Assembly: GCF_016026235.1 (NCBI RefSeq)
Contig: NZ_CP065613.1
Direction: 5' to 3' (one strand)
DNA length: 64,000 bases
Origin: Escherichia coli
Lineage (GTDB): Bacteria > Pseudomonadota > Gammaproteobacteria > Enterobacterales > Enterobacteriaceae
Part shown: one piece after another, positions 1-64,000 of the stretch
Position numbering within the stretch: position 1 is the stretch's first letter
Layout of the letters: the number at the start of each line of letters is the position of its first letter
Translations under genes and position numbers: made by a program
The notes under the pieces: model-generated
What the model was told of the DNA's origin: nothing
Databases searched by the model: none
Seen by the model: the letters and a program-made list of their open reading frames with translations, nothing else

Positions 1-11285: not shown

Positions 11286-13307
11286 ATGCGTCTAAACCCC
11301 GGCCAACAACAAGCTGTCGAATTCGTTACCGGCCCCTGCCTGGTGCTGGCGGGCGCGGGTTCCGGTAAAACTCGTGTTATCACCAATAAAATCGCCCATC
11401 TGATCCGCGGTTGCGGTTATCAGGCGCGGCACATTGCGGCGGTGACCTTTACTAATAAAGCAGCGCGCGAGATGAAAGAGCGTGTAGGGCAGACGCTGGG
11501 GCGCAAAGAGGCGCGTGGGCTGATGATCTCCACTTTCCATACGTTGGGGCTGGATATCATCAAACGCGAGTATGCGGCGCTTGGGATGAAAGCGAACTTC
11601 TCGTTGTTTGACGATACCGATCAGCTTGCTTTGCTTAAAGAGTTGACCGAGGGGCTGATTGAAGATGACAAAGTTCTCCTGCAACAACTGATTTCGACCA
11701 TCTCTAACTGGAAGAATGATCTCAAAACACCGGCGCAGGCGGCGGCAGAGGCAAAGGGCGAGCGGGATCGTATTTTTGCCCATTGTTATGGGCTGTATGA
11801 TGCACACCTGAAAGCCTGTAACGTTCTCGACTTCGATGACCTGATTTTATTGCCGACGTTGCTGCTGCAACGCAATGAAGAAGTACGCGAGCGCTGGCAG
11901 AACAAAATTCGCTACCTGCTGGTGGATGAGTATCAGGACACCAACACCAGCCAGTATGAACTGGTGAAACTGCTGGTGGGCAGCCGCGCGCGCTTTACCG
12001 TGGTGGGTGACGATGACCAGTCGATCTACTCCTGGCGCGGTGCACGTCCGCAAAACCTGGTGCTGCTGAGTCAGGATTTTCCGGCGCTGAAGGTGATTAA
12101 GCTTGAGCAGAACTATCGCTCTTCTGGGCGTATTCTGAAAGCGGCGAACATCCTGATCGCCAATAACCCGCACGTCTTTGAAAAGCGTCTGTTCTCCGAA
12201 CTGGGTTACGGCACAGAGCTAAAAGTTTTAAGCGCGAATAACGAGGAACATGAAGCCGAGCGCGTTACTGGCGAGCTGATCGCCCATCACTTCGTCAATA
12301 AAACGCAGTACAAAGATTATGCCATTCTTTATCGCGGCAACCATCAGTCGCGGGTATTTGAAAAATTCCTGATGCAAAACCGCATCCCGTACAAAATATC
12401 CGGTGGTACGTCGTTTTTCTCTCGTCCTGAAATCAAGGACTTGCTGGCTTATCTGCGCGTGCTGACTAACCCGGACGATGACAGCGCATTTCTGCGTATC
12501 GTTAACACGCCGAAGCGAGAGATTGGCCCGGCGACGCTGAAAAAGTTGGGTGAATGGGCGATGACGCGCAATAAAAGCATGTTTACCGCCAGCTTTGATA
12601 TGGGCCTGAGTCAGACGCTTAGCGGACGTGGTTATGAAGCATTGACCCGCTTCACTCACTGGTTGGCAGAAATCCAGCGTCTGGCGGAGCGGGAGCCGAT
12701 TGCCGCGGTGCGTGATCTGATCCATGGCATGGATTATGAATCCTGGCTGTACGAAACATCGCCCAGCCCGAAAGCCGCCGAAATGCGCATGAAGAACGTC
12801 AACCAACTGTTTAGCTGGATGACGGAGATGCTGGAAGGCAGTGAACTGGATGAGCCGATGACGCTCACCCAGGTGGTGACGCGCTTTACTTTGCGCGACA
12901 TGATGGAGCGTGGTGAGAGTGAAGAAGAGCTGGATCAGGTGCAACTGATGACTCTCCACGCGTCGAAAGGGCTGGAGTTTCCTTATGTCTACATGGTCGG
13001 TATGGAAGAAGGGTTTTTGCCGCACCAGAGCAGCATCGATGAAGATAATATCGATGAGGAGCGGCGGCTGGCCTATGTCGGCATTACCCGCGCCCAGAAG
13101 GAATTGACCTTTACGCTGTGTAAAGAACGCCGTCAGTACGGCGAATTGGTGCGCCCGGAGCCGAGCCGCTTTTTGCTGGAGCTGCCGCAGGATGATCTGA
13201 TTTGGGAACAGGAGCGCAAAGTGGTCAGCGCCGAAGAACGGATGCAGAAAGGGCAAAGCCATCTGGCGAATCTGAAAGCGATGATGGCGGCAAAACGAGG
13301 GAAATAA
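11286..13307 (+). CDS. rep: ATP-dependent DNA helicase Rep
   Basis: ATG at 11286 inside track ORF 11235..13307; [31 protein letters not shown] (Walker A), 673 aa. Confidence 0.95.
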
Positions 13308-13353
13308 TCAAGGCCGGAAAAGATGCGTCAGCATCGCATCCGGCACTTACTCA

Positions 13354-14838
13354 TTAATGCACTTCCAGCGGCCAGTGGACATAGCTCTGCCACTGGCTTT
13401 CCTGAGCAATAATCTCTTTACCCAGCGGATGTTGGGTTAGCCAACCTTGCGGAAGCGTCAAGGTCAACAGTTCATGGTTAGCCTGTAATGTCATCTCTGG
13501 CACGAGATCGTCACGGCGACGGCTGGCAAAAATGATGGCCAGGCGTAGTAAACGGCAGAGTTGTTCTGCGACGCGCGGCGGTACGGCATTTTGCTGATGC
13601 AGCGATGAGAGATCGACCGGATTAGTCTGGTTGAGCAGTAGCGTCGCCAGCAATTTTTTCTGTGCGGGGGTAAAACCGGGAAGATCCAGATTACGCACCA
13701 GATAAGCAGCGTGTTGCGGCGCTTGTTTGAAGTCAACGCTCAGGCCGATTTCATGAAGCTGACAGGCGCTGATGAGCAAATCGCGGCTTATTGCTTCAAG
13801 ATGCCATTCGTTTTCCACCTGATCGAAGAAGTTAGCCGCAACTTTGGCTACGCGCTGTGCCTGATCAATATCGATCATAAAGCGGCGTTGAATATTACGC
13901 AGCGTACGGCTGCGAATATCCTGGTCTACGGCCAGATGCAACATGCCGTAGACCAGGCCTTCACGCAGCGCACCGCCCGCCAGGGTCATACACTGAATAT
14001 TCAGTTCGGTAAAAATGGCGATCAGGATCGCCAGACCACTCGGGAACACTAACGCACGTTCCAGCGTCAGCCCGTCAATCTCCAGTTCCTCCAGCCGACC
14101 GCAATGAATGGCTCGCTGTTTCAATTGCTGCAACTTTTCCAGGGTAATGCGTTCATCCATCCCCTGTGCCATCATGATTTCCTGTAACGCCTGCACGGTG
14201 CCGGAAGCACCAACGCACACTTTCCAGCCGTGATACCGTAATTCATCGGCAACCGGACGTAACACTTCGCGTGCCGCTTTTTCTGCAGCATCAAAATTTT
14301 CCTGCCCCAGATTACGATCGGCAAAATAGCGTTCCAGCCAGGTGACGCAGCCCATCGACAGGCTGAACAACGAGGTGGTTTGTGCACCCGTGCCGGTTAC
14401 CAGTTCAGTACTGGCTCCGCCTATATCCACCACCAGGCGCTGATCGGCACCACCAGTGGTGTGAGCAACGCCCTGATAAATCAGACGTGCTTCCTCTTCA
14501 CCGCTGATCACCTGTACCGGACAACCGAGAATTTCCTGCGCTTTGGCAATAAAATCACCCGCATTGACGGCAAGGCGTAACGTCGCCGTAGCGACAACGC
14601 GAATTTGCGAGGGAGGAATATCTTGCAGACGTTCAGCAAACAGGCGCAAACATTGCCAACCGCGCTCCATTGCTTCATTGGAGAGGGCATTTTCGCTATT
14701 CAGGCCAGCAGCCAGACGCACTTTGCGTTTTATTCGCGTCAGCGTCTGGATGCTTCCAGCCACCTCGCGCACAACCAGCATATGAAAACTATTCGAACCG
14801 AGATCAATGGCTGCATACAGCGACGAGGTGGAACCCAT
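13354..14838 (-). CDS. gpp: guanosine pentaphosphate phosphohydrolase / exopolyphosphatase
   Basis: Track ORF 13354..14847; recalled GppA begins [20 protein letters not shown] (494 aa), so start placed at 14838; start choice +/- 9 nt. Confidence 0.9.
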
Positions 14839-14883
14839 ACTCTTCATCCTTCAATCTGTCTCTGTGTTGGCTGCATTCTTTCA

Positions 14884-14915
14884 CCTGAATCACTTACTAC
14901 AGTAAGTGATTCAGG
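14884..14915. repeat. perfect palindrome (15-bp arms, 2-nt centre) between rhlB stop and gpp start
   Basis: CCTGAATCACTTACT-AC-AGTAAGTGATTCAGG read directly; no flanking T-run. Confidence 0.7.
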
Positions 14916-14971
14916 ATTCATTCTCCTGCCATCTTGATACAGTTTGAATGATTTTGAGTATGACATTTTAT

Positions 14972-16237
14972 TTAACCTGAACGACGACGATTACGCGGAG
15001 CGCCAGTACGACGCGGACCATTGCCTGTACGTGGGCGCGTGAGGCGCAGCGGTTTTGGCAGATCGGTCATCAATGCGTCCGGATTGTATTTGCTTACCGG
15101 AATTGAGTGACCAATATAGGTCTCAATAGCAGGCAAATTCAATGCATACTCTTCACACGCCAGGCTGATAGAGTGACCGCTTGCGCCTGCGCGACCTGTA
15201 CGACCAATACGGTGAACGTAATCTTCACAGTCATCGGGTAAATCGTAGTTAAAGACGTGCGTCACTGCCGGAATATGCAAACCACGCGCGGCAACGTCGG
15301 TGGCAACCAGAATATCCAGATCGCCACGGGTAAATTCATCAAGAATACGCAGACGTTTTTTCTGCGCGACATCGCCTGTCAACAAACCGACACGATGACC
15401 ATCTGCCGCCAGGTGGCCCCAGATCTCTTCACAACGGTGTTTGGTGTTGGCGAAAATAATCGCTCTGTCTGGCCACTCTTCTTCGATCAGCGTTTGCAGC
15501 AAACGCATTTTTTCTTCGTTAGAAGGGTAGAAAAGCTCTTCTTTAATACGGTGGCCCGTTTTCTGTTCCGGTTCCACTTCAATATATTCGGCATTGTTCA
15601 TCTGCTCGAACGCCAGTTCACGTACCCGGTACGAAAGCGTGGCGGAGAACAGCATGTTGAGGCGCTGGTTTGCAGGCGGCATACGGCGGAACAGCCAGCG
15701 GATATCTTTAATAAAGCCCAGATCGTACATGCGATCGGCTTCGTCCAGTACCACCACCTGAATGGCACCGAGGTTAATGTGGTTCTGCTTGGCGTAGTCA
15801 ATTAAACGCCCCGTGGTGCCAATCAGAATGTCAACGCCGCTTTCCAGCACTTTCAGCTGTTTGTCGTAACCATCACCACCGTAAGCCAGACCCAGCTTCA
15901 GGCCGGTAGCTTCCGCCAGCGGTTCCGCATCGGCATGGATCTGCACGGCAAGTTCACGCGTCGGTGCCATAATTAAGGCACGCGGCTGATTCACCTTGCG
16001 ATCGACAATCGCGGGATGAGAGAGAAGATAATGAAACGTTGACGTAAGAAACGCCATCGTTTTCCCGGTACCGGTTTGCGCCTGCCCGGCTACGTCACGA
16101 CCCGCCAGCGTCAGCGGAAGGGCCAGTGCCTGAATGGGCGTACAGTTATGAAACCCTTTTTTTTCAAGGGCTTCTACAACCTTCGGATGCAGGGCGAAGT
16201 CGGAAAACTTCTGTTCTGTTAAATGTGTTTTGCTCAT
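14972..16237 (-). CDS. rhlB: DEAD-box RNA helicase RhlB
   Basis: 421-aa ORF; [18 protein letters not shown]..., AQTGTGKT and DEAD (VLDEADRM) motifs. Confidence 0.95.
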
Positions 16238-16367
16238 AGTGTGGTAGAATATCAGCTTACTATTGCTTTACGAAAGCGTATCCGGTGAAATAAAGTCAAC
16301 CTTTAGTTGGTTAATGTTACACCAACAACGAAACCAACACGCCAGGCTTATTCCTGTGGAGTTATAT

Positions 16368-16697
16368 ATGAGCGATAAAATTATTCACCTGACTGACGAC
16401 AGTTTTGACACGGATGTACTCAAAGCGGACGGGGCGATCCTCGTCGATTTCTGGGCAGAGTGGTGCGGTCCGTGCAAAATGATCGCCCCGATTCTGGATG
16501 AAATCGCTGACGAATATCAGGGCAAACTGACCGTTGCAAAACTGAACATCGATCAAAACCCTGGCACTGCGCCGAAATATGGCATCCGTGGTATCCCGAC
16601 TCTGCTGCTGTTCAAAAACGGTGAAGTGGCGGCAACCAAAGTGGGCGCACTGTCTAAAGGTCAGTTGAAAGAGTTCCTCGACGCTAACCTGGCGTAA
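16368..16697 (+). CDS. trxA: thioredoxin 1
   Basis: ATG at 16368 inside track ORF; [37 protein letters not shown] (WCGPC active site), 109 aa. Confidence 0.97.
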
Positions 16698-16837
16698 GGG
16701 AATTTCATGTTCGGGTGCCCCGTCGCTAAAAACTGGACGCCCGGCGTGAGTCATGCTAACTTAGTGTTGACTTCGTATTAAACATACCTTATTAAGTTTG
16801 AATCTTGTAATTTCCAACGCTTCCCGTTTTATCTTAA

Positions 16838-16939
16838 ATGCGAAGTGAACAGATTTCTGGCTCGTCACTCAATCCGTCTTGTCGTTTCAGTTTTGCGTAC
16901 TCTCCTGTGACCAGGCAGCGAAAAGACATGAGTCGATGA
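16838..16939 (+). CDS. rhoL: rho leader peptide (33 aa)
   Basis: Read directly: MRSEQISGSSLNPSCRFSSAYSPVTRQRKDMSR*, upstream of rho. Confidence 0.75.
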   Translation: MRSEQISGSSLNPSCRFSFAYSPVTRQRKDMSR

Positions 16940-17023
16940 CCGTAAACAGGCATGGATGATCCTGCCATACCATTCACAACATTAAGTTCGAGATTTACCC
17001 CAAGTTTAAGAACTCACACCACT

Positions 17024-18283
17024 ATGAATCTTACCGAATTAAAGAATACGCCGGTTTCTGAGCTGATCACTCTCGGCGAAAATATGGGGCTGGAAAACCT
17101 GGCTCGTATGCGTAAGCAGGACATTATTTTTGCCATCCTGAAGCAGCACGCAAAGAGTGGCGAAGATATCTTTGGTGATGGCGTACTGGAGATATTGCAG
17201 GATGGATTTGGTTTCCTCCGTTCCGCAGACAGCTCCTACCTCGCCGGTCCTGATGACATCTACGTTTCCCCTAGCCAAATCCGCCGTTTCAACCTCCGCA
17301 CTGGTGATACCATCTCTGGTAAGATTCGCCCGCCGAAAGAAGGTGAACGCTATTTTGCGCTGCTGAAAGTTAACGAAGTTAACTTCGACAAACCTGAAAA
17401 CGCCCGCAACAAAATCCTCTTTGAGAACTTAACCCCGCTGCACGCAAACTCTCGTCTGCGTATGGAACGTGGTAACGGTTCTACTGAAGATTTAACCGCT
17501 CGCGTACTGGATCTGGCATCACCTATCGGTCGTGGTCAGCGTGGTCTGATTGTGGCACCGCCGAAAGCCGGTAAAACCATGCTGCTGCAGAACATTGCTC
17601 AGAGCATTGCTTACAACCACCCGGATTGTGTGCTGATGGTTCTGCTGATCGACGAACGTCCGGAAGAAGTAACCGAGATGCAGCGTCTGGTAAAAGGTGA
17701 AGTTGTTGCTTCTACCTTTGACGAACCCGCATCTCGCCACGTTCAGGTTGCGGAAATGGTGATCGAGAAGGCGAAACGCCTGGTTGAGCACAAGAAAGAC
17801 GTTATCATTCTGCTCGACTCCATCACTCGTCTGGCGCGTGCTTACAACACCGTTGTTCCGGCGTCAGGTAAAGTGTTGACCGGTGGTGTGGACGCCAACG
17901 CCCTGCATCGTCCGAAACGCTTCTTTGGTGCGGCGCGTAACGTGGAAGAGGGCGGCAGCCTGACCATTATCGCGACGGCGCTTATCGATACCGGTTCTAA
18001 AATGGACGAAGTTATTTACGAAGAGTTTAAAGGTACAGGCAACATGGAACTGCACCTCTCTCGTAAGATCGCTGAAAAACGCGTCTTCCCGGCTATCGAC
18101 TACAACCGTTCCGGTACCCGTAAAGAAGAACTGCTCACTACTCAGGAAGAACTGCAGAAAATGTGGATCCTGCGCAAAATCATTCACCCGATGGGCGAAA
18201 TCGATGCAATGGAATTCCTCATTAATAAACTGGCAATGACCAAGACCAATGACGATTTCTTCGAAATGATGAAACGCTCATAA
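17024..18283 (+). CDS. rho: transcription termination factor Rho
   Basis: ATG at 17024 inside track ORF 16952..18283; [25 protein letters not shown]..., 419 aa. Confidence 0.97.
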
Positions 18284-18296
18284 ATTTGTCTTATGC

Positions 18297-18332
18297 CAAA
18301 AACGCCACGTGTTTACGTGGCGTTTTGCTTTT
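18297..18332 (+). terminator. rho-independent terminator after rho
   Basis: AAAAACGCCACGTG-TTTA-CGTGGCGTTTT hairpin followed by T-rich tract. Confidence 0.8.
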
Positions 18333-18522
18333 ATATCTGTAATCTTAATGCCGCGCTGGCGATGTTAGGAAAATTCCTGGAATTTGCTGGCATGTTATGC
18401 AATTTGCATATCAAATGGTTAATTTTTGCACAGGACTGGTGGGTTCGGAACGGACTTTCCCTTCTGAATAAAGGTCTTCGTGGTTATACTTCTGCTAATA
18501 ATTTTCTCTGAGAGCATGCATT

Positions 18523-19626
18523 GTGAATTTACTGACAGTGAGTACTGATCTCATCAGTATTTTTTTATTCACGACACTGTTTCTGTTTTTTGCCCGTAAG
18601 GTGGCAAAAAAAGTCGGTTTAGTGGATAAACCAAACTTCCGCAAACGTCACCAGGGATTGATACCTCTCGTTGGGGGGATTTCGGTTTACGCAGGGATTT
18701 GCTTCACGTTCGGAATTGTCGATTACTATATTCCGCATGCATCTCTCTATCTCGCTTGTGCCGGTGTGCTTGTTTTCATTGGCGCGCTGGATGACCGTTT
18801 TGATATCAGCGTAAAAATCCGTGCCACCATACAGGCCGCTGTTGGCATTGTTATGATGGTGTTCGGCAAACTTTATCTCAGTAGCCTGGGTTATATCTTT
18901 GGCTCCTGGGAGATGGTGCTCGGACCGTTTGGTTACTTCCTGACGCTATTTGCCGTCTGGGCGGCCATTAATGCGTTCAACATGGTTGATGGCATTGATG
19001 GCTTGCTGGGCGGGTTGTCCTGCGTCTCGTTTGCAGCAATCGGTATGATTTTGTGGTTCGACGGGCAAACCAGCCTCGCAATCTGGTGCTTTGCGATGAT
19101 CGCCGCCATCCTGCCATACATCATGCTTAACCTTGGTATCCTGGGTCGCCGCTACAAAGTCTTTATGGGTGATGCGGGCAGTACGCTGATTGGTTTTACC
19201 GTTATCTGGATCCTGCTCGAAACGACCCAGGGCAAAACCCATCCCATCAGCCCGGTTACCGCTTTGTGGATAATCGCCATTCCGCTAATGGATATGGTGG
19301 CGATTATGTACCGTCGCCTGCGTAAAGGCATGAGCCCATTCTCTCCTGACCGTCAGCATATTCACCATTTGATCATGCGTGCCGGGTTTACTTCCCGTCA
19401 GGCGTTTGTGCTGATTACCCTTGCCGCAGCACTGCTCGCTTCCATTGGCGTGCTGGCAGAATATTCTCATTTTGTCCCGGAGTGGGTCATGCTGGTGCTC
19501 TTTTTGCTAGCATTCTTCCTCTATGGATATTGCATTAAGCGTGCCTGGAAAGTTGCTCGCTTTATTAAGCGCGTAAAACGCAGACTGCGTAGAAATCGTG
19601 GTGGCAGCCCCAATTTAACCAAATAA
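18523..19626 (+). CDS. wecA: UDP-GlcNAc:undecaprenyl-phosphate GlcNAc-1-phosphate transferase
   Basis: 367-aa polytopic membrane ORF MNLLTVSTDLISIFLF...; first gene of ECA cluster. Confidence 0.93.
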   Translation: MNLLTVSTDLISIFLFTTLFLFFARKVAKKVGLVDKPNFRKRHQGLIPLVGGISVYAGICFTFGIVDYYIPHASLYLACAGVLVFIGALDDRFDISVKIRATIQAAVGIVMMVFGKLYLSSLGYIFGSWEMVLGPFGYFLTLFAVWAAINAFNMVDGIDGLLGGLSCVSFAAIGMILWFDGQTSLAIWCFAMIAAILPYIMLNLGILGRRYKVFMGDAGSTLIGFTVIWILLETTQGKTHPISPVTALWIIAIPLMDMVAIMYRRLRKGMSPFSPDRQHIHHLIMRAGFTSRQAFVLITLAAALLASIGVLAEYSHFVPEWVMLVLFLLAFFLYGYCIKRAWKVARFIKRVKRRLRRNRGGSPNLTK

Positions 19627-19637
19627 ATGAGGATGTG

Positions 19638-20684
19638 ATGACACAACCAATGCCTGGGAAACCGGCCGAAGACGCTGAAAATGAACTGGATATTCGTGGG
19701 TTGTTTCGTACCTTGTGGGCTGGGAAGCTATGGATTATTGGCATGGGGCTGGCGTTTGCGTTAATCGCGCTGGCGTATACTTTTTTTGCTCGTCAGGAGT
19801 GGAGCTCGACGGCGATTACCGATCGTCCAACGGTGAATATGCTGGGGGGATATTACTCGCAGCAGCAATTTTTGCGTAACCTGGATGTCCGTTCAAACAT
19901 GGCTTCTGCCGATCAACCATCGGTCATGGACGAAGCCTATAAAGAGTTTGTTATGCAACTGGCCTCGTGGGATACCCGCAGAGAGTTCTGGCTGCAAACC
20001 GACTATTACAAACAGCGGATGGTGGGCAACAGCAAAGCCGATGCGGCGTTGCTGGATGAAATGATTAACAACATCCAGTTTATCCCCGGAGACTTTACCC
20101 GCGCGGTCAATGACAGCGTGAAGCTTATTGCCGAAACCGCGCCTGACGCTAATAACCTGTTACGTCAGTATGTTGCTTTTGCCAGCCAGCGTGCAGCCAG
20201 CCATCTGAATGATGAGCTGAAAGGCGCATGGGCGGCGCGTACCATCCAGATGAAAGCACAGGTGAAGCGTCAGGAAGAGGTGGCGAAAGCCATCTACGAC
20301 CGCCGGATGAACAGTATTGAACAGGCGCTGAAAATTGCTGAGCAGCATAATATTTCGCGCAGTGCGACAGATGTGCCTGCCGAGGAATTACCTGATTCAG
20401 AAATGTTCCTGCTTGGGCGTCCAATGCTCCAGGCTCGACTGGAAAATTTACAGGCCGTCGGTCCGGCCTTTGATCTCGACTATGATCAGAATCGGGCCAT
20501 GTTAAACACCCTGAATGTTGGTCCAACCCTGGATCCGCGTTTTCAGACCTATCGCTATTTGCGTACGCCGGAAGAACCGGTAAAACGCGATAGCCCACGT
20601 CGTGCCTTCCTGATGATTATGTGGGGCATTGTCGGGGGGCTGATCGGGGCTGGTGTCGCATTAACCCGCCGTTGCTCGAAATAG
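19638..20684 (+). CDS. wzzE: ECA polysaccharide chain-length regulator
   Basis: [22 protein letters not shown]...; ATG at 19638 (track ORF starts one codon earlier at GTG 19635); 348 aa. Confidence 0.92.
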
Positions 20685-20739
20685 CAACACTGCTGCGGTG
20701 AGCGCAAAGGCGCTCGCCGCTTATTCGAAGAGAATCGAT

Positions 20740-21870
20740 GTGAAAGTACTGACTGTATTTGGTACGCGCCCGGAAGCCATCAAGATGGCGCCGTTGGTGC
20801 ATGCGTTGGCAAAAGATCCTTTTTTTGAGGCTAAAGTTTGCGTCACTGCGCAGCATCGGGAGATGCTCGATCAGGTGCTGAAACTCTTTTCCATTGTACC
20901 TGACTACGATCTCAACATAATGCAGCCAGGACAGGGCCTGACAGAGATAACCTGTCGGATTCTGGAAGGGCTAAAACCTATTCTTGCCGAGTTCAAACCA
21001 GACGTCGTGCTGGTTCACGGCGACACAACAACGACGCTGGCAACCAGCCTGGCGGCGTTTTATCAGCGTATTCCTGTTGGTCACGTTGAGGCTGGTTTAC
21101 GCACGGGCGATCTCTATTCGCCGTGGCCGGAAGAGGCTAACCGTACATTGACCGGGCATCTGGCGATGTATCACTTCTCTCCAACCGAAACTTCCCGGCA
21201 AAACTTGCTGCGTGAAAACGTTGCGGATAGCCGAATCTTCATTACCGGTAATACAGTCATTGATGCACTGTTATGGGTGCGTGACCAGGTGATGAGCAGC
21301 GACACGCTGCGTTCAGAACTGGCGGCAAATTACCCGTTTATCGACCCCGATAAAAAGATGATTCTGGTGACCGGTCACAGGCGTGAGAGTTTCGGTCGTG
21401 GTTTTGAAGAAATCTGCCACGCGTTGGCAGACATTGCCACCACGCACCAGGACATCCAGATTGTCTATCCGGTGCATCTCAACCCGAACGTCAGAGAGCC
21501 GGTCAATCGCATTCTGGGGCATGTGAAAAATGTCATTCTGATCGATCCCCAGGAGTATTTACCGTTTGTCTGGCTGATGAACCACGCCTGGCTGATTTTG
21601 ACCGACTCAGGCGGCATTCAGGAAGAAGCGCCTTCGCTGGGGAAACCGGTGCTGGTGATGCGCGATACCACTGAGCGTCCGGAAGCGGTGACGGCGGGTA
21701 CGGTGCGTCTGGTAGGCACGGATAAGCAGCGAATTGTCGAGGAAGTGACGCGTCTTTTAAAAGACGAAAACGAATATCAAACTATGAGCTGCGCCCATAA
21801 CCCGTATGGTGATGGTCAGGCATGCTCTCGCATTCTGGAAGCGTTAAAAAATAATCGGATATCACTATGA
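20740..21870 (+). CDS. wecB: UDP-N-acetylglucosamine 2-epimerase
   Basis: GTG at 20740 inside track ORF 20698..21870 gives [23 protein letters not shown]... (376 aa). Confidence 0.92.
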
Positions 21871-23129
21871 GTTTTGCGACCATTTCTGTTATCGGACTGG
21901 GTTACATCGGGCTGCCTACAGCAGCAGCGTTTGCCTCACGGCAAAAACAGGTGATTGGTGTCGATATCAACCAACACGCGGTTGATACCATCAATCGTGG
22001 CGAAATCCATATCGTCGAACCTGATTTGGCGAGCGTAGTAAAAACTGCCGTAGAAGGCGGTTTTTTACGAGCGAGCACGACGCCAGTTGAAGCGGATGCC
22101 TGGCTGATTGCTGTACCCACGCCGTTTAAAGGCGATCATGAGCCAGATATGACCTACGTTGAATCGGCTGCTCGCTCCATTGCGCCAGTGCTGAAAAAAG
22201 GCGCGCTGGTGATCCTTGAATCCACCTCGCCGGTGGGGTCAACCGAGAAGATGGCAGAATGGTTAGCAGAGATGCGTCCGGATCTCACTTTCCCACAGCA
22301 GGTGGGCGAGCAGGCGGACGTCAACATTGCTTACTGCCCGGAACGCGTGTTACCGGGCCAGGTTATGGTCGAGCTGATTAAAAACGATCGCGTGATTGGT
22401 GGTATGACGCCGGTTTGTTCGACCCGCGCCAGCGAACTGTACAAAATTTTCCTCGAAGGTGAGTGTGTCGTCACTAACTCGCGGACGGCGGAAATGTGTA
22501 AGCTCACCGAAAACAGCTTCCGCGATGTGAATATCGCTTTTGCTAATGAATTGTCGCTGATTTGTGCCGATCAGGGGATTAACGTCTGGGAACTGATTCG
22601 CCTGGCGAATCGTCACCCTCGCGTTAATATTCTTCAGCCTGGCCCTGGCGTGGGCGGTCACTGCATTGCTGTTGATCCGTGGTTTATCGTGGCACAGAAC
22701 CCCCAGCAGGCGCGGCTTATCCGTACCGCGCGCGAAGTGAACGATCACAAACCGTTCTGGGTTATCGATCAGGTGAAAGCGGCGGTGGCTGATTGCCTGG
22801 CGGCTACCGATAAACGCGCCAGTGAACTGAAAATCGCCTGCTTTGGTCTGGCGTTTAAACCGAATATTGATGACCTGCGCGAAAGCCCGGCGATGGAAAT
22901 CGCTGAACTGATCGCCCAGTGGCATAGCGGCGAAACTCTGGTTGTTGAGCCTAACATCCACCAGTTGCCGAAAAAACTGACCGGGCTTTGTACTCTGGCG
23001 CAGCTTGACGAGGCGCTGGCAACGGCAGACGTGCTGGTGATGCTGGTCGATCATAGTCAGTTTAAAGTTATCAATGGCGACAATGTCCATCAGCAGTATG
23101 TCGTCGATGCCAAAGGAGTCTGGCGCTGA
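21867..23129 (+). CDS. wecC: UDP-N-acetyl-D-mannosamine dehydrogenase
   Basis: 420-aa [25 protein letters not shown] (Rossmann GxGxxG); 4-bp overlap with wecB. Confidence 0.95.
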
Positions 23130-24196
23130 TGAGAAAAATTCTGATAACAGGTGGTGCCGGGTTTATTGGCTCGGCGCTGGTGCGTTATATCATCAACGAA
23201 ACGAGCGACGCGGTGGTAGTGGTCGATAAGCTGACCTACGCCGGAAACCTGATGTCGCTGGCACCGGTCGCGCAAAGCGAGCGCTTTGCCTTTGAGAAAG
23301 TTGATATCTGCGATCGGGCAGAACTGGCACGCGTATTCACTGAGCATCAGCCAGACTGTGTCATGCATCTGGCAGCCGAAAGCCATGTTGACCGTTCTAT
23401 TGACGGCCCGGCAGCGTTTATTGAAACCAACATTGTCGGGACTTATACATTGCTTGAAGCGGCGCGGGCTTACTGGAATACGCTGACGGAAGATAAAAAA
23501 TCAGCGTTCCGTTTTCATCATATCTCCACCGACGAAGTATATGGTGACCTGCACTCGACGGATGATTTCTTCACCGAAACCACGCCGTATGCGCCGAGCA
23601 GCCCTTATTCCGCGTCAAAAGCCAGCAGCGACCATCTGGTGCGCGCCTGGCTGCGGACCTACGGTCTGCCGACGCTTATCACCAACTGCTCGAATAACTA
23701 CGGTCCTTACCACTTTCCGGAAAAACTGATCCCGCTGATGATCCTCAACGCGCTGGCGGGTAAACCGCTGCCGGTATATGGCAACGGGCAGCAAATCCGT
23801 GACTGGCTGTATGTGGAAGATCACGCCCGCGCGCTGTATTGCGTGGCGACCACCGGGAAAGTCGGTGAAACCTATAATATTGGTGGTCACAACGAGCGTA
23901 AGAATCTCGATGTTGTGGAAACCATTTGCGAGCTGCTGGAAGAACTGGCTCAGAACAAGCCGCACGGCGTGGTGCACTATCGTGACTTGATCACCTTTGT
24001 CGCTGACCGTCCGGGGCATGATCTGCGTTATGCCATTGATGCTTCGAAAATTGCCCGTGAACTTGGTTGGCTGCCACAGGAAACCTTTGAAAGTGGAATG
24101 CGTAAAACGGTGCAGTGGTATCTGGCTAATGAAAGCTGGTGGAAGCAGGTGCAGGACGGCAGCTATCAGGGCGAGCGTTTAGGTCTGAAAGGCTAA
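23129..24196 (+). CDS. rffG: dTDP-glucose 4,6-dehydratase
   Basis: 355-aa [23 protein letters not shown]...; SDR signature YxxxK. Confidence 0.95.
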
Positions 24197-24214
24197 TTTT
24201 CAGCGGAGGCAAAC

Positions 24215-25096
24215 ATGAAAGGTATTATCCTGGCGGGCGGTTCCGGCACCCGATTGCATCCGATTACGCGCGGCGTATCGAAGCAACTGTTGCCGATTTA
24301 CGATAAGCCAATGATTTACTATCCGCTGTCGGTGCTGATGTTGGCCGGTATCCGCGAAATTCTCATCATCACTACGCCGGAAGATAAAGGTTATTTCCAG
24401 CGCCTGCTGGGCGATGGTAGTGAGTTCGGTATCCAGCTGGAATACGCCGAACAGCCCAGCCCGGACGGTCTGGCGCAGGCCTTTATCATCGGTGAAACCT
24501 TCCTCAACGGTGAACCTTCTTGTCTGGTGCTGGGCGATAACATCTTCTTCGGTCAGGGCTTCAGTCCGAAGCTGCGTCATGTTGCGGCGCGCACGGAAGG
24601 GGCGACGGTATTTGGCTATCAGGTGATGGACCCGGAACGCTTTGGCGTGGTGGAGTTTGACGACAATTTCCGCGCTATCTCGCTGGAAGAAAAGCCAAAA
24701 CAGCCGAAGTCAAACTGGGCGGTGACCGGGCTTTATTTCTACGACAGTAAAGTCGTGGAGTACGCAAAGCAGGTGAAGCCGTCGGAGCGTGGTGAACTGG
24801 AGATTACCTCCATCAACCAGATGTACCTCGAGGCGGGCAACCTGACCGTTGAACTGCTCGGGCGCGGATTTGCCTGGCTGGACACTGGCACTCACGACAG
24901 CCTGATTGAAGCCAGTACCTTTGTGCAGACAGTAGAAAAACGCCAGGGCTTTAAGATTGCCTGCCTGGAAGAGATCGCCTGGCGTAACGGCTGGCTCGAT
25001 GACGAGGGTGTGAAGCGTGCTGCCAGTTCATTAGCGAAAACTGGCTACGGCCAATATCTGCTGGAGTTACTTCGTGCCCGTCCGCGCCAGTATTGA
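24215..25096 (+). CDS. rffH: glucose-1-phosphate thymidylyltransferase
   Basis: 293-aa [21 protein letters not shown]... Confidence 0.95.
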
Positions 25097-25748
25097 GCCA
25101 CTAACCTGGGAAAACGCCTTCTTTGGTGTTAACAGCGCCATCGTGCGCATTACGTCTGAAGCACCGCTCCTGACGCCAGACGTGTTAGCGCCGTGGTCAC
25201 GGGTGCAGGCCAAAATTGCGGCATCAAATACGGGTGAACTGGATGCCCTGCAACAGCTGGGATTCTCCCTGGTAGAAGGTGAAGTTGATTTGGCACTACC
25301 CGTGAACAATGTCAGTGATAGTGGTGCTGTAGTGGCACAAGAGACCGATATTCCCGCATTACGTCAGTTAGCCAGCACCGCATTTGCGCAAAGCCGTTTT
25401 CGTGCGCCGTGGTATGCGCCTGACGCCAGCGGACGCTTTTATGCACAGTGGATTGAAAATGCCGTGCGCGGCACCTTTGATCATCAATGTCTGATTTTAC
25501 GTGCGGCGTCCGGCGGTATTCGCGGTTATGTCTCTTTACGGGAACTCAATGCGACAGATGCGCGAATTGGCCTGCTGGCTGGACGCGGTGCAGGTGCTGA
25601 GCTGATGCAAACGGCGCTAAACTGGGCGTATGCTCGCGGTAAAACAACTTTGCGGGTGGCGACCCAAATGGGCAACACCGCCGCGCTTAAACGATACATA
25701 CAAAGTGGTGCGAATGTAGAAAGCACCGCGTACTGGTTATACAGGTGA
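25074..25748 (+). CDS. wecD: dTDP-fucosamine acetyltransferase (GNAT)
   Basis: Track ORF 224 aa starting GTG at 25074, overlapping rffH by 23 nt; [21 protein letters not shown]...; true start may be further downstream. Confidence 0.8.
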
Positions 25749-25752
25749 TCAC

Positions 25753-26883
25753 ATGATTCCATTTAACGCACCGCCGGTGGTGGGAACCGAACTCGACTAT
25801 ATGCAGTCGGCAATGGGTAGCGGCAAACTGTGTGGCGATGGCGGTTTTACCCGTCGCTGCCAGCAGTGGCTGGAGCAACGTTTTGGCAGCGCCAAAGTGT
25901 TACTGACGCCGTCCTGCACCGCTTCGCTGGAGATGGCGGCGCTGCTGCTCGATATCCAGCCTGGCGATGAAGTGATCATGCCGAGCTACACCTTTGTCTC
26001 CACCGCCAATGCCTTTGTGCTGCGTGGCGCGAAAATCGTCTTTGTGGATGTTCGCCCGGACACCATGAACATCGACGAAACGCTGATTGAAGCGGCGATC
26101 ACCGACAAAACGCGCGTTATCGTGCCGGTCCATTACGCGGGTGTGGCCTGCGAAATGGAGACCATTATGGCGTTGGCGAAAAAGCATAATCTGTTTGTGG
26201 TAGAAGATGCCGCTCAGGGCGTGATGTCCACTTACAAAGGGCGTGCACTGGGAACCATTGGTCATATTGGCTGCTTTAGCTTCCATGAAACCAAAAACTA
26301 CACGGCGGGTGGTGAAGGCGGCGCGACGCTGATTAACGATAAAGCGTTAATCGAACGAGCCGAGATCATCCGTGAAAAGGGCACTAACCGCAGCCAGTTC
26401 TTCCGTGGTCAGGTCGATAAATATACCTGGCGCGATATCGGCTCCAGCTATTTGATGTCCGATCTGCAAGCTGCGTACCTGTGGGCGCAACTGGAAGCAG
26501 CGGATCGTATCAACCAGCAACGTCTGGCGCTGTGGCAAAACTACTACGATGCGTTAGCACCTCTGGCGAAAGCCGGGCGTATCGAGCTGCCGTCGATTCC
26601 CGATGGCTGCTTGCAGAACGCGCATATGTTTTACATTAAACTGCGGGATATTGATGACCGGAGCGCGTTGATTAACTTTCTGAAAGAAGCGGAAATCATG
26701 GCGGTGTTTCATTACATTCCGCTGCACGGTTGCCCTGCGGGGGAACGCTTTGGTGAGTTCCACGGTGAAGATCGCTACACCACCAAAGAGAGCGAGCGCC
26801 TGCTGCGCCTGCCGCTGTTCTACAACCTGTCGCCCGTCAATCAGCGTACGGTAATTGCGACTTTGTTGAACTACTTCTCCTGA
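25753..26883 (+). CDS. wecE: dTDP-4-oxo-6-deoxy-D-glucose aminotransferase
   Basis: 376-aa DegT/aminotransferase-type ORF. Confidence 0.93.
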   Translation: MIPFNAPPVVGTELDYMQSAMGSGKLCGDGGFTRRCQQWLEQRFGSAKVLLTPSCTASLEMAALLLDIQPGDEVIMPSYTFVSTANAFVLRGAKIVFVDVRPDTMNIDETLIEAAITDKTRVIVPVHYAGVACEMETIMALAKKHNLFVVEDAAQGVMSTYKGRALGTIGHIGCFSFHETKNYTAGGEGGATLINDKALIERAEIIREKGTNRSQFFRGQVDKYTWRDIGSSYLMSDLQAAYLWAQLEAADRINQQRLALWQNYYDALAPLAKAGRIELPSIPDGCLQNAHMFYIKLRDIDDRSALINFLKEAEIMAVFHYIPLHGCPAGERFGEFHGEDRYTTKESERLLRLPLFYNLSPVNQRTVIATLLNYFS

Positions 26884-26884
26884 T

Positions 26885-28135
26885 ATGTCGTTGGCAAAAG
26901 CGTCCTTGTGGACGGCGGCCAGTACACTGGTCAAGATTGGTGCCGGGTTACTGGTCGGTAAGTTGCTGGCGGTGTCATTTGGTCCGGCGGGGCTTGGGCT
27001 GGCGGCAAATTTCCGCCAGTTGATTACCGTGCTCGGCGTGCTTGCCGGGGCTGGCATCTTTAACGGTGTAACCAAATACGTTGCCCAGTACCATGATAAT
27101 CCCCAACAGCTGCGCCGCGTGGTCGGCACTTCATCAGCGATGGTACTTGGCTTCTCTACGCTGATGGCGCTGGTTTTTGTGCTGGCAGCTGCGCCAATCA
27201 GCCAGGGATTGTTTGGTAATACCGACTATCAGGGGCTGGTGCGTTTAGTGGCGCTGGTGCAAATGGGGATCGCCTGGGGCAACCTGTTACTGGCGCTGAT
27301 GAAAGGCTTTCGCGATGCCGCAGGTAATGCGTTATCGCTGATTGTCGGCAGCTTGATTGGCGTTCTCGCGTACTACGTCAGTTACCGTTTGGGCGGTTAT
27401 GAAGGGGCGTTGCTGGGTCTGGCGCTGATTCCCGCGCTGGTGGTAATCCCTGCCGCCATCATGTTGATCAAACGTGGTGTCATCCCGTTAAGCTATCTGA
27501 AACCCAGCTGGGATAACGGTCTGGCAGGGCAGTTGAGCAAATTTACGCTCATGGCGTTGATTACGTCGGTGACCTTGCCTGTTGCTTACATCATGATGCG
27601 TAAACTGCTGGCGGCGCAGTATAGCTGGGATGAAGTGGGGATCTGGCAAGGGGTGAGCAGTATTTCCGATGCCTACCTGCAATTTATTACGGCATCGTTC
27701 AGCGTATATTTGCTGCCCACGTTGTCGCGGCTAACGGAAAAGCGCGATATCACCCGGGAAGTGGTTAAATCGCTAAAATTCGTCTTACCGGCAGTGGCGG
27801 CGGCGAGTTTTACCGTCTGGTTGCTGCGTGATTTTGCTATCTGGTTGCTGTTGTCGAATAAATTTACCGCTATGCGCGATCTCTTTGCCTGGCAGTTAGT
27901 GGGTGATGTGTTAAAAGTGGGCGCTTATGTCTTTGGTTATCTGGTGATCGCCAAAGCGTCACTGCGGTTTTATATTCTGGCGGAAGTCAGCCAGTTCACT
28001 TTATTGATGGTATTTGCCCACTGGCTAATCCCTGCGCATGGTGCACTGGGCGCGGCGCAGGCATATATGGCAACTTATATCGTCTATTTTTCTCTTTGTT
28101 GTGGCGTGTTTTTACTCTGGCGTAGGCGGGCATGA
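26885..28135 (+). CDS. wzxE: ECA lipid III flippase
   Basis: 416-aa polytopic membrane ORF; cluster position. Confidence 0.9.
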
Positions 28136-29211
28136 CTGTACTGATTCACGTACTGGGATCGGATATCCCTCACCATAACCGAACCGTTTTGCGGTTTTTC
28201 AATGACGCGCTGGCCGCGACGAGCGAGCACGCGCGCGAGTTTATGGTTGTTGGCAAGGACGACGGCTTAAGTGATAGCTGTCCGGCGCTTTCTGTGCAAT
28301 TTTTCCCTGGGAAAAAATCGCTGGCGGAAGCGGTCATCGCGAAAGCAAAAGCTAACCGTCAGCAGCGTTTTTTCTTCCACGGTCAGTTCAATCCCACACT
28401 GTGGCTGGCTCTGCTGAGTGGTGGCATTAAGCCCAGCCAGTTTTTCTGGCATATCTGGGGGGCAGACCTGTATGAGCTTTCCAGTGGCTTGAGATATAAG
28501 CTTTTTTACCCACTACGTCGCCTGGCGCAAAAGCGAGTCGGCTGTGTATTTGCCACCCGCGGCGATTTGAGCTTTTTTGCCAAAACGCATCCAAAGGTGC
28601 GGGGCGAACTGCTGTACTTCCCGACGCGGATGGACCCTTCTCTCAATACGATGGCGAACGATCGGCAACGTGAAGGGAAAATGACCATTCTGGTGGGGAA
28701 CTCCGGTGACCGCAGCAATGACCATATTGCTGCCTTGTGCGCCGTTCATCAGCAATTTGGCGATACGGTAAAAGTGGTGGTGCCGATGGGATATCCGCCT
28801 AATAACGAAGCGTACATTGAGGAAGTTCGTCAGGCGGGGCTGGAGTTATTCAGCGAAGAAAATCTGCAAATTTTGAGCGAAAAACTGGAATTTGACGCCT
28901 ATCTGGCGCTACTTCGTCAGTGCGATCTTGGTTACTTTATTTTTGCCCGCCAGCAGGGCATTGGTACGCTTTGCTTACTGATTCAGGCGGGCATTCCTTG
29001 TGTGCTTAACCGGGAAAATCCGTTCTGGCAGGATATGACGGAACAGCATTTGCCGGTGCTGTTTACTACCGACGATCTCAACGAGGATATTGTGCGTGAA
29101 GCGCAGCGCCAGTTGGCGTCGGTGGATAAAAACACCATTGCCTTCTTTAGCCCTAACTATCTACAAGGCTGGCAGCGGGCGTTGGCGATTGCCGCCGGGG
29201 AGGTCGCATGA
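28132..29211 (+). CDS. wecF: TDP-Fuc4NAc:lipid II Fuc4NAc transferase
   Basis: 359-aa ORF overlapping wzxE stop; cluster position. Confidence 0.9.
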
Positions 29212-30560
29212 GTCTGCTGCAATTCAGTGGCCTGTTTGTTGTCTGGCTGCTCTGCACGCTGTTTATTGCCACGCTGACCTGGTTTGAGTTTCGCCGTGTG
29301 CGCTTTAACTTCAATGTCTTCTTTTCATTGCTGTTTTTGCTCACCTTTTTCTTCGGCTTCCCGCTGACCAGCATGCTGGTATTTCGCTTTGATGTTGGTG
29401 TCGCGCCGCCAGAAATCTTGTTGCAGGCGTTGCTTTCTGCGGGCTGCTTCTACGCGGTTTACTATGTCACCTACAAAACCCGCCTACGCAAACGCGTTGC
29501 TGATGTACCGCGCCGTCCGCTGTTTACCATGAACCGCGTGGAGACCAATCTTACGTGGGTGATCCTGATGGGCATCGCGCTGGTAAGCGTCGGCATCTTC
29601 TTCATGCACAACGGCTTTTTGCTGTTCCGGCTTAACTCCTACAGTCAGATCTTCTCCAGTGAAGTCTCCGGCGTGGCGTTAAAACGCTTCTTTTACTTTT
29701 TCATCCCGGCGATGCTGGTGGTCTACTTTCTGCGCCAGGATAGCAAAGCGTGGCTGTTTTTCCTCGTCAGCACGGTCGCCTTTGGCTTGCTGACTTATAT
29801 GATTGTCGGCGGCACTCGCGCCAATATCATCATCGCATTCGCTATCTTCCTGTTTATTGGCATTATTCGCGGCTGGATTTCGTTGTGGATGCTGGCGGCG
29901 GCGGGCGTGCTGGGGATTGTGGGCATGTTCTGGCTGGCGCTAAAACGCTATGGAATGAATGTGAGCGGCGATGAAGCGTTCTATACGTTTCTCTATCTCA
30001 CTCGCGACACCTTCTCGCCGTGGGAGAATCTGGCGTTGCTGTTGCAGAACTACGACAACATCGACTTCCAGGGCCTGGCTCCAATTGTCCGCGATTTCTA
30101 TGTCTTTATCCCTTCCTGGCTGTGGCCGGGTCGCCCGAGTATGGTGCTGAACTCAGCCAACTACTTTACCTGGGAAGTGCTGAATAACCACTCCGGACTG
30201 GCGATCTCGCCTACGCTTATAGGCTCACTGGTGGTGATGGGCGGCGCGTTGTTCATCCCGCTCGGGGCGATCGTGGTTGGTCTGATCATCAAATGGTTCG
30301 ACTGGCTGTATGAGCTGGGCAACCGCGAGCCTAATCGCTATAAGGCTGCGATATTGCACAGTTTCTGCTTTGGGGCGATCTTCAATATGATCGTGCTGGC
30401 ACGTGAAGGGCTGGATTCGTTTGTTTCACGCGTAGTCTTTTTTATCGTGGTCTTCGGCGCATGTCTGATGATCGCAAAACTGTTGTACTGGCTTTTTGAA
30501 AGCGCCGGACTCATTCATAAACGTACAAAATCATCGCTCCGGACGCAGGTTGAAGGATAA
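29208..30560 (+). CDS. wzyE: ECA polymerase
   Basis: 450-aa polytopic membrane ORF; cluster position. Confidence 0.9.
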
Positions 30561-30562
30561 CA

Positions 30563-31303
30563 ATGAATAACAACACCACGGCACCGACCTATACGCTGCG
30601 TGGCTTACAGTTGATTGGTTGGCGTGATATGCAGCACGCCCTCGATTATCTGTTTGCTGACGGGCAGCTTAAGCAGGGAACGCTGGTTGCCATTAATGCC
30701 GAAAAAATGCTGACCATTGAAGATAACGCCGAGGTCAGGGAGTTAATTAACGCTGCCGAATTTAAATATGCGGATGGCATTAGCGTTGTACGTTCAGTAC
30801 GTAAAAAGTACCCGCAGGCGCAGGTTTCCCGCGTTGCCGGTGCCGATCTCTGGGAAGAGCTGATGGCGCGCGCAGGCAAAGAAGGGACGCCGGTATTTCT
30901 TGTGGGCGGTAAACCTGAAGTGCTGGCGCAAACTGAAGCTAAACTGCGCAACCAATGGAATGTGAATATCGTTGGCAGTCAGGATGGTTATTTTAAACCC
31001 GAGCAGCGTCAGGCGCTGTTTGAACGCATTCATGCCAGCGGAGCGCAAATCGTCACCGTTGCGATGGGATCGCCAAAGCAGGAGATCTTCATGCGCGACT
31101 GCCGTCTGGTGCATCCAGATGCGCTGTATATGGGCGTTGGCGGGACTTACGATGTTTTCACCGGTCACGTAAAACGCGCACCGAAAATCTGGCAAACGCT
31201 GGGACTGGAGTGGCTCTACCGCCTGCTTTCGCAGCCGAGCCGCATTAAGCGTCAGCTTCGTTTGCTGCGTTATTTACGCTGGCACTACACCGGCAACCTC
31301 TGA
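30563..31303 (+). CDS. wecG: UDP-ManNAcA transferase
   Basis: 246-aa ORF; last gene of ECA cluster. Confidence 0.9.
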
Positions 31304-31493
31304 TTTTCCTCTCTTTGTAAAGCGACGGAGTGGTCACTCCGTCGCCTGTCTGCTTTTTTATTACACAAAGCATTCAAATTTTTAATGCTTTATTTGCCAT
31401 TTCTCCTGAATTACGAAAACATTCGCAACACTCGATGTACCCATAACGATAACCGGTAACACCGGAAAGCATGCAAACACAACACGAGGATTT

Positions 31494-32879
31494 ATGGCAG
31501 ATAACAAACCAGAGCTACAGCGTGGGCTGGAAGCTCGACATATCGAACTCATCGCCCTGGGGGGCACCATTGGCGTCGGCCTGTTTATGGGGGCCGCCAG
31601 TACCTTGAAATGGGCCGGGCCATCCGTATTGTTGGCCTATATCATCGCCGGGCTATTCGTCTTTTTCATCATGCGTTCAATGGGCGAAATGTTGTTCCTC
31701 GAACCGGTTACCGGTTCGTTCGCCGTTTATGCGCATCGTTATATGAGCCCGTTCTTTGGTTATCTCACCGCCTGGTCTTATTGGTTTATGTGGATGGCGG
31801 TGGGGATCTCAGAAATCACCGCCATTGGCGTTTATGTCCAGTTCTGGTTCCCGGAGATGGCGCAGTGGATACCCGCATTGATCGCAGTGGCGCTGGTGGC
31901 GTTGGCGAATCTGGCGGCGGTGCGGTTGTACGGCGAAATCGAGTTCTGGTTCGCGATGATCAAAGTCACCACGATTATCGTGATGATTGTCATTGGCCTG
32001 GGCGTGATTTTCTTTGGCTTTGGCAATGGCGGGCAGTCGATTGGTTTTAGCAATCTCACAGAGCATGGCGGTTTCTTTGCGGGTGGCTGGAAAGGGTTCC
32101 TGACCGCGCTGTGTATTGTGGTGGCGTCCTACCAGGGCGTGGAGCTGATTGGCATTACTGCCGGTGAAGCGAAGAATCCGCAGGTGACGCTGCGCAGTGC
32201 CGTAGGCAAAGTGCTGTGGCGGATCCTGATTTTCTACGTAGGCGCGATTTTCGTTATCGTCACCATCTTCCCGTGGAATGAAATTGGCAGCAACGGCAGC
32301 CCGTTCGTACTGACTTTTGCCAAAATCGGTATTACCGCAGCGGCGGGCATTATCAACTTTGTGGTGCTGACGGCTGCGCTCTCTGGCTGTAACAGCGGCA
32401 TGTACAGTTGCGGACGTATGCTCTACGCACTGGCGAAAAACCGTCAGTTACCGGCGGCGATGGCGAAAGTTTCCCGTCACGGCGTACCAGTTGCGGGTGT
32501 GGCAGTATCTATTGCTATTCTGCTAATTGGCTCATGCCTGAACTACATCATTCCCAATCCGCAGCGTGTGTTTGTCTACGTCTACAGTGCCAGCGTGCTT
32601 CCGGGGATGGTGCCATGGTTTGTGATATTGATAAGCCAGCTGCGTTTTCGGCGTGCACATAAAGCGGCGATTGCCAGCCATCCGTTCCGCTCAATCCTGT
32701 TCCCGTGGGCCAACTACGTAACAATGGCATTCCTGATTTGCGTTTTGATCGGCATGTACTTTAATGAAGATACGCGTATGTCGCTGTTTGTTGGCATCAT
32801 CTTTATGCTGGCGGTGACGGCGATTTATAAAGTTTTTGGCCTTAATCGCCACGGGAAAGCGCATAAACTGGAGGAATAA
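31494..32879 (+). CDS. yifK: amino-acid permease (APC family)
   Basis: 461-aa, 12-TM-type [36 protein letters not shown]... Confidence 0.92.
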
Positions 32880-32931
32880 GCAGCAAAACGCACAAACCGT
32901 AACCAAACGCGCAATTTATTTAAAAAGGGAC

Positions 32932-32968
32932 TAGACAGAGGGGTGGGAAGTCCGTATTATCCACCCCC
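32932..32968 (+). promoter_or_regulatory. candidate sigma70 promoter of the tRNA operon
   Basis: TAGACA (32932-32937), 17-bp spacer, TATTAT (32955-32960), then GC-rich discriminator CCACCCCCGC; inferred from sequence only. Confidence 0.5.
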
Positions 32969-32981
32969 GCAACGGCGCTAA

Positions 32982-33058
<77 letters not shown>

Positions 33059-33115
33059 TTTAGTCCCGGCGCTTGAGCTGCGGTGGTAGTAATACCGCGT
33101 AACAAGATTTGTAGT

Positions 33116-33192
33116 GGTGGCTATAGCTCAGTTGGTAGAGCCCTGGATTGTGATTCCAGTTGTCGTGGGTTCGAATCCCATTAGCCACCCCA
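33116..33192 (+). tRNA. hisR: tRNA-His (anticodon GTG)
   Basis: GGTGGCTATAGCTCAGTTGGTAGAGC...TTAGCCACCCCA, including the extra 5' G typical of tRNA-His. Confidence 0.95.
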
Positions 33193-33212
33193 TTATTAGA
33201 AGTTGTGACAAT

Positions 33213-33299
33213 GCGAAGGTGGCGGAATTGGTAGACGCGCTAGCTTCAGGTGTTAGTGTCCTTACGGACGTGGGGGTTCAAGTCCCCCCCCTCGCACCA
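33213..33299 (+). tRNA. leuT: tRNA-Leu (anticodon CAG)
   Basis: 87-nt long-variable-arm tRNA GCGAAGGTGGCGGAATTGGTAGACGCGCTAGCTTCAGG...CTCGCACCA. Confidence 0.95.
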
Positions 33300-33341
33300 C
33301 GACTTTAAAGAATTGAACTAAAAATTCAAAAAGCAGTATTT

Positions 33342-33418
33342 CGGCGAGTAGCGCAGCTTGGTAGCGCAACTGGTTTGGGACCAGTGGGTCGGAGGTTCGA
33401 ATCCTCTCTCGCCGACCA
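33342..33418 (+). tRNA. proM: tRNA-Pro (anticodon TGG)
   Basis: CGGCGAGTAGCGCAGCTTGGTAGCGCAACTGGTTTGGGACCAG...CTCGCCGACCA. Confidence 0.95.
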
Positions 33419-33424
33419 ATTTTG

Positions 33425-33452
33425 AACCCCGCTTCGGCGGGGTTTTTTGTTT
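33425..33452 (+). terminator. tRNA-operon terminator
   Basis: ACCCCGCTTCGGCGGGGT hairpin followed by T-run. Confidence 0.8.
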
Positions 33453-33564
33453 TCTGTGCATTTCGTCACCCTCCCTTCGCAATAAACGCCCGTAATAACT
33501 CATTGCCCCACGGTATGATTTCGCCCTTAACGTATTGAAGGATGACTTCAGGCAAGGAGTGACC

Positions 33565-34800
33565 ATGCTGCAACAGGTTCCAACGCGTGCTTTTCATGTG
33601 ATGGCGAAACCGAGTGGTTCCGATTGTAATCTGAACTGTGACTACTGTTTTTATCTCGAAAAACAATCCCTTTACCGCGAAAAGCCAGTCACGCATATGG
33701 ACGATGACACGCTGGAAGCGTATGTCCGTCACTATATCGCTGCCAGCGAACCGCAAAACGAAGTGGCTTTTACCTGGCAGGGCGGCGAACCAACGTTACT
33801 CGGGCTGGATTTTTACCGCCGTGCCGTAAAGTTACAGGCGAAATACGGTGCTGGCAGGAAGATAAGTAACAGCTTCCAGACTAACGGCGTGCTGCTCGAT
33901 GATAAATGGTGTGCATTTCTGGCAGAAAATCATTTTCTTGTTGGGTTATCGCTGGACGGTCCGGCTGAGATCCACAATCAATATCGCGTGACCAAAGGTG
34001 GCAGACCAACGCATAAGCTGGTGATGCGTGCCCTGACGCTGCTGCAAAAACATCATGTCGACTATAACGTGCTGGTCTGCGTCAACCGCACCAGCGCGCA
34101 GCAACCGTTGCAGGTTTATGATTTTTTGTGCGATGCGGGAGTCGAATTCATCCAGTTTATTCCGGTGGTCGAGCGCCTGGCTGATGAAACAGCTGCCAGC
34201 GATGGACTGAAACTACATGCGCCTGGTGATATTCAGGGGGAACTGACGGAATGGTCGGTGCGCCCCGATGAATTTGGTGAATTTCTGGTGGCGATATTCG
34301 ACCACTGGATCAAACGCGACGTCGGCAAGATTTTCGTGATGAATATCGAATGGGCGTTTGCCAATTTTGTCGGTGCGCCGGGTGCGGTTTGCCATCATCA
34401 GCCAACCTGTGGGCGCTCGGTGATTGTTGAGCACAACGGCGACGTTTACGCCTGCGATCACTATGTTTATCCGCAATATCGGCTGGGGAATATGCATCAG
34501 CAAACAATTGCAGAAATGATCGATTCCCCGCAACAGCAGGTGTTTGGTGAAGATAAATTTAAGCAATTACCGGCGCAGTGTCGCAGTTGTAACGTGTTAA
34601 AAGCGTGCTGGGGAGGCTGCCCGAAACACCGCTTCATGCTCGATGCCAGCGGCAAACCGGGGCTGAATTATTTGTGTGCCGGGTATCAGCGTTATTTCCG
34701 CCATCTACCGCCATATCTTAAAGCAATGGCTGATTTGCTGGCGCACGGTCGCCCGGCCAGTGACATTATGCAGGCACATTTGCTGGTGGTGAATAAGTAA
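33565..34800 (+). CDS. aslB: anaerobic sulfatase-maturating enzyme homolog (radical SAM)
   Basis: ATG at 33565 inside track ORF; MLQQVPTRAFHVMAKPSGSDCNLNCDYCFY (CxxxCxxC radical-SAM motif). Confidence 0.92.
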   Translation: MLQQVPTRAFHVMAKPSGSDCNLNCDYCFYLEKQSLYREKPVTHMDDDTLEAYVRHYIAASEPQNEVAFTWQGGEPTLLGLDFYRRAVKLQAKYGAGRKISNSFQTNGVLLDDKWCAFLAENHFLVGLSLDGPAEIHNQYRVTKGGRPTHKLVMRALTLLQKHHVDYNVLVCVNRTSAQQPLQVYDFLCDAGVEFIQFIPVVERLADETAASDGLKLHAPGDIQGELTEWSVRPDEFGEFLVAIFDHWIKRDVGKIFVMNIEWAFANFVGAPGAVCHHQPTCGRSVIVEHNGDVYACDHYVYPQYRLGNMHQQTIAEMIDSPQQQVFGEDKFKQLPAQCRSCNVLKACWGGCPKHRFMLDASGKPGLNYLCAGYQRYFRHLPPYLKAMADLLAHGRPASDIMQAHLLVVNK

Positions 34801-34835
34801 AAAAGCGGCCATTTTGTGGCCGCCTGCGGTTGATT

Positions 34836-34870
<35 letters not shown>

Positions 34871-34883
34871 TGATCGTGCAAAT

Positions 34884-35045
34884 TCAATAAATTGCAGCGT
34901 TCTGTGGATACTGGTTTGGGTGATCGTATCCGGCAAAGCCTTTGCGTGCGGTGGCAGTTGACGGGGTATCTGCTGCGCTGGCCATGAGAGGAAGAGCGGC
35001 GGCGACAGCAACAACAAGAAGTTTGGGTGAAAACGAAAATTCCAT
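34884..35045 (-). pseudogene. aslA: arylsulfatase aslA 5' remnant (53 codons; signal-peptide region only)
   Basis: Minus-strand ATG at 35045 reads [53 protein letters not shown] then stops inside the REP-linked motif; only ~240 bp separate it from aslB, where a ~1.65-kb gene is expected by synteny. Confidence 0.6.
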
Positions 35046-35468
35046 GCAAAATGCTCCGGTTTCATGTCATCAAAATGATGACGTAATTAAGCATTGATAA
35101 TTGAGATCCCTCTCCCTGACAGGATGATTACATAAATAATAGTGACAAAAATAAATTATTTATTTATCCAGAAAATGAATTGGAAAATCAGGAGAGCGTT
35201 TTCAATCCTACCTCTGGCGCAGTTGATATGTAAGGCAGGTTTATTATATCGCGTTGATTATTGATGCTTTTTTTAGTTTTAACGGCAATTAATATATGTG
35301 TTATTAATTGAATGAATTTTATCATTCATAATAAGTATGTGTAGGATCAAGCTCAGGTTAAATATTCACTCAGGAAGTTATTACTCAGGAAGCAAAGAGG
35401 ATTACAGAATTATCTCATAACAAGTGTTAAGGGATGTTATTTCCCGATTCTCTGTGGCATAATAAACG

Positions 35469-35676
35469 GGTAGATGCTCATTCCATCTCTTATGTTCGCC
35501 TTAGTGCCTCATAAACTCCGGAATGACGCAGAGCCGTTTACGGTGCTTATCGTCCACTGACAGATGTCGCTTATGCCTCATCAGACACCATGGACACAAC
35601 GTTGAGTGAAGCACCCACTTGTTGTCATACAGACCTGTTTTAACGCCTGCTCCGTAATAAGAGCAGGCGTTTTTTT
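35469..35676 (+). ncRNA. glmZ: GlmZ small RNA (activator of glmS translation)
   Basis: GTAGATGCTCATTCCATCTCTTATGTTCGCC... through terminator hairpin GCCTGCTCCGTAATAAGAGCAGGCG + T7; matches recalled GlmZ sequence and its position upstream of hemY. Confidence 0.85.
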
Positions 35677-35723
35677 ATGCATCAGAAAGGTCCCGGAGGT
35701 GCTTGCCTCCGGGTGAGAAGGAA

Positions 35724-36920
35724 CTACTGTGGTGGGTTGTTCTGCAACGTTAACATCAAACCGTCGCGACGCATCGCTGCAGCTTCTTCCGGCTTGTGCA
35801 GTCTGTCCAGCGCGTCGGCAAGCCATGCGTAATCGTAGGCGTCCGGACGTTGTTTCAGCGCCGCGCGGAAGGCGAGCGATGCTTCCTGCCATTCTCCGTG
35901 CTTCATCAGTGACTGGCCCAGTGTGCTCCACAACAGCGGGCGATCGCCGACGTTTTTGATCTGCTGGCGCAGCACTTTTTCCAGCTGTTCCGGATTGTTG
36001 GTTTTCAGTCGAGGAATCGGCAGCAGTAGGCGATCGTCGTACTGGCGTTTCAGGCCATCGATGATAATTTGCTGGGCAGTATCATGATCGTCACATTCAA
36101 TAAGATGTTCCGCCATTGCCACCTGCAACGCTACCTGATGACGCGTTTTCCGGCTTTGGTTTTTCCACCAGTTACGCAAACCTTCACTACCGTTATCGGC
36201 ACGCGCCTGATCCATCAGGCCAATCCATGCCTGTTGTTCCAGCATTGCACGATGTTCTTCATCACCAACATGGGCTTTCGCCATTGATGGGATGATATCC
36301 AGCAGCGAACTCCATGCACCTGTGCGGATATACGCCTGTTCCGCCAGACGTAATACTTCCGGATGGCGTGGCGTAACTTCCAGCAGCTTATCCACGCCGT
36401 GGCGTGCAGCATGGTTTTCATTACGGGCCAGTTGCAGACGTACACGGGTGATTTCTACCGGAATGGTGTCATTGCCGGCCAGCTCTGCTGCGCGTTCCAG
36501 ATGTTGGTTGGCGCGTGCTTCATCACCACGTTGTTGCGCGGCTTCGGCAGCCAGTAGATAGTTCACCACCGGTTGTTCCGCGTGATCGGCATTTTTCGCC
36601 ATCAGCTTTTCAACTTGCTGATAATCGCCTTCCGCCAGTTTCAGCAGCGCCTGTTCGGTCTGCTTACGGGCACGGCGACGCTTACGTCCGACAAACCACC
36701 CACGGGTGTGTGCGCCTGTGCGGAAGATCCGCCGCAGTAGCCACTCAATGGCAAACAGCACTACCATCGCCAGAATCAAAATAATCGCCAGGCCCGTGAC
36801 GCTGGTTTCGATATTGTAGTTGTCAGTCTGGATCAGCACGTAACCCTGATGACCGGCAATCATCGGGCCAACCACTATCCCCGCAATCAGCAAAACAAAG
36901 AGTAATAACACTTTTAGCAT
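35724..36920 (-). CDS. hemY: HemY (TPR-containing inner-membrane protein)
   Basis: 398-aa ORF MLKVLLLFVLLIAGIVVGPMIAGHQGYVLIQTDNYNIE... Confidence 0.93.
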   Translation of the reverse strand: MLKVLLLFVLLIAGIVVGPMIAGHQGYVLIQTDNYNIETSVTGLAIILILAMVVLFAIEWLLRRIFRTGAHTRGWFVGRKRRRARKQTEQALLKLAEGDYQQVEKLMAKNADHAEQPVVNYLLAAEAAQQRGDEARANQHLERAAELAGNDTIPVEITRVRLQLARNENHAARHGVDKLLEVTPRHPEVLRLAEQAYIRTGAWSSLLDIIPSMAKAHVGDEEHRAMLEQQAWIGLMDQARADNGSEGLRNWWKNQSRKTRHQVALQVAMAEHLIECDDHDTAQQIIIDGLKRQYDDRLLLPIPRLKTNNPEQLEKVLRQQIKNVGDRPLLWSTLGQSLMKHGEWQEASLAFRAALKQRPDAYDYAWLADALDRLHKPEEAAAMRRDGLMLTLQNNPPQ

Positions 36921-36922
36921 GG

Positions 36923-38176
36923 TTATTCTCCTTGCGGCGCGGCTGCCGGAGTATCACCTTGCGGTGCAGGTGCAGGTGCAGGTGCAGGTGCAGGTGCAGG
37001 TGCAGGTGCAGGTGCAGGTGCAGGTGCAGGTGCAGGTGCAGGTGCAGGTTTAGCTTCCGTTGTCCCCGCTGCCGGTTGTGCCAGCAGGTTACGCACGCGG
37101 GTCTGCATCAGTTTTTCCAGCATCGCCTGGCTTTGCAGGGTTTCCGGAAGATCCATCGAGATATTTTGCTGGCTTAACTGGTCCACCTCGTCGAGGAACG
37201 CTTTGGTGGTGGCATCATCAGTATCGTAGTAAGCACGTACCCAGGTGGAGACGTTCTCCAGCGCCTGGCGATAAGTCTCTTCCTGGTGACGCGGTACAGC
37301 TTGTGCTGCGACCAGCAGGCGAGAGCGAATATTTTCGCGCAGATAGATATCCTGATTTGGCGCTAACAGCGGTACGGCGGTGTCATCACGACGGCGAATC
37401 GTAATGAAGTTGTCCATAAAGTTCTGCCAGCTTTTTTGCAGATTGATACGCCATTCGCTGATGGAACTGGAAAGCTCTTCACCGTCGGAATCCATCGGCG
37501 AACCATCGCTGTCATTATCGGCCAGACGCAGGTTATCTACCTGATTTGAAAGCTGATTAAGCTTAAGGATGATGCCGTCATAATCCACCTGCGAAACTGC
37601 AGAAAGGCTGGCGATATCATCGGTAATTGCCCGACGAACGGTAATCAGACTCGGGTCATTCATATCCGCCAGGCTGGCATCTGCACTTTTCAGCAACGCT
37701 GCAGCGGTCGTGACGTCCTGATCGCTCCACAGCTTCCGTCCGGCGAGTTTCACCAGAAAATCGGCCTGAGCCAGCAGCCAGGTTTTAGCATCGCTGCCGG
37801 AAATGGTGGCGACCTTTTGTTGGACTTCATCCAACTGTTTTGCCAGCGTTTCTTGCTGACGATTCGCCTGCTTAAGCTGTGCAGCTTGTTGCTTAATAAT
37901 GCCTTCCAGCTCGGCTTTTTGGCTCTCCTGGGCTTTTTGCAATGCCGTCAGTTGGTTAGCCAGGGCATCGCTGGTGGCGGTCTGATTGACGGCCTGTTGT
38001 TTACCCCAGCCATACAAACCGACGCCCGCCGCCAGAGCAATAGCGATAGCCACCGCGCTGAGAATCAATGCGGTATTGTTCTTACTCTTTTTTTCTGTTG
38101 CGACAGGTTGTGACGTGGTGTCCACGGCCTCCCTGGTCTCTTCAACCACGGCGGAGGTTTTTTCTTGTTCCGTCAT
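36923..38176 (-). CDS. hemX: HemX (putative uroporphyrinogen-III C-methyltransferase-like membrane protein)
   Basis: 417-aa ORF; C-terminal region contains a long (Pro-Ala)n run encoded by the hexamer array. Confidence 0.9.
36965..37048. repeat. tandem hexanucleotide array (TGCAGG x ~14) inside hemX
   Basis: Perfect GGTGCA/TGCAGG repeats read directly; in frame, encoding (Pro-Ala)n on the minus strand. Confidence 0.95.
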
Positions 38177-38197
38177 TATGGCTTCCTGTTATGAGAG

Positions 38198-38938
38198 TTA
38201 TTGTAATGCCCGTAAAAGCGCATCGTTGTCAGCGTTATCGGCGACCTTAATGTCTTGCCAGCCCAGTTCCCGGGCGAGTTTCGCCAAACGCTCACTGACG
38301 ACCAATAGTCGACAGCGTAGTAACCAGTGCTCACGATACCATTGTGGGATCAGCGACCAGAGTTGCTGCAACATTTCACCGCTGGTAACAACGACCGTCG
38401 TCACCTCGCGGGATTGCCAGCGCATCGCTTCTTCTGCACCATCGTAATGGATTGCGCATCGTTGATAACATTCACAAAAAGTGACCTCAGCACCGCGCGC
38501 TGTCAGGGTATCCCCAATTAGCTCACGACCGCCATTGCCACGTAATATCAGCGCACGTTTGCCCGCAATATTTTGTAATTCAGGTAATTGTAGCAAGACT
38601 TCGCTGATTTCCCGATCCTGCGGGTAGAGAATCTTCTGTCCGCTTACGGTATGTAGCGCCAGTGCGGTGGTGCGTCCAATGGCGAAATAATCAGGTAGTC
38701 GGGGCCATTTACGATCTTGCTGATGCAGCTGTGATTGGGCAAAAGCAACCGCGTGTTGCGAGAGGGCAAACAGCAGATCGCTCTCCCCCAGCGCCGCCAG
38801 TTGATCAGCAAGTTGCGGTAATTGTCGACCCGGAGAAAACTCAATCAGCGGAAAATGCCAGGCCACCTGCCCCAGTGTGCGCAGACGGCTCACTAACTCT
38901 TCTCCAGCGGGAGACGGGCGGGTGACCAGGATACTCAT
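38198..38938 (-). CDS. hemD: uroporphyrinogen-III synthase
   Basis: 246-aa [23 protein letters not shown]...; overlaps hemC stop. Confidence 0.93.
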
Positions 38939-39876
38939 GTCGGGGCGTCTCCGTTATAGACTTCAGCGAGGATCTCGCGCGCGCCGTTATTCAGTAGCTC
39001 TTCTGCCAGCGAAATCCCCATTTGTTCGGCATCTTGCGGCGCACCGCGGCGTTCACCGCGAATAATCTGCGAACCGTCCGGCGCGCCGACCAGCGCACGC
39101 AGCCAGATTTCACCATCAATAAGCTCGGCGTAGCTACCAATTGGCACCTGACATCCGCCTTCGAGACGGGTATTCATGGCGCGTTCTGCGGTAACGCGCA
39201 GTGCAGTTTCGTGGTGATTCAGCGCGGCAAGCAGCTCGCGAGTGCGTGCATCATCAAGGCGGCATTCAATACCCACCGCACCTTGCCCTACCGCCGGAAG
39301 AGAAATCTCGGGTGGCAACGCGGCGCGAATACGTGACTCCAGACCTAAACGTTTTAGTCCGGCTACGGCAAGAATGATGGCATCGTATTCGCCGTTATCT
39401 AGTTTGCTCAGGCGAGTGCCGACGTTGCCGCGCAGGGAGCGGATAATCAGATCCGGGCGGCGTTCAGCCAGTTGGCACTGGCGACGTAAACTGGACGTCC
39501 CGACGATACTGCCTGCCGGTAACGCATCCAGACTGTCATAATTATTGGACACAAAGGCATCGCGAGGATCTTCACGCTCACAAATAGTGACCAACCCCAG
39601 ACCTTGCGGGAATTCAACCGGCACATCTTTCATTGAATGTACGGCGATATCGGCGCGATTCTCCAGGAGCGCGACTTCCAGCTCTTTTACAAATAAGCCT
39701 TTTCCGCCTACTTTCGCCAGCGGCGTATCAAGAATCACATCGCCGCGCGTCACCATCGGTACCAGTTCAACCACCAGGCCCGGATGGCTCGCCATCAACT
39801 TGTCTTTGACATAGTGTGCCTGCCAGAGTGCAAGTGGGCTTTGGCGTGTGGCAATTCTTAAAACATTGTCTAACAT
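38935..39876 (-). CDS. hemC: porphobilinogen deaminase (hydroxymethylbilane synthase)
   Basis: Track ORF 38935..39897; start placed at 39876 ([23 protein letters not shown], 313 aa); upstream ATG at 39897 also possible. Confidence 0.9.
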
Positions 39877-40262
39877 GCTTGTTACCGTCATTATCATCCG
39901 TGGTCCATCCTAACATCCTTGCCAGAGTGATGTCAGTGTTGTGGTGAAACGTAGACGCTTGCGCAAACCGTAAAATGAGGTCTGGCAGTGGATCCTGACA
40001 GGCGTTTCACGCCGTCGTAATAAGGAATTTACAGAGAATAAACGGTGCTACACTTGTATGTAGCGCATCTTTCTTTACGGTCAATCAGCAAGGTGTTAAA
40101 TTGATCACGTTTTAGACCATTTTTTCGTCGTGAAACTAAAAAAACCAGGCGCGAAAAGTGGTAACGGTTACCTTTGACATACGAAATATCCCGAATGCCG
40201 CGTGTTACCGTTGATGTTGGCGGAATCACAGTCATGACGGGTAGCAAATCAGGCGATACGTC

Positions 40263-42809
40263 TTGTACCTCTATATTGAGACTCTGAAACAGAGACTGGA
40301 TGCCATAAATCAATTGCGTGTGGATCGCGCGCTTGCTGCTATGGGGCCTGCATTCCAACAGGTCTACAGTCTACTGCCGACATTGTTGCACTATCACCAT
40401 CCGCTAATGCCGGGTTACCTTGATGGTAACGTTCCCAAAGGCATTTGCCTTTACACGCCTGATGAAACTCAACGCCACTACCTGAACGAGCTTGAACTGT
40501 ATCGTGGAATGTCAGTACAGGACCCACCGAAAGGTGAGCTTCCAATTACTGGTGTATACACCATGGGCAGCACCTCGTCCGTAGGGCAAAGTTGTTCCTC
40601 TGACCTGGATATCTGGGTCTGTCATCAATCCTGGCTCGATAGCGAAGAGCGCCAGTTACTACAACGTAAATGTAGTCTGCTGGAAAGCTGGGCCGCCTCG
40701 CTGGGTGTGGAAGTCAGCTTCTTCCTGATTGATGAAAACCGCTTCCGTCATAATGAAAGCGGCAGCCTGGGGGGCGAAGATTGTGGCTCCACCCAGCATA
40801 TACTGCTGCTTGACGAATTTTATCGTACCGCCGTGCGTCTCGCCGGTAAGCGTATTCTGTGGAATATGGTGCCGTGCGACGAAGAAGAGCATTACGACGA
40901 CTATGTGATGACGCTTTACGCGCAGGGCGTGCTGACGCCAAATGAATGGCTGGATCTCGGTGGCTTAAGCTCGCTTTCTGCTGAAGAGTACTTTGGTGCC
41001 AGCCTTTGGCAGCTCTACAAGAGTATCGATTCCCCATACAAAGCGGTACTGAAAACACTGCTGCTGGAAGCCTATTCCTGGGAATACCCGAACCCACGTC
41101 TGCTGGCGAAAGATATCAAACAGCGTTTGCACGACGGCGAGATTGTATCGTTTGGTCTCGATCCATACTGCATGATGCTGGAGCGTGTTACTGAATACCT
41201 GACGGCGATTGAAGATTTTACCCGTCTGGATTTAGTACGTCGCTGCTTCTATTTAAAAGTGTGCGAAAAGCTCAGCCGTGAACGCGCCTGCGTAGGCTGG
41301 CGTCGCGCAGTGTTGAGCCAGTTAGTGAGCGAGTGGGGTTGGGACGAAGCTCGTCTGGCAATGCTCGATAACCGTGCTAACTGGAAGATTGATCAGGTGC
41401 GTGAGGCGCACAACGAGCTGCTCGACGCGATGATGCAGAGCTACCGTAATCTGATCCGCTTTGCGCGTCGCAATAACCTTAGCGTCTCCGCCAGTCCGCA
41501 GGATATCGGCGTACTGACGCGTAAACTGTATGCCGCGTTTGAAGCATTGCCAGGTAAAGTGACGCTGGTAAACCCGCAGATTTCGCCCGATCTCTCGGAA
41601 CCGAATCTGACCTTTATTTATGTGCCGCCGGGCCGTGCTAACCGTTCAGGTTGGTATCTGTATAACCGCGCGCCAAATATTGAGTCGATCATCAGCCATC
41701 AGCCGCTGGAATATAACCGTTACCTGAATAAACTGGTGGCGTGGGCATGGTTTAACGGTCTGCTGACCTCGCGCACCCGTTTGTATATTAAAGGTAACGG
41801 CATTGTCGATTTGCCTAAGTTGCAGGAGATGGTCGCCGACGTGTCGCACCATTTCCCGCTGCGCTTACCTGCACCGACACCGAAGGCGCTCTACAGCCCG
41901 TGTGAGATCCGCCATCTGGCGATTATCGTTAACCTGGAATATGACCCGACAGCGGCGTTCCGCAATCAGGTGGTGCATTTTGATTTCCGTAAGCTGGATG
42001 TCTTCAGCTTTGGCGAGAATCAAAATTGCCTGGTAGGTAGCGTTGACCTGCTGTACCGCAACTCGTGGAACGAAGTGCGTACGCTGCACTTCAACGGCGA
42101 GCAATCGATGATCGAAGCCCTGAAAACTATTCTCGGCAAAATGCATCAGGACGCCGCACCGCCAGATAGCGTGGAAGTCTTCTGTTATAGCCAGCATCTG
42201 CGCGGCTTAATCCGTACTCGCGTGCAGCAACTGGTTTCTGAGTGTATTGAACTGCGCCTTTCCAGCACCCGCCAGGAAACCGGGCGTTTCAAGGCGCTGC
42301 GCGTTTCTGGTCAAACCTGGGGGTTGTTCTTCGAACGCCTGAATGTATCGGTACAAAAACTGGAAAACGCCATCGAGTTTTATGGCGCTATTTCGCATAA
42401 CAAACTGCACGGCCTGTCAGTGCAGGTTGAAACCAATCACGTCAAATTACCGGCGGTGGTGGACGGCTTTGCTAGTGAAGGGATCATCCAGTTCTTCTTC
42501 GAAGAAACGCAAGACGAGAATGGCTTTAATATCTACATTCTTGACGAAAGCAACCGGGTTGAGGTGTATCACCACTGCGAAGGCAGCAAAGAGGAACTGG
42601 TGCGTGACGTCAGTCGCTTCTACTCGTCATCGCACGACCGCTTCACCTACGGCTCAAGCTTCATCAACTTCAACCTGCCGCAGTTCTATCAGATTGTGAA
42701 GGTTGATGGTCGTGAACAGGTGATTCCGTTCCGCACAAAATCTATCGGTAACATGCCGCCTGCCAATCAGGATCACGATACGCCGCTATTACAGCAATAT
42801 TTTTCGTGA
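40263..42809 (+). CDS. cyaA: adenylate cyclase (class I)
   Basis: 848-aa ORF beginning with TTG at 40263 ([18 protein letters not shown]...). Confidence 0.95.
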
Positions 42810-42848
42810 TGAACGTGCCGGAAAGCGAGGCTTATCCGGCATGCAATC

Positions 42849-43169
42849 TTAGCGGAAACTGACTGTTTCACCCGCCTGCTGCGTCGCCGCCTGTTCCAGC
42901 AAATCCCAGAAGGTTTCGCCGCTGCGATCGCAAATCCACTCATCGCCTTTCAGATCAAAATGGTAGCCGCCTTGTTTGGTTGCCAGCCATACCTGGTGCA
43001 GCGGTTCCTGGCGGTTGATAATGATTTTGCTGCCGTTTTCAAAGGTAATGGTCAGCACGCCGCCGTTGATTTCGCAGTCGATATCGCTGTCGCCATCCCA
43101 GTCGTCCAGACGCTCTTCAATGGTCAGCCACAGTTGATCAGCCAGGCGATGAAATTCACTGTCGTTCAT
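42849..43169 (-). CDS. cyaY: frataxin homolog CyaY
   Basis: 106-aa [46 protein letters not shown]... Confidence 0.95.
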
Positions 43170-43631
43170 TGTTGTATCCTGTTTTTAAGTGATGGCGGCA
43201 GTATAGCGGCATGGGGTCAGGGCTTCAAAGTTTGCACCTCTGCTGCTGCGTTCCGGCATGATTCATCCGTCACCGGAATAATGATGTCTCTGTGTAGCGA
43301 AAGATTTGTCTCTTCATTAGGGCGCAGTTACACCACGCCTTTCCCTGTTTCTGGTAAACATTATGATCAGGTTTACCGAGCGAGCATCCTCACGCTGACG
43401 GAACTAAAAAAGCCAACAAACAAACTACATTGCGATAGTGCATAGAGCCATCTTGGCGCGAGGTGCCGATCACGAAACTACCAGCAAAACATAAATCCCC
43501 ACGAGTAAGCGTTATACTCGCAGCATTTCCTCACTTTTCAGACTTTATAAAGAGTCGCTAAACGCTTGCTTTTACGTCTTCTCCTGCGATGATAGAAAGC
43601 AGAAAGCGATGAACTTTACAGGCAATCCATA

Positions 43632-43835
43632 ATGAAAAACGTGTTTAAGGCACTCACTGTATTACTTACTCTCTTCAGCCTGACGGGCTGCGGTCTGAAA
43701 GGTCCGCTCTATTTCCCGCCTGCAGATAAAAATGCACCGCCGCCGACCAAACCGGTAGAGACGCAAACGCAATCCACGGTGCCGGATAAAAACGATCGCG
43801 CCACTGGCGATGGTCCATCCCAGGTGAATTACTAA
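43632..43835 (+). CDS. yifL: small lipoprotein YifL
   Basis: 67-aa ORF with signal peptide and lipobox LTGC (MKNVFKALTVLLTLFSLTGCGLKGPLYFP). Confidence 0.85.
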   Translation: MKNVFKALTVLLTLFSLTGCGLKGPLYFPPADKNAPPPTKPVETQTQSTVPDKNDRATGDGPSQVNY

Positions 43836-43871
43836 AAGTCAGTTTCTGTACCCGCGTGATTGGAGTAAATG

Positions 43872-44696
43872 ATGCAGTTCTCGAAAATGCATGGCCTTGG
43901 CAACGATTTTATGGTCGTCGACGCGGTAACGCAGAATGTCTTTTTTTCACCGGAGCTGATTCGTCGCCTGGCTGATCGGCACCTGGGGGTAGGGTTTGAC
44001 CAACTGCTGGTGGTTGAGCCGCCGTATGATCCTGAACTGGATTTTCACTATCGCATTTTCAATGCTGATGGCAGTGAAGTGGCGCAGTGCGGCAACGGTG
44101 CGCGCTGCTTTGCCCGTTTTGTTCGTCTGAAAGGACTGACCAATAAGCGTGATATCCGCGTCAGCACCGCCAACGGGCGGATGGTTCTGACCGTCACCGA
44201 TGATGATCTGGTCCGCGTAAATATGGGCGAACCCAACTTCGAACCTTCCGCCGTGCCGTTTCGCGCTAACAAAGCGGAAAAGACCTATATTATGCGCGCC
44301 GCCGAGCAGACAATCTTATGCGGCGTGGTGTCGATGGGAAATCCGCATTGCGTGATTCAGGTCGATGATGTCGATACCGCGGCGGTAGAAACGCTTGGTC
44401 CTGTTCTGGAAAGCCACGAGCGTTTTCCGGAGCGCGCCAATATCGGTTTTATGCAAGTGGTTAAGCGCGAGCATATTCGTTTACGCGTTTATGAGCGTGG
44501 GGCAGGAGAAACCCAGGCCTGCGGCAGCGGCGCGTGTGCGGCGGTTGCAGTAGGGATTCAGCAAGGTTTGCTGGCCGAAGAAGTACGCGTGGAACTCCCC
44601 GGCGGTCGTCTTGATATCGCCTGGAAAGGTCCGGGTCACCCGTTATATATGACTGGCCCGGCGGTACATGTCTACGACGGATTTATTCATCTATGA
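43872..44696 (+). CDS. dapF: diaminopimelate epimerase
   Basis: [21 protein letters not shown]...; 274 aa (track ORF begins one codon earlier). Confidence 0.95.
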
Positions 44697-45400
44697 AGCA
44701 ACCAGGGGAAGAACTGCAGGAAACACTCACGGAGCTTGATGACCGGGCGGTTGTCGATTATCTGATTAAAAATCCTGAGTTTTTTATCCGTAATGCGCGC
44801 GCAGTAGAAGCGATACGTGTGCCGCATCCGGTACGCGGCACCGTTTCGTTGGTCGAGTGGCACATGGCCCGCGCACGTAATCATATTCATGTTCTGGAAG
44901 AGAACATGGCGCTGTTGATGGAACAGGCTATCGCCAACGAAGGCCTGTTTTATCGCCTACTCTACCTGCAGCGCAGTCTCACCGCCGCCAGCAGTCTCGA
45001 CGATATGCTGATGCGCTTTCACCGCTGGGCGCGCGATCTCGGCCTGGCAGGTGCGAGTCTGCGCCTGTTTCCGGATCGCTGGCGCTTAGGTGCGCCGTCG
45101 AACCACACTCATCTGGCATTAAGCCGTCAGTCTTTCGAACCGCTGCGTATTCAGCGTTTGGGGCAGGAACAGCACTATCTTGGACCGCTTAACGGACCTG
45201 AGCTGCTGGTGGTGCTACCTGAAGCGAAAGCAGTGGGATCGGTGGCGATGTCGATGCTGGGAAGCGATGCTGATTTGGGTGTCGTGCTGTTTACCAGTCG
45301 CGATGCCAGTCACTATCAACAAGGGCAAGGAACGCAGTTACTTCATGAAATTGCGCTGATGTTGCCGGAGCTTCTGGAGCGTTGGATTGAACGCGTATGA
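44693..45400 (+). CDS. yigA: DUF484-family protein YigA
   Basis: 235-aa ORF overlapping dapF stop and xerC start; dapF-yigA-xerC-yigB operon order. Confidence 0.85.
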
Positions 45401-46293
45401 CCGATTTACACACCGATGTAGAACGCTACCTACGTTATCTGAGCGTGGAGCGCCAGCTTAGCCCGATAACCCTGCTTAACTACCAGCGTCAGCTTGAGGC
45501 GATCATCAATTTTGCCAGCGAAAACGGCCTGCAAAGCTGGCAGCAATGTGATGTGACGATGGTGCGCAATTTTGCTGTACGCAGTCGCCGTAAAGGGCTG
45601 GGAGCAGCAAGCCTCGCGTTACGGCTTTCTGCGCTACGTAGCTTTTTTGACTGGCTGGTCAGCCAGAACGAACTCAAAGCTAACCCGGCGAAAGGTGTTT
45701 CGGCACCGAAAGCGCCGCGTCATCTGCCGAAAAATATCGACGTCGACGATATGAATCGGCTGCTGGACATTGATATCAACGATCCCCTCGCTGTACGCGA
45801 CCGTGCAATGCTGGAAGTGATGTACGGCGCGGGTCTGCGTCTTTCCGAGCTGGTGGGGCTGGATATCAAACACCTCGACCTGGAGTCTGGTGAAGTGTGG
45901 GTAATGGGGAAAGGCAGCAAAGAGCGCCGCCTGCCGATTGGTCGCAACGCTGTGGCGTGGATTGAGCACTGGCTTGATTTGCGCGACCTGTTTGGTAGCG
46001 AAGACGACGCGCTTTTTCTGTCGAAACTGGGCAAGCGTATCTCCGCGCGTAATGTGCAGAAACGCTTTGCCGAATGGGGCATAAAACAAGGGCTGAATAA
46101 TCACGTTCATCCGCATAAATTACGTCACTCGTTCGCCACGCATATGCTGGAGTCGAGCGGCGATCTTCGTGGTGTGCAGGAGCTGCTGGGTCATGCCAAC
46201 CTCTCCACCACGCAAATCTATACTCATCTTGATTTTCAACACCTTGCCTCGGTGTACGATGCGGCGCATCCACGCGCCAAACGGGGGAAATAA
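45397..46293 (+). CDS. xerC: tyrosine site-specific recombinase XerC
   Basis: 298-aa ORF; C-terminal HxxR...Y catalytic region ([10 protein letters not shown] ... TQIYTHL). Confidence 0.95.
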
Positions 46294-47009
46294 TGCGTTT
46301 TTACCGGCCTTTGGGGCGCATCTCGGCGCTCACCTTTGACCTGGATGATACCCTTTACGATAACCGTCCGGTGATTTTGCGCACCGAGCGAGAGGCGCTT
46401 ACCTTTGTGCAAAATTATCATCCGGCGCTGCGCAGCTTCCAGAATGAAGATCTGCAACGCCTGCGCCAGGCGGTACGGGAAGCGGAACCCGAGATTTATC
46501 ACGACGTGACGCGTTGGCGTTTTCGTTCGATTGAACAAGCGATGCTCGACGCCGGGCTGAGTGCCGAAGAAGCCAGTGCAGGCGCACACGCAGCAATGAT
46601 TAACTTTGCCAAATGGCGCAGCCGAATCGACGTCCCGCAGCAAACTCACGACACCTTAAAACAGCTGGCGAAGAAATGGCCGCTGGTGGCGATCACCAAC
46701 GGTAACGCCCAGCCGGAACTGTTTGGTTTGGGGGATTATTTTGAGTTTGTGCTGCGCGCTGGCCCGCACGGGCGCTCAAAACCGTTCAGCGATATGTACT
46801 TTTTGGCTGCGGAAAAACTCAACGTGCCGATCGGCGAGATCTTACATGTTGGGGACGATCTCACCACTGACGTGGGTGGGGCAATTCGCAGCGGAATGCA
46901 GGCTTGTTGGATCAGACCGGAAAATGGCGATCTGATGCAAACCTGGGACAGCCGTTTACTGCCGCATCTGGAAATTTCCCGGTTGGCATCTCTGACCTCG
47001 CTGATATAA
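46293..47009 (+). CDS. yigB: HAD-family phosphatase YigB
   Basis: 238-aa ORF with HAD motif I ([12 protein letters not shown]). Confidence 0.9.
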
Positions 47010-47018
47010 TCAGCAAAT

Positions 47019-47034
47019 CTGTATATATACCCAG
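47019..47034 (+). promoter_or_regulatory. LexA (SOS) box of uvrD
   Basis: CTGTATATATACCCAG = CTG-N10-CAG with AT-rich core, ~60 bp upstream of uvrD start. Confidence 0.85.
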
Positions 47035-47092
47035 CTTTTTGGCGGAGGGCGTTGCGCTTCTCCGCCCAACCTATTTTTACGCGGCGGTGCCA

Positions 47093-49255
47093 ATGGACGT
47101 TTCTTACCTGCTCGACAGCCTTAATGACAAACAGCGCGAAGCGGTGGCCGCGCCACGCAGCAACCTTCTGGTGCTGGCGGGCGCGGGCAGTGGTAAGACG
47201 CGCGTACTGGTGCATCGTATCGCCTGGCTGATGAGCGTGGAAAACTGCTCGCCATACTCGATTATGGCTGTGACGTTTACCAACAAAGCGGCGGCGGAGA
47301 TGCGTCATCGTATCGGGCAACTGATGGGCACCAGCCAGGGCGGCATGTGGGTCGGCACCTTCCACGGGCTGGCGCACCGTTTGCTGCGTGCGCACCATAT
47401 GGACGCCAATCTACCGCAGGATTTCCAGATCCTCGACAGTGAAGACCAGCTACGCCTGCTTAAGCGTCTGATCAAAGCCATGAACCTCGACGAGAAGCAG
47501 TGGCCGCCGCGCCAGGCAATGTGGTACATCAACAGCCAGAAAGATGAAGGCCTGCGTCCGCATCATATTCAAAGCTACGGTAATCCGGTGGAGCAGACCT
47601 GGCAGAAGGTGTATCAGGCGTATCAGGAAGCGTGTGACCGCGCGGGCCTGGTGGACTTCGCCGAGCTGCTGCTGCGCGCTCACGAACTGTGGCTTAACAA
47701 GCCGCATATCCTACAACACTACCGCGAACGTTTTACCAATATCCTGGTGGACGAATTCCAGGATACCAACAACATTCAGTACGCGTGGATCCGCCTGCTG
47801 GCGGGCGACACCGGCAAAGTGATGATCGTCGGTGATGACGACCAGTCAATCTACGGCTGGCGTGGGGCGCAGGTGGAGAATATTCAGCGTTTCCTTAATG
47901 ATTTCCCCGGTGCCGAAACTATTCGTCTGGAGCAAAACTACCGCTCTACCAGCAATATTCTGAGCGCCGCTAACGCCCTGATTGAAAACAACAACGGGCG
48001 TCTGGGTAAAAAACTGTGGACCGATGGCGCGGACGGTGAGCCTATTTCCCTCTATTGCGCTTTTAACGAACTCGATGAAGCGCGTTTTGTGGTTAACCGC
48101 ATCAAAACCTGGCAGGACAACGGCGGGGCGCTTGCCGAGTGCGCCATTCTCTACCGCAGTAACGCCCAGTCGCGTGTGCTGGAAGAAGCACTGTTGCAGG
48201 CGAGTATGCCGTACCGTATTTACGGCGGGATGCGCTTCTTCGAACGCCAGGAAATCAAAGATGCGCTCTCGTATCTGCGCCTGATTGCCAACCGTAACGA
48301 CGACGCGGCCTTTGAGCGTGTGGTGAATACGCCAACGCGGGGTATTGGTGACCGGACGCTGGACGTGGTACGTCAGACATCGCGCGATCGCCAGTTAACA
48401 CTCTGGCAGGCATGTCGTGAACTGTTGCAGGAAAAAGCCCTCGCCGGACGTGCTGCCAGCGCCTTACAGCGGTTTATGGAACTGATCGACGCCTTAGCGC
48501 AGGAAACTGCCGATATGCCGCTGCATGTACAGACTGACCGGGTAATTAAAGACTCCGGCCTGCGTACCATGTACGAGCAGGAGAAGGGCGAAAAAGGTCA
48601 GACGCGTATCGAAAACTTAGAGGAACTGGTGACGGCAACGCGCCAGTTCAGCTACAACGAAGAAGACGAAGATTTAATGCCGCTGCAGGCGTTCCTATCC
48701 CATGCGGCGCTGGAAGCAGGCGAAGGGCAGGCGGATACCTGGCAGGATGCGGTACAACTGATGACCATGCACTCGGCGAAAGGTCTGGAGTTCCCGCAGG
48801 TGTTTATCGTCGGTATGGAAGAGGGCATGTTCCCAAGCCAGATGTCGCTGGATGAAGGCGGGCGTCTGGAAGAAGAACGCCGTCTGGCCTACGTTGGCGT
48901 AACCCGCGCGATGCAGAAACTGACGCTGACCTACGCGGAAACTCGCCGTCTGTATGGCAAAGAGGTTTACCATCGCCCGTCGCGCTTTATTGGCGAGCTG
49001 CCGGAAGAGTGTGTGGAAGAGGTGCGCCTGCGCGCCACGGTAAGCCGCCCGGTCAGCCATCAGCGGATGGGTACGCCGATGGTCGAGAACGACAGCGGCT
49101 ACAAGCTCGGCCAGCGTGTACGCCACGCTAAGTTTGGTGAAGGCACCATCGTCAATATGGAAGTCAGCGGTGAACATAGCCGTTTGCAGGTGGCATTCCA
49201 GGGCCAGGGAATCAAATGGCTGGTGGCAGCTTACGCCCGGCTGGAGTCGGTGTAA
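47093..49255 (+). CDS. uvrD: DNA helicase II (UvrD)
   Basis: ATG at 47093 inside track ORF 46904..49255; [38 protein letters not shown], 720 aa. Confidence 0.95.
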   Translation: MDVSYLLDSLNDKQREAVAAPRSNLLVLAGAGSGKTRVLVHRIAWLMSVENCSPYSIMAVTFTNKAAAEMRHRIGQLMGTSQGGMWVGTFHGLAHRLLRAHHMDANLPQDFQILDSEDQLRLLKRLIKAMNLDEKQWPPRQAMWYINSQKDEGLRPHHIQSYGNPVEQTWQKVYQAYQEACDRAGLVDFAELLLRAHELWLNKPHILQHYRERFTNILVDEFQDTNNIQYAWIRLLAGDTGKVMIVGDDDQSIYGWRGAQVENIQRFLNDFPGAETIRLEQNYRSTSNILSAANALIENNNGRLGKKLWTDGADGEPISLYCAFNELDEARFVVNRIKTWQDNGGALAECAILYRSNAQSRVLEEALLQASMPYRIYGGMRFFERQEIKDALSYLRLIANRNDDAAFERVVNTPTRGIGDRTLDVVRQTSRDRQLTLWQACRELLQEKALAGRAASALQRFMELIDALAQETADMPLHVQTDRVIKDSGLRTMYEQEKGEKGQTRIENLEELVTATRQFSYNEEDEDLMPLQAFLSHAALEAGEGQADTWQDAVQLMTMHSAKGLEFPQVFIVGMEEGMFPSQMSLDEGGRLEEERRLAYVGVTRAMQKLTLTYAETRRLYGKEVYHRPSRFIGELPEECVEEVRLRATVSRPVSHQRMGTPMVENDSGYKLGQRVRHAKFGEGTIVNMEVSGEHSRLQVAFQGQGIKWLVAAYARLESV

Positions 49256-49257
49256 CG

Positions 49258-49372
49258 TTGCCGGATGCGGTGCTGCGCACCTTATTTGGCCTAAAAAATC
49301 ATTCATATTCAATAAATTGCAACGTCATGTATGCCGGATAGGGCGTTTACGCCGCATCCGGCATCTGCGCCA
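49258..49372. repeat. BIME-like element (two opposed REP units around a linker) after uvrD
   Basis: GCCGGATGCGGTGCTGCGCACCTTATTTGGC ... ATTCAATAAATTGCA ... TGCCGGATAGGGCGTTTACGCCGCATCCGGCA. Confidence 0.7.
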
Positions 49373-49401
49373 TCTTCAGTATCTGACACAAAACTATCGT
49401 T

Positions 49402-49833
49402 TTAACCTTTCCGCTCGACGGAAATCATGGTGACAAAAGGATAGCGTTGCCACGGGATTGCCCCGCCTTTCATATACATATGTGAAATCGTACCATCAAG
49501 ATAAAGCAGCTGCTCAACGTTCAGTTTCGCTTTGGCATAACAGGCAAAATCATAAAAATTTGTCGCCTGCTGGCTCAACAAAAACACGGCATTCCCATGT
49601 TTATTAATCCCAACACCGTTACGAATTTTACGTGAGGCGACGTTGGGATGAATACGCGGATTAATTACACCGTTTTCCATCAACATTGGCCCTGACTGCA
49701 CCGCAAACTGAATATCTTTACTGGCTTTAAAAGCATCTAGACGAACGATGCCGACTTTATCTCCCGCGACATAAAACACGCCGCCAGGACGGATAAAGAA
49801 ATTCCCTTCACCTGAAGCGAGATTTAACGCCAC
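49402..49833 (-). pseudogene. yigE: yigE C-terminal fragment (DUF2233), separated from its 5' part by IS4
   Basis: Track ORF continues the reading frame of 51266..51604 across the IS4 target duplication (...QQKV | ALNLASGEG...). Confidence 0.8.
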
Positions 49834-49842
49834 CTTCTGCTG

Positions 49843-51268
49843 TAATGCCGATCAGTTAAGGATCAGTTGACCGATCCAGTGGCTGTGTAAGAATCCGGAA
49901 ACGCTCACTTGTTTCCGGATTTTTTTATGCACATTGGACAGGCTCTTGATCTGGTATCCCGTTACGATTCTCTGCGTAACCCACTGACTTCTCTGGGGGA
50001 TTACCTCGACCCCGAACTCATCTCTCGTTGCCTTGCCGAATCAGGTACTGTAACGCTACGCAAGCGCCGTCTTCCCCTCGAAATGATGGTCTGGTGTATT
50101 GTTGGCATGGCGCTTGAGCGTAAAGAACCTCTTCACCAGATTGTGAATCGCCTGGACATCATGCTGCCGGGCAATCGCCCCTTCGTTGCCCCCAGTGCCG
50201 TTATTCAGGCCCGCCAGCGCCTGGGAAGTGAGGCTGTCCGCCGCGTGTTCACGAAAACAGCGCAGCTCTGGCATAACGCCACGCCGCATCCGCACTGGTG
50301 CGGCCTGACCCTGCTGGCCATCGATGGTGTGTTCTGGCGCACACCGGATACACCAGAGAACGATGCAGCCTTCCCCCGCCAGACACATGCCGGGAACCCG
50401 GCGCTCTACCCGCAGGTCAAAATGGTCTGCCAGATGGAACTGACCAGCCATCTGCTGACGGCTGCAGCCTTCGGCACGATGAAGAACAGCGAAAATGAGC
50501 TTGCTGAGCAACTTATAGAACAAACCGGCGATAACACTCTGACGTTAATGGATAAAGGTTATTACTCACTGGGACTGTTAAATGCCTGGAGCCTGGCGGG
50601 AGAACACCGCCACTGGATGATACCTCTCAGAAAGGGAGCGCAATATGAAGAGCTCAGAAAACTGGGTAAAGGCGATCATCTGGTGAAGCTGAAAACCAGC
50701 CCGCAGGCACGAAAAAAGTGGCCGGGACTGGGAAATGAAGTGACAGCCCGCCTGCTGACCGTGACGCGCAAAGGAAAAGTCTGCCATCTGCTGACGTCGA
50801 TGACGGACGCCATGCGCTTCCCCGGAGGAGAAATGGCGGATCTGTACAGTCATCGCTGGGAAATCGAACTGGGATACAGGGAGATAAAACAGACGATGCA
50901 ACTGAGCAGGCTGACGCTGAGAAGTAAAAAGCCGGAGCTTGTGGAGCAAGAGCTGTGGGGTGTCTTACTGGCTTATAATCTGGTGAGATATCAGATGATT
51001 AAAATGGCGGAACATCTGAAAGGTTACTGGCCGAATCAACTGAGTTTCTCAGAATCATGCGGAATGGTGATGAGAATGCTGATGACATTGCAGGGCGCTT
51101 CACCGGGACGTATACCGGAGCTGATGCGCGATCTTGCAAGTATGGGACAACTTGTGAAATTACCGACGAGAAGGGGAAGGGCCTTCCCGAGAGTGGTAAA
51201 GGAGAGGCCCTGGAAATACCCCACAGCCCCGAAAAAGAGCCAGTCAGTTGCTTAACTGACTGGCATTA
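49843..51268 (+). mobile_element. IS4 insertion sequence (1426 bp)
   Basis: Terminal inverted repeats TAATGCCGATCAGTTAAG / CTTAACTGACTGGCATTA; perfect 12-bp direct repeat CACCTTCTGCTG at 49831-49842 and 51269-51280. Confidence 0.93.
49927..51255 (+). CDS. insG: IS4 transposase
   Basis: [34 protein letters not shown]... (442 aa, DDE type) inside track ORF 49909..51255. Confidence 0.93.
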
Positions 51269-51604
51269 CACCTTCTGCTGACCGTTTTCGATGTACAAAC
51301 CGAGCGGCGCATAGCTTTCATCATAGATGCCGCCGTTCATCGCCATCTGCACCTGACCCTGACTATTCATATCCGCCAGCAGAGCATGTAACGTTCCCCA
51401 CGCTTCGCCATTAGCTTTTTGCCAGTACATTTTCACCCGCTCTGTTTGAGGATTAACGGTATACGCCTGTACGGTCAGCGTCGGATCTGAGAGTGCGCAA
51501 TCATCAGCGGCAACAGCAAACAAGGGAAGTAAGGTGAGGGTGAGAAAAATCTGTTTGAGATTCAAGGTGATCATTCCTTTACCAATGAGTAGCCGATGCG
51601 CCAT
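51266..51604 (-). pseudogene. yigE: yigE N-terminal fragment (signal peptide + first ~110 codons)
   Basis: Track ORF MAHRLLIGKGMITLNLKQIFLTLTLLPLFAVAADDCALS...; stops two codons into the IS4 end. Confidence 0.8.
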
Positions 51605-51973
51605 TATAGGTCCTGGATGTTGGATTTTTTTATCCTGTTAGCGACCTTGACGAGTACCAAAAAGCGCGAAGTTCAACTATTGTTCTGTGGTGTTCTGTTG
51701 CGTGTTGACGGCAAAATTTTGCTGGCGTAACATGCGCGCACGATCACTCTAAGAGGACATTCGCCTTGGACACACCCAGTAGATACTGGCTCACTATCCT
51801 GTCATCCAGGATCAACTCCTAAGGCTATCCCTTTTTGCTGATAGCCTTAGCGGTTGTCAGCGACCTCAATTTTTCCCGTCGCGCTGAGTCAGGCTGTTTA
51901 ATGGTCTGAAACCCAATTTGTTTCTGTGTGCCCACCGAACTGTCCGATATTTTAAGCATTGGGAGTCCCGGTC

Positions 51974-52924
51974 ATGCTGAGCGCATTTCAACTGGAAAAT
52001 AACCGACTGACCCGGCTGGAAGTCGAAGAGTCACAACCCCTTGTAAATGCAGTATGGATTGATCTTGTCGAACCGGACGACGACGAGCGACTGCGCGTAC
52101 AATCTGAACTTGGCCAGAGCCTGGCAACCCGCCCGGAACTGGAAGACATCGAAGCATCGGCACGTTTCTTTGAAGACGACGACGGCCTGCATATTCACTC
52201 CTTCTTCTTCTTTGAAGATGCGGAAGATCACGCCGGTAACTCCACTGTGGCATTTACCATCCGTGATGGTCGTCTGTTTACTCTGCGTGAGCGTGAACTG
52301 CCCGCTTTTCGTCTGTATCGTATGCGTGCCCGTAGCCAGTCGATGGTAGACGGTAACGCCTACGAGCTGCTGCTGGATCTGTTCGAAACCAAAATCGAAC
52401 AGTTGGCAGATGAAATTGAAAATATCTATAGCGACCTGGAGCAGTTGAGCCGGGTGATTATGGAAGGGCATCAGGGCGATGAGTACGACGAGGCGCTCTC
52501 CACTCTGGCGGAACTGGAAGATATCGGCTGGAAAGTTCGCCTGTGTCTGATGGATACCCAGCGCGCGCTCAACTTCCTGGTGCGTAAAGCGCGTTTACCG
52601 GGTGGGCAACTGGAGCAGGCGCGTGAAATCCTGCGAGATATCGAATCCCTGCTGCCGCATAACGAATCCCTGTTCCAGAAGGTGAACTTCCTGATGCAGG
52701 CGGCGATGGGTTTTATCAACATCGAGCAGAACCGCATCATCAAAATCTTCTCGGTGGTATCCGTGGTATTCCTGCCGCCGACGCTCGTTGCTTCCAGCTA
52801 TGGGATGAACTTTGAGTTTATGCCAGAACTGAAGTGGAGTTTCGGCTACCCAGGCGCGATTATCTTTATGATCCTCGCGGGCCTGGCACCGTATCTGTAC
52901 TTTAAGCGCAAGAACTGGCTGTAA
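51974..52924 (+). CDS. corA: Mg2+/Co2+ transporter CorA
   Basis: ATG at 51974 inside track ORF 51959..52924; [20 protein letters not shown]...; GMN motif and C-terminal TM pair; 316 aa. Confidence 0.95.
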
Positions 52925-52931
52925 TATGAGT

Positions 52932-52968
52932 GCCGGATAAAGCTATTTTTTTATCCGGCTTATTTCTA
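52932..52968. terminator. bidirectional hairpin terminator (corA / downstream cassette)
   Basis: GCCGGATAAAGCTATTTTTTTATCCGGC followed by T-rich tract; sits between corA stop and the stop of the 159-aa minus-strand ORF. Confidence 0.7.
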
Positions 52969-52977
52969 AAAATTGTC

Positions 52978-53457
52978 TTATTTAAAGTCATGCGGATTGA
53001 AAACTCGCTCTATTTTATTTTCTTGTGTTAATTGATACTCAGTAAAATCGTTAATACCAATATGAGTGTTACGATAAGGGTATTCATTAATAACCATTAA
53101 GTAATTTTTCACGATGCAATTATCATTGCTCTTAATTGTCGGGAAACAGTAGAGATCTTCATACGGCCCTTCGATATATTTTTTATAGTCAGTGAAGCCA
53201 TTACCGATATCAATGACATACCAGGTATGCCAACTACCTTCTGGTAGGGGATGTTGATTTTTAATTTCATTCTGATGCTTCAGATACCAATTTATTTTAT
53301 CGCTGTCAGTCCATGGCAGATGATCAACGACCAGAAAGACTGAATTGCCAGCATCAGAGTATGTATACAAAATCTGTACAGGACGCAATGTCCATAAATT
53401 ATAGATGCAGCATAGAAGAAATAAACATAATATAATTTTCTGGAGTTTGCTTTTCAT
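52978..53457 (-). CDS. hypothetical signal-anchored/exported protein (159 aa), second gene of corA-adjacent cassette
   Basis: Track ORF; N-terminal hydrophobic segment MKSKLQKIILCLFLLCCIYNLW; start overlaps upstream ORF stop (ATGA at 53454-53457); AT-rich codon usage. Confidence 0.7.
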   Translation of the reverse strand: MKSKLQKIILCLFLLCCIYNLWTLRPVQILYTYSDAGNSVFLVVDHLPWTDSDKINWYLKHQNEIKNQHPLPEGSWHTWYVIDIGNGFTDYKKYIEGPYEDLYCFPTIKSNDNCIVKNYLMVINEYPYRNTHIGINDFTEYQLTQENKIERVFNPHDFK

Positions 53458-54308
53458 AGATAATTTTCGATTCTTTCGATAGTGTTAAAATTGGTGAAAA
53501 AAGGTTTGAAAGCAAAGTCTTTATGCCGTTGTAAAAAGAACCATATGCGAAAAAATCTATATTTGCTGTAAGTCTTGTTTTTGATATCAGTTACATCAAG
53601 ACCGAAGTGGTCCTGTGCTACAAAATGAATTGTTGCACTCCATCCTATAGCGTATTTTTGAAAACTTAAAAGAGATATTTTTTGAGCTGAAATATCATGA
53701 ACACTGATTCCTAAGCCATTAAAACTGTCCTCGAAGTCATTAAATTTATTTAGTCTTGATGAAAGTAATTTGGTTTTAATGCTTTGCAGGATAAGAGGTT
53801 GGTATCCTGTCGAGGGAGTTGAATTAATGCCATTTTCGATACATTCTTTGATTATTCGTATTGGACTATTATAACCATATTTATTTATTTTTTCATGAAA
53901 AGATAAATTTAATTGTTGGCTATGAAAATTGCTGCCATTTCCATATCTAAAATGTTCAATCAGATCTTCGATAAGTGTTTTATATTGTCCAAAAAAGGAA
54001 AGCATTTTTGCTAGTTCTTTCATTTCTGCAAATAAAATATCAGTGCATTCACGTTGTGATATTTTTGTTCCGGAACTTGAGGCACTAAAAGCAACATTAA
54101 TAGAACCTGGGCCAGGGAAATGGTATTTAATAAGTCTGTAAGGATCAACTTTTGCTGAGATATCGCTTAGGCCGAGTGAGAGAAAGTCTTGTTCTACCAT
54201 ATCACCATATTGCATATCATCAGCAGAAAAATCATCGAATAAACTAATAGTTTCGAAAAGTGTACAGGGAATATTAATTGGCGGAAGTAATATGTTATTC
54301 ATTTGCAT
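53454..54308 (-). CDS. hypothetical protein (284 aa), first gene of corA-adjacent cassette
   Basis: Track ORF MQMNNILLPPINIPCTLFETISLFDDFSADDMQYGDMVEQDF...; no TM segment or catalytic motif I can assign by eye; AT-rich. Confidence 0.7.
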   Translation of the reverse strand: MQMNNILLPPINIPCTLFETISLFDDFSADDMQYGDMVEQDFLSLGLSDISAKVDPYRLIKYHFPGPGSINVAFSASSSGTKISQRECTDILFAEMKELAKMLSFFGQYKTLIEDLIEHFRYGNGSNFHSQQLNLSFHEKINKYGYNSPIRIIKECIENGINSTPSTGYQPLILQSIKTKLLSSRLNKFNDFEDSFNGLGISVHDISAQKISLLSFQKYAIGWSATIHFVAQDHFGLDVTDIKNKTYSKYRFFRIWFFLQRHKDFAFKPFFTNFNTIERIENYL

Positions 54309-54498
54309 TTGCCTTGGTTATATTTAAGCTCAATATCAATTCGAGAACAAATGCTAGGGTAAAAAAATATTTAAAAAAGAAGTACACTTCACATTTTTTC
54401 ATTACATCTCTGAAGAGAACCTCGTTAATGATTGGTCTTGCTCATTGTTAATAACAAAATGTTGAATTTACCGATTAGGAAACTTTTTCCTACGCGGA

Positions 54499-54635
54499 TT
54501 GCCTCCAGTTCTGGCATGAACTTTGAGTTTATGCCAGAACTGAAGTGGGGCTTCGGCTACCCTGGCGCGATTATCTTTATGATCCTCGCGGGCCTGACAC
54601 CGTATCTGTACTTTAAGCGTAAGAACTGGCTGTAA
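54499..54635 (+). pseudogene. diverged duplicate of the corA 3' end (last ~45 codons + stop)
   Basis: ~137 bp alignable by eye to 52788-52924 with roughly ten mismatches; encodes ...[40 protein letters not shown]; track ORF 54432..54635 extends it to an upstream ATG. Confidence 0.85.
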
Positions 54636-54659
54636 CTATACGATGTCGCTGTGAGTAAG

Positions 54660-55046
54660 TTAGTGTGCTGACAGCGACATTTTAGCCGAGGGAATCGCAG
54701 ATAACATAATTGTTGTGAATAATATCCATGCCACGTTGAGTTGGACGCTTAATGACTCACATCTCACCCCTTCAATTGCTGCAGAGATAATAGAAAAAAG
54801 TGTCAAACCCAATGAAATCAATACAAAGTAGATTGCCTTACATCCAGTATCTCTTATTCTTTTTGCTCCAATATTGATATTTACATAGGTATTATTAATA
54901 ACCAGAATAAAACTCAAAGCCAGGTTGATATCATTCAAAGTTATTAATATTGACCATGATGTTAATGTATAGATTATGAACTGAAAGCGTGATAAACGCT
55001 CAAGCCTGGATGGGTAGAATATATTTCTGATGGATGATTTGAACAT
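54660..55046 (-). CDS. hypothetical small inner-membrane protein (128 aa); yigF position by synteny
   Basis: Track ORF with at least three hydrophobic segments; AT-rich; lies between corA region and rarD where K-12 carries yigF/yigG. Identity not verified. Confidence 0.6.
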   Translation of the reverse strand: MFKSSIRNIFYPSRLERLSRFQFIIYTLTSWSILITLNDINLALSFILVINNTYVNINIGAKRIRDTGCKAIYFVLISLGLTLFSIISAAIEGVRCESLSVQLNVAWILFTTIMLSAIPSAKMSLSAH

Positions 55047-55245
55047 TTTTACATTGTTTTATATATATAATTGTTTTGAATATATATTACCTGAATTATG
55101 TGGTTTGCATATATATATGCAATATAGCAGTCTTTGCATTGATAACTATACAGTAGTAATTTAGAGTGTGTAAGTTTTTATTGATGGGGTATATTTTAAT
55201 TAAATATAATTGAAATGTATTTTTATTCTATAAACAATATCTTGG

Positions 55246-55560
55246 GTGAATGGATTCTATATGGGAAATGGTAACTTTTGGCAGTTGTTCTTGGGTAAAG
55301 AACCTTACAGCAAAAAATCTTATTTTGTTAAGGCATGGTTATTGTGGTGGGCTATTACCATCCTTGTTCTATTTATTTTAAGCCTGACTACGACATTAAA
55401 TTTAAGAAGTATAGGTATAGGGTTAAGTTTTGGGTTTTGTCAAATTCTTGGTAGATATACGATGTCTCTAGGATGGAGTAAGTACTGGGGAGTTTTGGGG
55501 GTATTTCCTGTAACAAATATTGTTCTTTTTCTTATCTTAATTTTTTTCAAAAAAAGATAA
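55246..55560 (+). CDS. hypothetical small membrane protein (104 aa)
   Basis: Track ORF with two clear hydrophobic helices (AWLLWWAITILVLFILSL; GVLGVFPVTNIVLFLILIFF); AT-rich; followed by hairpin GGGTAGGC...GCCTACCC. Confidence 0.5.
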   Translation: MNGFYMGNGNFWQLFLGKEPYSKKSYFVKAWLLWWAITILVLFILSLTTTLNLRSIGIGLSFGFCQILGRYTMSLGWSKYWGVLGVFPVTNIVLFLILIFFKKR

Positions 55561-55606
55561 ATAAGTCAGTGGGTAGGCTCTTTAAACGGCCTACCCATGT
55601 TAATTC

Positions 55607-56494
55607 TTAACTTTTTCTACGCTGCGTATAAATCGCATCCATCACAAAAATTGCCAGCGCCACCCAAATAAAGGCGAAAGTCACCATCTTATCGGCACCC
55701 GGTTTTTCACCATAAAACGTCACAGCCAGCAGGAACATCAGCGTCGGGCCAATGTACTGGAAAAAGCCTAACGTTGAGAGACGCAAGCGCGTGGCAGCGG
55801 CGGTAAAACACAACAGCGGTACGGTAGTGACAATACCGGCGGCGATCAGCAGTAAATTCAGCGACATCGGGTTTTGCCCCATATGGCTGGTTGAGCTGTC
55901 GGCAATAGCAAACAGGTAAATTGCCGCCACGGGCAGCAGCCACATGGTTTCGATTAACATGCCGGTTTGCGCTTCAACGGCAATCTTCTTGCGTACCAGA
56001 CCGTAGAAGGCAAAACTAAATGCTAGCCCCAGCGCGATAATAGGTAGCGAACCAAAAGTCCACAGCTGGACCAACACGCCACATATCGCCAGAATCACCG
56101 CCAGCCATTGCATCCGGCGGAATCGCTCGCCGAGGAAAATCATCCCCAGCACAATGTTCACCAGCGGGTTAATAAAGTAACCAAGGCTCGCTTCCAGCAT
56201 ATGGTGATTGTTCACCGCCCAGATAAACAGTAGCCAGTTGCCACCAATCAGCACGGCAGAGACTGCCAGCATAAAAATTTTCTGTGGCGTCTGAATCAGC
56301 GTTTTTAAATAGGACCACTGGCGGCAAATGCTCATCAGCACCACCATAAAGAAAAACGACCAGATCACGCGATGCGTCAGGATTTCATCGGCGGGCACGT
56401 AGTAAATCAACTTGAAGTACGCTGGCGCTATACCCCAAATAAAATAAGCGGCAAGAGCGAGTAATACGCCCTGCCGCGTTTGTTTTGCATCCAT
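55607..56494 (-). CDS. rarD: DMT-family transporter RarD
   Basis: 295-aa ORF MDAKQTRQGVLLALAAYFIWGIAPAYFKL... Confidence 0.92.
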   Translation of the reverse strand: MDAKQTRQGVLLALAAYFIWGIAPAYFKLIYYVPADEILTHRVIWSFFFMVVLMSICRQWSYLKTLIQTPQKIFMLAVSAVLIGGNWLLFIWAVNNHHMLEASLGYFINPLVNIVLGMIFLGERFRRMQWLAVILAICGVLVQLWTFGSLPIIALGLAFSFAFYGLVRKKIAVEAQTGMLIETMWLLPVAAIYLFAIADSSTSHMGQNPMSLNLLLIAAGIVTTVPLLCFTAAATRLRLSTLGFFQYIGPTLMFLLAVTFYGEKPGADKMVTFAFIWVALAIFVMDAIYTQRRKS

Positions 56495-56545
56495 CGGGAA
56501 TACTCATTTTTAATTGGTAACAGCAGTTTACCTGCTTTTACGTTA

Positions 56546-57013
56546 TCAACCTACCATATAGGTGGCGGTGGCACTGGCAATATAAAGCTGTTCTTCATTG
56601 TGTAATTCAACGCGGGCGACGGCGACTTTATTGCCTGCACGCAACAGACTACTGGTAGCAGTAAAACGCTCGCCCCTGCCTGGGCGCAGATAATCAACGC
56701 GAAGATCAATGGTCCCCATCCGCGATAGCCGCTGGCGTAGTTCATCTTCACTGATGGTTTCGTGGCGGGTTAAGGTACTTCCCACGCACACCAGACCTGC
56801 GGCGACATCCAGCGCCGACGCAATGACCCCGCCGTGCAAAATGCTTTGCGCCCAGTTACCCACCATCATTGGCTGATTTTTAAAGGCCAGCTGTGCGAAC
56901 TCTTTTTCGTAACGCTCCAGCTCCATCCCTAACGCGCGGTTAAATGGCATGTGATAAACAAACATCTCACCCACTAATTTCAGGGCTTGTTCAGCGGTCA
57001 GTACGGCAGACAT
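56546..57013 (-). CDS. yigI: hotdog-fold thioesterase YigI
   Basis: Track ORF 56546..57031; start placed at [24 protein letters not shown] (155 aa). Confidence 0.85.
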
Positions 57014-57177
57014 ATCATCCTTACACTTCATTGGTTAATGAAATGTTGATTTTATGCTTCTTTGTTGTTGGTTTCTACTTTAGGAAGGGATAACTAACGG
57101 CTATGGAGTTAAGTATGTAAAATAGCCCGCAGAAAAATATTCACCTTATCAATAATTCGTTACGGAGAACACGACCG

Positions 57178-58047
57178 ATGCGGACTCTGCAGGGCTGGTT
57201 GTTGCCGGTGTTTATGTTGCCTATGGCAGTATATGCACAAGAGGCAACGGTGAAAGAGGTGCATGACGCGCCAGCGGTGCGTGGCAGTATTATCGCCAAT
57301 ATGCTGCAGGAGCATGACAATCCGTTCACGCTCTATCCTTATGACACCAACTACCTCATCTACACACAAACCAGCGATCTGAATAAAGAAGCGATTGCCA
57401 GTTACGACTGGGCGGAAAATGCGCGTAAGGATGAAGTAAAGTTTCAGTTGAGCCTGGCATTTCCGCTGTGGCGTGGGATTTTAGGCCCGAACTCGGTGTT
57501 GGGTGCGTCTTATACGCAAAAATCCTGGTGGCAACTGTCCAATAGCGAAGAGTCTTCACCGTTTCGTGAAACCAACTACGAACCGCAATTGTTTCTCGGT
57601 TTTGCCACCGATTACCGTTTTGCAGGCTGGACGTTGCGCGATGTAGAGATGGGGTATAACCACGACTCTAACGGGCGTTCAGACCCGACCTCCCGCAGCT
57701 GGAACCGCCTTTATACTCGCCTGATGGCAGAAAACGGTAACTGGCTGGTAGAAGTGAAGCCGTGGTATGTGGTGGGTAATACTGACGATAACCCGGATAT
57801 CACCAAATATATGGGTTACTACCAGCTTAAAATCGGCTATCACCTCGGTGATGCGGTGTTGAGTGCGAAAGGACAGTACAACTGGAACACCGGCTACGGC
57901 GGCGCGGAGTTAGGCTTAAGTTACCCGATCACCAAACATGTGCGCCTTTATACTCAGGTTTACAGCGGCTATGGCGAATCGCTCATCGACTATAACTTCA
58001 ACCAGACCCGTGTCGGTGTGGGGGTTATGCTAAACGATTTGTTTTGA
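57178..58047 (+). CDS. pldA: outer-membrane phospholipase A
   Basis: 289-aa ORF MRTLQGWLLPVFMLPMAVYAQEATVKEVHDAPAVRGSIIANMLQ... with signal peptide. Confidence 0.95.
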   Translation: MRTLQGWLLPVFMLPMAVYAQEATVKEVHDAPAVRGSIIANMLQEHDNPFTLYPYDTNYLIYTQTSDLNKEAIASYDWAENARKDEVKFQLSLAFPLWRGILGPNSVLGASYTQKSWWQLSNSEESSPFRETNYEPQLFLGFATDYRFAGWTLRDVEMGYNHDSNGRSDPTSRSWNRLYTRLMAENGNWLVEVKPWYVVGNTDDNPDITKYMGYYQLKIGYHLGDAVLSAKGQYNWNTGYGGAELGLSYPITKHVRLYTQVYSGYGESLIDYNFNQTRVGVGVMLNDLF

Positions 58048-58130
58048 TGAACGGTTGAGTGGTTGGCAAATCTGGAATCCAGCATCCAGGATTACCCTCT
58101 CAGAGACTAAAAGCATTGCAGTTTCTCGCG

Positions 58131-58161
58131 CAGGCGCTGAAAATAGCGCCTGTTTTTATTT
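58131..58161 (+). terminator. pldA terminator
   Basis: CAGGCGCTGAAAATAGCGCCTG hairpin followed by TTTTTATTT. Confidence 0.75.
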
Positions 58162-58179
58162 CAGGCAATCGGGGTGAAT

Positions 58180-60009
58180 GTGGCGCAGGCGGAAGTGTTG
58201 AATCTGGAGTCCGGAGCTAAACAGGTTTTACAAGAAACCTTTGGCTACCAACAGTTTCGCCCCGGCCAGGAAGAAATTATCGACACTGTGCTTTCCGGTC
58301 GCGATTGCCTGGTCGTCATGCCCACCGGTGGCGGAAAATCCCTTTGCTATCAAATTCCTGCCTTATTGCTAAACGGCCTTACCGTGGTTGTTTCACCGCT
58401 GATTTCGTTGATGAAAGATCAGGTGGATCAACTGCAAGCCAACGGCGTGGCGGCGGCGTGCCTTAACTCGACGCAAACCCGCGAACAGCAACTTGAAGTG
58501 ATGACAGGCTGCCGCACCGGGCAAATTCGTCTGCTTTATATCGCCCCGGAACGCCTGATGCTGGATAACTTTCTTGAGCATCTGGCGCACTGGAATCCGG
58601 TGTTATTAGCCGTTGATGAAGCGCACTGTATCTCCCAATGGGGCCACGATTTCCGCCCGGAATATGCCGCGCTCGGTCAGTTGCGCCAGCGGTTCCCGAC
58701 GCTGCCGTTTATGGCGCTGACCGCCACAGCCGACGACACCACGCGCCAGGATATCGTGCGCCTGCTGGGGCTGAACGATCCGCTGATTCAAATCAGCAGT
58801 TTTGACCGTCCGAATATTCGCTACATGCTGATGGAGAAGTTCAAACCGCTCGATCAGTTGATGCGCTACGTGCAGGAACAGCGCGGTAAGTCCGGCATTA
58901 TCTACTGCAACAGCCGGGCGAAAGTAGAAGACACCGCTGCGCGCCTGCAAAGCAAGGGTATTAGCGCGGCGGCCTATCATGCCGGGCTGGAAAATAATGT
59001 CCGCGCCGACGTGCAGGAGAAATTCCAGCGCGATGACCTGCAAATTGTGGTGGCGACGGTGGCGTTCGGCATGGGCATCAATAAACCAAACGTTCGCTTC
59101 GTGGTCCACTTTGATATTCCGCGCAATATCGAATCCTATTATCAGGAAACCGGTCGCGCCGGGCGTGATGGCCTGCCCGCGGAAGCGATGCTGTTTTACG
59201 ATCCGGCCGATATGGCGTGGCTGCGCCGTTGTCTGGAAGAGAAGCCGCAGGGGCAGTTGCAGGATATCGAACGTCATAAACTCAATGCGATGGGCGCTTT
59301 TGCCGAAGCGCAAACTTGCCGTCGTCTGGTACTGCTGAACTATTTTGGCGAAGGGCGTCAGGAGCCGTGCGGGAACTGCGATATCTGCCTCGATCCGCCG
59401 AAACAGTACGACGGTTCAACCGATGCTCAGATTGCCCTTTCCACCATTGGTCGTGTGAATCAGCGTTTTGGTATGGGCTATGTGGTGGAAGTGATTCGCG
59501 GCGCTAATAACCAGCGTATCCGCGACTATGGTCATGACAAACTAAAAGTCTACGGTATGGGCCGTGATAAAAGTCATGAACATTGGGTGAGCGTGATCCG
59601 CCAGCTGATTCACCTCGGTCTGGTGACGCAAAATATTGCCCAGCATTCTGCCCTACAACTGACAGAGGCTGCGCGTCCGGTGCTGCGCGGCGAATCCTCT
59701 TTGCAACTTGCCGTGCCGCGTATCGTGGCGCTCAAACCGAAAGCGATGCAGAAATCGTTCGGCGGCAACTATGATCGCAAACTGTTCGCCAAATTACGCA
59801 AACTGCGTAAATCGATAGCCGATGAAAGTAATGTCCCGCCGTACGTGGTGTTTAACGACGCAACCTTGATTGAGATGGCTGAACAGATGCCGATCACCGC
59901 CAGCGAAATGCTCAGCGTTAACGGCGTTGGGATGCGCAAGCTGGAACGCTTTGGCAAACCGTTTATGGCGCTGATTCGTGCGCATGTTGATGGCGATGAC
60001 GAAGAGTAG
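58180..60009 (+). CDS. recQ: ATP-dependent DNA helicase RecQ
   Basis: GTG at 58180 gives [30 protein letters not shown]... (609 aa); track ORF starts two codons earlier at another GTG. Confidence 0.93.
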
Positions 60010-60072
60010 TCAGCAGCATAAAAAAGTGCCAGTATGAAGACTCCGTAAACGTTTCCCCCGCGAGTCAAATGT

Positions 60073-60693
60073 ATGTTGATGTTATTTCTCACCGTCGCCA
60101 TGGTGCACATTGTGGCGCTTATGAGCCCCGGTCCCGATTTCTTTTTTGTCTCTCAGACCGCTGTCAGTCGTTCCCGTAAAGAAGCGATGATGGGCGTGCT
60201 GGGCATTACCTGCGGCGTAATGGTTTGGGCTGGGATTGCGCTGCTTGGCCTGCATTTGATTATCGAAAAAATGGCCTGGCTGCATACGCTGATTATGGTG
60301 GGCGGTGGCCTGTATCTCTGCTGGATGGGTTACCAGATGCTACGCGGTGCACTGAAAAAAGAGGCGGTTTCTGCACCTGCGCCACAGGTCGAGCTGGCGA
60401 AAAGTGGGCGCAGTTTCCTGAAAGGTTTACTGACCAATCTCGCTAATCCGAAAGCGATTATCTACTTTGGCTCGGTGTTCTCATTGTTTGTCGGTGATAA
60501 CGTTGGCACTACCGCGCGCTGGGGCATTTTTGCGCTGATCATTGTCGAAACGCTGGCGTGGTTTACCGTCGTTGCCAGCCTGTTTGCCCTGCCGCAAATG
60601 CGCCGTGGTTATCAACGTCTGGCGAAGTGGATTGATGGTTTTGCCGGGGCGTTATTTGCCGGATTTGGCATTCATTTGATTATTTCGCGGTGA
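60073..60693 (+). CDS. rhtC: threonine efflux protein (LysE/RhtB family)
   Basis: 206-aa membrane ORF MLMLFLTVAMVHIVALMSPGPDFFFV... Confidence 0.92.
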   Translation: MLMLFLTVAMVHIVALMSPGPDFFFVSQTAVSRSRKEAMMGVLGITCGVMVWAGIALLGLHLIIEKMAWLHTLIMVGGGLYLCWMGYQMLRGALKKEAVSAPAPQVELAKSGRSFLKGLLTNLANPKAIIYFGSVFSLFVGDNVGTTARWGIFALIIVETLAWFTVVASLFALPQMRRGYQRLAKWIDGFAGALFAGFGIHLIISR

Positions 60694-60716
60694 TGCCAGA
60701 CGCGTCTTCAGAGTAA

Positions 60717-60746
60717 GTCGGATAAGGCGTTTACGCCGCATCCGAC
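60717..60746. repeat. REP palindromic unit between rhtC and rhtB
   Basis: GTCGGATAAGGCGTTTACGCCGCATCCGAC. Confidence 0.7.
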
Positions 60747-60754
60747 ATTATTTT

Positions 60755-61375
60755 TCACGCATGCCTCGCCGATGCTAACAGCGCTCCCACCAGCATAAAC
60801 AACGAGCCGAAAATCTTATTCAGCGCCTTCATCTGCTTTGGTCCTTTAATCCATAGAGCAATCCGTTGAGCAAGGGTGGCGTAACCGATCATCACAATAA
60901 TATCGACCACAATAGTGGTGACGCCGAGCACGATATACTGCATCAGTTGCGGCTGTTGCGGCATGATGAATTGCGGAAATAGCGCCGCCAGAAACACAAT
61001 ACTTTTGGGATTGGTGAGATTCACAAAAACTGCGCGCTGGAACAAATGTCGACGCGATTGAGTAGAGGCCAGCGATTTAAGGTCAATTGCACCAGCGGCG
61101 CGCCACTGCTGGATTCCCAGCCAAATCAAGTAAGCCGCGCCTGCCCACTTCAACACTTCAAACGCAATCACTGAGCGGGAAAATAGCGTCCCCAACCCCA
61201 CGCCAACCAGCACAATATGAATCGCCAGTCCGGTCTGAAGCCCAGCAATAGACGCCACCGCGCCGCGATAACCGTGGTTGAGCGAGGTGGTCATAGTGTT
61301 GATTGCACCAGAGCCTGGCGACAGGCTTAAAATGATCGATGTCAGCAGGTAGGCAAACCACCATTCTAAGGTCAT
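60755..61375 (-). CDS. rhtB: homoserine/homoserine-lactone efflux protein
   Basis: 206-aa membrane [31 protein letters not shown]... Confidence 0.92.
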
Positions 61376-61485
61376 GATGAACTCCCGGTGTGTCTATTTT
61401 TGTGCCACAATACGCTACTGTCGCAGCGTTGTGTCAGGCACGCTAAAAAAAACGATTTTACGTGGTTTAAGAGGCAGATTACCCG

Positions 61486-62508
61486 ATGTTTCAGCAGCAA
61501 AAAGACTGGGAAACAAGAGAAAACGCGTTTGCTGCTTTTACCATGGGACCGCTGACTGATTTCTGGCGTCAGCGTGATGAAGCAGAGTTTACTGGTGTGG
61601 ATGACATTCCGGTGCGCTTTGTCCGTTTTCGCGCACAGCACCATGACCGGGTGGTAGTCATCTGCCCGGGGCGTATTGAGAGCTACGTAAAATATGCGGA
61701 ACTGGCCTATGACCTGTTCCATTTGGGGTTTGATGTCTTAATCATCGACCATCGCGGGCAGGGACGTTCCGGTCGCCTGTTAGCCGATCCGCATCTCGGG
61801 CATGTTAATCGCTTTAATGATTATGTTGATGATCTGGCGGCATTCTGGCAGCAGGAGGTTCAGCCCGGTCCGTGGCGTAAACGCTATATACTGGCACATT
61901 CGATGGGCGGTGCGATCTCCACATTATTTCTGCAACGCCATCCAGGTGTATGTGACGCCATTGCGCTAACTGCGCCAATGTTTGGGATCGTGATTCGTAT
62001 GCCGTCATTTATGGCACGGCAGATCCTCAACTGGGCCGAAGCGCATCCACGTTTCCGTGATGGCTATGCAATAGGCACCGGGCGCTGGCGCGCGTTGCCG
62101 TTTGCTATCAACGTACTGACCCACAGCAGACAGCGATATCGACGTAACTTACGCTTCTATGCTGATGACCCAACGATTCGCGTCGGTGGGCCGACCTACC
62201 ATTGGGTACGCGAAAGTATTCTGGCTGGCGAACAGGTGTTAGCCGGTGCGGGTGATGACGCCACGCCAACGCTTCTCTTACAAGCTGAAGAGGAACGCGT
62301 GGTGGATAACCGCATGCATGACCGTTTTTGTGAACTCCGCACCGCCGCGGGCCATCCTGTCGAAGGAGGACGACCGTTGGTAATTAAAGGTGCTTACCAT
62401 GAGATCCTTTTTGAAAAGGACGCAATGCGCTCAGTCGCGCTCCACGCCATTGTTGATTTTTTCAACAGGCATAACTCACCCAGCGGAAACCGCTCTACAG
62501 AGGTTTAA
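61486..62508 (+). CDS. pldB: lysophospholipase L2
   Basis: 340-aa ORF with alpha/beta-hydrolase GxSxG (AHSMGG). Confidence 0.93.
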   Translation: MFQQQKDWETRENAFAAFTMGPLTDFWRQRDEAEFTGVDDIPVRFVRFRAQHHDRVVVICPGRIESYVKYAELAYDLFHLGFDVLIIDHRGQGRSGRLLADPHLGHVNRFNDYVDDLAAFWQQEVQPGPWRKRYILAHSMGGAISTLFLQRHPGVCDAIALTAPMFGIVIRMPSFMARQILNWAEAHPRFRDGYAIGTGRWRALPFAINVLTHSRQRYRRNLRFYADDPTIRVGGPTYHWVRESILAGEQVLAGAGDDATPTLLLQAEEERVVDNRMHDRFCELRTAAGHPVEGGRPLVIKGAYHEILFEKDAMRSVALHAIVDFFNRHNSPSGNRSTEV

Positions 62509-62515
62509 ATTTCTT

Positions 62516-63316
62516 ATGTACCAGGTTGTTGCGTCTGATTTAGATGGCACGTTACTTTCTCCCGACCATACGTTATCCCCTTACGCCAAAGAAACTCTGA
62601 AGCTGCTCACCGCGCGCGGCATCAACTTTGTGTTTGCGACCGGTCGTCACCACGTTGATGTGGGGCAAATTCGCGATAATCTGGAGATTAAGTCTTACAT
62701 GATTACCTCCAATGGTGCGCGCGTTCACGATCTGGATGGTAATCTGATTTTTGCTCATAACCTGGATCGCGACATTGCCAGCGATCTGTTTGGCGTAGTC
62801 AACGACAATCCGGACATCATTACTAACGTTTATCGCGACGACGAATGGTTTATGAATCGCCATCGCCCGGAAGAGATGCGCTTTTTTAAAGAAGCGGTGT
62901 TCAAATATGCGCTGTATGAGCCTGGATTACTGGAGCCGGAAGGCGTCAGCAAAGTGTTCTTCACCTGCGATTCCCATGAACAACTGCTGCCGCTGGAGCA
63001 GGCGATTAACGCTCGTTGGGGCGATCGCGTCAACGTCAGTTTCTCTACCTTAACCTGTCTGGAAGTGATGGCGGGCGGCGTTTCAAAAGGCCATGCGCTG
63101 GAAGCGGTGGCGAAGAAACTGGGCTACAGCCTGAAGGATTGTATTGCGTTTGGTGACGGGATGAACGACGCCGAAATGCTGTCGATGGCGGGGAAAGGCT
63201 GCATTATGGGCAGTGCGCACCAGCGTCTGAAAGACCTTCATCCCGAGCTGGAAGTGATTGGTACTAATGCCGACGACGCGGTGCCGCATTATCTGCGTAA
63301 ACTCTATTTATCGTAA
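62516..63316 (+). CDS. yigL: HAD-family sugar-phosphatase YigL
   Basis: ATG at 62516 inside track ORF 62390..63316; MYQVVASDLDGTLLSPDH (HAD motif I), 266 aa. Confidence 0.9.
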   Translation: MYQVVASDLDGTLLSPDHTLSPYAKETLKLLTARGINFVFATGRHHVDVGQIRDNLEIKSYMITSNGARVHDLDGNLIFAHNLDRDIASDLFGVVNDNPDIITNVYRDDEWFMNRHRPEEMRFFKEAVFKYALYEPGLLEPEGVSKVFFTCDSHEQLLPLEQAINARWGDRVNVSFSTLTCLEVMAGGVSKGHALEAVAKKLGYSLKDCIAFGDGMNDAEMLSMAGKGCIMGSAHQRLKDLHPELEVIGTNADDAVPHYLRKLYLS

Positions 63317-63391
63317 TCGTTCTTTATTTGGTCAGTTGTCAACCTGATACTTCGCTACAATGGATACTCGTTAATCAAAGAGTTTTCCATT

Positions 63392-64000
63392 GTGGCGCTA
63401 CTTATCATCACCACGATTCTGTGGGCCTTCTCCTTTAGCTTTTATGGCGAGTACCTTGCGGGGCACGTCGATAGCTATTTTGCGGTGCTGGTGCGCGTTG
63501 GCCTGGCGGCACTCGTTTTTCTGCCGTTTCTGCGTACCCGTGGCAATAGCCTGAAAACAGTCGGCCTGTATATGCTGGTGGGCGCGATGCAGCTTGGCGT
63601 GATGTATATGCTGAGTTTCCGCGCTTATCTCTATCTGACGGTTTCCGAACTGCTGCTGTTCACCGTACTGACGCCGCTCTACATCACGCTGATTTATGAC
63701 ATCATGAGTAAGCGCCGTCTGCGCTGGGGATATGCTTTTAGTGCCTTGTTGGCGGTGATTGGTGCCGGGATTATTCGCTATGATCAGGTCACCGACCATT
63801 TCTGGACTGGCTTGTTGCTGGTGCAACTCTCCAATATCACTTTTGCCATCGGCATGGTGGGTTACAAACGCCTGATGGAAACTCGCCCGATGCCGCAGCA
63901 TAACGCCTTTGCGTGGTTCTATCTTGGCGCGTTCCTGGTGGCGGTAATTGCATGGTTCTTGCTGGGAAATGCGCAGAAAATGCCGCAAACCACGTTGCAA
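63392..64000 (+). CDS. yigM: DMT-family membrane transporter YigM (BioP), 5' part; runs off window end
   Basis: Own translation from GTG 63392: (M)ALLIITTILWAFSFSFYGEYLAGHVDSYFAVLVRVGLAALVFLPF...; no stop before 64000, so absent from the ORF track; synteny after yigL. Confidence 0.75.
   Translation, partial: MALLIITTILWAFSFSFYGEYLAGHVDSYFAVLVRVGLAALVFLPFLRTRGNSLKTVGLYMLVGAMQLGVMYMLSFRAYLYLTVSELLLFTVLTPLYITLIYDIMSKRRLRWGYAFSALLAVIGAGIIRYDQVTDHFWTGLLLVQLSNITFAIGMVGYKRLMETRPMPQHNAFAWFYLGAFLVAVIAWFLLGNAQKMPQTTLQ

Follow-up and report, generated by a model that had tools for sequence, protein, structure and literature searches.

The perfect 32-bp palindrome between rhlB and gppA in this Escherichia coli genome is, as judged by alignment, the central inverted repeat of an ERIC element (also called IRU or RU-1), a 127-bp MITE-like imperfect palindrome. 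The whole explanation, in which one arm of the ERIC core was perfected by a template switch and the element acts as RNA, is very probably right. The kind of feature is already known, for the palindrome is the core of a repeat family recognised since 1990-91, with a few dozen members in E. coli; the family is said to have been described, under the names ERIC, IRU and RU-1, by Sharples and Lloyd in 1990, by Hulton, Higgins and Sharp in 1991 and by Wilson and Sharp in 2006. The only parts that would go beyond the textbook are a conserved candidate coupling open reading frame (ORF) and the rebuilding of the gppA start that this ORF implies.

The palindrome and its surroundings

On the plus strand, positions 14884-14915 of the window (the whole stretch of DNA that was analysed, 64 kb) read CCTGAATCACTTACT-AC-AGTAAGTGATTCAGG. 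Repeat finding confirmed the perfect 15-nt arms of the original prediction: 14884-14898 and 14901-14915 are 100% complementary across a 2-nt spacer. An exhaustive scan found this to be the longest perfect inverted repeat of the 64-kb window, the runner-up having arms of 12 nt. The judgment that the arms are unusually long for chance was also sound. Arms of at least 15 nt with a spacer of 0-6 nt have an analytic expectation of ~4e-4 per window, and 60 first-order shuffles of the window produced a maximum arm of 13 nt, once. The palindrome is real and not a chance product. Folded as RNA, the core is predicted to form a perfect 14-bp stem with a UGUA loop (dG -20.5 kcal/mol), in which 6 of the 14 pairs are G-C.

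Equivalog-type NCBIfam models are matched by both RhlB and GppA and bear out the placement originally given, 3′ of rhlB and 5′ of gpp (gppA) with both genes on the minus strand. The gene order in the window (rep, gpp, rhlB, trxA, rhoL, rho) is that of K-12, and the region was matched in 5,424 of 5,426 complete E. coli genomes. The genes and the repeat that fills the spacer between them are as follows.

13354..14838, minus strand: gppA, guanosine pentaphosphate phosphohydrolase, 494 aa, start MGSTSSLY (NCBIfam NF008260, 978 bits; K-12 annotation)
14972..16237, minus strand: rhlB, degradosome DEAD-box helicase, stop codon TAA at 14972-14974 (NCBIfam NF003419, 869 bits)
14836..14962, minus strand: complete ERIC/IRU element, 127 nt (ungapped consensus alignment; nhmmer profile; alignment with other copies)
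14884..14915, minus strand: core inverted repeat of the ERIC element (the ERIC1R and ERIC2 primer sites align here)

Identity of the element

The palindrome stands as first described, but only its tip had been seen: the whole 133-nt spacer is one long imperfect palindrome. The ERIC element fills this spacer as a 127-nt imperfect palindrome with the 32-bp palindrome at its apex. It is oriented as the rhlB to gppA transcript, and its final three bases are the gppA start codon.

Several lines of evidence support the assignment. The 127-nt E. coli ERIC consensus of Wilson and Sharp (2006), taken from Delihas (2007; PMC2759123), where it is quoted reverse-complemented, aligns without gaps to 14836-14962 on the minus strand at 89 of 127 positions (70%), and to the K-12 copy at 94 of 127 (74%). 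The reverse orientation of the consensus gave no alignment. The ERIC1R and ERIC2 primers, whose sequences appear in 233 papers, align onto the palindrome at 14884-14915 and onto the sequence flanking it. The copy also has the TIR-like ends CATACTC/GAGTATG. The ends of ERICs are flanked by a 5′-TA-3′ target duplication; the flanks here are CA/TG as against TA/TA in other copies, a difference compatible with one substitution per side.

Additional copies come from a nhmmer profile built from orthologous rhlB-gppA spacers. With it, another full-length copy, which is not orthologous, was detected between rhlB and trxA in several Citrobacter species (for example, locus L019, positions 527-655, E = 5e-21). 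When the Citrobacter rhlB-trxA copy was used as the query, 3-7 places were matched per E. coli genome, and those inspected were the hsdM-hsdR, queA-acpH, puuR-puuC, and rhlB-gppA spacers. The queA-acpH copy has one mismatch to each ERIC-PCR primer. ERIC copies are 72-83% identical to one another, and the pattern TACACAAAATCATTCA...GCATCAAGGCGGCAAG...GAATCCC..GAGCTTAC...GTAAGTGA..GGGTGAG..CGCAGCCAAC...TTGAAGGATGAAGTGTATA is common to all that were aligned. No further ERIC copy was found with the nhmmer profile within the 64-kb window.

Rfam contains no ERIC family, and nothing in the spacer reached an Rfam gathering score. The only notable sub-threshold match was to V_AS5 (RF02818), full-length at 24.6 bits versus 96. 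The consensus sequences of V_AS5 and ERIC are 78% identical and align with a score of 91, versus 14.7 +/- 5.4 for shuffles, so V_AS5 looks like a Vibrio relative of ERIC. The idea that V_AS5 sits in the Vibrio rhlB-gppA spacer was rejected because the gap there in V. cholerae is only 7 bp (PMC7552824).

The element as RNA

Transcription of rhlB and gppA has been described in more than one way. The two genes are reported to be cotranscribed in E. coli (PMC9239193), and the element would therefore be transcribed in the sense orientation. A bicistronic rhlB-gppA transcript has been proven in V. cholerae, across its 7-bp gap (PMC7552824). In the same study, E. coli gppA is regarded as a monocistronic gene whose promoter is predicted to lie in the spacer (PMC7552824), which would make part of the element promoter DNA or 5′ UTR. 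A consensus scan found no sigma-70-like site in the rhlB-gppA spacer. Literature searches returned nothing on ERIC together with gppA and rhlB, and only a Dickeya transcriptome paper on rhlB, gppA, and RNase III together.

In mRNA sense (the minus strand), the predicted fold of the spacer is one long hairpin that takes in nearly all 133 nt, with an MFE of -49.6 kcal/mol and z = -7.3 versus shuffles. The base of this hairpin includes CAUACUC, just past the rhlB stop codon, and involves the gppA start signals.

14956..14962, minus strand: 5′ strand of the basal helix, CAUACUC, the left end of ERIC (predicted fold; orthologue alignment)
14836..14842, minus strand: 3′ strand of the basal helix, GAGUAUG, including the gppA AUG and pairing with 14956-14962 (predicted fold; orthologue alignment)
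14847..14852, minus strand: gppA Shine-Dalgarno sequence GAAGGA, in the conserved ERIC 3′ end (TTGAAGGATGAAG) (predicted pairing with UCAUUC)

Orthologue comparison reveals a compensatory A-U to U-A change in the basal helix CAUACUC/GAGUAUG. Among 17 full-length orthologues, the 35 pairs of the hairpin are 95.8% paired and two-sided changes are seen in 6 of them, compared with 31-44% pairing in slid controls. This covariation is no proof of selection on RNA structure, because template switching can make compensatory changes at the level of DNA.

Partition-function folding indicates how the gppA start might be controlled. In free RNA, the gppA AUG has a probability of 0.00 of being unpaired, against 0.71-0.84 with the 5′ arm occupied. 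The Shine-Dalgarno sequence is mostly paired in free RNA and has a probability of 0.51-0.57 of being unpaired with the 5′ arm blocked. A ribosome parked at the rhlB stop codon opens the gppA start only partly in these models. Taken together, the predictions suggest that the element acts as RNA, as a cotranscribed hairpin of ~125 nt that base pairs both the Shine-Dalgarno sequence and the AUG of gppA. Given this pairing, ribosomes arriving from rhlB probably have to open the hairpin before GppA can be translated. Opening would occur most plausibly through translation of a 40-codon ORF that spans the element (see below).

A second effect may be on mRNA stability. De Gregorio et al. reportedly described, in 2005, ERICs at the 3′ ends of Yersinia enterocolitica genes. 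Yersinia ERIC hairpins are reported to modulate mRNA stability, in that ribosomes remodel the hairpin and an RNase E site is exposed (PMC2229807, PMC3184786, PMC10969869). By analogy, the hairpin studied here may also, via RNase E, determine how stable the two halves of the mRNA are relative to each other.

A stronger claim of this type is that the palindrome is a dedicated RNA processing or stability element, maintained by selection, and that its perfect version is an adaptive strengthening. Such an element could be a site for RNase III or RNase E, or a barrier to 3′-exonucleases that protects the rhlB mRNA. The original prediction had leaned toward an RNA stem-loop for processing or stability; in this it agrees with the present analysis, which places a predicted RNA stem-loop in a transcribed spacer, but it missed that the stem-loop is a known ERIC core. 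The strong predicted hairpin, the cotranscribed spacer, and the precedent of Yersinia ERICs that lie 3′ of genes and alter mRNA levels when an RNase E site is unmasked (PMC2229807, PMC10969869) are all consistent with a dedicated role. Against it, no other part of the spacer varies as much within E. coli as the apex, which is also the part of the element that is deleted most often (in frame in E. albertii, C. gillenii, and Citrobacter 18056) and which has its perfect form in only 2.5% of genomes. Moreover, large internal loops isolate the 14-bp stem from the next helix, a poor geometry for RNase III. A dedicated, selected element is accordingly unlikely, and an ERIC hairpin with a variable apex is the preferred reading.

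Origin of the perfect arms

In K-12 and most other E. coli, the core reads CCCGATGAGCTTACT-GT-AGTAAGTGATTCAGG in mRNA sense, with four mismatches and one G-U wobble among the 15 arm positions. A 60-bp query found the perfect core in 133 of the 5,424 complete E. coli genomes (~2.5%), and the remaining ~97.5% have imperfect cores that are 83-90% identical. Conservation among relatives, the check first proposed for the palindrome, thus fails for the perfect form, given that K-12 and ~97.5% of E. coli are imperfect. Carriers of the perfect core include O145:H28, O169:H41, O157:H16 Santai, and an ST361 strain, and the rewritten arm is also found in a Shigella dysenteriae allele. No complete E. coli genome has an exact match to the 60-bp core query of the window; the best matches differ at one base outside the palindrome, the C at 14926.

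The direction of change can be read from outgroups. An arm of the form CCCGATG(A/G)(A/G)C is present in the Escherichia clades, E. albertii, Citrobacter, Salmonella diarizonae, Kluyvera, and Klebsiella. The imperfect core is ancestral, because all outgroups share the K-12-type arm. By these alignments, the perfect core is confined to a minority E. coli lineage.

14907..14913, plus strand: rewritten tract, presumed template switch (alignments versus K-12 and outgroups)

Relative to K-12 and the outgroups, the window carries five substitutions, at 14907, 14908, 14909, 14910, and 14913, all in one arm and within 7 bp. Each of the five creates the Watson-Crick complement of the partner base in 14884-14898, and neither arm has any other change. 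The rewritten arm even matches an A in the partner arm that is specific to E. coli (GTGATTCAGG). A combinatorial estimate gives P ~1.4e-6 for five independent changes all doing so. We infer from this pattern, the hallmark of a template switch within a quasipalindrome, that such a mutation occurred; the mechanism has been documented in E. coli (PMC7202029). A single template switch during replication of the quasipalindrome would have copied the gppA-proximal arm onto the rhlB-proximal arm.

The same five changes could in principle have arisen as independent point mutations selected for pairing or by gene conversion from another ERIC. ERIC copies, at 72-83% identity, are similar enough for occasional ectopic conversion, and other multi-base apex variants exist in E. 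coli. Both routes are nevertheless improbable. The new arm is an exact complement of its local partner, including the E. coli-specific A in GTGATTCAGG, and five independent hits of this kind have P ~1e-6. As for conversion, the CCTGAATCAC tract was in none of the other ERIC copies examined, which argues against an ectopic donor, and the 60-bp core query matched a median of one place per genome.

Perfecting the apex appears to strengthen the tip alone. The predicted apex dG is -20.5 kcal/mol in the window and -7.8 kcal/mol in K-12, compared with -20.2 kcal/mol for the ERIC consensus. On the basis of these folds, the change is most likely a neutral or mildly modulating polymorphism. With a template switch as its source, it would be a clean natural example of quasipalindrome mutation, in which five linked substitutions arise in one event that tree-building and SNP-calling would miscount as five. 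Such an event also illustrates that “compensatory” changes in a hairpin are possible without selection on RNA structure.

Insertion at the rhlB-gppA junction

A genome scan for GppA yielded 80 Enterobacteriaceae species loci, 77 of which have enough upstream sequence for comparison. The element is lacking from 54 of these 77 loci, where only 3-11 nt separate the rhlB stop from the gppA ATG, and is present at identical junctions in the other 23. Carriers are Escherichia, some Citrobacter, Salmonella diarizonae, one Kluyvera, Klebsiella, one Lelliottia, and Intestinirhabdus, as well as Raoultella terrigena, which has an extra insertion. Filled and empty junctions occur within each of Citrobacter, Salmonella, Kluyvera, Raoultella, and Lelliottia. 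The element thus displays presence/absence polymorphism among the Enterobacteriaceae loci aligned.

Because the junction is tight in 54 of 77 loci and also in V. cholerae, the tight rhlB-gppA junction is taken to be ancestral and the 135-bp E. coli spacer to be an insertion. This accounts for the length of the E. coli spacer compared with 3-11 nt in most Enterobacteriaceae and 7 bp in V. cholerae. It also corrects the view of the spacer as the sign of an independent gppA promoter.

The empty junction, as seen in S. arizonae, is ATG CTA AAT TCT ACC, and the filled junction is ATGC-CA-[TACAC...GTGTA]-TG-AAT TCT ACC. On the most economical path between the two, the element would have inserted at the TA in codon 2, and each side would then have acquired one substitution.

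A candidate coupling ORF

The filled junction leaves an ATG upstream of the element, at the position of the ancestral gppA initiation site, and this ATG opens a reading frame across the repeat.

14844..14966, minus strand: 40-codon ORF, candidate coupling ORF (ORF translation; cross-genus comparison)

The ORF starts 5-8 nt past the rhlB stop codon, 5 nt in the window, and ends at a UGA 5 nt ahead of the gppA AUG. Three internal stop codons are present in this frame of the ERIC consensus and none in the rhlB-gppA copy. Read by eye, the hsd and puu ERIC copies have a TGA at “AAG TGA” in the same frame.

The reading frame stays open to within ~16 nt of the gppA AUG in 23 of 25 element-bearing sequences (the 23 species loci, the window, and K-12). 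Two of the loci (L054 and L073) were read by eye, and a third (L047), where the ORF has 38 codons after a 1-nt insertion, was translated separately. The ORF survives in-frame indels in several lineages: a 21-nt deletion in E. albertii, two 45-nt deletions at different positions, and a 30-nt insertion in Intestinirhabdus, where a TAA in that position ends the frame. Only the R. terrigena/Enterobacter sp. 10-1 allele, with its ~73-nt insertion, has a broken ORF. Within E. coli, it is open in 10 of 10 sequences (eight sampled genomes, K-12, and the window).

Two statistical tests addressed this openness. When the substitutions of each lineage were placed at random, the joint probability that the ORF would stay open by chance was ~0.009 over seven lineages. 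In a variant-by-variant test on the consensus background, stop-creating substitutions were not depleted (4 of 107 versus ~6.8 expected). Since the sequence of the peptide drifts, translation rather than the product would be the target of any selection. That the ORF has been kept open across genera suggests, as a hypothesis, translational coupling of gppA.

These observations can be assembled into a tentative scenario, one that is possible but short of probable. An ERIC would have inserted into codon 2 (CTA) of a gppA gene coupled to rhlB, the repeat would have rebuilt the gppA start, and the ORF would keep the coupling. Before insertion, gppA would have been translationally coupled to rhlB across a gap of a few nucleotides. 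The ERIC 3′ end would have supplied a ready-made Shine-Dalgarno sequence (GAAGGA), and the new AUG would have come from the terminal A of ERIC together with a target duplication mutated from TA to TG. From the original start site, now orphaned, ribosomes would then translate the 40 codons through the element, melting the hairpin that buries the gppA ribosome-binding site. Synthesis of GppA, a stringent-response enzyme, would in this way stay coupled to that of RhlB, the degradosome helicase. Should the coupling ORF prove real, the site at which translation of a stringent-response gene begins would have been remade by a mobile repeat.

A different possibility is that the 40-aa ORF encodes a functional peptide, as is implied by its GenBank name in many genomes, “addiction module toxin RelE.” Gene callers applied this name widely, but identity with RelE was rejected, because the ORF has no Pfam match even at E = 10 and no NCBIfam match. 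The sequence, moreover, drifts freely between genera and tolerates deletions of 7-15 residues and an insertion of 10. A functional peptide is very improbable, and the “RelE toxin” label would be a propagated mis-annotation of an ERIC reading frame.

Terminator and operator readings

It is similarly very improbable that the palindrome is the intrinsic terminator of rhlB. A stable stem does lie 56 nt past the rhlB stop codon. On the minus strand, however, the stem is followed by UGAAAGAAUGCAGCC, in keeping with the earlier remark that there is no T-run and no simple intrinsic terminator, and the reading fails because the sense strand has no U-run. Just 6 of 14 stem pairs are G-C, rhlB and gppA are reported to be cotranscribed (PMC9239193), and the sole terminator-like call in a scan is antisense, on the plus strand, with a weak ATTCATTCTC tail.

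The other suggestion of the original prediction, a DNA operator for a dimeric regulator of gppA, would explain the perfect dyad symmetry 46 bp upstream of the gppA start codon but is scarcely credible, because one half-site is unconserved (5 of its 15 positions are different in ~97.5% of E. coli and in every other genus) and the element is missing from most relatives (54 of 77 species, where gppA is still expressed directly behind rhlB), and in addition the same core recurs within ERIC in unrelated spacers, no promoter-like site overlaps the palindrome, and no family-specific motif emerged.

Comparison with known systems

The element shares with the ERIC family its length of 127 nt, similarity to the consensus from end to end, the core repeat targeted by the primers, and the ends CATAC...GTATG. 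Like other members, it lies between genes and is transcribed, and its RNA is predicted to form a long stem-loop. It differs in three respects. Its arms are perfectly complementary, whereas the consensus and K-12 cores have internal mismatches; the flanking TA dinucleotides are CA and TG; and the three forward-frame stop codons of the consensus are all missing. Compared with the Vibrio RNA AS5 family (Rfam RF02818, V_AS5), the window scores far under the 96-bit threshold.

The perfected arm resembles the quasipalindrome mutations studied by Ripley and by the Lovett laboratory (PMC7202029), with the same cluster of substitutions in one arm and every mismatch converted to the complement. The known cases come from laboratory reporters (lacZ, thyA), whereas this one would be a natural polymorphism fixed in several E. 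coli lineages. Those lineages are represented by O145:H28, O169:H41, and Shigella dysenteriae-like alleles.

As RNA, the closest parallel is with the ERICs of Yersinia enterocolitica, which likewise lie a few nucleotides past a stop codon and are cotranscribed with both neighbours (PMC2229807, PMC10969869). The proposed mechanism is also shared, in that ribosomes would remodel the hairpin and change which RNA is exposed. The outcomes differ: in Yersinia, RNase E reportedly cleaves and the upstream mRNA is destabilised, and in the model proposed here the downstream ribosome-binding site would be unmasked.

Translational coupling through a masking hairpin is well known from the MS2 coat-replicase pair and from E. 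coli termination-reinitiation operons. As in those systems, the Shine-Dalgarno sequence and AUG would be sequestered by sequence that upstream ribosomes traverse. Here, the upstream ORF ends 5 nt ahead of the downstream AUG. What would set the rhlB-gppA case apart from classical coupling is the source of its parts, as the predicted masking helix and the Shine-Dalgarno sequence both come from a mobile repeat and the candidate coupling ORF is mostly that repeat read in one frame.

Variation within Escherichia coli

The apex of the ERIC element in the rhlB-gppA spacer is a hotspot of multi-base variants within E. coli, as seen in the population alignment of the element (A2) at mRNA-sense positions matching window 14895-14915. 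Variants at this site include GAGCTTACT, GAGCATACT, GAGCGTACT, GCGCATGCT and GAGTTTACTGTC. Unlike the apex, the basal helices are invariant in the same alignment. Some of the apex variants may be further products of template switching, the presumed copying of one core arm onto the other. A separate change is private to the window: position 14926 (+) is C, versus T in K-12 and in each of the 5,424 complete E. coli genomes with a match, and this substitution converts codon AAG of the ERIC reading frame to AGG. Because of this private C, no complete E. coli genome is exactly identical over the 60 bp around the core. The window may derive from a Shigella or from an E. coli lineage that has not been sampled.

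The 40-residue reading frame

In many E. coli, Shigella and Salmonella genomes, the ERIC reading frame carries the GenBank label "addiction module toxin RelE".

Window 14844-14966, - strand: 40-aa ERIC reading frame (protein clusters P0001-P0018)

Pfam and NCBIfam profile searches with the 40-aa product returned no match, and the RelE label looks like an annotation error that has been propagated. An rhlB-gppA ERIC split by a G+C-rich insert of ~73 nt is shared by Raoultella terrigena and Enterobacter sp. 10-1; in both, this extra segment cuts the frame after 19 codons.

Raoultella terrigena, L050 ~1609-1818: insert-bearing rhlB-gppA ERIC
Enterobacter sp. 10-1, L058 ~1791-2000: insert-bearing rhlB-gppA ERIC

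ERIC copies in other spacers

In several Citrobacter species the spacer between the divergent genes rhlB and trxA holds another full-length copy of ERIC, found alike whether the rhlB-gppA site is filled or empty.

Second Citrobacter ERIC copy (compared loci, - strand of each)
L019 527-655
L018 390-518
L027 522-649
L024 522-646
L022 391-515
L029 391-516

Matches to ERIC at the rhlB-trxA position in Klebsiella and Raoultella are partial and weaker. A further copy, oriented as in rhlB-gppA, occupies the E. coli queA-acpH spacer (L091 601-723). Its 3' terminus reads ...GAAGGATGAAGTGTAT|ATGAATTTT, and the acpH start codon therefore directly adjoins the end of the element, with the GAAGGA of this copy at Shine-Dalgarno distance from that start. 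The ERIC 3' end may be a portable ribosome-binding site, used by more than one gene.

Other features of the window

Window 16298-16397, + strand: TrxA 5' UTR thermometer (Rfam RF02773), upstream of trxA; 78.8 bits against a gathering score of 58
Window 18299-18326: perfect palindrome AAAACGCCACGTGTTTACGTGGCGTTTT, 12-nt arms, 16 nt past the rho stop codon
Window 13312-13373: REP-like palindrome GCCGGAAAAGATGCGTCAGCATCGCATCCGGC, between rep and gppA, which converge with 46 bp separating their stop codons

The palindrome after rho has an A-run on one flank and a T-run on the other, and looks like a bidirectional intrinsic terminator. The rep-gppA gap gives a weak, sub-threshold Rfam match to naRNA4 (26 bits, E = 0.15).

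Comparison with a Vibrio RNA family

Rfam types V_AS5 (RF02818, "Vibrio RNA AS5") as antisense. The family was compared with window 14840-14963 (- strand). Its consensus and that of ERIC are 78% identical, and V_AS5 seems to be an ERIC-like repeat of Vibrio, not the gene of one particular antisense RNA.

Follow-up and report, generated by a model that had tools for sequence, protein, structure and literature searches.

In bacterial operons the commonest overlaps between adjacent genes are of 4 nt (ATGA) and 1 nt. The described protein closest to the one considered here is WecD (RffC) of Escherichia coli K-12, and the primary paper on its structure is reportedly that of Hung et al. (2006, Journal of Bacteriology). 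Two Protein Data Bank entries, 2FS5 (apo) and 2FT0 (acetyl-CoA complex), hold the enzyme, listed as TDP-fucosamine acetyltransferase, as the full 224-aa form behind a short tag. K-12 WecD is known to transfer an acetyl group to dTDP-Fuc4N (PMC7439462). Residues 3-69 together with residues 219-224 make up an ordered, partial GNAT domain at the N-terminus, and residues 70-218 form the C-terminal GNAT domain (PMC4964394). The same review of GNAT enzymes describes the roles of the AGRGAG loop, of A196, and of the catalytic Tyr208.

The DNA analysed here (the window) is a stretch of 64,000 nt from E. coli, and the region around the feature under study is the wec/rff operon for enterobacterial common antigen (ECA), with all genes on the plus strand. 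The gene order, in the window as in the RefSeq annotation, is rffG (23129-24196), rffH (24215-25096), wecD (25074-25748), wecE (rffA, encoding an aminotransferase; 25753-26883), and wzxE (26885-28135). rffH and wecD overlap, and the other junctions are tight, with gaps of 18, 4, and 1 nt. rffH (rmlA-ECA, named rfbA by PGAP) encodes a glucose-1-phosphate thymidylyltransferase of 293 aa, called from its open reading frame, from RefSeq, and from the RmlA/RffH family model TIGR01207, which matches residues 2-286 with 534 bits; the final seven codons form a tail that the RmlA family profile no longer covers. wecD (rffC) encodes the 224-aa dTDP-4-amino-4,6-dideoxy-D-galactose (dTDP-fucosamine) N-acetyltransferase, as judged by RefSeq, by the structures, and by the NCBIfam equivalog NF008212, whose score of 355.1 bits exceeds the cutoff of 219 and whose profile aligns with residues 1-224 through its positions 1-231 (of 232). 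The older model TIGR02382 (wecD_rffC) also passes, with 321 bits for a cutoff of 195. The names wecD and rffH, proposed in the initial annotation from the DNA alone, are therefore confirmed by NF008212 and TIGR01207. Pfam PF13302 and PF00583 (GNAT) match WecD residues 89-208, and the protein carries the acetyl-CoA loop AGRGAG at residues 169-174, A196, and Y208, as expected of a C-terminal GNAT domain of this kind.

The WecD protein of the window closely resembles its K-12 counterpart: 221 of 224 residues are identical, the two proteins have the same length and the same N-terminus, the acetyl-CoA loop, A196, and Y208 are present in both, and the genes occupy the same operon position between rffH and wecE. 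Because the identity amounts to 98.7%, we infer that the WecD of the window would have the same acetyltransferase activity as the K-12 enzyme. The differences are three strain-level substitutions in the window protein, A37V, A102T, and D148G, the first of which creates an extra in-frame GTG at 25182 that is missing in K-12.

The start of wecD lies within rffH. The 3' end of rffH reads CGT GCC CGT CCG CGC CAG TAT TGA, with the stop codon TGA at 25094-25096, and the wecD start codon GTG at 25074-25076 enters the first of these Arg codons at its second base. The two-frame region of 23 nt (25074-25096) thus superimposes wecD codons 1-8 on rffH Arg-Ala-Arg-Pro-Arg-Gln-Tyr-stop. In the wecD frame the open reading frame is bounded upstream by a TAG stop codon at 25032-25034, 14 codons 5' of the GTG, and only the near-cognates CTG (25041) and ATC (25056) lie between the two, so that the longest frame has GTG 25074 as its earliest canonical start; from the TAG to the codon for W12 it is also the sole ATG, GTG, or TTG. 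The 23-nt overlap, the origin of the longest frame inside rffH, and the presence of in-frame starts further downstream had all been stated in the initial annotation, and all three descriptions hold. The downstream codons are GTG at residues 24 (25143-25145), 37 (25182), 44 (25203-25205), and 77 (25302) and TTG at residue 73 (25290); the earliest in-frame ATG within wecD is the codon for the protein's only internal methionine, at about residue 178. From these observations the initial annotation had drawn a start-site ambiguity, and it is this inference that the evidence below qualifies. Very probably, translation of wecD starts at GTG 25074 and yields a two-domain enzyme of 224 aa with the corresponding native N-terminus. 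The support for this start is comparative and structural. RefSeq/PGAP already begins rffC at exactly GTG 25074, overlapping rfbA (the same gene as rffH), and NF008212 uses the same start, so the feature is an ordinary and already known one.

A Shine-Dalgarno element, GGAG, lies at 25063-25066 within rffH Leu-Glu codons, separated from the GTG by a spacer of 7 nt. The predicted duplex with the anti-Shine-Dalgarno sequence at GTG 25074 has an energy of -5.9 kcal/mol, the best among the seven in-frame GTG and TTG codons scored and the 12th strongest among the 224 wecD codons. The six other candidates gave -2.8, +0.4, -2.2, -4.6, -1.5, and -2.8 kcal/mol; residue 24 accounts for a value of -2.8, residue 44 for -2.2, and TTG 25290 for -4.6.

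If GTG 25074 is the functional start, both it and the Shine-Dalgarno element should be visible as constraints on the 3' end of rffH in other species. We scanned DNA from a single genome of each species for a pattern of the rffH C-terminus in which the start codon and the base preceding the GA of the Shine-Dalgarno element were set to N. The scan yielded 53 species from four families of Enterobacterales, including Escherichia, Salmonella, Citrobacter, Klebsiella, Kluyvera, Leclercia, Lelliottia, Providencia, Moellerella, Sodalis, and Rahnella, all with the 23-nt geometry, although these counts do not represent independent events, since the species are related to one another and were selected for a conserved C-terminus of rffH. 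Because the same 23-nt geometry recurs throughout the 53 species, the overlap is not a matter of chance, and it has also been called in Salmonella, in Klebsiella, and in an orthologue with 53% identity. The position of the wecD start, left unspecified in the pattern, is occupied by GTG in 46 of the 53 species and by ATG in the remaining 7, and by nothing else. In the seven species with ATG the overlapping rffH Arg codon is replaced by one for His, Asp, or Asn; rffH therefore pays with an amino acid change, and the wecD start codon is kept.

The third codon positions of rffH allow the demands of the two genes to be told apart. Across positions -29 to +1 relative to the wecD start in 45 complete orthologues, only two wobble positions are fixed: -11, the G of the GGA core (44 of 45 species), and +1, the T of the start codon (45 of 45). 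The remaining rffH wobbles vary in the same orthologues; those that are synonymous drift freely, and the one at -8 toggles between Glu and Asp. As judged by aligned sequences, the wecD start codon and the core of its Shine-Dalgarno element are shown to be under selection on top of rffH coding. Looking for frozen wobble bases in an upstream gene may serve as a general test for an embedded start codon. Downstream of the overlap, the mean entropies at the first, second, and third codon positions are 0.64, 0.67, and 1.37 bits for residues 9-23 and 0.64, 0.53, and 1.35 bits for residues 73-224, and this signature, being the same as that of the gene body, shows that the sequence directly 3' of the GTG behaves as protein-coding DNA in the wecD frame.

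The most conserved motif of the N-terminus, W12-E-N-A-F-F, is encoded at 25107-25124, 5' of every alternative start. W12, F16, and F17 are invariant in 45 of 45 close species. HMMER was run exhaustively against 1.84 billion cluster representatives and returned 58 proteins at an E value of 1e-30 or lower, and in full-length relatives with 30-56% identity their own residues 1-12 align to residues 1-12 of WecD. The pattern W-x-[STN]-x-F-F is found in 99 of 103 full-length representatives in this identity range, at residues 6-21 with a mode of 12. Conservation accordingly extends from residue 1 of the long form. This outcome of an ortholog alignment had been set beforehand as the observation that would speak against the start-site ambiguity, and the claim fails on it; the solved structure (2FS5/2FT0) also covers the 224-aa form.

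Some of the distant relatives lie at loci that lack the overlap with rffH, and it is these loci that separate conservation of the wecD N-terminus, at the level of sequence, from constraint imposed by rffH. At one of them (L007; 43% identity to the WecD of the window) there is no rffH; a spacer of 171 nt with the element AGAGGA precedes an ATG homologous to the GTG of the window, and the protein begins M-L-L-R-G-S-L-D-T-L-T-W-E-S-E-F-F. At two others wecD follows a different upstream gene: in L005 (56% identity) with a 1-nt overlap and an ATG one residue earlier, and in L006 (47% identity) with a 4-nt overlap and a GTG. A fourth locus (L002:2248-2560; 54% identity), on a metagenome contig from Enterobacterales, has lost rffG and rffH by deletion: what is left is a 48-codon stub of rffG and, after it, the final ~16 codons of rffH (TRYGQYLQELLRGYSRKR*), with GGAG and GTG kept, and the deletion ended just before the wecD ribosome-binding site.

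These loci also bear on a non-canonical start close to the GTG, at CTG 25041, ATC 25056, or ATT 25092 (Ile7). All three codons are in the wecD frame, and ATT 25092 is invariant (I7 in 45 of 45 species), which could be read in its favour; this invariance, however, follows from the overlapping Tyr and stop codons of rffH (TAT TGA). No suitably spaced Shine-Dalgarno element accompanies any of the three, and in orthologues that lack the overlap the first codon is an ATG homologous to the GTG. We regard a start at any of these codons as exceedingly unlikely.

The downstream codons do not behave as starts across species. Residue 24 is encoded by GTG in 14 of 47 species, residue 37 by GTG in 2 of 47, residue 44 by GTG in 23 of 47, and residue 73 by TTG in 7 of 47, and the codons at residues 24, 37, 44, 73, and 77 all drift through non-start codons, so that none is conserved as an internal start. 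GTG 25143 (Val24) was rejected as the start on its species count and its weak duplex, and GTG 25182 and TTG 25290 (L73) were rejected on their species counts. The GTG at residue 37 is strain specific, since the E. coli protein that was crystallised (2FS5/2FT0) carries Ala37, as does K-12.

GTG 25203 (Val44) is the start used in an older annotation. If it were the true start, WecD would be a protein of 181 aa, essentially the GNAT domain alone. A protein of exactly this form was found by exact-sequence look-up under AAN45301.2, AAP18897.1, ABB68264.1, and ADE89987.1, entries that come from Shigella flexneri, from S. boydii, and from some genomes of E. coli; TIGR02382 opens at residue 44, and the Pfam GNAT matches lie downstream of it. 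Against these records, the codon is GTG in fewer than half of the 47 species, and GTA (15), GTT (3), and GTC (1) are found in its place, along with others. Because these codons are common there, what is conserved at position 44 is a valine, not a start codon. Its Shine-Dalgarno match is poor, protein-level conservation of residues 1-43 reaches down to 30% identity, these residues belong to the ordered domain in 2FT0 (PMC4964394), and published mapping of alternative initiation sites lists no in-frame alternative for wecD (PMC9825163). A start at Val44 thus has next to no probability.

The structural evidence concerns the N-terminal region as a whole. 2FS5 and 2FT0 match residues 2-224 of the WecD of the window with an E value of 5.9e-143; the protein in the crystals was recombinant and tagged, and it shows that the N-terminal domain folds and not where translation starts in the cell. 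A WecD started at V24 or V44 would miss part of this folded domain. The 224-aa form was found by exact-sequence look-up on at least 1,000 contigs, and the 201-aa (V24) form only among automated calls in Logan/ENA. The ambiguity raised in the initial annotation is therefore a real one in database records, where 181-aa and 201-aa forms and a family model beginning at residue 44 coexist with the long form, but conservation and structure give it no place in the biology. For modelling or cloning of WecD, the 224-aa form from GTG 25074 should be used, since the 181-aa and 201-aa versions miss part of the folded N-terminal domain, including W12-E-x-x-F-F. The significance of this result is mainly one of housekeeping, and it advances no open question.

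Records also err in the opposite direction. Gene callers place the start in S. bongori, Klebsiella, and Kluyvera at an ATG nine codons upstream of the GTG, giving proteins of 233-234 aa that begin MANxYW. This ATG arises from the synonymous TAC/TAT wobble of an rffH Tyr codon at -26, where C and T are found in 22 and 23 species, respectively; in the window the corresponding codon at 25047-25049 (-27 to -25) is ACG and not ATG. Because the C/T wobble at -26 switches the upstream ATG on and off, there is no sign of selection on the extension, which is an out-of-frame reading of rffH YGQYLLELL, and the 233- to 234-aa proteins are probably over-extended.

It could also be supposed that two starts are used, the 224-aa enzyme being accompanied by a minor, shorter isoform from residue 24, 44, or 73. 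In-frame GTG and TTG codons are present, TTG 25290 is preceded by a moderate Shine-Dalgarno-like AAGGTG with the duplex energy given above, and E. coli commonly shows internal initiation at a low level (PMC9825163). wecD resembles genes with internal initiation of the speA/mrcB type in having in-frame GTG and TTG codons within its first 90 codons; it differs from them in that these codons are not conserved as starts, lack a good Shine-Dalgarno element, and correspond to no listed initiation peak, and that at residue 37 is absent from K-12 altogether. The complete table of alternative initiation sites from INRI-seq and Ribo-RET (Table S3, which spans roughly -30 to +150 nt around starts) contains no in-frame internal site for wecD, and +69, +108, and +129 are unlisted for this gene both in vitro and in vivo (PMC9825163). 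Dual starts therefore seem very unlikely, and we give an equally low probability to a minor, truncated WecD consisting of the GNAT domain only and made from an internal GTG or TTG.

The sole wecD entry in Table S3 is a weak, out-of-frame CTG at -13 (6.6 CPM, 2 of 5 replicates, absent in vivo) (PMC9825163). This CTG (25061-25063) is the codon for Leu283 of rffH and lies in the rffH frame, and it was treated as noise. A large number of Table S3 entries are concentrated between -12 and -15 relative to annotated starts (PMC9825163), and these may be a systematic shadow and not real sites. The supplements of the TRAINSPOTTER N-terminomics study, searched for wecD, rffC, and P27832, contain none of these names, and a literature search on the wecD start codon returned nothing relevant.

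With GTG 25074 as the preferred start, the arrangement can be compared with known coupled pairs of genes. rffH and wecD overlap on the same strand and out of frame, the start codon and Shine-Dalgarno element of wecD are embedded in the upstream reading frame, the operon is tightly packed, and the geometry is shared across families; the start and Shine-Dalgarno element are kept against synonymous drift of rffH (53 of 53 species, with -11 and +1 fixed). The difference lies in the length of the overlap, which at 23 nt is longer than is typical, if unremarkable, and more distant wecD orthologues have 4-nt or 1-nt overlaps with other upstream genes, as described above. The ribosome-binding site of wecD, GGAG plus GTG, would thus be written into the last codons of rffH, and it is the run of rffH seven codons past the conserved RmlA core to its stop that would create the conserved out-of-frame overlap. 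Initiation would proceed through the Shine-Dalgarno element, with ribosomes that either start de novo or have finished rffH ~20 nt downstream (translational coupling), and coupling would tie the synthesis of WecD to that of the other dTDP-Fuc4NAc pathway genes of the operon. Coupling of rffH and wecD in this tightly packed operon is plausible.

To look for a hairpin that might couple the two genes by covering the Shine-Dalgarno element and the start codon, we folded 25034-25123, and the region proved no more structured than shuffled sequence (z = +0.95). Because this region is unstructured and because the locus with the rffG-rffH deletion keeps the site without an intact rffH, the data suggest that the wecD start site can work independently of rffH. 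That the overlap serves as a device to fix the ratio of RffH to WecD output is a highly improbable reading.

A 1-kb query across the junction (24800-25800) matches 5,425 of 5,426 complete E. coli genomes. Only 5,304 of the 5,425 reach at least 80% coverage, and ~2% match only part of the query; in strain LB19b, only bases 1-485 are covered. This suggests that wecD is interrupted or rearranged in some E. coli strains. In a protein collection clustered at 90% identity, RfbA/RffH (293 aa) and WecD (224 aa) share a single cluster of 6,944 members whose representative is RfbA. The mixed cluster presumably reflects an artefact of the clustering, in which a fused or frameshifted reading frame may have acted as the bridge; such a cluster could mislead annotation that relies on clusters. 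Elsewhere in the window the RNA features are those expected for the region: a cluster of tRNA genes for Arg(CCG), His(GTG), Leu(CAG), and Pro(TGG) at 32982-33418, the small RNA GlmZ (218 bits) at 35470-35676, the trxA 5'-UTR thermometer at 16298-16397, and a match to the Rfam family "Rev39 5' UTR" at 898-1187.

Follow-up and report, generated by a model that had tools for sequence, protein, structure and literature searches.

The (Pro-Ala)n-encoding repeat at the 3′ end of Escherichia coli hemX is the MLVA marker CVN014

Results

A perfect hexanucleotide array at the end of the hemX gene

The open reading frame at positions 36923-38176 of the window (the whole 64-kb stretch of E. coli DNA under analysis) was identified as hemX. 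Its product matches NCBIfam model PRK10920 (E = 2e-217; 721.6 bits, cut-off 313) as well as Pfam family PF04375 (360.8 bits; cut-off 25.9). The order of the reading frames and their family assignments place the gene among hemC, hemD and hemY, with the hemC-hemD-hemX-hemY arrangement that is usual for this operon. Model score, operon position and an N-terminal membrane anchor (hydrophobic residues 36-57) all agree with membership in the HemX family. The features of the gene are the following.

36923..38176, minus strand: hemX coding sequence, 417 aa with the expanded tail (the K-12 allele encodes 393 aa; K-12 hemX is 1182 nt)
38006..38071, minus strand: the one hydrophobic membrane-spanning segment of HemX (residues 36-57), preceded by KKSK (predicted from sequence)
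37088..37789, minus strand: HemX domain, Pfam PF04375, residues 130-363, all-helical with high confidence in the AlphaFold2 model; the repeat lies after the domain end
36963..37049, minus strand: perfect hexanucleotide array, (GGTGCA)14.5 as read on the plus strand and (CCT GCA)14 in the hemX frame; coding part 36965-37048
36928..36933, minus strand: hemY Shine-Dalgarno sequence AAGGAG, inside the last hemX codons (..CAA GGA GAA TAA cc ATG)

Tandem Repeats Finder reported 14.5 GGTGCA units at 36963-37049, with a period of 6, 100% matches, zero indels and a score of 174, and inspection of the raw sequence agreed with this call. Read in the TGCAGG phase, 14 units fill exactly the 84 bp between 36965 and 37048, as had been described in a first-pass annotation of this DNA. 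On the minus strand the array consists of 14 CCT-GCA codon pairs, specifying (Pro-Ala)14 at HemX residues 377-404; just 13 residues, with no folded domain, separate the end of the tract from the stop codon. Within the 64-kb window this is the sole perfect tandem array to contain a unit of more than 3 nt in at least four copies, and it far outscores every other Tandem Repeats Finder match. Thus, its presence is not a chance feature.

The array lies close to the downstream gene. The hemY AUG codon (36918-36920) is found 2 nt past the hemX stop codon, and the end of the array maps 42 nt upstream of it. The C-terminal residues ...APQGE of HemX are conserved in Escherichia, Citrobacter and Salmonella while the preceding tail is not, a conservation that may be explained by the hemY ribosome-binding site overlapping these codons. 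A 150-nt stretch in mRNA sense containing this site was predicted to fold no better than shuffled sequences (z = -0.78, with DNA energy parameters), so that a regulatory structure at the hemY site finds no support.

The Pro-Ala tract in the predicted structure of HemX

An AlphaFold2 model of HemX was built on 131 diverse family members (mean pLDDT 82). The N-terminus is modelled as disordered, followed by one long helix spanning residues 36-125, which holds the hydrophobic segment 36-57, and by a confident all-helical domain at residues 130-366. The remainder of the protein (367-417) is predicted to be coil, with pLDDT values of about 57-66. The first-pass annotation had presented the tract as a linker near the HemX C-terminus. 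Its position was correctly given, but the term linker does not apply, since the tract forms a terminal tail; in the model the Pro-Ala run appears as a non-globular extension at the end of the protein, not as a connection between two domains. The KKSK motif preceding the membrane segment suggests, by the positive-inside rule, an N-in/C-out topology with the tail in the periplasm.

HemX has been listed among predicted inner-membrane proteins and is poorly characterised (PMC2704936). A hemX deletion from the Keio collection is viable, with a mild gentamicin phenotype (PMC12282077), and the protein has been described as a distant relative of Mic60 without a mitofilin domain (bioRxiv 10.1101/2022.06.14.496148). 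In RefSeq and NCBIfam, the HemX product is named uroporphyrinogen-III C-methyltransferase. The possibility that HemX is a SAM-dependent tetrapyrrole methylase was considered and rejected: the Pfam search found no methylase domain, returning, apart from the HemX domain, just a Tweety match below the threshold, and the model is of an all-helical, membrane-anchored protein. Likewise, a Foldseek comparison of the model with the PDB gave no match at E <= 0.001 and no methyltransferase in the top matches. On the basis of domain content and modelled fold, the methyltransferase name looks like a legacy misannotation.

The hemX array is CVN014

The first-pass annotation had proposed that the array would make a useful typing locus. 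It already is one, in routine use for MLVA since the Lindstedt scheme. The published primers for locus CVN014 and the corresponding sizing formula, (size - 111)/6, were taken from PMC8143711 (primers in Table 1) and mapped onto the window.

36878..36901, plus strand: CVN014 forward primer site, in the first codons of hemY; unique match, 0 mismatches
37053..37072, minus strand: CVN014 reverse primer site; unique match, 0 mismatches

The two primers converge on the array and define an amplicon of 195 bp (36878-37072), from which the formula yields (195-111)/6 = 14. Since both primers flank the array without a mismatch and the amplicon size returns the number of units counted in the sequence, the hemX array is identical with CVN014, a VNTR locus in the generic MLVA scheme for E. 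coli. The formula also gave integers, from 2 to 25, in ten other strains. Thus primer sites, 6-bp unit, size formula and polymorphism, including polymorphism within sequence types, all correspond; CVN014 and the hemX array are the same physical locus with zero difference at the DNA level. No primer of the other GECM-10 loci maps anywhere in the window.

GECM-7 and GECM-10 are the names given to the generic E. coli scheme, which is credited to Lindstedt et al. 2007 and Lobersli et al. 2012 (PMC8143711, PMC3877011, PMC5217547). CVN014 is referred to in the literature as the "most variable locus" of this scheme; it was found to have the "largest variation" (PMC5217547), and many alleles occur in ST131 alone (PMC3407997). 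The high polymorphism thus reported was reproduced in complete genomes (see below). The numbering of CVN014 alleles is not uniform from laboratory to laboratory. Literature matches combining hemX with VNTR or MLVA were limited to an unrelated Salmonella SNP table and were set aside; the link to CVN014 came through the primer sequences. Among the open-access MLVA papers retrievable with hemX as a term, none names hemX as the CVN014 locus. Assigning CVN014 to the 3′ end of hemX and to a (Pro-Ala)n tail, as read from the sequence, is a small addition and not a discovery.

Range of array lengths in E. coli

A 487-bp query with the array at its centre was compared with 5,426 complete E. coli genomes and matched all except one (5,425 of 5,426), the locus annotated as hemX/hemY being present in a median of one copy per genome. 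Identity bands and coverage from BLAST proved unfit for counting alleles, because two-piece alignments saturate; the spans of the records were used instead, and a synthetic query with 40 units served to rank the long alleles, the span of a record being equal to 403+6n. The allele distribution rests on two systematic spread samples of 60 rows each and on the 60 top-ranked rows out of 5,425.

All of the listed spans obeyed the relationship, with n ranging from 2 to 25. Every listed length change is therefore a multiple of 6 bp and maintains the reading frame, in agreement with the first-pass annotation, which had called the repeat slippage-prone and its length changes in-frame. The same annotation had predicted strain-to-strain variation in length and proposed comparing repeat number across hemX alleles; the comparison returned unlike numbers over this entire range, and differences were found even between near-identical strains. 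Array and variability had thus been correctly called, yet the idea was already known.

K-12 strains stand at the lower limit, with 2 units, and strain SD134209 carries the longest allele, with 25. One sample of 60 records spanned 2 to 13 units and the other 2 to 25, with a median of 6 in both and 13 to 15 alleles; when they were pooled (120 rows), 15 length classes were counted, giving a Simpson diversity of about 0.90. In the sampled rows, allele lengths were distributed broadly and continuously, with no clusters at preferred lengths. About nine or more units are present in about 1,224 genomes (23%) and at least 17 units in 46 genomes. The 14 units of the window, ranked between rows with 15 and 13 units, place its allele in about the top 2-3%. 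All 11 arrays that were read at the sequence level (2, 5, 6, 10, 11, 14, 16, 17, 20, 22 and 25 units) were uninterrupted. One strain, NCTC11023, has no array; relative to K-12 it carries an in-frame deletion of 27 bp that removes adjacent codons as well.

Array length changes locally and rapidly

Pairs of closely related strains carrying different alleles were compared over 30.4 kb of flanking DNA (15.2 kb per side). ZH49 (20 units) and ZH48 (16 units) showed 0 SNPs in this interval. A single SNP was found between O111:NM strain 2010C-3053 (22 units) and O111:H8 strain 08-4455 (11 units), and again a single SNP between O157:H7 strains EDL933 (5 units) and G5295 (17 units). Differences of 4, 11 and 12 units beside 0 or 1 flanking SNP imply that changes in the array arise at the locus itself, and far more rapidly than point substitutions accumulate. 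By its perfect head-to-tail repeats, allele differences in whole units (4 to 12) and flanks with 0-1 SNP, the locus is a microsatellite.

These pairs bear on the alternative that recombination alone accounts for the differences in length, that is, that they represent imported hemX alleles and not mutations arising at the locus. Such imports would bring flanking polymorphisms along, and the three pairs lack them. Furthermore, FDAARGOS_943 (13 units), the closest relative of the window in the collection, differs from it by exactly one unit, with 18 SNPs in 36.8 kb. A different picture was obtained with an ST131 pair of 6 and 10 units: 73 of its 76 flanking SNPs fall within 15 kb on one side, a pattern typical of a recombined segment. 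The latter case indicates that recombination can also carry array alleles between strains; as the sole source of the variation, we regard it as very unlikely.

Apparent variation might also reflect assembly or sequencing errors at a low-complexity repeat. Some assemblies can miscall repeats, and one of the HemX entries (P0001, 485 aa) probably derives from a chimeric contig. Against an artefact stand the listed differences, which are exact multiples of 6 nt made of perfect units, and the results of independent PCR and capillary sizing, which show the same wide range of CVN014 alleles; an artefactual origin is barely credible.

Replication slippage is the probable mechanism, given that lengths change by whole units, arrays are perfect and flanks can be identical. 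Imperfect hairpins are predicted for both strands of the array, at -20.5 and -16.7 kcal/mol (z = -3.5 and -6.6 relative to dinucleotide shuffles). With a TGCA palindrome in each unit, either single strand can pair with itself, forming successive 4-bp stems with 2x2 mismatches between them. As modelled, such structures could stabilise slipped intermediates. The GC skew of the plus strand is positive in every 8-kb bin of the window, suggesting a head-on orientation of hemCDXY transcription relative to replication.

HemX tails in other species

A PA run is missing from the HemX tail of Salmonella; in Citrobacter species it is either short, (PA)2-5, or imperfect. Among 131 representatives of the HemX family, the median length of the tail following the domain is 13 aa, and a tandem peptide repeat is present in 2 of 131. 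A scan of species-representative genomes for (GGTGCA) arrays of at least 5 units detected at least 120 stretches; among the matches listed, two lie in hemX, in E. albertii (6 units) and in Citrobacter sp. FP75 (7 units), and both are perfect. The lack of a PA run in Salmonella, the short tails of the family and the small share of hemX arrays among the matches listed imply that the long tract is lineage-restricted. Sequence comparisons thus argue that it arose by lengthening of a short Pro/Ala-rich tail present in the ancestor, and is not a conserved feature of HemX.

Several other observations were made in the course of these searches. Arrays of (GGTGCA) with at least 5 units are widespread, notably in Burkholderiales, some of whose genomes carry several; the matches listed include 126 arrays of up to 26 units, and the longest open frame reads as Ala-Pro in about half of them. 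A second array of E. albertii, with 11 units, lies outside hemX and most plausibly reads as Gly-Ala. In Citrobacter sedlakii, HemX is either 394 or 400 aa long (P0008 and P0010, respectively), the difference being due to extra PAA units (..APAPAAPQ.. versus ..APAPAAPAAPAAPQ..). This polymorphism is independent of that of E. coli, as it concerns another repeat unit in another genus.

P0001, the 485-aa protein from an ENA contig, was initially a candidate for a very long allele. It was found instead to contain an internal duplication of residues ~296-376 (HQEETYRQ through TEAKPA), that is, of the C-terminal third of the protein, with a PA run interrupted by T; the contig is probably chimeric. 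HemX from Salmonella enterica serovar Berta (P0050, 413 aa) has a 24-aa tandem duplication across the end of the membrane segment. Either variant may represent a genuine duplication or an error of assembly.

Other variable features of the window

An IS4 element occupies positions 49843-51268 (1,426 bp) and has no counterpart in FDAARGOS_943, the nearest relative. It has terminal inverted repeats of 18 nt; the 12-bp sequence CACCTTCTGCTG, present on either side (49831-49842 and 51269-51280), is a target-site duplication. Its reading frame (49909-51255) encodes 448 aa and matches the Pfam families Nterm_IS4 and DDE_Tnp_1. Since the insertion point lies inside yigE, a member of the phosphodiester glycosidase family, this gene is interrupted in the window strain.

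The interval between aslB and hemY (window ~34908-35720) differs among strains. In the nearest relative, and in ZH48/49 and the O111 strains, whose flanks resemble those of the window, aslA is reduced to a 138-bp remnant annotated as arylsulfatase, whereas EDL933 and the ST131 strains have an intact aslA of 1,656 bp between aslB and hemY, accompanied in ST131 by an extra hypothetical gene. A lineage-specific deletion therefore adjoins the hem operon.

The interval between cyaY and lptM (window ~43289-43467) is a small variable island. The nearest relative harbours here a frameshifted pseudogene remnant of the DKNYY family (positions 30290-30468 of locus L012, by homology), and the O111 strains have three extra genes, encoding two hypothetical proteins and a DUF3304 protein. 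Finally, a tRNA cluster at 32982-33418 comprises Arg(CCG)-His(GTG)-Leu(CAG)-Pro(TGG); O157:H7 genomes have an additional copy of tRNA-Leu within this cluster.

Discussion

The results presented here are best accounted for by regarding CVN014 as a coding microsatellite at which slippage causes in-frame gains and losses and the length of the tail is near-neutral, a reading to which we assign a probability of roughly 0.88. The perfect (CCTGCA)n sequence at the 3′ end of hemX changes in length by whole 6-nt units, in all likelihood through slipped-strand mispairing during replication, possibly aided by fold-backs of the TGCA palindromes. Because the unit corresponds to two codons, the frame is kept, and the sole effect is a longer or shorter (Pro-Ala)n run in an unstructured C-terminal tail. 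With HemX anchored in the inner membrane, this tail is probably periplasmic.

The length of the tail might alternatively be under selection. Pro-Ala repeats could act as a semi-rigid spacer setting the periplasmic reach of the HemX C-terminus, or the repeat could modulate the translation of the coupled hemY gene, with hypermutability itself being selected. Such adaptive tuning would fit with the absence of imperfect units from arrays of all lengths, up to 25 units, with perfect hemX arrays being found in E. albertii and Citrobacter sp. FP75 as well, with the relationship, albeit distant, between HemX and the envelope-organising protein Mic60, and with the vicinity of hemY, whose Shine-Dalgarno sequence lies within hemX and whose start codon is a mere 42 nt from the array. 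The persistence of long perfect arrays in several lineages also calls for some caution regarding neutrality. On the other hand, nothing folded lies beyond the tract; Salmonella and most of the HemX family have no such tract; and hemX is dispensable in culture. As for hemY, the number of units leaves the distance between the array and the ribosome-binding site unchanged. We therefore consider tuning unlikely. In its most elaborate form, the Pro-Ala tail would be a length-adjustable rod on a Mic60-related envelope protein, in which ~2 to 25 units retune the reach of ...APQGE or the output of hemY as a graded rheostat under lineage-specific selection. Were this quite improbable scheme true, CVN014 would not be a neutral marker.

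Several findings speak against a function that is required or tuned: a viable allele lacking the array (NCTC11023), the absence of the tract from orthologues, the broad and continuous range of unclustered allele lengths and the position of the tract at the end of the protein. The sequence data are thus in favour of tail length being, probably, selectively near-neutral.

The hemX array shares some of its properties with simple-sequence contingency loci of Haemophilus, Neisseria and Campylobacter: a perfect short repeat which mutates far faster than by point mutation, presumably through slippage. In the latter, however, the units are not multiples of three, or they lie in promoters, and genes are switched on and off. 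The hemX unit spans two codons at the 3′ end of the gene and does not shift the frame, so that tail length alone varies. The 6-nt unit, its location in the last 10% of the coding sequence and the preservation of the reading frame in every listed allele, that with the 27-bp deletion among them, set this locus apart from phase-variable contingency loci.

Proline-rich periplasmic spacers joining two functional domains are found in TonB, with its (Glu-Pro)/(Lys-Pro) region, and in OmpA, with its Ala-Pro hinge. The HemX tract resembles them in being an X-Pro dipeptide repeat of an envelope protein that is expected to be extended and non-globular. It differs from them in being followed by 13 residues and not by a second domain, with low confidence in the model throughout the segment containing it, in being absent from orthologues of other genera and in varying about 12-fold in length within the species.

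A further parallel is provided by MLVA locus V5 of Yersinia enterocolitica, which has a GGTGCA unit (PMC3053224). V5 is like the hemX array in its unit, its length changes by whole units and its use as a typing marker. The two loci are probably not orthologous, and V5 appears to lie outside hemX. The idea that V5 might be the orthologous hemX VNTR was dropped, the array of Yersinia aldovae detected in the scan being located outside hemX.

The finding is mainly confirmatory, as this fast-evolving in-frame length marker has served E. coli MLVA for almost twenty years. What the present analysis adds is the mapping of CVN014 to hemX, the range of 2 to 25 units and one null allele in 5,425 genomes, and the identification of the tract as a probable expansion at the level of Escherichia and Citrobacter. 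For genome typing and pangenome studies, it means that HemX proteins of 384 to 439 aa reflect repeat length, and not separate genes or annotation errors.

Follow-up and report, generated by a model that had tools for sequence, protein, structure and literature searches.

The question raised by this locus is where translation of cyaA begins and how much of the DNA upstream of the gene belongs to its messenger. The UUG of cyaA is a textbook case in which a poor start codon limits the synthesis of a potentially toxic signalling enzyme. For the 64,000-nt stretch of Escherichia coli DNA considered here (the window), a preliminary description had stated that cyaA begins with TTG, its known weak start, and that the gene is preceded by a leader of about 385 bp shared with the divergent hemC. 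Based on reference annotation, conservation across Enterobacterales, and published experiments, we conclude that the region around position 40263 is the ordinary and well-characterized 5′ end of E. coli cyaA, consisting of a UUG start, a P2 transcript, a 154-nt leader, and a promoter and regulatory spacer, and we place the probability of this reading at about 95%.

The identity of the gene is given by its product. The coding sequence (40263–42809, + strand) appears in the list of open reading frames as 848 residues plus a stop codon and encodes a class I adenylate cyclase, in which Pfam PF12633 (Adenyl_cycl_N) covers residues 5–200 (277.1 bits) and PF01295 (Adenylate_cycl) covers residues 228–825 (858.7 bits), while the NCBIfam equivalog NF006977 is matched over residues 1–848 of 848 with 2050 bits, its cutoff being 1761. 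An open reading frame of 848 codons with full-length family matches lies far beyond chance, and this CyaA truly belongs among the class I adenylate cyclases and is no mere look-alike. The annotated gene order is also the enterobacterial one, with hemC divergent upstream and cyaY convergent downstream. A sequence search of the PDB returned no solved relative of class I CyaA.

The best match to the window is E. coli O111:H8 strain 8E, which is 100% identical at the locus. Compared with positions 3989000–3994500 of MG1655, the window is collinear and 98.7% identical over 5.5 kb, with 74 substitutions and no indels, and MG1655 position 3991153 corresponds to the first base of the cyaA start at 40263. 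Only two of the differences from MG1655 (39959 and 40016) fall in the spacer between hemC and cyaA, both of them outside the conserved blocks. The leader and the start region are identical to those of K-12, and experiments carried out in K-12 therefore transfer directly to this locus. The K-12 gene (b3806; Roy, Haziza & Danchin 1983 and Reddy, Peterkofsky & McKenney 1985, as cited in PMC5499595) is the same gene with the same start base and the same leader; the strain background differs, in nothing that is relevant here.

The initiation codon of cyaA is the TTG at 40263–40265 (+ strand), as indicated by its position in the frame, by RefSeq, and by conservation. The start region of the window reads gcgatacgtcTTGtacctc. 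Translation of 40203–40502 shows that the cyaA frame is closed upstream by an in-frame TAG at 40242–40244 (+ strand), at an offset of −21 from the TTG, and the TTG is the first ATG, GTG, or TTG of the frame beyond that stop. The intervening codons are CAA ATC AGG CGA TAC GTC and nothing else, so that the stretch between stop and start encodes QIRRYV and contains no in-frame AUG or GUG. Downstream, the frame next offers start-type codons at positions 18 (TTG), 20 (GTG), and 27 (ATG, at 40341), the last of which is the earliest ATG in the frame; there is none near the N-terminus. The earlier statement that the 848-residue frame has no ATG close to its N-terminus is thus accurate, and the window holds no in-frame ATG with a Shine-Dalgarno sequence nearer to the conserved N-terminus. 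Comparison with the annotated start in reference genomes, which had been proposed as a check, leads to the same base: RefSeq starts cyaA at the position equivalent to 40263 both in the identical O111:H8 genome and in K-12 MG1655 (b3806). Mutation of the UUG to GUG or AUG (Reddy et al. 1985, as cited in PMC5499595) raises synthesis, in the ratio UUG:GUG:AUG = 1:2:6, and the UUG is retained in many Enterobacterales and in other gammaproteobacteria (PMC5499595). The TTG at 40263 is the real weak start of cyaA, a known feature that reference genomes already carry in their annotation, and there is nothing new in it. On this point RefSeq, codon conservation, periodicity, family profiles, and the cited mutagenesis all agree with the preliminary description.

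For the conservation data, each species was represented by a single genome and scanned with a degenerate pattern for PGYLDGNVP (codons 50–58), which retrieved 120 Enterobacterales loci, 109 of them distinct sequences with enough flank for alignment of the start codon. At the position of the E. coli start, 107 of these 109 have TTG, the two exceptions being a TTT in one metagenome-assembled genome and a 1-nt frameshift in one other sequence. Over codons 1–26 the mean entropy at codon positions 1, 2, and 3 is 0.13, 0.01, and 0.67 bits, over −15 to −1 it is 0.30, 0.16, and 0.27 and non-periodic, and beyond −16 it is about 1.8 at each of the three positions, where the sequences are unrelated. This division by codon position means that codon-like three-base periodicity begins exactly at the TTG. 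Variation at third positions is lower immediately after the start than further into the gene (about 0.38 bits in codons 2–13 versus 1.03 in codons 27–100). Of 5425 complete E. coli genomes, 5418 carry the same 61 nt from −30 to +31. Across Enterobacterales, few non-coding bases of the locus are as well conserved as the start codon and the 15 nt that flank it.

On the other side of the spacer lies hemC (38935–39876, − strand; 313 residues plus stop; Pfam PF01379 and PF03900), whose RefSeq start is at the equivalent of 39876 in both the O111:H8 genome and MG1655, and the solved E. coli HemC chains (1pda, 1ah5, and 1ypn) begin with MLDNVL, which is the 313-residue form. With this start the hemC-cyaA spacer extends from 39877 to 40262 and measures 386 bp. 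The longest hemC reading frame, which begins at an ATG at 39897, encodes 320 residues, and would reduce the gap to 365 bp, is rejected since RefSeq, the PDB chains, and the predicted transcript start all speak against it. That transcript start, at about 39900, would give hemC a leader of roughly 24 nt and makes the ATG at 39897 unlikely as a start. A promoter scan found a candidate hemC promoter at 39907–39936 (− strand), with a −35 of CTGACA, an 18-bp spacer, and a TG-extended −10 of TAGGAT, the core bases of which are invariant across 22 genera; the same CTGACA-18-TAGGAT arrangement is listed for the hemC/cyaA spacer in an RpoD genomic SELEX study (PMC3946193). In the 98 loci in which hemC is divergent from cyaA, the spacer ranges from 256 to 493 bp.

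The cyaA leader is much shorter than the spacer. The primers used by Adams et al. (2021) to clone the cyaA 5′ UTR extend from GTTTTAGACC to ...GATACGTC (PMC7815308, supplementary file 4). The gene-specific part of the forward primer is GTTTTAGACCATTTTTTCGTCG and the reverse primer ends in ...CAAATCAGGCGATACGTC (PMC7815308), and they map to 40109–40130 and 40245–40262 of the window, which defines a 5′ untranslated leader of 154 nt at 40109–40262 (+ strand), where position 40109 derives from a cloning primer and not from a table of transcription starts. At canonical distances from this position lies the probable P2 promoter (40074–40102, + strand), for which we propose, from the sequence, a −35 of TTTACG (40074–40079), a 17-bp spacer, and a TGt-extended −10 of TAAATT (40097–40102); a simple consensus promoter scan did not call these hexamers. 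The hemC promoter candidate and P2 would stand back to back, about 140 bp apart. The block between about 40045 and 40126 hardly varies when 22 genera, ranging from Escherichia to Yersinia, Erwinia, and Sodalis, are aligned. It includes a CRP-like site, TGTTAaattgaTCACG (40094–40109, + strand), which overlaps both the P2 −10 and the transcript start and is a candidate site of repression. With two mismatches to TGTGA-N6-TCACA, this site is not distinguished by its pattern, which is at chance level (17 matches in the window versus 25.6 expected), and we do not use the consensus match as evidence; the candidate is put forward on conservation and on the literature. Specifically, cAMP-CRP represses cyaA, CRP binding covers the −10 in Y. 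pestis (PMC3050693), and cyaA/hemC is ranked among the top cross-species predictions of Crp sites (PMC1794230). Just upstream of the P2 −35 there is a conserved palindrome, GTGCTACActtgtaTGTAGCGC (40045–40066, + strand), which is terminator-like on both strands (hairpin of −11.1 kcal/mol, z = −2.84) and the sequence of which is kept in Enterobacteriaceae and Erwiniaceae. Among 72 distinct sequences the palindrome is mostly conserved as sequence, with no convincing compensatory pattern in the covariation analysis.

These results bear on the second part of the preliminary description. The size it had given agrees with the 386-bp spacer and the divergence of the two genes stands, but the figure does not describe a leader, since that of cyaA is 154 nt, nor is any leader shared, since hemC has its own promoter. 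The 386 bp are an intergenic spacer, and it is this spacer, not a common leader, that cyaA and hemC have in common. The correction is one of terminology: the 386-bp spacer contains a 154-nt leader, and the remaining 230 bp or so are regulatory DNA.

Three other readings of the region have to be weighed against this one, two of which move the start codon. If translation began downstream, at the TTG of codon 18, the GTG of codon 20, or the ATG of codon 27 at 40341, the sequence from 40263 would be non-coding regulatory RNA. Candidates are indeed present in frame, none of the aligned species deviates from the ATG of codon 27, and a Term-seq 3′ end coincides with 40341. However, codons 2–26 vary mainly at third positions, with the entropies of 0.13, 0.01, and 0.67 bits given above, and the N-terminal peptide is almost invariant; the alignments to the Pfam N-terminal domain and to the NCBIfam equivalog begin at residues 5 and 1, respectively; the TTG of codon 18 and the GTG of codon 20 are missing in many species; and mutagenesis of the UUG itself alters output (cited in PMC5499595). 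We regard a downstream start as extremely improbable. A start upstream, at the ATG at 40234, would either extend CyaA at its N-terminus or drive cyaA expression via an overlapping upstream reading frame. A weak GGA precedes this ATG by about 9 nt, and six of the distinct related sequences compared have its homologue in the cyaA frame and no intervening stop. In the window, however, it lies in the +1 frame, and the TAG at 40242–40244 closes the cyaA frame; a 1-nt indel changes the relation of the two frames between close relatives, and the sequence from −60 to −16 lacks coding-like conservation. Moreover, in the available part of the supplementary tables of Adams et al. (PMC7815308), the cyaA rows are without the uORF flag that the rows of other genes carry. 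An upstream start is therefore highly improbable as well.

The remaining alternative leaves the start at 40263 and concerns the messenger, proposing that transcription from a promoter adjoining hemC runs through the whole spacer of about 385 bp and gives cyaA a long leader. Older literature describes further weak upstream promoters of cyaA (P1 and P1′), which counts in favor of a long leader. The GGAATTTACA block at 40024–40034, conserved in Enterobacteriaceae, could be the −35 of such a promoter, and two promoter-like sequences are listed for the spacer in the RpoD SELEX study (PMC3946193). Yet the 5′ UTR that has been used experimentally begins at 40109, the strongest conserved promoter-like block, which includes the CRP-like site, lies directly upstream of that position, the terminator-like hairpin at 40045–40066 would stand between any upstream promoter and P2, and the conserved block near hemC is a minus-strand promoter. 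A leader spanning the spacer is thus very unlikely to be the main one, and minor upstream promoters with longer cyaA leaders may exist beside P2.

With the start at 40263 and the main transcript from P2 as the preferred reading, the conserved translation-initiation region, as defined by entropy and by alignment, extends from −15 to +9 (40248–40271, + strand) and reads ATCAGGCGATACGTC TTG TAC CTC. The 15 nt before the TTG (ATCAGGCGAnAyGTC) are near-invariant, with 0.0–0.3 bits at every position except −6 and −4. They include an SD-like AGG at 40251–40253 (−12 to −10), 9 nt before the UUG and within an invariant CAGGCGA, which is weak relative to the GGAGG consensus; read by eye, AGGCGAT agrees in 6 of 7 positions with AGGUGAU, which is complementary to the 3′ tail of the 16S rRNA. 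Two hairpins were considered here and rejected. One pairs the SD-like element with the start (AGGCG/CGUCU) and can form in 98.5% of cells, but the sole change is G-C to G-U, no compensatory change occurs, and shuffled sequences do equally well, so that it is not separable from sequence conservation. The other, CUCUG/CAGAG in codons 7–11, has two pairs that do not hold in 35 and 20, respectively, of 66 sequences. The failure of these tests means that the initiation region is conserved as primary sequence. The fold of the 154-nt leader together with 60 nt of the reading frame is no more stable than its shuffles (z = −0.20), and an Rfam scan of the whole window with a permissive scan of 39800–40400 (E ≤ 10) gave no family in the spacer and only a spurious snoRNA match. 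By Rfam, fold, and covariation, the leader therefore does not qualify as a structured cis-regulatory RNA such as a riboswitch, a thermometer, or an attenuator.

From these elements we put forward the most likely sequence of events for the expression of cyaA. P2 would fire at about 40109, a coordinate derived from the literature, to give the main cyaA mRNA, and cAMP-CRP bound at the site over the −10 and the start would, as the literature indicates, repress cyaA in a negative feedback. The 154-nt leader then presents the ribosome with the weak SD-like AGG ahead of the UUG, and as the latter initiates, according to the literature, about six-fold less well than AUG in the cyaA context, the synthesis of CyaA is kept low. 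We infer that the same inefficient initiation leaves the early cyaA reading frame poorly covered by ribosomes and thus exposed to Rho. The cyaA gene is among the validated cases of premature Rho termination in 5′ UTRs and early reading frames of E. coli (Adams et al. 2021, PMC7815308), with Term-seq 3′ ends at MG1655 3991231 and 3991346 and a Rho termination region at 3991343 (PMC7815308). By means of their flanking sequences the 3′ ends map to 40341 and 40456 of the window, 78 and 193 nt into the reading frame, and the Rho region maps to about 40453, such that the two 3′ ends bound an early-ORF region at 40341–40456 (+ strand; PMC7815308, supplementary files 1–3). The effect of a rho mutation on cyaA is present in a fusion that carries the UTR and the reading frame and is lost in a fusion with the UTR only (PMC7815308), and the same authors take termination within coding sequences as a possible sign that translation initiation is regulated (PMC7815308). 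Exposure of the early cyaA reading frame to Rho as a consequence of the weak UUG would fit this published premature termination.

The arrangement has close parallels in other Enterobacterales, where the cya loci (the control region of Salmonella typhimurium, Thorner et al. 1990; Yersinia pestis) have in common the divergent hemC-cyaA order, the TTG, the initiation region, and the P2/CRP block. They differ in the length of the spacer (256–493 bp), and most genera have a shorter leader than E. coli. More distant parallels are the AUU of infC, the UUG of spoT, and the GUG of hupB (PMC5499595), which like the UUG of cyaA are conserved weak starts of regulatory genes at which mutation to AUG raises output. 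The infC case differs in that the unusual codon is the target of an autoregulatory loop through IF3. We know of no dedicated sensor for the cyaA UUG that is comparable to the infC/IF3 pair.

In-frame starts upstream of the TTG vary between genera, and in E. coli the TAG blocks them. The ATG at 40234 opens an out-of-frame reading frame of 17 codons (40234–40287, + strand, from translation), which overlaps the cyaA start in the +1 frame and stops at the TGA at 40285–40287. In E. albertii, Salmonella, and Citrobacter, by contrast, the 1-nt indel brings the homologous ATG into frame with cyaA, 10 codons upstream and with no stop between, and judging from the sequences these species may make an extended CyaA isoform. 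In 24 of 68 distinct Enterobacterales sequences, a C-to-T change at −4 produces an ATG at −5, likewise out of frame, and with it a second overlapping frame, which has 9 codons and ends at the same TGA as that from 40234. One may ask whether the near-invariant −15 to +9 region, the low synonymous variation of codons 2–13, and the overlapping AUG frames together constitute a dedicated translational control element, one that would set output by start-site competition or coupling and would gate Rho termination. We consider such an element unlikely. The overlapping AUG reading frames and the low third-position variation in early cyaA could be incidental or could hint at start-site competition.

The gene cyaA, which encodes the class I adenylate cyclase, starts with TTG at 40263-40265. 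Synonymous variation is unusually low across Enterobacterales in codons 2-13 (window 40266-40301), where third-position entropy is about 0.38 bits compared with 1.03 in codons 27-100, and codon 11 is a rare arginine codon kept across species, mostly as AGA and as CGA in Yersinia. The TTG start is also overlapped by a 17-codon out-of-frame ATG ORF on the + strand (40234-40287, +1 frame), whereas in E. albertii, Salmonella, and Citrobacter the homologous ATG lies in frame with cyaA, at 10 codons upstream of the TTG (codon -10), and is followed by no stop. Of 68 distinct Enterobacterales sequences, 24 carry a T four nucleotides upstream of the TTG (position -4), which gives rise to an out-of-frame ATG at -5, and the resulting 9-codon ORF ends at the same TGA as the 17-codon E. 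coli ORF.

Term-seq 3' ends published by Adams et al. (2021; PMC7815308) are located at 40341 and 40456 (+), which are 78 and 193 nt inside cyaA, and a Rho termination region lies in the gene at about 40453. A strong 3' end is likewise located about 66 nt inside the divergent hemC, at window 39811 (-) (MG1655 3990701). Early-ORF 3' ends are thus found in both cyaA and hemC. In the spacer between them, directly 5' of the -35 element of the inferred cyaA promoter P2, is a conserved palindrome, GTGCTACActtgtaTGTAGCGC (40045-40066), which is terminator-like on either strand with a hairpin z of -2.84. Its conservation in Enterobacteriaceae and Erwiniaceae is one of sequence, with little covariation; binding of a protein or insulation is a possible function of the palindrome.

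Several loci in the comparative sets are exceptional. The TTG is replaced by TTT in one Enterobacteriaceae metagenome-assembled genome (L018, 3192-3256, -), and one other genome has a 1-nt frameshift directly past the cyaA start region (L100, 3996-4060, -); these loci may be pseudogenes or assembly errors. A contig labeled Chryseobacterium sp. 18061 (CACSKA010000013.1) carries a hemC-cyaA locus of typical enterobacterial kind, whose TTG start and initiation region match those of enterobacterial cyaA, and is probably contamination or a mislabeled assembly. Among 5426 complete E. coli genomes, one lacks the hemC-cyaA start region entirely, and one record has an extra plasmid copy of it.

A sequence search of CyaA (40263-42806) against a 2026 copy of the PDB gave no similar chain (0 at E ≤ 0.001). 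Elsewhere in the window, Rfam matches at the gathering score, all on the + strand, are the GlmZ sRNA (35470-35676), four tRNAs (32982-33415), the trxA 5' UTR thermometer (16298-16397), and the "Rev39 5' UTR" family (898-1187), the last of which appears, by offset to K-12, to lie in the ilvG-ilvM region. A 161-aa ATG ORF (42960-43445, +) overlaps cyaY in antisense, and its MG1655 counterpart is the annotated yzcX (b3808).

Follow-up and report, generated by a model that had tools for sequence, protein, structure and literature searches.

Two BIMEs with an L linker in Escherichia coli share a conserved 15-nt core, and aslA was very probably lost beside one of them in a separate deletion at a hairpin foot

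Background

The closest described relatives of the elements considered here are the BIME-1 and RIB/RIP elements, reportedly described by Gilson 1991, Bachellier 1994, Boccard & Prentki 1993 and Oppenheim 1993. The class of BIMEs with a long 'L' linker is the one that was historically called RIB or RIP. Recombinational activity of BIMEs is already an accepted view. Shyamala 1990 is said to have placed REP units at the join-points of duplications, and Bachellier 1997 (Genetics) reportedly described BIMEs as a major source of intergenic polymorphism. The L linker shows good conservation and often contains an IHF-binding site (Ton-Hoang et al., PMC3333891).

How does the present locus compare with these systems? 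The window, which is the whole stretch of 64,000 nucleotides of E. coli DNA that was analysed, holds two elements 14.4 kb apart, one after uvrD and one between aslB and aslA. They are BIMEs with an L linker, of a RIB/RIP-like or atypical class, and they are of an already known kind. Both the uvrD element and the complete aslB-aslA element of K-12 and O157:H7 are BIMEs in the general sense. Neither is a strict BIME-1 pair of y and z1, because the partner of the y unit is a y unit after uvrD (y-like + y) and a z2-like unit in the ancestral aslB-aslA element (y + z2-like). The long L linker of BIME-1 between CTAC...GTAG heads is present in both, 34 nt long, with the core and register of the copies in Escherichia albertii. 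Each locus has one element and not a tandem array, and both elements have the RIB/RIP-type location at the 3' end of a gene, starting at a distance of 4 nt past the stop codon for uvrD and 35 nt for aslB.

Results

The window and the element after uvrD

The genes of the window run in the order thrP, tRNA cluster, aslB, aslA remnant, glmZ, hemYXDC and cyaA, on to uvrD and yigE. At the gathering score, Rfam matches were obtained for four tRNAs upstream of aslB (32982-33415, + strand), the GlmZ sRNA between the aslA remnant and hemY (35470-35676, +), the TrxA 5' UTR thermometer (16298-16397, +) and the Rev39 5' UTR family (898-1187, +); no Rfam family covers the uvrD or the aslB-aslA element. REP units in the window were located by a Hamming scan. 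Apart from the two elements, there are a single z1-type REP-like unit at 7530-7565 (around 7549), a single z2-like unit at 13309-13345 whose GATGCGTCAGCATCGCATCCGGCA tail is as in the lost aslA-side REP, a degenerate hairpin after cyaA at 42816-42844, and a single y-like unit at 60713-60747. No L linker is found at any of these.

The features of the uvrD element are as follows.

49253..49255, + strand: uvrD stop codon TAA (uvrD, DNA helicase II, from the annotation in matching genomes)
49259..49294, + strand: left REP unit TGCCGGATGCGGTGCTGCGCACCTTATTTGGCCTAA, y-like, in iREP orientation, degenerate (consensus comparison and ssDNA fold)
49295..49328, + strand: L-type linker of 34 nt between the REP units (E. 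albertii linkers of 34-36 nt share its core)
49307..49321, + strand: 15-mer ATTCAATAAATTGCA, uvrD copy, the L linker core (motif scan and E. albertii alignment)
49329..49363, + strand: right REP unit GTATGCCGG...CATCCGGCA, y type, in REP orientation (consensus comparison and fold)

It had been predicted that two opposed REP units flank the 15-mer linker after uvrD, and this is what is found, with the qualification that the left unit is degenerate. Compared with the consensus, the left unit has one extra nucleotide, its stem CCGG has become TTGG and its CTAC has become CTAA; as single-stranded DNA it folds weakly (-6.2 kcal/mol, z -0.88). The right unit agrees with the y REP consensus at 32 of 35 positions, is not of z1 type, and folds much better (-14.2 kcal/mol, z -5.46); its head reads GTAT in the window versus GTAG in K-12. 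The whole BIME spans 49259-49363 between the convergent genes uvrD and yigE and lies 39 nt before the yigE stop, which is on the opposite strand. K-12 has the same element with the same core, and it is contiguous in 3,010 genomes.

What might such an element do? As DNA, it would most likely be an IHF site between two extrudable hairpins. As RNA, the two units are computed to form a single long hairpin with each other (-49.5 kcal/mol, z -4.4), which would give a long stable 3' structure from 4 nt after the uvrD stop. This structure would be expected to protect the 3' end of the uvrD mRNA and to attenuate read-through. It might also damp termination-proximal translation, because the BIME lies only 4 nt from the stop codon. 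A search for an intrinsic terminator in the BIME gave nothing convincing beyond the upper stem of the left unit. These roles (IHF binding, 3'-end protection, attenuation and translation termination) are likely ones by analogy with the REP/BIME literature, to which the work of Espéli 2001 and Liang 2015 reportedly belongs. Within that literature, the analogy draws on what the introduction of PMC3479197 says of REP and BIMEs.

The region after uvrD also varies. In other E. coli lineages (1EC213, 350 and THO-015; locus ~957-1000), a short perfect hairpin TGCCGGATGCGGTG..CACCGCATCCGGCA replaces the BIME, and its arms equal the outer ends of the uvrD BIME; the next gene in these strains belongs to the SAM hydrolase/halogenase family and is not yigE. 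In the window, the yigE ORF has 143 codons versus 254 aa in K-12. Some 0.5 kb from the uvrD BIME, the gene seems to be broken up by an IS4-family transposase ORF (49909-51255, + strand, 448 aa, NF033592, E 1.5e-90).

The 15-mer as the core of the L linker

The window contains exactly two copies of ATTCAATAAATTGCA, at 34882-34896 and 49307-49321, both on the + strand, so the second identical copy that had been reported is real. No further site appears in a window scan at up to 2 mismatches, and none of 100 shuffled controls had two matches. Why, then, do two intergenic regions share the motif? To place it, the sequence ATTCAATAWATTGCA was scanned against one genome per species, and the E. albertii figures given here are among the matches listed. 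It occurs in 30 listed copies in E. albertii, while single matches in unrelated taxa, again among those listed, are evidently due to chance. In 26 of the 30 listed copies the left neighbour is a y iREP ending in CTAC, and in 27 the right neighbour is a z-type REP (z1 in 25, z2-like in 2). From CTAC to GTAG there are 34-36 nt, with a mode of 35, in 26 of the 27 listed copies that allow the distance to be measured. The E. albertii consensus thus reads from the y iREP (...GCCGGATGCGGCGTGAACGCCTTATCCGGCCTAC) through AAAATCGTGCAA to the 15-mer, and from there through GAAATCAT to the z1 REP (GTAGGCCTGATAAGCGTAGCGCATCAGGCA). The 15 core columns are the best conserved of the whole element, and the 15-mer is the family consensus core in all 30 listed copies. 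At core position 9 these have T (26 copies) or A (4 copies); the window core has A.

The same family is abundant in E. coli, and L-like linkers are numerous in every genome of the species. A 35-nt query with the aslB linker finds a median of 10 similar places per genome, and a 37-nt query with the consensus L linker finds a median of 25, with at most 40 listed for each genome. Dozens of intact BIMEs elsewhere contain the 15-mer, among the matches listed. Judged from its sequence, the 15-mer is the conserved core of the 34-35-nt BIME L linker, and the comparison with described linker motifs (PMC3333891 and the listed E. albertii copies) bears this out. Of the 9 specified positions in the IHF consensus WATCAANNNNTTR, the core agrees with 8, and neither window linker contains an exact match to this textbook consensus. 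The 15-mer overlaps the IHF-binding site that the literature describes in the L linker, and IHF may well bind here too.

The two elements therefore share the 15-mer because both belong to one BIME family. Just outside the core, the two window linkers are identical at only 16 of 32 positions, which indicates old family members and no recent exchange.

The aslB-aslA element and its ancestral state

The second copy of the 15-mer lies in the 3' flank of aslB, in a BIME that has been reduced to one REP unit and the linker.

33535..34800, + strand: aslB, anaerobic sulfatase maturase gene, intact (ORF span as listed; annotation)
34835..34869, + strand: retained y-type REP with a CTAC end, in iREP orientation (same sequence in K-12 and O157)
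34870..34903, + strand: L linker of the aslB-aslA BIME, 34 nt, retained whole (K-12/O157 comparison)
34882..34896, + strand: 15-mer, aslB copy (motif scan)
34904..34906, no strand assigned: deletion junction, with the initial GT of the lost REP's GTAG head at G34904 and T34905
34907..35045, - strand: aslA remnant of 139 nt, codons 1-46 plus 1 nt (pseudogene annotation and alignment)

The BIME starts 35 nt past the aslB stop. The remnant of aslA begins with its ATG at 35045 on the - strand, and its 46 codons equal those of K-12 AslA except for one substitution. The ORF of the remnant encodes 46 AslA residues followed by PQNAAIY, and then ends at a TGA inside the 15-mer, at bases 3-5 of the copy at 34882-34896 in the - strand reading. 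The single REP unit (the y unit at 34835-34869) and truncated aslA (a 46-codon stump) described for this site are thus both present.

K-12 and O157:H7 have kept aslA, and their spacer carries TGCCGGATGCGGCGTAAACGCCTTATCCGGCCTAC, then ATGATCGTGCAAATTCAATAAATTGCAGCGTTCT, then GTAGGCTGGATAAGATGCGTCAGCATCGCATCCGGCA. Their sequence equals that of the window up to ...GCGTTCTGT, and the 15-mer is identical. In these strains the element is complete, REP-linker-REP, with the same 15-mer beside an intact aslA and with the long z2-like loop GATGCGTCAGCATCGCATC in the right unit. The ancestral aslB-aslA element is a y REP, an L linker and a z2-like REP. The identical 15-mer of aslA-positive K-12 and O157 shows that the motif is older than the deletion and does not form its junction. 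The 15-mer is ubiquitous in intact BIMEs, but a single REP is not the general state at this locus, as the aslA-positive K-12 and O157 carry two.

Breakpoints and frequency of the aslA deletion

The deletion comprises 1,578 bp, from 1153/1154 to 2730/2731 in K-12 locus coordinates. Lost with it are the 3' spacer, all of aslA from codon 47 onward, and the z2-like REP, of which the first 2-3 bases of the GTAG head remain. The junction reads ...CTGT^G^GATACTGG... at 34905/34906/34907 (carets mark the joins), and it is located 10 nt to the right of the 15-mer, which had been taken for the junction itself. The base G34906 is an orphan that matches neither parent, because both parental flanks have A at this position. 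Besides this one non-parental base, the join shows no more than 1 nt of microhomology.

The left breakpoint falls inside the 4-nt GTAG head, within a spacer of 158 nt. The right breakpoint falls inside aslA, where a REP-like quasi-palindrome, GATAC..GTATCCGGCAAAG (CCAGATAC...GTATCCGG), has its foot. In the window, 34906-34939 in aslA reads as a quasi-palindrome GGATAC..GTATCC followed by CGTATCCGGCAAAG. The CGTATCCGGCAAAG stretch matches the tail of the lost REP at 15 of 16 nt, in register at an offset of 1573. G34906 turns an A·C mismatch of the quasi-palindrome into a G-C pair (GGATAC/GTATCC) and so perfects the stem.

Of 5,426 complete genomes, 1,728 (~32%) carry the deletion allele. The carriers that were sampled share one common joint, with G at the joint in about 1,726 of the 1,728. 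Their aslB haplotypes are 2-3% apart and include ATCC 8739-type and STEC-type strains. A common joint on divergent aslB haplotypes indicates one old event that was spread or retained across lineages. Some strains with the deletion allele, including KMi029, 81 and C9, have IS1 insertions in or next to aslB, which suggests continuing decay of the orphaned maturase gene.

Other routes to the present joint were considered and rejected. One takes the joint with A, CTGTAGATACTGG, as the ancestral form. This form is judged derived, as its carriers EcPF16 and KFu022 are otherwise equal to G-joint genomes over 2 kb; it is perhaps also present in two IS1-bearing relatives of theirs. Another assumes a variant parent that had no AGGCT (CTGTGGATAAG...), which would have allowed a clean deletion at a 4-nt GATA microhomology. 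Such a parent is absent from the 5,426 genomes, where the best full-length match to the query, at 94.4%, is the K-12 form with a 5-nt gap. A further one is recombination between the REP tail and its look-alike in aslA, ATCGTATCCGGCAAAG (15/16 nt), which predicts a deletion of 1,573 bp that keeps the REP head, unlike the one observed.

Structural alleles of the aslB-aslA spacer

Is the deletion the only change in this spacer? Across the 5,426 E. coli genomes, at least five structural alleles were found.

Allele 1: K-12-type BIME, in ~2,200 genomes
Allele 2: BIME reverse-complemented in place, with ~31 genomes matching at 99% or more
Allele 3: collapsed perfect hairpin (KC-Dl-1, locus ~395-425), explicable by a deletion of the K-12-type allele between GATGCG direct repeats
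Allele 4: single headless y REP, with no GTAG (E57, locus ~345-385), explicable by a deletion of the inverted allele between GCCGGAT direct repeats
Allele 5: the aslA deletion, in 1,728 of 5,426 genomes

For the inverted allele, the E200086 locus at 383-560 was compared with the K-12 locus at 1080-1186; the segment is orthologous to 34835-34906 of the window. The two are identical at 99 of 106 positions as reverse complements, and at 85 of 111 in direct orientation. Inverted repeats of 11 nt, TGCCGGATGCG and CGCATCCGGCA, flank the inverted segment. No prior description of an in-place inversion of a whole BIME was found in the literature compared, of which Bachellier 1997 did not form part. The collapsed alleles of KC-Dl-1 and E57 each have the right flank of their presumed parent.

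The original prediction saw in the shared 15-mer a sign of recombination or excision within this repeat family. The end of the deletion in GTAG, taken together with the series of spacer alleles, shows that REP-associated rearrangement is real at aslB-aslA, and this part of the prediction stands; the shared 15-mer is no evidence for it.

Discussion

It is highly probable that the two sites are BIMEs with an L linker, that they share the 15-mer as members of one family, and that aslA was lost in a separate deletion at the foot of a hairpin. The scenario would be that a single old deletion of 1,578 bp removed the aslA-proximal REP together with aslA from codon 47. Its left end would lie at the foot of the lost REP hairpin (GTAG) and its right end at the foot of the quasi-palindrome in aslA, and template switching, or breakage at a hairpin foot, may have led to an illegitimate join. 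Microhomology of at most 1 nt together with one non-parental base argues for such a hairpin-associated illegitimate join and not for homologous recombination between repeats. No one-step join of extant sequences yields G34906, and the mechanism is therefore inferred.

Could the position of the breakpoint at the edge of a REP be a coincidence, with aslA lost by an ordinary random illegitimate deletion? The short microhomology and the non-templated base are what generic end joining or slippage would leave, and only one event has been observed, since the carriers share their joint. However, the left end hits the 4-nt GTAG head within a spacer of 158 nt, and the right end sits at the foot of a quasi-palindrome whose register is that of the lost REP (GATA and 15/16 nt, offset 1573). 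Moreover, there are four other alleles of this spacer, and all of their breakpoints are inside REP units. We regard pure coincidence as rather unlikely.

A more specific possibility is that the deletion is a footprint of TnpA_REP (RAYT, REP-associated tyrosine transposase). On the bottom strand, the retained y REP would serve as its binding site; the enzyme would then cut at AGCC^TACAG and at GTATC^TGG in aslA, and join the flanks. Several features fit this model. Both K-12 breakpoints are C^T dinucleotides of the bottom strand, and the chance that both ends fall on C^T of the same strand is about 0.005. The left breakpoint lies in CTAC, the cleavage site II of the iREP according to PMC3333891, and the surviving y REP, with its GTAG on the bottom strand, is the unit needed for binding. 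EcPF16 and KFu022 have the very joint that the model predicts, CTGTA^GATACTGG. Against this, the joint base is G and not the predicted A in ~1,726 of the 1,728 deletion genomes, and the A form equals G-joint genomes (1008S19) over 2 kb except for that base and looks derived. The site match was recognized post hoc and covers 7 of the 8 site II consensus positions. In vitro, cleavage has been shown over a range of >400 nt, versus 1.6 kb here (PMC3333891), and it is not clear how the enzyme, a monomer, would coordinate two cleavages (PMC3479197). A role of TnpA_REP is thus quite improbable. The same holds, a shade more strongly, for the form of the model in which the aslA deletion is a natural product of the enzyme, from cuts at CTAC and at a distant C^T, and the joint was later changed by a single transition. 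If it were true, it would be the first population-level footprint of a domesticated REP transposase deleting flanking genes in vivo.

That the shared 15-mer itself ties the uvrD BIME to the aslA deletion, by exchange or by motif-guided excision, is hardly credible: an exact match of this length is unlikely by chance in random sequence and the aslA site has indeed lost one REP unit, but the undeleted K-12/O157 element already has the 15-mer, the junction is 10 nt outside the motif, the flanks of the core agree at only half of the positions (16/32), the genes between the two sites are all present, and all 30 listed E. albertii copies have the motif as their family consensus core.

The preferred reading, shared family membership and a separate deletion at a hairpin foot, has some consequences. 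The gene aslA has been scored as a variable invasion-associated gene (PMC11879602). Under this reading, its lack in about 32% of complete genomes would go back to one old deletion anchored at a REP hairpin, and not to acquisition of the gene by the other strains. The aslB-aslA spacer offers a compact natural series of BIME rearrangement alleles, which can be used to test models of REP instability. There is also a caution: exact short matches between intergenic regions of E. coli are usually REP/BIME family motifs and not marks of rearrangement.

How do the elements stand, finally, among the known systems? They resemble BIME-1 and RIB/RIP in the opposed REP pair, the 34-35-nt L linker with an IHF-site core, the single occurrence, and the extragenic location at the 3' ends of transcription units. 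They differ in that the canonical pair is y + z1 whereas here it is y-like + y (uvrD) or y + z2-like (aslB-aslA), and in having A at core position 9 where the majority has T. With the atypical BIMEs, which are chimeras of y, z1, z2, L, S, s, l and r (PMC3333891), they share an L linker with non-canonical REP partners; those occur in multiple copies like BIME-2 (PMC3333891), whereas both elements here are single. The REPIN/RAYT system is similar in that the substrates of TnpA_REP are REP doublets with a GTAG head and the left end of the deletion lies in GTAG/CTAC, at site II, but the window has no RAYT gene and the joint is one base off the expected product of the enzyme. Finally, as in the known REP-associated rearrangements, a BIME at a fixed locus varies between strains with endpoints in REP units; here, in distinction to them, one allele reaches 1.5 kb into the neighbouring gene and in another the whole BIME is inverted in place.

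Follow-up and report, generated by a model that had tools for sequence, protein, structure and literature searches.

The yigE locus and its IS4 insertion

We analysed a 64-kb stretch of E. coli DNA (64,000 nt, hereafter the window), in which yigE lies on the minus strand between uvrD and corA, as it does in K-12. The gene is split into two fragments by a complete copy of the insertion sequence IS4, and the 12 bp at which the element entered are present on both of its sides. The features of the locus, with coordinates in the window, are as follows.

49402..49842, minus strand: 3' fragment of yigE, codons 109-254 and the stop codon; codons 109-112 are the duplicated target
49831..49842, no strand: left copy of the 12-bp target-site duplication, CACCTTCTGCTG
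49843..51268, plus strand: complete IS4 element of 1426 bp, with 6 mismatches to K-12 IS4
49843..49860, plus strand: left terminal inverted repeat (IRL), 18 nt, TAATGCCGATCAGTTAAG, matching IRR at 16 of 18 positions
49867..49924, plus strand: promoter-like site (TTGACC-16-AAGAAT with TG) together with a 14-nt hairpin and its T-run, located within IS4 immediately 5' of the transposase ATG, from the promoter scan and inverted-repeat list; putative function
49927..51255, plus strand: IS4 transposase gene (insG type), 442 aa and stop, with the ATG at 49927 and the stop at 51253-51255
51239..51264, minus strand: terminator-like hairpin of 11 bp with a T-rich tail after it, within the right end of IS4, from the promoter and hairpin scan and inverted-repeat list
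51251..51268, minus strand: right terminal inverted repeat (IRR), 18 nt, TAATGCCAGTCAGTTAAG read inward, matching IRL at 16 of 18 positions
51269..51280, no strand: right copy of the 12-bp target-site duplication, CACCTTCTGCTG
51269..51604, minus strand: 5' fragment of yigE, codons 1-112, contained in an ORF of 112 aa at 51266..51604

The element is IS4 itself, a member of the IS4 subgroup of the IS4 family. IS4 of E. coli K-12 (insG) is the type element of this family, and the window copy shares with it a length of 1426 bp, 18-nt repeats with 16 matching positions, a single 442-aa DDE transposase with an Nterm_IS4 domain, and a 12-bp duplication. The inverted repeats begin with TAATGCC and the ends are identical to those of K-12 IS4. 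Over their full length the window element and the resident K-12 IS4 are identical at 1420 of 1426 nt (99.6%), and the 6 nt differences correspond to 4 aa differences. The two copies occupy different positions, as the only annotated IS4 of K-12 lies between yjgZ and nanX and the window copy lies in yigE. The transposase reading frame contains no frameshift, and its product matches the Pfam domains Nterm_IS4 (7.6e-33) and DDE_Tnp_1 (1e-31). Direct reading of the translation also located the Y(2)R(3)E(6)K motif, which is a hallmark of the IS4 family (PMC2266710). Exactly this transposase protein is recorded as the IS4 ORF of Shigella flexneri and Enterobacteriaceae, and it is present in 203 contigs. 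No second copy of IS4 is present within the 64-kb window. The intact ends and ORF, together with the empty site in the nearest relative (see below), suggest that the IS4 copy in yigE is functional.

The duplicated 12 bp correspond to yigE nt 325-336, codons 109-112. Searching both strands of the 64-kb window found CACCTTCTGCTG only at the two positions that abut IS4, and the probability that 12 nt abutting both IS ends would be identical by chance is approximately 4^-12, or 6e-8. Its length lies within the 11-13 bp, or approximately one helical turn, expected for IS4, and duplications of 12-14 bp flank other IS4 copies. IS elements commonly cause misjoins during assembly, and the junctions could in principle reflect a repeat misplaced by the assembler. 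However, a misjoin would not yield a perfect duplication of 12 bp, a length typical of IS4, at what proved to be the top-ranked target in the window, and the same structure has been annotated independently in 35 complete genomes. The probability of an assembly artefact is therefore close to negligible.

The 5' fragment of yigE ends after Val112, and the next codon, TAA at 51266-51268, is the outermost triplet of IS4. Since this stop codon comes from the IS4 terminus, the truncated YigE would carry no foreign residues. When 49402-49842 was joined to 51281-51604, the result was a frame of 765 nt, comprising 254 codons and a stop with no internal stop, and other E. coli encode an intact protein of 254 aa that matches the reconstructed YigE residue for residue. 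The first-pass annotation had described a full 1426-bp IS4 with an intact 442-aa transposase and both terminal inverted repeats, flanked by a perfect 12-bp target-site duplication, within a yigE frame that becomes continuous once IS4 is removed in silico. All of this was confirmed by our analysis of the ends, domains and ORF, by re-examination of the two identical copies of CACCTTCTGCTG, and by the open 765-nt frame. Its further claim that IS4 is the only lesion in yigE is supported by the existence of the exact intact YigE elsewhere in E. coli.

Residues 84-237 of the reconstructed YigE match the NAGPA phosphodiester glycosidase domain PF09992 (DUF2233; 2e-18). The insertion has presumably inactivated yigE. 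Translation of YigE would stop after residue 112 at the TAA supplied by IS4, and the transcript from the yigE promoter would probably end at the hairpin in the right end of IS4, which is oriented so as to stop it. A 112-aa member of a protein cluster (P0014) was considered as the truncated YigE of another yigE::IS4 strain and was rejected, as it is an internal fragment that spans the intact site.

The yigE site is the best-scoring IS4 target in the window

Extreme site selectivity characterizes the classical IS4 hotspots, which have duplications of 11-13 bp and a GC-rich core between A-rich and T-rich arms that lie approximately 20 bp apart. These hotspots include one site in galT that IS4 hit repeatedly, and the pheST attenuator, as reportedly described by Klaer, Habermann, Starlinger and Mayaux in approximately 1979-1984. 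We derived a target matrix from 38 non-redundant IS4 half-sites, none of which came from yigE, aligned by their distance from the IS end. The half-sites were taken from the K-12 copy, three E. coli loci, the partner flanks of IAI39 and VL40, and 26 IMG/VR contigs picked by exact match to the left end of IS4. They share a run of A from -21 to -17, C-rich sequence from -14 to -9, and G at -4 and -1. The full target is a quasi-palindrome of the approximate form AAAA-CGn-C..C-N4-G..G-nCG-TTTT. This consensus fits the classical hotspots in galT and pheST, and also the 'spectacular' conservation of the arms that has been reported (PMC2266710); the yigE site differs from the classical hotspots in lying inside a coding sequence.

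The yigE site has the structure TTTAACGC-CACCTTCTGCTG-ACCGTTTT, and the 40-bp target site as a whole is GATTTAACGCCACCTTCTGCTGACCGTTTTCGATG. Its two arms, which were assigned with the position-weight matrix built from 30-38 IS4 half-sites elsewhere, flank the duplication as follows.

49822..49830, no strand: left target arm (TTTAACGC region), covered by the IS4 target consensus
51281..51289, no strand: right target arm, ACCGTTTTC, the mirror of the left arm

Every position of the window without the IS (62 kb) was scored with this matrix, allowing duplication lengths of 11 to 14 bp. The observed site with its 12-bp duplication ranked first of 249,958 candidates, scoring 22.4 bits (mean -20, standard deviation 8.5), for a matrix that rests on only 30-38 half-sites. 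It still ranked first with a matrix of 30 half-sites that had not been chosen by likeness to the query, for which three sites (L005-L007) that had surfaced through their query-like flanks were dropped. The matrix located the insertion to the exact base over 62 kb, and offers a simple way to foresee where IS4 will land.

Many natural IS4 sites are terminator hairpins, an example being AAAACGGCAGCCTTGAGCTGCCGTTTTTTT between bamD and raiA, and the target might be recognized either as an extruded hairpin or through its sequence. The yigE site is located within a gene's coding region, and its hairpin is imperfect. For these reasons it appears more likely that a symmetric transposase complex recognizes the sequence itself than that it recognizes an extruded hairpin. 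The related elements IS231A and IS10/Tn10 have a symmetric target consensus, a symmetric transposase complex and duplications of approximately one helical turn (PMC2266710). The consensus sequences of these elements differ from that of IS4, whose duplication is longer (11-14 bp) and whose conserved positions reach approximately 9 bp into each arm.

IS4 is found at the same yigE site in diverse E. coli

Of 5426 complete E. coli genomes, 35 (0.65%) have IS4 at exactly the same yigE site, 15 in the orientation seen in the window and 20 in the opposite orientation. These carriers amount to 1.3% of the 2686 genomes in which IS4 is present at all, and the yigE::IS4 structure is visible in the RefSeq annotation of the 35 genomes. 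The window query joins matches in one orientation only; opposite-orientation carriers were found using a synthetic query in which IS4 had been inverted. We read the junctions of 13 same-orientation and 4 opposite-orientation loci. The left junction was common to all 13 of the former, and all 4 of the latter had identical junctions. The CACCTTCTGCTG duplication was present on both sides in every locus read except that of IAI39, in which the right junction has been replaced by a rearrangement.

The sequences surrounding these identical junctions vary. Together with the window, the same-orientation carriers fall into 9 yigE haplotypes within approximately 300 nt of the IS, a count that places IAI39, for which only the left flank is available, with PEC403. 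The nearest differences from the window lie 22-145 nt away from the ends of the IS, barring the rearranged right junction of IAI39. There are at least 7 IS4 alleles among the same-orientation loci, and the four opposite-orientation loci read have yet other haplotypes. AH50 has the same flanks as FDAARGOS_497, Ecol_881 and EC488, and its IS4 differs from theirs at 5 positions. In VR50 the flanks resemble those of K-12 (1 and 0 differences) and the IS4 allele is that of K-12, and the site in K-12 itself is empty. The wider context also varies between carriers, with or without a SAM-hydrolase gene between uvrD and yigE, and with either yigFG or DUF943/YPO3983 downstream. These differences in context, haplotype and IS4 allele show that the carriers represent independent insertion events.

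The same pattern bears on whether a single ancient yigE::IS4 has been inherited or spread by homologous recombination, in which case the insertion in the window would not be recent and the site would not be a hotspot. Such an origin would explain why the carriers read share the same junctions and the 12-bp duplication, and E. coli does recombine. However, since both orientations occur and are about equally used (15 and 20 genomes), a single ancestral insertion cannot explain the carriers, and this effectively refutes it. Also at odds with an ancient insertion are the flanking haplotypes, which number at least nine and depart from the window this close to the element, and the contrast between flanks that diverge by up to 5% and IS4 copies that differ by less than 1%. 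In addition, near-identical relatives with an empty site exist both for the window (FDAARGOS_943) and for VR50 (K-12). We regard a single ancient insertion as highly improbable.

Very probably, then, classical IS4 transposed into yigE at a position set by the target preference of IS4, and did so after the split from the nearest relative. A two-fold symmetric transposase complex presumably reads the quasi-palindromic target, and staggered cuts 12 bp apart would have given rise to the CACCTTCTGCTG duplication.

IS4 accounted for 8 of 758 new insertions in K-12 mutation-accumulation lines (PMC5009759). IS4 is thus an element of low activity in K-12, and use of the hotspot is frequent only relative to the activity of IS4 itself; the low frequency of carriers fits this low activity. 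In the literature that we searched, no paper describing IS4 together with yigE was found; a study of insertion sequences that was retrieved (PMC11708052) concerns IS481, IS5 and IS150, not IS4. While IS4 and its behaviour were already known, our analysis adds yigE nt 325-336 as a recurrent, bidirectional hotspot, of which we found no description. Because yigE::IS4 is homoplasic, it should not serve to mark clones or lineages, and sites of this kind can mislead typing based on IS elements.

Target preference or selection for loss of yigE

Recurrent insertion in one gene could also reflect convergent, possibly pathoadaptive selection for the loss of yigE, acting instead of or besides target preference. 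Several carriers have sources that fit this idea: VL40, VL7S7 and O121 201805972 are of the EIEC type, AF3 and EECO1006 were isolated from blood, and VR50 and EC488 were isolated from urine. The yigE gene of AF3 contains an additional IS1. A yigE point mutation also arose under selection for tellurite resistance, in which its role is unclear (PMC5437285); this was the only yigE phenotype that we found in the literature. However, all 36 events are at one 12-bp site, which is the best IS4 target in 62 kb, whereas selection for loss of function should also have left insertions and nonsense mutations scattered over yigE. The insertion is carried by only 0.65% of complete genomes, and the carriers also include isolates from pigs, wild birds, poultry, calves and wastewater. 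Selection as a cause of the recurrence is therefore very unlikely. We consider it similarly doubtful that some host-associated or invasive lineages benefit from losing YigE, a phosphodiester-glycosidase-like protein that is periplasmic or secreted. If this were true, the hotspot would be a ready-made off-switch for yigE that selection has used repeatedly. Under the favoured explanation, transposition directed by target preference, the insertion is probably selectively neutral.

Age of the insertion and relationship to K-12

The closest complete genome in our collection is that of FDAARGOS_943, in which the yigE site is empty and free of indels; the collections contained no source genome with 100% identity to the window. 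After removal of IS4 and one repeat, an 8495-bp alignment of the window with FDAARGOS_943 contained 4 mismatches and 0 gaps, and the upstream 49,568 bp aligned with 23 mismatches and one 6-nt gap (99.94% identity). Local gene order is also the same, with a DUF943/YPO3983 pair and a 3' remnant of corA downstream of corA. The target in FDAARGOS_943 is CATCTTCTGCTG, which has one mismatch at a position that is C in both repeats of the window and in K-12. Among the sequences compared, this change is specific to FDAARGOS_943. The reconstructed YigE differs from the FDAARGOS_943 allele by a single residue, which is due to a SNP in FDAARGOS_943 that is absent from both the window and K-12.

The perfect 12-bp repeat and the open 765-nt frame are weak clocks when taken alone, because so few bases would rarely have mutated. 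The empty site in FDAARGOS_943 is more informative, since it indicates that the insertion is younger than a divergence of approximately 5e-4 substitutions per site. The age of the insertion would thus be 'recent' within a bound set only by this divergence of approximately 5e-4 substitutions per site from the nearest complete genome.

The yigE gene of K-12 is uninterrupted, and 15 nt and 7 aa distinguish it from the reconstructed gene. Downstream of corA, K-12 has yigF-yigG where the window has the DUF943/YPO3983 pair. The first-pass annotation had called the insertion recent and the strain non-K-12 at this locus, and both statements are upheld. Support for the former is mainly comparative, and comes from the empty FDAARGOS_943 site and from an IS4 allele that is 100% identical to circulating copies; support for the latter comes from the intact K-12 yigE and its 15 nt and 7 aa differences. 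The insertion alone marks no lineage, because it is recurrent and homoplasic, as the example of VR50 with its K-12-like flanks illustrates.

Possible origin of the IS4 copy

The allele of IS4 in the window is that of Shigella and EIEC plasmids and chromosomes, and not the K-12 allele. It is 100% identical (1426 of 1426 nt) to the copies on the chromosome and the 294-kb plasmid of the EIEC strain CFSAN029787, and copies with 100% identity are also present in other EIEC-type isolates and on 217-kb plasmids of S. flexneri. This allele ties the chromosome in the window to the population of IS4 elements on plasmids of Shigella and enteroinvasive E. coli. Together with the nearest relatives, it hints that the window may come from an E. 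coli of the enteroinvasive kind. The donor of the insertion was probably a second IS4 copy with this allele in the same cell, and may have resided on a large plasmid of the invasion type. The plasmid NZ_CP065612.1, which has a 100% identical IS4, was considered as a plasmid of FDAARGOS_943 and rejected, as it belongs to FDAARGOS_945.

Variant structures at the yigE site

Other genomes showed departures from a simple IS4 insertion. In IAI39 the right side of yigE::IS4 is joined to the ygcG region, which is a sign of recombination between IS4 copies. In VL40 both repeats are kept, and an extra 110 bp is present between the left repeat and IS4, consisting of a 53-nt inverted remnant of the right end of IS4 and 57 nt of foreign DNA. 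Such a structure suggests transposition into the hotspot of a composite that had a right end on either side. BEN5202 carries an IS4 copy with 7 additional nt, which its annotation marks as frameshifted.

Rearranged and altered copies of the yigE hotspot

The 12-bp yigE target that is duplicated around IS4 in the window also carries IS4 in other E. coli strains, and several of these loci are rearranged or altered (coordinates for L-numbered loci are locus-internal). In VL40, 110 additional bp (L001 3442-3551) separate the left target repeat from a full IS4. This segment consists of a 53-nt inverted remnant of the IS4 right end and 57 nt of unrelated DNA which resembles an IS4 target arm, and the yigE duplication flanks the entire structure of 110 bp plus IS4. 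The arrangement appears as if a composite with two right ends as its boundaries had transposed.

In IAI39 (L019 5442-7772), the DNA beyond the yigE IS4 is the ygcG-queE region where the 5' half of the gene would be expected, and it adjoins another typical IS4 target, CAGCCTTCGGGCTG GCATTTTTT. This arrangement indicates an inversion or translocation through recombination of two IS4 copies. In AF3 (L010 5130-5870), the yigE 3' fragment carries an IS1 insertion besides the IS4 in the gene. The hotspot IS4 of BEN5202 (L050 2142-3574) is 1433 bp long and annotated as frameshifted.

IS4 on a plasmid and features within the element

An IS4 identical to the window copy (100%) was found on NZ_CP065612.1, a 277-kb IncF plasmid of E. 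coli FDAARGOS_945, at 1501-2926 of plasmid locus L051. This plasmid has five IS4 places altogether.

The window copy contains a promoter-like site that shares sequence with a 14-nt hairpin (49867-49924); the hairpin ends in a T-run directly 5' of the transposase ATG. Such an arrangement could act as an attenuator or as a shield against read-in transcription.

Other candidate IS4 targets in the window

The position-weight matrix derived from IS4 half-sites outside yigE gave the following runner-up target candidates:

33429-33442, a classic terminator hairpin
22838-22848
36789-36801

The corA 3' end and other features of the window

The 3'-terminal ~140 bp of corA are present twice in the window (52788-52927 and 54499-54639; 92.9% identity). 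Between the two copies sits a two-gene block (genes 52978-54308) whose products bear the annotations DUF943 and YPO3983-family in relatives, whereas K-12 has yigF-yigG at this position. The block looks like a cassette whose insertion at the corA 3' end duplicated that end.

A stretch of ~50 nt in the uvrD-yigE intergenic region (49314-49363) recurs in inverted orientation far upstream (34835-34884) at 90-92% identity; the pair probably represents an extragenic repeat of the REP type. The arylsulfatase gene aslA is reduced to a short remnant beside aslB (about 34800-35700), according to the annotation of the near-identical FDAARGOS_943. A PemK/MazF-type toxin gene is located between rep and ppiC (10620-11069, minus strand). 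The ilvG reading frame, which is frameshifted in K-12, is unbroken in the window (1207-2853, 548 aa).

Follow-up and report, generated by a model that had tools for sequence, protein, structure and literature searches.

Layout of the corA-rarD interval

The window analyzed here is a 64,000-nt stretch of an Escherichia coli genome (contig NZ_CP065613.1), and the locus described lies in its corA-rarD interval (Table 1). An intact corA is followed by two genes on the opposite strand, whose products belong to the DUF3289 and DUF943 families, and then by a second copy of the end of corA, here called corA'. The stop of the DUF3289 gene and the start of the DUF943 gene overlap by 4 nt (ATGA), and the sequence between the two corA ends (52925-54488) has a GC content of 0.32, bearing out the impression of the sequence-only reading that two overlapping minus-strand ORFs of 284 and 159 aa lie in visibly AT-rich DNA. 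For comparison, GC is 0.53 in corA, 0.51 in rarD and 0.35 in yigF-yigG of K-12, and in its AT-richness the cassette is no more foreign-looking than the yigF-yigG that K-12 has at the same site. The terminator-like hairpin behind corA is likely to act in both directions and to be where the cassette allele naturally ends on its left side, as the same continuity of corA stop and hairpin is found in CFT073 and MS1718 and, with some divergence, in Salmonella diarizonae.

Table 1. Features of the corA-rarD interval, in window positions
Feature	Position	Strand	Remarks
corA, intact	51974-52924	+	ORF with translation; PGAP corA (WP_000947159.1) in a near-identical genome; repeat copy 1 occupies the final 147 bp (52778-52924)
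Hairpin with T-run	52932-52959		11 pairs, terminator-like; immediately beyond the corA stop and 3' of the DUF943 stop
DUF943 gene	52978-53457	-	159 aa; Pfam PF06092; PGAP 'DUF943 family protein'
DUF3289 / YPO3983-family gene	53454-54308	-	284-aa ORF; 282 aa from the PGAP start
AT-rich region upstream of the putative effector gene	54309-54488		Ends at the proposed illegitimate joint, 54488/54489
corA' (repeat copy 2)	54489-54635	+	Pseudogene fragment; last 48 corA codons and stop, displaced
Perfected hairpin within corA'	54506-54542		17-bp stem, 3-nt loop; two lineage-specific substitutions (54509, 54511)
X segment	54636-55606		Alternative AT-rich allele of the yigF-yigG space, GC 0.32; background, outside the cassette
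YigG-like ORF in X	54660-55046	-	128 aa; unannotated
Hypothetical ORF in X	55246-55560	+	99-104 aa

A repeat search returned the two corA ends as a single direct repeat of 147 nt, 91% identical and with a spacing of 1,711; 1,564 bp separate the end of corA from corA'. By blastn the two match over 137 nt at 93.4%, a similarity far beyond chance. The recurrence of the corA end had been placed at 54499-54635, with SFGYP changed to GFGYP and LAP to LTP; both changes hold on translation, together with a third (SSYG to SSSG), and the repeat proves longer, beginning at 54489. Its left boundary is sharp, in-register identity falling from 15/20 to 6/20, the random level, just left of that position. A longer, decayed corA duplication within 54309-54488 was considered and rejected, in-register identity there being random and the Smith-Waterman score being reached by 171 of 500 shuffles; this region has homology to CFT073 until ~54472 and no similarity to corA. 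The first 20 bp of corA' (edge sequence cctacgcggattgcc), 15 of which match corA, are common to all copies, one of which has one base different. The remainder carries alleles that functional corA genes also have, and it runs on without a break into whichever background lies downstream. PGAP labels corA' as a pseudogene ('CorA family... incomplete; missing N-terminus').

A 33-bp block is identical between corA and corA' and contains a quasi-palindrome, which sits within the native corA coding sequence in the region of the GMN motif. The hairpin perfected in corA' has a folding energy of -16 kcal/mol; the corresponding values are -7.3 in corA and -10.3 in the corA' of O104:H4. As its exact sequence is shared by only 1 of 5,426 genomes, it was rejected as a conserved feature and is private to this lineage. 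Downstream of corA', where the normal follower of corA, yigF, had been expected, lies instead the X segment, which gives no blastn match to yigF-yigG of K-12 but whose 128-aa ORF encodes a distant homologue of YigG (29% identity, E 4e-5).

The DUF3289 and DUF943 proteins and their likely function

The two ORFs, at first thought unplaceable, are assigned by Pfam. The 284-aa protein matches PF11692 (DUF3289) at 1.7e-83 over model positions 2-270 of 272, which is full length, with the domain covering residues 12-280; it scores 436.6 bits against TIGR03034 (curated cutoff 156.45) and qualifies as having the fold of a solved DUF3289 domain. The 159-aa protein matches PF06092 (DUF943) at 1.7e-26 over positions 1-150 of 151. 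Its translation contains a hydrophobic stretch at approximately residues 8-22, and it is predicted to have an N-terminal membrane anchor with the remainder in the periplasm; the 284-aa protein, as read from its sequence, has no signal peptide. The 4-nt gene overlap and this N-terminal anchor fit the organization of an effector-immunity pair. In the DUF3289 family alignment H204, D205, Q232, D233, D241, R251 and R254 are invariant and represent catalytic candidates only, for a possible colicin M-like cleavage of lipid II. Measured against the CFT073 alleles, dN/dS is 0.17 for each gene, so both are under purifying selection and have been kept functional. The locus is already annotated by PGAP and its kind is known: DUF3289 and DUF943 have been published as a periplasm-acting type VI secretion system (T6SS) effector and its immunity protein, the Yersinia DUF3289 toxin killing E. 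coli from the periplasm with rounding of the cells and DUF943 rescuing them (PMC11148199), and an orphan DUF3289 pair of Aeromonas jandaei is a T6SS-delivered, bona fide effector-immunity pair (PMC12135965). Literature searches for YPO3983, TIGR03034, PF11692 or PF06092 found no paper. An anti-phage defence system was also considered and rejected, as PADLOC matched none of four ORFs.

We consider it probable that the cassette is an orphan T6SS effector-immunity pair forming one of several alleles of the corA-rarD gap, with corA' produced by one old insertion-duplication and without any mobile element. By analogy with the published pairs, the DUF3289 toxin would be delivered by a T6SS in this strain and would act in the periplasm of the target cell, probably on cell-wall synthesis, and the co-translated, membrane-anchored DUF943 protein would shield the producer and its kin. 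No VgrG, Hcp, PAAR or adaptor gene was found within 44000-64000, and the DUF3289 protein, nearly all of which is spanned by its domain, carries no PAAR, VgrG or other recognizable delivery domain; a location unlinked to T6SS genes does not exclude effector function, because orphan effectors are known. The nearest complete genome, FDAARGOS_943, is 99.9% identical over 47062-58000 apart from an IS4 and possesses a T6SS-1 cluster at aspV, with tssC split by IS21 and one vgrG truncated by IS600. Delivery in FDAARGOS_943 may thus be impossible, leaving the immunity role alone.

The disrupted sheath gene tssC of that genome and the orphan position of the pair, whose neighbourhood in the window is free of T6SS genes, would also suit a pair that does not depend on a T6SS in E. 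coli, serving as a defensive immunity locus with its toxin unused or as a locus-stabilizing addiction module. Such a role would agree with a large CFT073-type sublineage, in which a truncated 234-aa effector accompanies an intact immunity gene (P0039, 1,301 member sequences), and with the frameshifted effector of the S. diarizonae type strain. We regard it as unlikely, however, as the effector here has its full length and evolves under purifying selection (dN/dS 0.17), the Aeromonas orphan pair is T6SS-delivered (PMC12135965), and a toxin with no signal peptide cannot reach its own periplasm as an addiction toxin.

Alleles of the locus and origin of the duplicated corA end

The cassette is carried by 2,631 of 5,426 complete E. 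coli genomes, among them O157:H7, O104:H4, CFT073 and BL21, a laboratory strain, while about half of the complete genomes are without it and K-12 presents the empty site (corA, yigF-yigG, rarD). Comparison of empty and occupied sites, as the sequence-only reading had proposed, thus finds both kinds, and an ancient core feature, with the cassette in all genomes and a core-like GC, is at odds with the empty site of K-12 and the GC of 0.32. The occupied genomes examined all carry the same 1.56-kb two-gene unit, and none has an integrase or other element genes in it. Approximately 1,708 genomes have the cassette with corA', followed by X in 1,409/5,426 and by yigF-yigG in 299, BL21 among them, and approximately 920 have it without corA' (the CFT073 type). 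The X segment is present in 1,464/5,426 genomes, ~55 of them without the cassette. The CFT073-type allele stops ~16 bp short of the corA' junction and retains a remnant of the yigG 5' end. The two effector alleles are deeply diverged, with dS of 0.44 against 0.10-0.19 for flanking genes, and mosaics between alleles occur. Salmonella enterica subsp. diarizonae and houtenae likewise have a diverged version of the pair between corA and rarD, with no corA' copy, the diarizonae locus being 76% identical in nucleotides over 51900-54239. In a protein search and a scan of genome contigs, the nearest effectors outside E. coli, from Salmonella, were merely 60-66% identical, and no recent donor is therefore visible. 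Two matches of 99% labelled Alistipes and Clostridium were rejected as a recent foreign source: both come from metagenome bins in which the entire E. coli locus is present, probably on mis-binned E. coli contigs. The pattern supports the pair as an ordinary variable locus, an accessory corA-rarD allele that is exchanged by recombination.

The left corA' junction and its five edge mismatches are identical in 8/8 genomes examined, which belong to widely differing lineages (O157:H7, O145, O104:H4, BL21, MS1718, E275a, D5 and the window). Since all eight copies share this one sharp junction, a single old event made the duplication. The copies are mosaic: towards its 3' end corA' agrees with the background behind it (K-12-like in MS1718), and the corA' of O157 is identical to the corA end of CV261, an X-type, cassette-free strain.

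These observations can be accommodated by an old insertion-duplication, in which a stretch with one end 147 bp ahead of the corA stop and the other in the region upstream of the effector gene became part of a chromosome. The incoming piece would provide a working corA end and the resident end would be displaced downstream as corA'. Such joining would need homologous recombination of the RecA type within corA plus one illegitimate joint, at 54488/54489; for the exact route, we infer as candidates homology-facilitated illegitimate recombination, a single crossover of a circularized fragment, or a tandem duplication and then allelic replacement. Later spread would have proceeded by ordinary homologous recombination with corA' as a recombination arm, and the same junction would stand before two unrelated backgrounds, yigF-yigG and X, because crossovers fell inside corA'. 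The direct repeats would also permit scarless loss of the cassette. A simple model of a displaced resident end does not predict five mismatches within the first 20 bp of corA', and these call for old decay of the edge or a joint at a patch of chance similarity. The end of the CFT073-type allele and its yigG remnant also count against this scenario, since either cassette arrangement may have come first.

As a tentative and rather doubtful extension, the corA/corA' pair may make the cassette a module movable by RecA only, an integrase-free shuttle of interbacterial weapons. Both arms being homologous to corA, a corA-cassette-corA' fragment could be placed behind the corA of any strain, whatever lies downstream, with corA' as a portable right-hand homology arm, and recombination between the repeats could remove the cassette without a scar. 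Capture of a yigE'-ysgD-corA-DUF943' piece by IncHI plasmids would open a further, conjugative path for DNA with homology to the locus. A plasmid vehicle for the whole cassette was rejected: what PLSDB contains, on the IncHI plasmids, is just this corA piece, which includes 98 bp of the cassette, and two full-length 'plasmid' matches in PLSDB were discarded as chromosome-sized records of 1.0 and 4.8 Mb.

The sequence-only reading had taken the duplicated gene end for the footprint of an integrated element or a recombination-acquired islet. The accessory, recombination-exchanged nature of the locus stands (2,631/5,426 genomes), and the integrated element is not supported, given the lack of an integrase and the existence of repeat-free occupied sites. 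The sequence-only reading had also noted that no integrase is present; between the repeats, this genome and every annotated relative have the two cassette genes and nothing else. No terminal inverted repeats were found at 52925 and 54488, nor a transposase, nor any target duplication except corA'. That the locus is what remains of a site-specific integrative element (a prophage or an island), which entered the corA 3' end with a replacement gene end and lost its integrase and all but two cargo genes, is very improbable. A direct repeat of a gene 3' end flanking AT-rich DNA would be its expected trace, and the 33-bp identical block with its quasi-palindrome could resemble a recombinase core site; against this, none of the genomes examined has an integrase or element gene between the repeats, ~920 E. 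coli genomes as well as Salmonella subspecies carry the cassette in this slot free of repeats, the left junction is the natural corA-to-terminator continuity of the repeat-free alleles, and the quasi-palindrome belongs to native corA coding sequence. The empty site of CV261 (corA/X) differs from occupied sites (corA/cassette/corA'/X) by exactly one repeat unit, but recombination between repeats would give an identical pattern, and repeat-free occupied sites exist. Prophage origin was rejected, as the three matching records in phage collections are Salmonella sequences that match via corA or a misfiled houtenae genome contig. Mobilization, which had been left unexplained, is sufficiently covered by an illegitimate joint and RecA-type recombination in corA, and the missing integrase needs no special explanation because one such joint and homologous recombination in corA explain the structure.

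A function for corA' itself, as a membrane peptide of 48-67 aa (the GMN motif and last transmembrane helix) modulating CorA pentamers, or for the repeat pair as a selected device for reversible cassette loss, is extremely improbable even with the frame open in 8/8 copies examined and an in-frame TTG ORF of 67 aa present, given that an open frame in 147 bp is too short to mean much, the changes (Y to S or D beside the GMN motif, S to G, A to T) vary by lineage and fall at residues invariant across aligned functional corA copies, no promoter-like site lies upstream on the plus strand, and PGAP calls a pseudogene. The promoter scan was uninformative (11 sites compared with 13.1 expected from shuffles).

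Significance and comparison with known systems

Reading the cassette as an effector-immunity pair gives a likely function, an interbacterial toxin and its antidote, to two genes of 'unknown function' in about half of E. coli strains, and the locus suggests that a textbook-looking island footprint of duplicated gene end and AT-rich DNA can arise without mobile-element machinery. With its two deeply diverged alleles, their mosaics and the truncated-effector lineages, the locus may serve as a convenient natural model for the upkeep and exchange of effector-immunity alleles, and the resident pair of BL21 is a practical caveat for DUF3289 toxicity assays in that strain.

Incoming DNA that recombines through conserved sequence at one side and pushes the resident 3' end downstream, where a fragment repeating some of that sequence stays behind, is familiar from the displaced C-terminal fragments of Rhs and CDI systems, from module displacement in the T6SS of Vibrio cholerae, from homology-facilitated illegitimate recombination and from insertion-duplication. 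In the Rhs/CDI and V. cholerae cases the toxin gene's own core is the anchor, whereas here the anchor is the housekeeping gene corA and the displaced piece is a corA fragment. The element e14 and phage 21 integrate in icd and carry a duplicate gene end; they encode an integrase and excise site-specifically. As at corA, a slightly diverged duplicate of a core-gene 3' end flanks the insert at icd, but integrase and site-specific excision have no counterpart in the corA cassette.

Among DUF3289 systems, T6EC1/T6IC1 of Yersinia pseudotuberculosis (PMC11148199) shares with this pair the same two Pfam families, the order of effector and then immunity gene, and a membrane-anchored periplasmic immunity protein. 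T6EC1 is fused to PAAR within a T6SS operon, whereas the effector described here is a stand-alone protein of 284 aa far from T6SS genes. The A. jandaei pair (PMC12135965) is likewise an orphan, but its immunity protein is a different, three-helix protein of 95 aa. BtpeA CTD-BtpiA of Bacteroides fragilis (PDB 9jdi) is more distant, with the CTD of a larger effector being just 18-20% identical to this effector and BtpiA showing, within the tests made here, no relationship to DUF943. A further possible likeness is to the colicin M family (colicin M, PaeM and pectocin M1), as a DUF3289 member matched PaeM by Foldseek and caused cell rounding (PMC11148199).

Boundaries and gene content of the insert

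The end of corA occurs twice in the window, as one long direct repeat of 147 nt (52778-52924 and 54489-54635, 91% identity, spacing 1,711 nt). The recurrence noticed in the sequence-only reading is thus real, but it had been put at ~137 bp starting at 54499, whereas the repeat search places the start at 54489; the final 137 nt are 93.4% identical. The left edge of the displaced copy, corA', is sharp, because in-register identity to corA falls from 15/20 to 6/20 (random level) going left past 54489 and local alignment of 54309-54488 with corA scores no higher than shuffled sequence. At the other end of the cassette (52925-54488), a terminator hairpin and the end of the DUF943 gene directly follow the corA stop codon, an order that CFT073 shares and that Salmonella has in a diverged version; this boundary is natural continuity rather than a joint. 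No terminal inverted repeats, target duplication, or recombinase were found at the cassette, in agreement with the integrase reported missing, and none of the carriers examined showed an element gene. The DNA between the copies is AT-rich as described (32% GC versus 53% in corA), but its foreign look carries less weight, as low GC is common to all occupants of the corA-rarD gap, including yigF-yigG of K-12 (35%).

Features of the corA-rarD region in the window
Feature	Position	Strand	Evidence or remark
corA	51974-52924	+	ORF
DUF943 gene, 159 aa	52978-53457	-	ORF; Pfam match 1.7e-26, whole length
DUF3289 gene, 284 aa	53454-54308	-	ORF overlapping DUF943 gene; Pfam match 1.7e-83, whole length
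X ORF, 128 aa, membrane-like	54660-55046	-	PGAP-unannotated; distant YigG relative (29% identity, E 4e-5)
X ORF, hypothetical protein, 99-104 aa	55246-55560	+	opposite strand to 128-aa ORF

The two overlapping minus-strand ORFs of the insert were confirmed, and though first thought unplaceable, both receive families from full-length Pfam matches. The larger product also scores 436.6 bits (cutoff 156) against NCBIfam TIGR03034, "YPO3983 family", and the smaller begins with a hydrophobic anchor. By profile and fold, the pair are members of the DUF3289 and DUF943 families; anti-phage defence models gave no match to either protein. In Yersinia, a PAAR-DUF3289 effector proved toxic when placed in the periplasm of E. 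coli, rounding the cells, and the adjoining DUF943 protein gave rescue (PMC11148199). [quoted passage not shown] As a T6SS effector in the strict sense of T6SS-dependent delivery, the window's DUF3289 protein is putative, and its placement in the colicin M family is at most tentative. PGAP annotation already covers the locus, corA fragment included, across thousands of genomes; a literature search found no paper on it in E. coli.

An immunity-only or non-T6SS role for the pair is improbable in our estimation, but several observations favor it: the pair is an orphan, with no linkage to T6SS genes; the effector has decayed in some lineages; and in FDAARGOS_943, the nearest complete genome (99.9% identity over 47062-58000, IS4 aside), tssC of the T6SS-1 cluster at aspV is split by IS21. 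One vgrG of that cluster (NZ_CP065615.1 2654191-2688173; locus L025) is also truncated by IS600, and the neighboring Flag-2 lateral flagellar cluster (L024) is interrupted by ISEc60. IS elements seem to have expanded in this lineage, which probably has an inactive T6SS. The window itself carries a 1,426-bp IS4 copy within yigE (49843-51268) with a 12-bp target duplication, CACCTTCTGCTG; IS4 occupies this site in only 14 of 5,426 complete E. coli genomes, and yigE is intact in FDAARGOS_943.

Allelic variation and age of the cassette

A survey of these 5,426 genomes found the cassette in 2,631 (48%) and X, the AT-rich segment after corA' (54636-55606 in the window), in 1,464. Contrary to the expectation that yigF, the normal neighbor of corA, would follow corA', the window has X there, whose 128-aa ORF is the distant YigG homolog.

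Alleles of the corA-rarD gap in 5,426 complete E. coli genomes
Allele	Order	Genomes	Example
A	corA, yigF-yigG, rarD	within ~2,740 remainder, no separate count	K-12
C_X	corA, cassette, corA', X, rarD	1,409	the window
C_A	corA, cassette, corA', yigF-yigG, rarD	299	BL21, MS1718, E275a
B	corA, cassette, yigG 5' remnant, rarD	about 920, by subtraction	CFT073
D	corA, X, rarD	about 55, by subtraction	CV261
Unlettered	corA, short X remnant, rarD		SCU-124

BL21 (NZ_CP010816.1 3863686-3864980; L019), in which yigG is a pseudogene, was the host of the published toxicity and rescue tests on a DUF3289 effector, and its own diverged immunity gene was resident there. Contigs at 99% identity in two GTDB representatives labeled uncultured Alistipes and Clostridium (L005, yigE to rarD; L006, 2.2 kb spanning the effector gene, corA', X, and the end of rarD) are most likely mis-binned E. 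coli. A second nearby presence/absence polymorphism concerns a gene of the "SAM hydrolase/SAM-dependent halogenase family", which CFT073, CV261, and MS1718 have between uvrD and yigE. SCU-124, where yigE is unannotated, has it too (the four loci are L003, L004, L013, and L015), and K-12 and FDAARGOS_943 lack it.

The window and CFT073 cassettes encode effectors that are 85% identical and immunity proteins that are 93% identical. Their dS is 0.44 for the DUF3289 gene and 0.22 for the DUF943 gene, versus 0.10 for corA and 0.19 for rarD, and dN/dS is 0.17 for each cassette gene. The two alleles predate the divergence of the surrounding core, and both have been maintained as functional. The MS1718 cassette (L013 2211-3553) records recombination within the pair, its immunity gene being CFT073-like (97.6%) and its effector window-like (98.6%); this mosaic would test cross-immunity between the alleles. 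A large CFT073-type sublineage (L022 5001-5705) has a truncated 234-aa effector (protein cluster P0039, 1,301 member sequences) beside an intact 165-aa DUF943 gene, leaving an immunity gene without a full-length toxin.

The closest effectors outside E. coli, at 60-66% identity, are those of Salmonella enterica subsp. houtenae, arizonae, diarizonae, and salamae. The S. diarizonae pair lies between corA and rarD, with 76% nucleotide identity to the window over corA, the immunity gene, and most of the effector gene, and a S. houtenae contig likewise has the pair in this slot. In the S. diarizonae type strain CCUG 30040T (L009 5001-5848), the DUF3289 gene is frameshifted and the DUF943 gene intact. 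Trabulsiella and Huaxiibacter carry arrays in which DUF3289/DUF943 pairs are accompanied by orphan immunity genes and pieces of effectors, an organization typical of polymorphic toxin loci. Because the Salmonella pair holds the same position and other Enterobacterales carry pairs, the cassette is a long-standing occupant of this slot in two genera and no newcomer.

IncHI-type conjugative plasmids hold a 1,699-bp chromosomal piece with 99.0% identity to window 51324-53022 (R27, NC_002305.1 1225-2923), comprising the 5' part of yigE, ysgD, corA, the terminator, and the last 45 nt of the DUF943 gene (14 codons and stop), followed by IS1. PLSDB has it in 64 records of plasmid size (e.g., R27 and pHCM1), from genera that include Salmonella, Escherichia, and Enterobacter. 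Its source was an E. coli carrying the cassette, and through it the plasmids have 1.7 kb of homology to the corA locus.

Origin and later history of corA'

Eight corA' copies were compared (window, O157:H7, O145, O104:H4, strain D5, BL21, MS1718, and E275a). The left junction is identical in all eight, as are the first 20 bases save one base in one copy. The common edge, cctacgc[g/c]gattgcctccag, differs from the window's own corA at five positions and from any aligned corA allele at four. This uniformity means that one event made the duplication. Beyond the edge, corA' differs by lineage. It includes variants seen in functional corA as well, and the 3' end agrees with whatever sequence comes after: the MS1718 copy is K-12-like, continuing into yigF, and in O157:H7 full identity to the corA end of cassette-free CV261 extends over the final 120-odd bases and continues into X. 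The duplication was thus followed by crossovers within corA', and the fragment has acted as a homology arm. In CFT073, the cassette matches that of the window up to about 54472 and then gives way to a yigG 5' piece with two deletions; this arrangement thus descends from one that had both cassette and yigG, with or without corA'.

The simplest class of explanation is one illegitimate joint (54488|54489) combined with homologous recombination in corA. Incoming DNA running from corA into the cassette would have brought a working gene end, pushing the resident corA end downstream as corA'. Three routes would give this product: homology-facilitated illegitimate recombination; a single crossover integrating a circularised fragment of 1,711 bp; or a tandem duplication, with corA' and rarD then serving for allelic replacement. 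The mismatches at five edge positions (25%, with a wide error) may reflect old decay at a repeat border out of reach of gene conversion, or may be donor sequence, the joint having formed at a patch of chance similarity.

That corA' is itself functional is unlikely, as it has lineage-specific amino-acid changes at residues invariant in all aligned functional corA copies. Decay of an integrative element like e14 in icd would account for the repeat but is very improbable, given that no element gene was found in any carrier, that carriers without the repeat exist in the same slot, and that the left boundary is continuous. The original proposal of an integrated element or recombination-acquired islet survives in its second half, through the proposed homologous recombination in corA.

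The GMN-motif region of corA naturally contains a quasi-palindrome, and in the window's corA' two substitutions, C to T at 54509 and A to C at 54511, perfect it into a 17-bp hairpin stem (54506-54542; -16 kcal/mol, versus -7.3 for corA and -10.3 for O104:H4 corA'). Among the 5,426 genomes only FDAARGOS_943 shares this. The changes look like a templated mutation, made by template switching at the quasi-palindrome of a pseudogene.

It is possible, if doubtful, that the corA/corA' pair lets RecA alone move the cassette into any background and remove it scarlessly. The corA' scar works as displaced gene ends do in Rhs/CDI loci and in T6SS loci of Vibrio; unlike in those systems, the anchor here is a housekeeping gene, corA.

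Follow-up and report, generated by a model that had tools for sequence, protein, structure and literature searches.

Organization of the locus

The window, that is, the whole stretch of Escherichia coli DNA analysed here (64,000 nucleotides), holds the genes uvrD, yigE (interrupted by IS4), corA, rarD, yigI, pldA and recQ in this order, with a two-gene cassette placed between corA and rarD. The cassette is AT-rich, the GC fraction from 52925 to 54431 being 0.32 against 0.52 in the whole window. Its two genes, here called the toxin gene and the immunity gene after the role of their homologues, are listed with the bordering features in Table 1. Rfam landmarks elsewhere in the window are of ordinary core-chromosome kinds.

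Table 1. Features of the cassette and of its borders, in window coordinates
Feature	Position	Strand	Basis
Left copy of the 147-nt direct repeat; functional corA 3' end	52778..52924	+	Repeat search, alignment
GC-rich hairpin separating corA from DUF943 (convergent genes)	52932..52959	.	Terminator scan
DUF943 immunity gene, 159 aa	52978..53457	-	ORF list and PF06092 match
ATGA overlap (toxin TGA stop / DUF943 ATG)	53454..53457	-	Sequence reading
Toxin gene, DUF3289 / YPO3983 family (effector)	53454..54308	-	ORF list; 284 aa from first ATG
Upstream non-coding region of the operon	54309..54488	-	Shared with the B2-type allele; blastn homology ends at 54488
Right copy of the 147-nt direct repeat; displaced corA 3'-end pseudo-fragment	54489..54635	+	Repeat search, alignment; far cassette boundary

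The first-pass annotation had described a 284-aa open reading frame whose stop codon overlaps the start codon of a downstream gene. The frame was recovered on the minus strand in the ORF list, and the junction with the 159-aa frame, which reads TATCTATGAAAAGC, contains the ATGA that had been claimed. The same overlap occurs in Salmonella, in Enterobacter and in PAAR-fused loci, and it is consistent with translational coupling of the toxin and immunity genes. Two other details of that annotation had to be revised. It took the first ATG as the start of the toxin, and the more probable initiation codon is the second one, at 54302, giving 282 aa: PGAP uses that codon on an identical locus, for which RefSeq gives a 282-aa product (WP_001059703.1), and in the B2-type allele (UPEC132) the upstream ATG is absent and a strong AAGGAG precedes the second-ATG codon. 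It also placed the native promoter at 54309-54431; a consensus scan detected no sigma-70-like site either there or in the whole of the conserved upstream region, which reaches 54488. At the other end of the operon, the hairpin between the two convergent genes is probably a bidirectional terminator.

The two copies of the 147-nt repeat that bound the cassette are 91% identical, and RefSeq annotates the right copy as a partial CorA pseudogene. The corA-rarD interval was found in at least four states. With E for the toxin gene, I for the immunity gene and corA' for the pseudo-fragment, these are corA-yigF-yigG-rarD in K-12 and ST131 (state 1); corA-I-E-corA'-yigF-yigG-rarD in BL21 (state 2); corA-I-E-corA'-o128-o104-rarD in the window and 1432 genomes (state 3); and corA-I-E-rarD, devoid of the repeat, in UPEC132 and Salmonella (state 4). 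What BL21 has beyond K-12 at corA-rarD is precisely one copy of the repeat and the cassette. These arrangements are most simply explained by gain or loss of the cassette through recombination within the corA 3' end, for which the repeat would provide a simple route in both directions. Among the sampled matches there was no cassette-free empty site with the o128/o104 downstream genes.

The toxin belongs to the DUF3289 family

The product of the toxin gene had been regarded in the first-pass annotation as a cytoplasmic protein of unknown family, with a DUF3289 plus DUF943 pairing offered as a guess and with profile searches and structure prediction suggested as checks. The guess was right for both proteins, as profile searches and the RefSeq annotation of identical loci agree, and the family is not an unknown one, since DUF3289 has already been characterised in the literature. 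In the Pfam search practically the whole toxin matches DUF3289 (PF11692), with an E value of 1.7e-83 and coverage of model positions 2-270 of 272, this being the only domain found in it; the match to NCBIfam TIGR03034, the YPO3983 family, scores 436.6 bits against a cut-off of 156.45 and covers positions 1-274 of 274. Identical loci in RefSeq carry the labels 'YPO3983 family protein' and 'DUF943 family protein' for the two genes.

To define the conserved positions, the toxin was aligned with 52 diverse relatives (53 sequences in all), drawn from an exhaustive HMMER search (463 matches) and from a search for closer relatives. Residues H234, F235, G236, D241, F253, W256, L259, Q260, P269 and F270 are invariant in the 53 sequences, and D31, G35, D36, H204, D205, D233, L237 and D238 are nearly so. 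All the family motifs, namely DM..GD near the N-terminus, HD, DHFGLDxxD, FRxWFxLQ and KPF, are present in the toxin. The conserved acidic and histidine cluster formed by D31, D36, H204-D205, D233-H234, D238 and D241 is the probable active site.

Structure comparison led to the same family. Three PDB entries (9JDI, 9JG8 and 9JG9) are designated 'DUF3289 family protein', and 9JDI is described there as the T6SS effector-immunity complex BtpeA-CTD/BtpiA of Bacteroides fragilis. A search of the PDB with the toxin alone gave a C-terminal match only, to 9JDI and 9JG8, and a search with the DUF3289 family profile matched most of the domain. The models of the toxin and of the DUF943 protein match in fold the effector and the immunity chain of 9JDI, respectively; the toxin thus has the fold of a solved member of the DUF3289 family. 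The study behind the BtpeA/BtpiA structures is that of Li et al. (Cell Host Microbe 33:1901, published in 2025), which is cited in PMC13402684.

No stretch of the toxin reaches the hydrophobicity of a transmembrane segment, the best 19-residue Kyte-Doolittle window being 1.44, and on inspection its N-terminus does not resemble a signal peptide, in line with what the first-pass annotation had stated. The term 'cytoplasmic' holds for the site of synthesis. It does not hold for the site of action, as the homologues act in the periplasm of the target cell.

The DUF943 protein

The 159-aa protein matches DUF943 (PF06092) with an E value of 1.7e-26 over positions 1-150 of 151. Its single hydrophobic helix is N-terminal (residues ~8-26, Kyte-Doolittle peak 1.79), which agrees with the signal-anchored protein predicted at first, and the AF2 model contains an N-terminal helix from residue 2 to 24. 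The protein is therefore modelled as an N-terminal transmembrane anchor (residues ~2-24) followed by a putative periplasmic alpha/beta domain, in which the pair Cys104/Cys114 is kept in at least 90% of the sequences. The two genes show the combination looked for in T6SS effector-immunity pairs, that is, a toxin without Sec or Tat signal and, downstream, an immunity gene whose product is predicted to be targeted to the compartment in which the toxin acts.

Distribution and evolution

The cassette is present in 2636 of 5426 complete E. coli genomes (coverage of at least 80%), always on the chromosome and adjoining corA, and its carriers include O157:H7, O104:H4, UPEC and Nissle-type strains as well as BL21. 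Compared with the window, cassette DNA occurs as alleles of ~99% identity in many B1/A-type strains, of 98-99% in O157:H7, of ~91.5%, and of ~89% in UPEC, Nissle, 536 and LF82. Homologues are present in Salmonella enterica subspecies houtenae, arizonae, diarizonae and salamae. In the one Salmonella locus examined the pair occupies the same corA-rarD interval as in E. coli, and the amino acid identity between E. coli and Salmonella is 64% for the toxin and 65% for the immunity protein, compared with 97.5% for CorA and 89% for RarD. In an Enterobacter strain, such pairs are arranged in tandem and are found at another locus.

Between the window and the B2 allele the toxin differs at 43 of its 282 residues, with a dN/dS of 0.18 for the gene, and dS amounts to 0.44 in the toxin gene, 0.11 in corA and 0.13 in the immunity gene. 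At the protein level the E. coli alleles share 93% of the amino acids of the immunity protein and 85% of those of the toxin. Judged from its dN/dS, the toxin gene is under purifying selection, and judged from the identities between E. coli and Salmonella it evolves fast relative to its neighbours; the dN/dS and dS values point to a functional gene with old allelic lineages that are probably recombining. The same dN/dS, along with the Pfam and TIGR03034 matches, indicates that the toxin frame is not a chance one.

Links of the family to T6SS

Relatives of the pair have been studied in other genera. The PAAR-DUF3289 protein of Yersinia pseudotuberculosis, which comes from a T6SS operon, kills E. 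coli BL21 only if it is directed to the periplasm, where it brings about cell rounding (Geller et al. 2024, PMC11148199). Its DUF943 partner is anchored by a transmembrane segment, faces the periplasm and rescues the cells, and the same authors proposed DUF3289 as a colicin M homologue from a Foldseek match to PaeM (4G76) (PMC11148199). In Aeromonas jandaei an orphan DUF3289 protein was found in the T6SS-dependent secretome (Fridman et al. 2025, PMC12135965), and competition assays established it and the downstream gene as a true effector-immunity pair (PMC12135965). T6SS linkage has also been reported in a Klebsiella study (PMC12469244), and genomic surveys tie DUF3289 to PAAR, VgrG and PIX domains and to the Klebsiella T6SS. 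Our literature search found no experimental work on the E. coli member of the family and no papers under the names YPO3983, TIGR03034, PF11692 or PF06092.

BL21 encodes a DUF3289/DUF943 pair of its own, yet in the published experiments the Yersinia homologue was toxic to it. This points to immunity that is allele-specific or to a native pair that is not expressed.

The association with delivery genes is also seen in the sequences collected here. One genome contains an array made of a PAAR-DUF3289 gene with two DUF943 genes, a second PAAR-DUF3289 gene with one DUF943 gene, and a DUF3289 fragment with another. In a metagenomic contig a VgrG gene is followed by a gene for a 665-aa M23-DUF3289 protein and then by DUF943. 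Among 34 longer members of the family PAAR is found in 10, DUF4280 in 1 and eCIS_core in 1, and others carry a Peptidase_M23, SH3_3, PG_binding_1, Peptidase_M14, LysM or glycoside-hydrolase-like domain. Such fusion partners tie the DUF3289 domain to delivery by contractile injection and to a peptidoglycan-related target.

At the copy in the window the pair has no genetic link to a T6SS: neither a PAAR, VgrG, Hcp, Rhs or MIX-type domain was found, nor any T6SS gene among the annotated neighbours corA, rarD, yigI, pldA and uvrD. Co-occurrence in whole genomes was estimated with concatenated probes, each made of the cassette and 900 nt of tssC, and was deduced from counts of matched places rather than from per-genome tables. 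The tssC probes represented the aspV type (from O157 Sakai) and the metV type (from CFT073), with T6SS-3 outside their scope. The cassette joined to the aspV-type tssC matched 3312 genomes at 4925 places, which gives ~1613 genomes with both cassette and tssC. Thus aspV-type tssC is present in ~61% of the cassette-positive and ~24% of the cassette-negative complete genomes, figures that are uncorrected for phylogeny; in the sampled matches it accompanies the cassette in 29 of 47 genomes. There is no enrichment of the metV type (~26% of cassette-positive and ~23% of cassette-negative genomes, likewise uncorrected), though of the 11 carriers of the 89% allele that were sampled, 7 have this type. 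At least ~330 carriers (~12%, a lower bound) have neither of the two probed types. One of them is FDAARGOS_943, with a cassette 100% identical to that of the window; in BL21(DE3) the aspV type is absent, the sampled matches for this strain covering that type and not metV. These figures agree with delivery by a T6SS in the majority of carriers, and the retention of the cassette without a T6SS in a minority fits a component of immunity retained for defence or, less likely, another route.

Proposed function and alternatives

Taking into account: (i) the experiments on homologues (PMC11148199, PMC12135965); (ii) the PAAR and VgrG linkage of the relatives; and (iii) the fold matches to 9JDI, all of which favour the toxin-immunity reading raised by the first-pass annotation, we propose that the cassette is an orphan antibacterial effector-immunity module, DUF3289/DUF943, delivered by a T6SS and acting in the periplasm. 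We give this proposal a probability of about 0.7. The family of T6SS-type effectors and immunity proteins to which the pair belongs is already known. In the model, the toxin, which lacks a signal peptide, would be synthesised in the cytoplasm and would do no harm there, what it attacks being in the cell envelope. Where a strain bears a T6SS, this apparatus would most likely take the toxin up as cargo and inject it into the periplasm of Gram-negative cells nearby, where damage to the synthesis or integrity of the cell wall would lead to rounding and lysis. According to the published hypothesis, the damage would consist in cleavage of the lipid-linked peptidoglycan precursor, as by colicin M; a direct attack on peptidoglycan is the alternative. 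The co-translated DUF943 protein, anchored in the inner membrane of the producer with its domain in the periplasm, would bind and block the effector received from sister cells. Periplasmic toxicity, rescue by the immunity protein and T6SS-dependent delivery are carried over in this model from the literature on homologues, and for the E. coli orphan itself we infer both the delivery by a T6SS and the substrate.

Several other explanations deserve consideration. The module might be kept mainly for defence, the DUF943 protein protecting against the DUF3289 toxins of competitors and the toxin being an undeliverable passenger in cells devoid of a T6SS. Carriage of the cassette by genomes with neither probed tssC type, which make up at least ~12% of carriers (FDAARGOS_943 included), and by BL21 and BL21(DE3), the latter without the aspV type, would agree with it, and so would the piling up of orphan DUF943 genes in arrays elsewhere, the genomes in which only DUF943 fragments are left, and the immunity protein being better kept than the toxin between E. 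coli alleles (93% against 85% of amino acids). Against it stand a toxin gene that is intact, has a dN/dS of 0.18 and preserves every conserved motif residue, the maintained translational coupling of both genes and the enrichment of the cassette in genomes with an aspV-type T6SS; we consider this explanation unlikely. The lack of a delivery domain, in a gene that is intact, under purifying selection and kept by the carriers (at least ~12%) with neither probed type, raises the question of whether the bare DUF3289 protein at corA might be something other than a conventional T6SS cargo, either released or used independently of a T6SS or acting on the envelope of the producer under the control of DUF943, with an Asp/His cluster that could catalyse a cell-wall reaction unlike that of ColM. 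We hold this to be quite unlikely.

Still less probable, and in our opinion very unlikely, is that the protein is an enzyme that remodels the cell's own wall under the control of a membrane-bound partner, or an effector that leaves the cell by a path other than a T6SS, and that it is no interbacterial weapon in E. coli. Some family members do bear PG_binding_1, LysM, SH3_3, M23 or M14 instead of T6SS delivery domains, and the locus lies on the chromosome, has kept its synteny from E. coli to Salmonella, and persists in strains without the probed T6SSs; but the toxin has no signal peptide with which to reach the periplasm unaided, its variable presence across E. coli strains and its fast evolution are unlike those of housekeeping genes, and a homologue is lethal when directed to the periplasm. 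The abortive-infection or anti-phage alternative that the first-pass annotation had kept beside the toxin-immunity reading, in which a cytoplasmic effector would be triggered by infection and the membrane protein would be its sensor or antidote, finds no support. It appeals to the generic architecture of a two-gene, low-GC, variably present cassette, while PADLOC-DB 2.0 contains no family matching the toxin or the DUF943 protein at E <= 1, both proteins match a solved T6SS effector-immunity complex, and the relatives are PAAR-fused or adjoin VgrG and have published phenotypes that are interbacterial. This alternative is extremely improbable.

A classical cytoplasmic toxin-antitoxin system was also considered and is unlikely, the homologue being toxic only in the periplasm and the antidote facing the periplasm. 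Nor is a housekeeping role in keeping with genes that some strains have and others lack and that evolve fast.

The T6SS effector-immunity reading would make the pair a common accessory module for competition, present in about half of the complete E. coli genomes, and the identification of the family guards against its description as a novel toxin-antitoxin or defence system.

Comparison with known systems

The colicin M family (ColM, PaeM, pectocins M1/M2 and syringacin M) consists of bacteriocins that are lipid II-cleaving phosphodiesterases, with Cmi as immunity protein. Our searches give little sign of kinship between it and the toxin. No match to Colicin_M (PF14859) was obtained with the toxin in the Pfam search and no ColM-family chain with the DUF3289 profile in the PDB at E <= 10. 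The hhalign comparison of the DUF3289 profile with an alignment of the ColM catalytic domain, seeded with a ColM sequence checked to be identical to 2XMX, returned a probability of 0.24%. The ColM catalytic motif DxYDx5HR is absent from the toxin, also in a relaxed form of the regular expression, and no Cmi-like structure appears among the best 60 matches of the DUF943 model. Unlike colicin M, the toxin has neither a TonB-box nor FhuA-binding import domains, and by analogy with its homologues it would be delivered by injection, whereas colicin M enters by receptor-mediated uptake. The analogy with colicin M is therefore weak for the E. coli toxin. Action in the periplasm on a cell-wall pathway is well supported; cleavage of lipid II in the manner of colicin M is a conceivable hypothesis that we rate somewhat below an even chance, with direct hydrolysis of peptidoglycan or another envelope target as alternatives. 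The label 'colicin M homologue' given to the DUF3289 family derives from a weak fold resemblance, so that the enzymatic activity is putative.

The BtpeA/BtpiA pair of Bacteroides fragilis shares fold with the E. coli pair; in sequence, the two toxins are just 17-21% identical and the two immunity proteins 10%. In the profile comparison the match between toxin and BtpeA begins at about residue 74, the first ~75 residues being unmatched. BtpeA also differs in having 608 aa and a dedicated adaptor.

Closer to the E. coli pair is T6EC1/T6IC1 of Yersinia pseudotuberculosis IP32881, in which both Pfam families recur with an identical gene order (PMC11148199). In both, the immunity gene lies immediately 3' of the toxin gene and its product has an N-terminal transmembrane helix and faces the periplasm, which is the predicted site of action. 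The E. coli toxin differs in being a bare DUF3289 domain at a housekeeping locus, corA-rarD, without a nearby T6SS gene. In that respect it resembles the orphan DUF3289 protein of Aeromonas jandaei DSM 7311 (WP_042032936.1), which is likewise encoded apart from T6SS genes with its immunity gene directly downstream (PMC12135965). [quoted passage not shown] The Aeromonas case means that orphan members of the DUF3289 family can be true T6SS cargo.

The cassette boundary at the corA 3′ end

The DUF3289 toxin gene and its adjacent DUF943 immunity gene are placed between two direct copies of the corA 3′ end, which are 91% identical and lie one on each side of the cassette (table). Considering that (i) the cassette is flanked by this repeat; (ii) adding the cassette and one copy of the repeat to the K-12 arrangement gives that of BL21, and (iii) UPEC132 and Salmonella carry the cassette without the repeat, the comparison suggests that the cassette was gained or lost via recombination within the corA 3′ end. 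A few E. coli genomes, among them NZ_CP128979.1 and NZ_CP063473.1, retain beside corA only 154-217 bp from the DUF943 3′ end, apparently the trace of a decayed cassette.

Between the corA fragment and rarD, two small and very AT-rich ORFs for membrane proteins occupy the place of K-12 yigF-yigG. The 128-aa ORF, which bears no annotation in the RefSeq locus of FDAARGOS_943, identical in sequence, is YigG-like at 29% identity (blastp E 3e-6) with a weak match to NF008474, and the 104-aa ORF between the corA fragment and rarD gave no family match. This two-ORF arrangement in place of yigF-yigG is present in 1432 genomes, with the cassette in all rows sampled.

Upstream of corA, yigE is broken in the window by an IS4 element. 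Among the complete-genome matches listed, only strain 401651 matched over the whole IS4/yigE region (99.0%); two further genomes, at about 85% coverage, kept IS4, and it is absent from the remaining matches listed. Regarding uvrD-corA, trxA and glmZ lie upstream. The Rfam landmarks of the window are all ordinary, consistent with a conserved stretch of the E. coli core chromosome.

Features of the window around and outside the cassette
Feature	Position in window	Strand	Remark
Rev39 5′UTR element	898-1187		Rfam
TrxA 5′UTR thermometer	16298-16397		Rfam
Four-tRNA cluster	32982-33415		Rfam
GlmZ sRNA	35470-35676		Rfam
IS4 transposase	49909-51255		NCBIfam transpos_IS4_1, E 1.5e-90
yigE remnant	51266-51604		
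corA 3′-end repeat, left copy	52778-52924		147 nt
corA 3′-end repeat, right copy	54489-54635		147 nt
Small membrane-protein ORF	54660-55046	-	
Small membrane-protein ORF	55246-55560	+	

Divergence of the toxin and possible specificity of immunity

Compared with B2-type alleles, the toxin gene of the window reaches a dS of 0.44 (53457-54302 against 3653-4498 of the UPEC132 locus), whereas the adjacent immunity gene (0.13) and corA (0.11) are far closer. Judged from these values the locus looks mosaic, in that an old toxin allele lineage would be lodged inside a younger flank. The profile match of the toxin to the C-terminal domain of the Bacteroides effector BtpeA begins near residue 74 and leaves the first ~80 residues uncovered. 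Within residues 1-84 (window 54057-54308) lies a DM..GD motif (D31, G35, D36), conserved in nearly all of the 53 aligned sequences of the toxin and its relatives; this region may contribute to the active site or serve as a loading module.

An intact DUF3289/DUF943 pair, sharing ~98.5% DNA identity with the window, is native to BL21 and BL21(DE3) (1167-2503 of the BL21 locus, NZ_CP170101.1), and no aspV-type tssC was found in BL21(DE3). BL21 was also the host in which toxicity of a Yersinia DUF3289 homologue was assayed (PMC11148199). Evidently, the DUF943 protein of BL21 itself gave no protection from that homologue, which suggests that it is allele-specific or unexpressed.

Relation to known arrays

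At 5632-10682 of a related locus (GCA_041200025.1), two PAAR-DUF3289 genes, one DUF3289 fragment and four DUF943 genes form an array, which looks like the effector/orphan-immunity arrays of Rhs and CDI loci.
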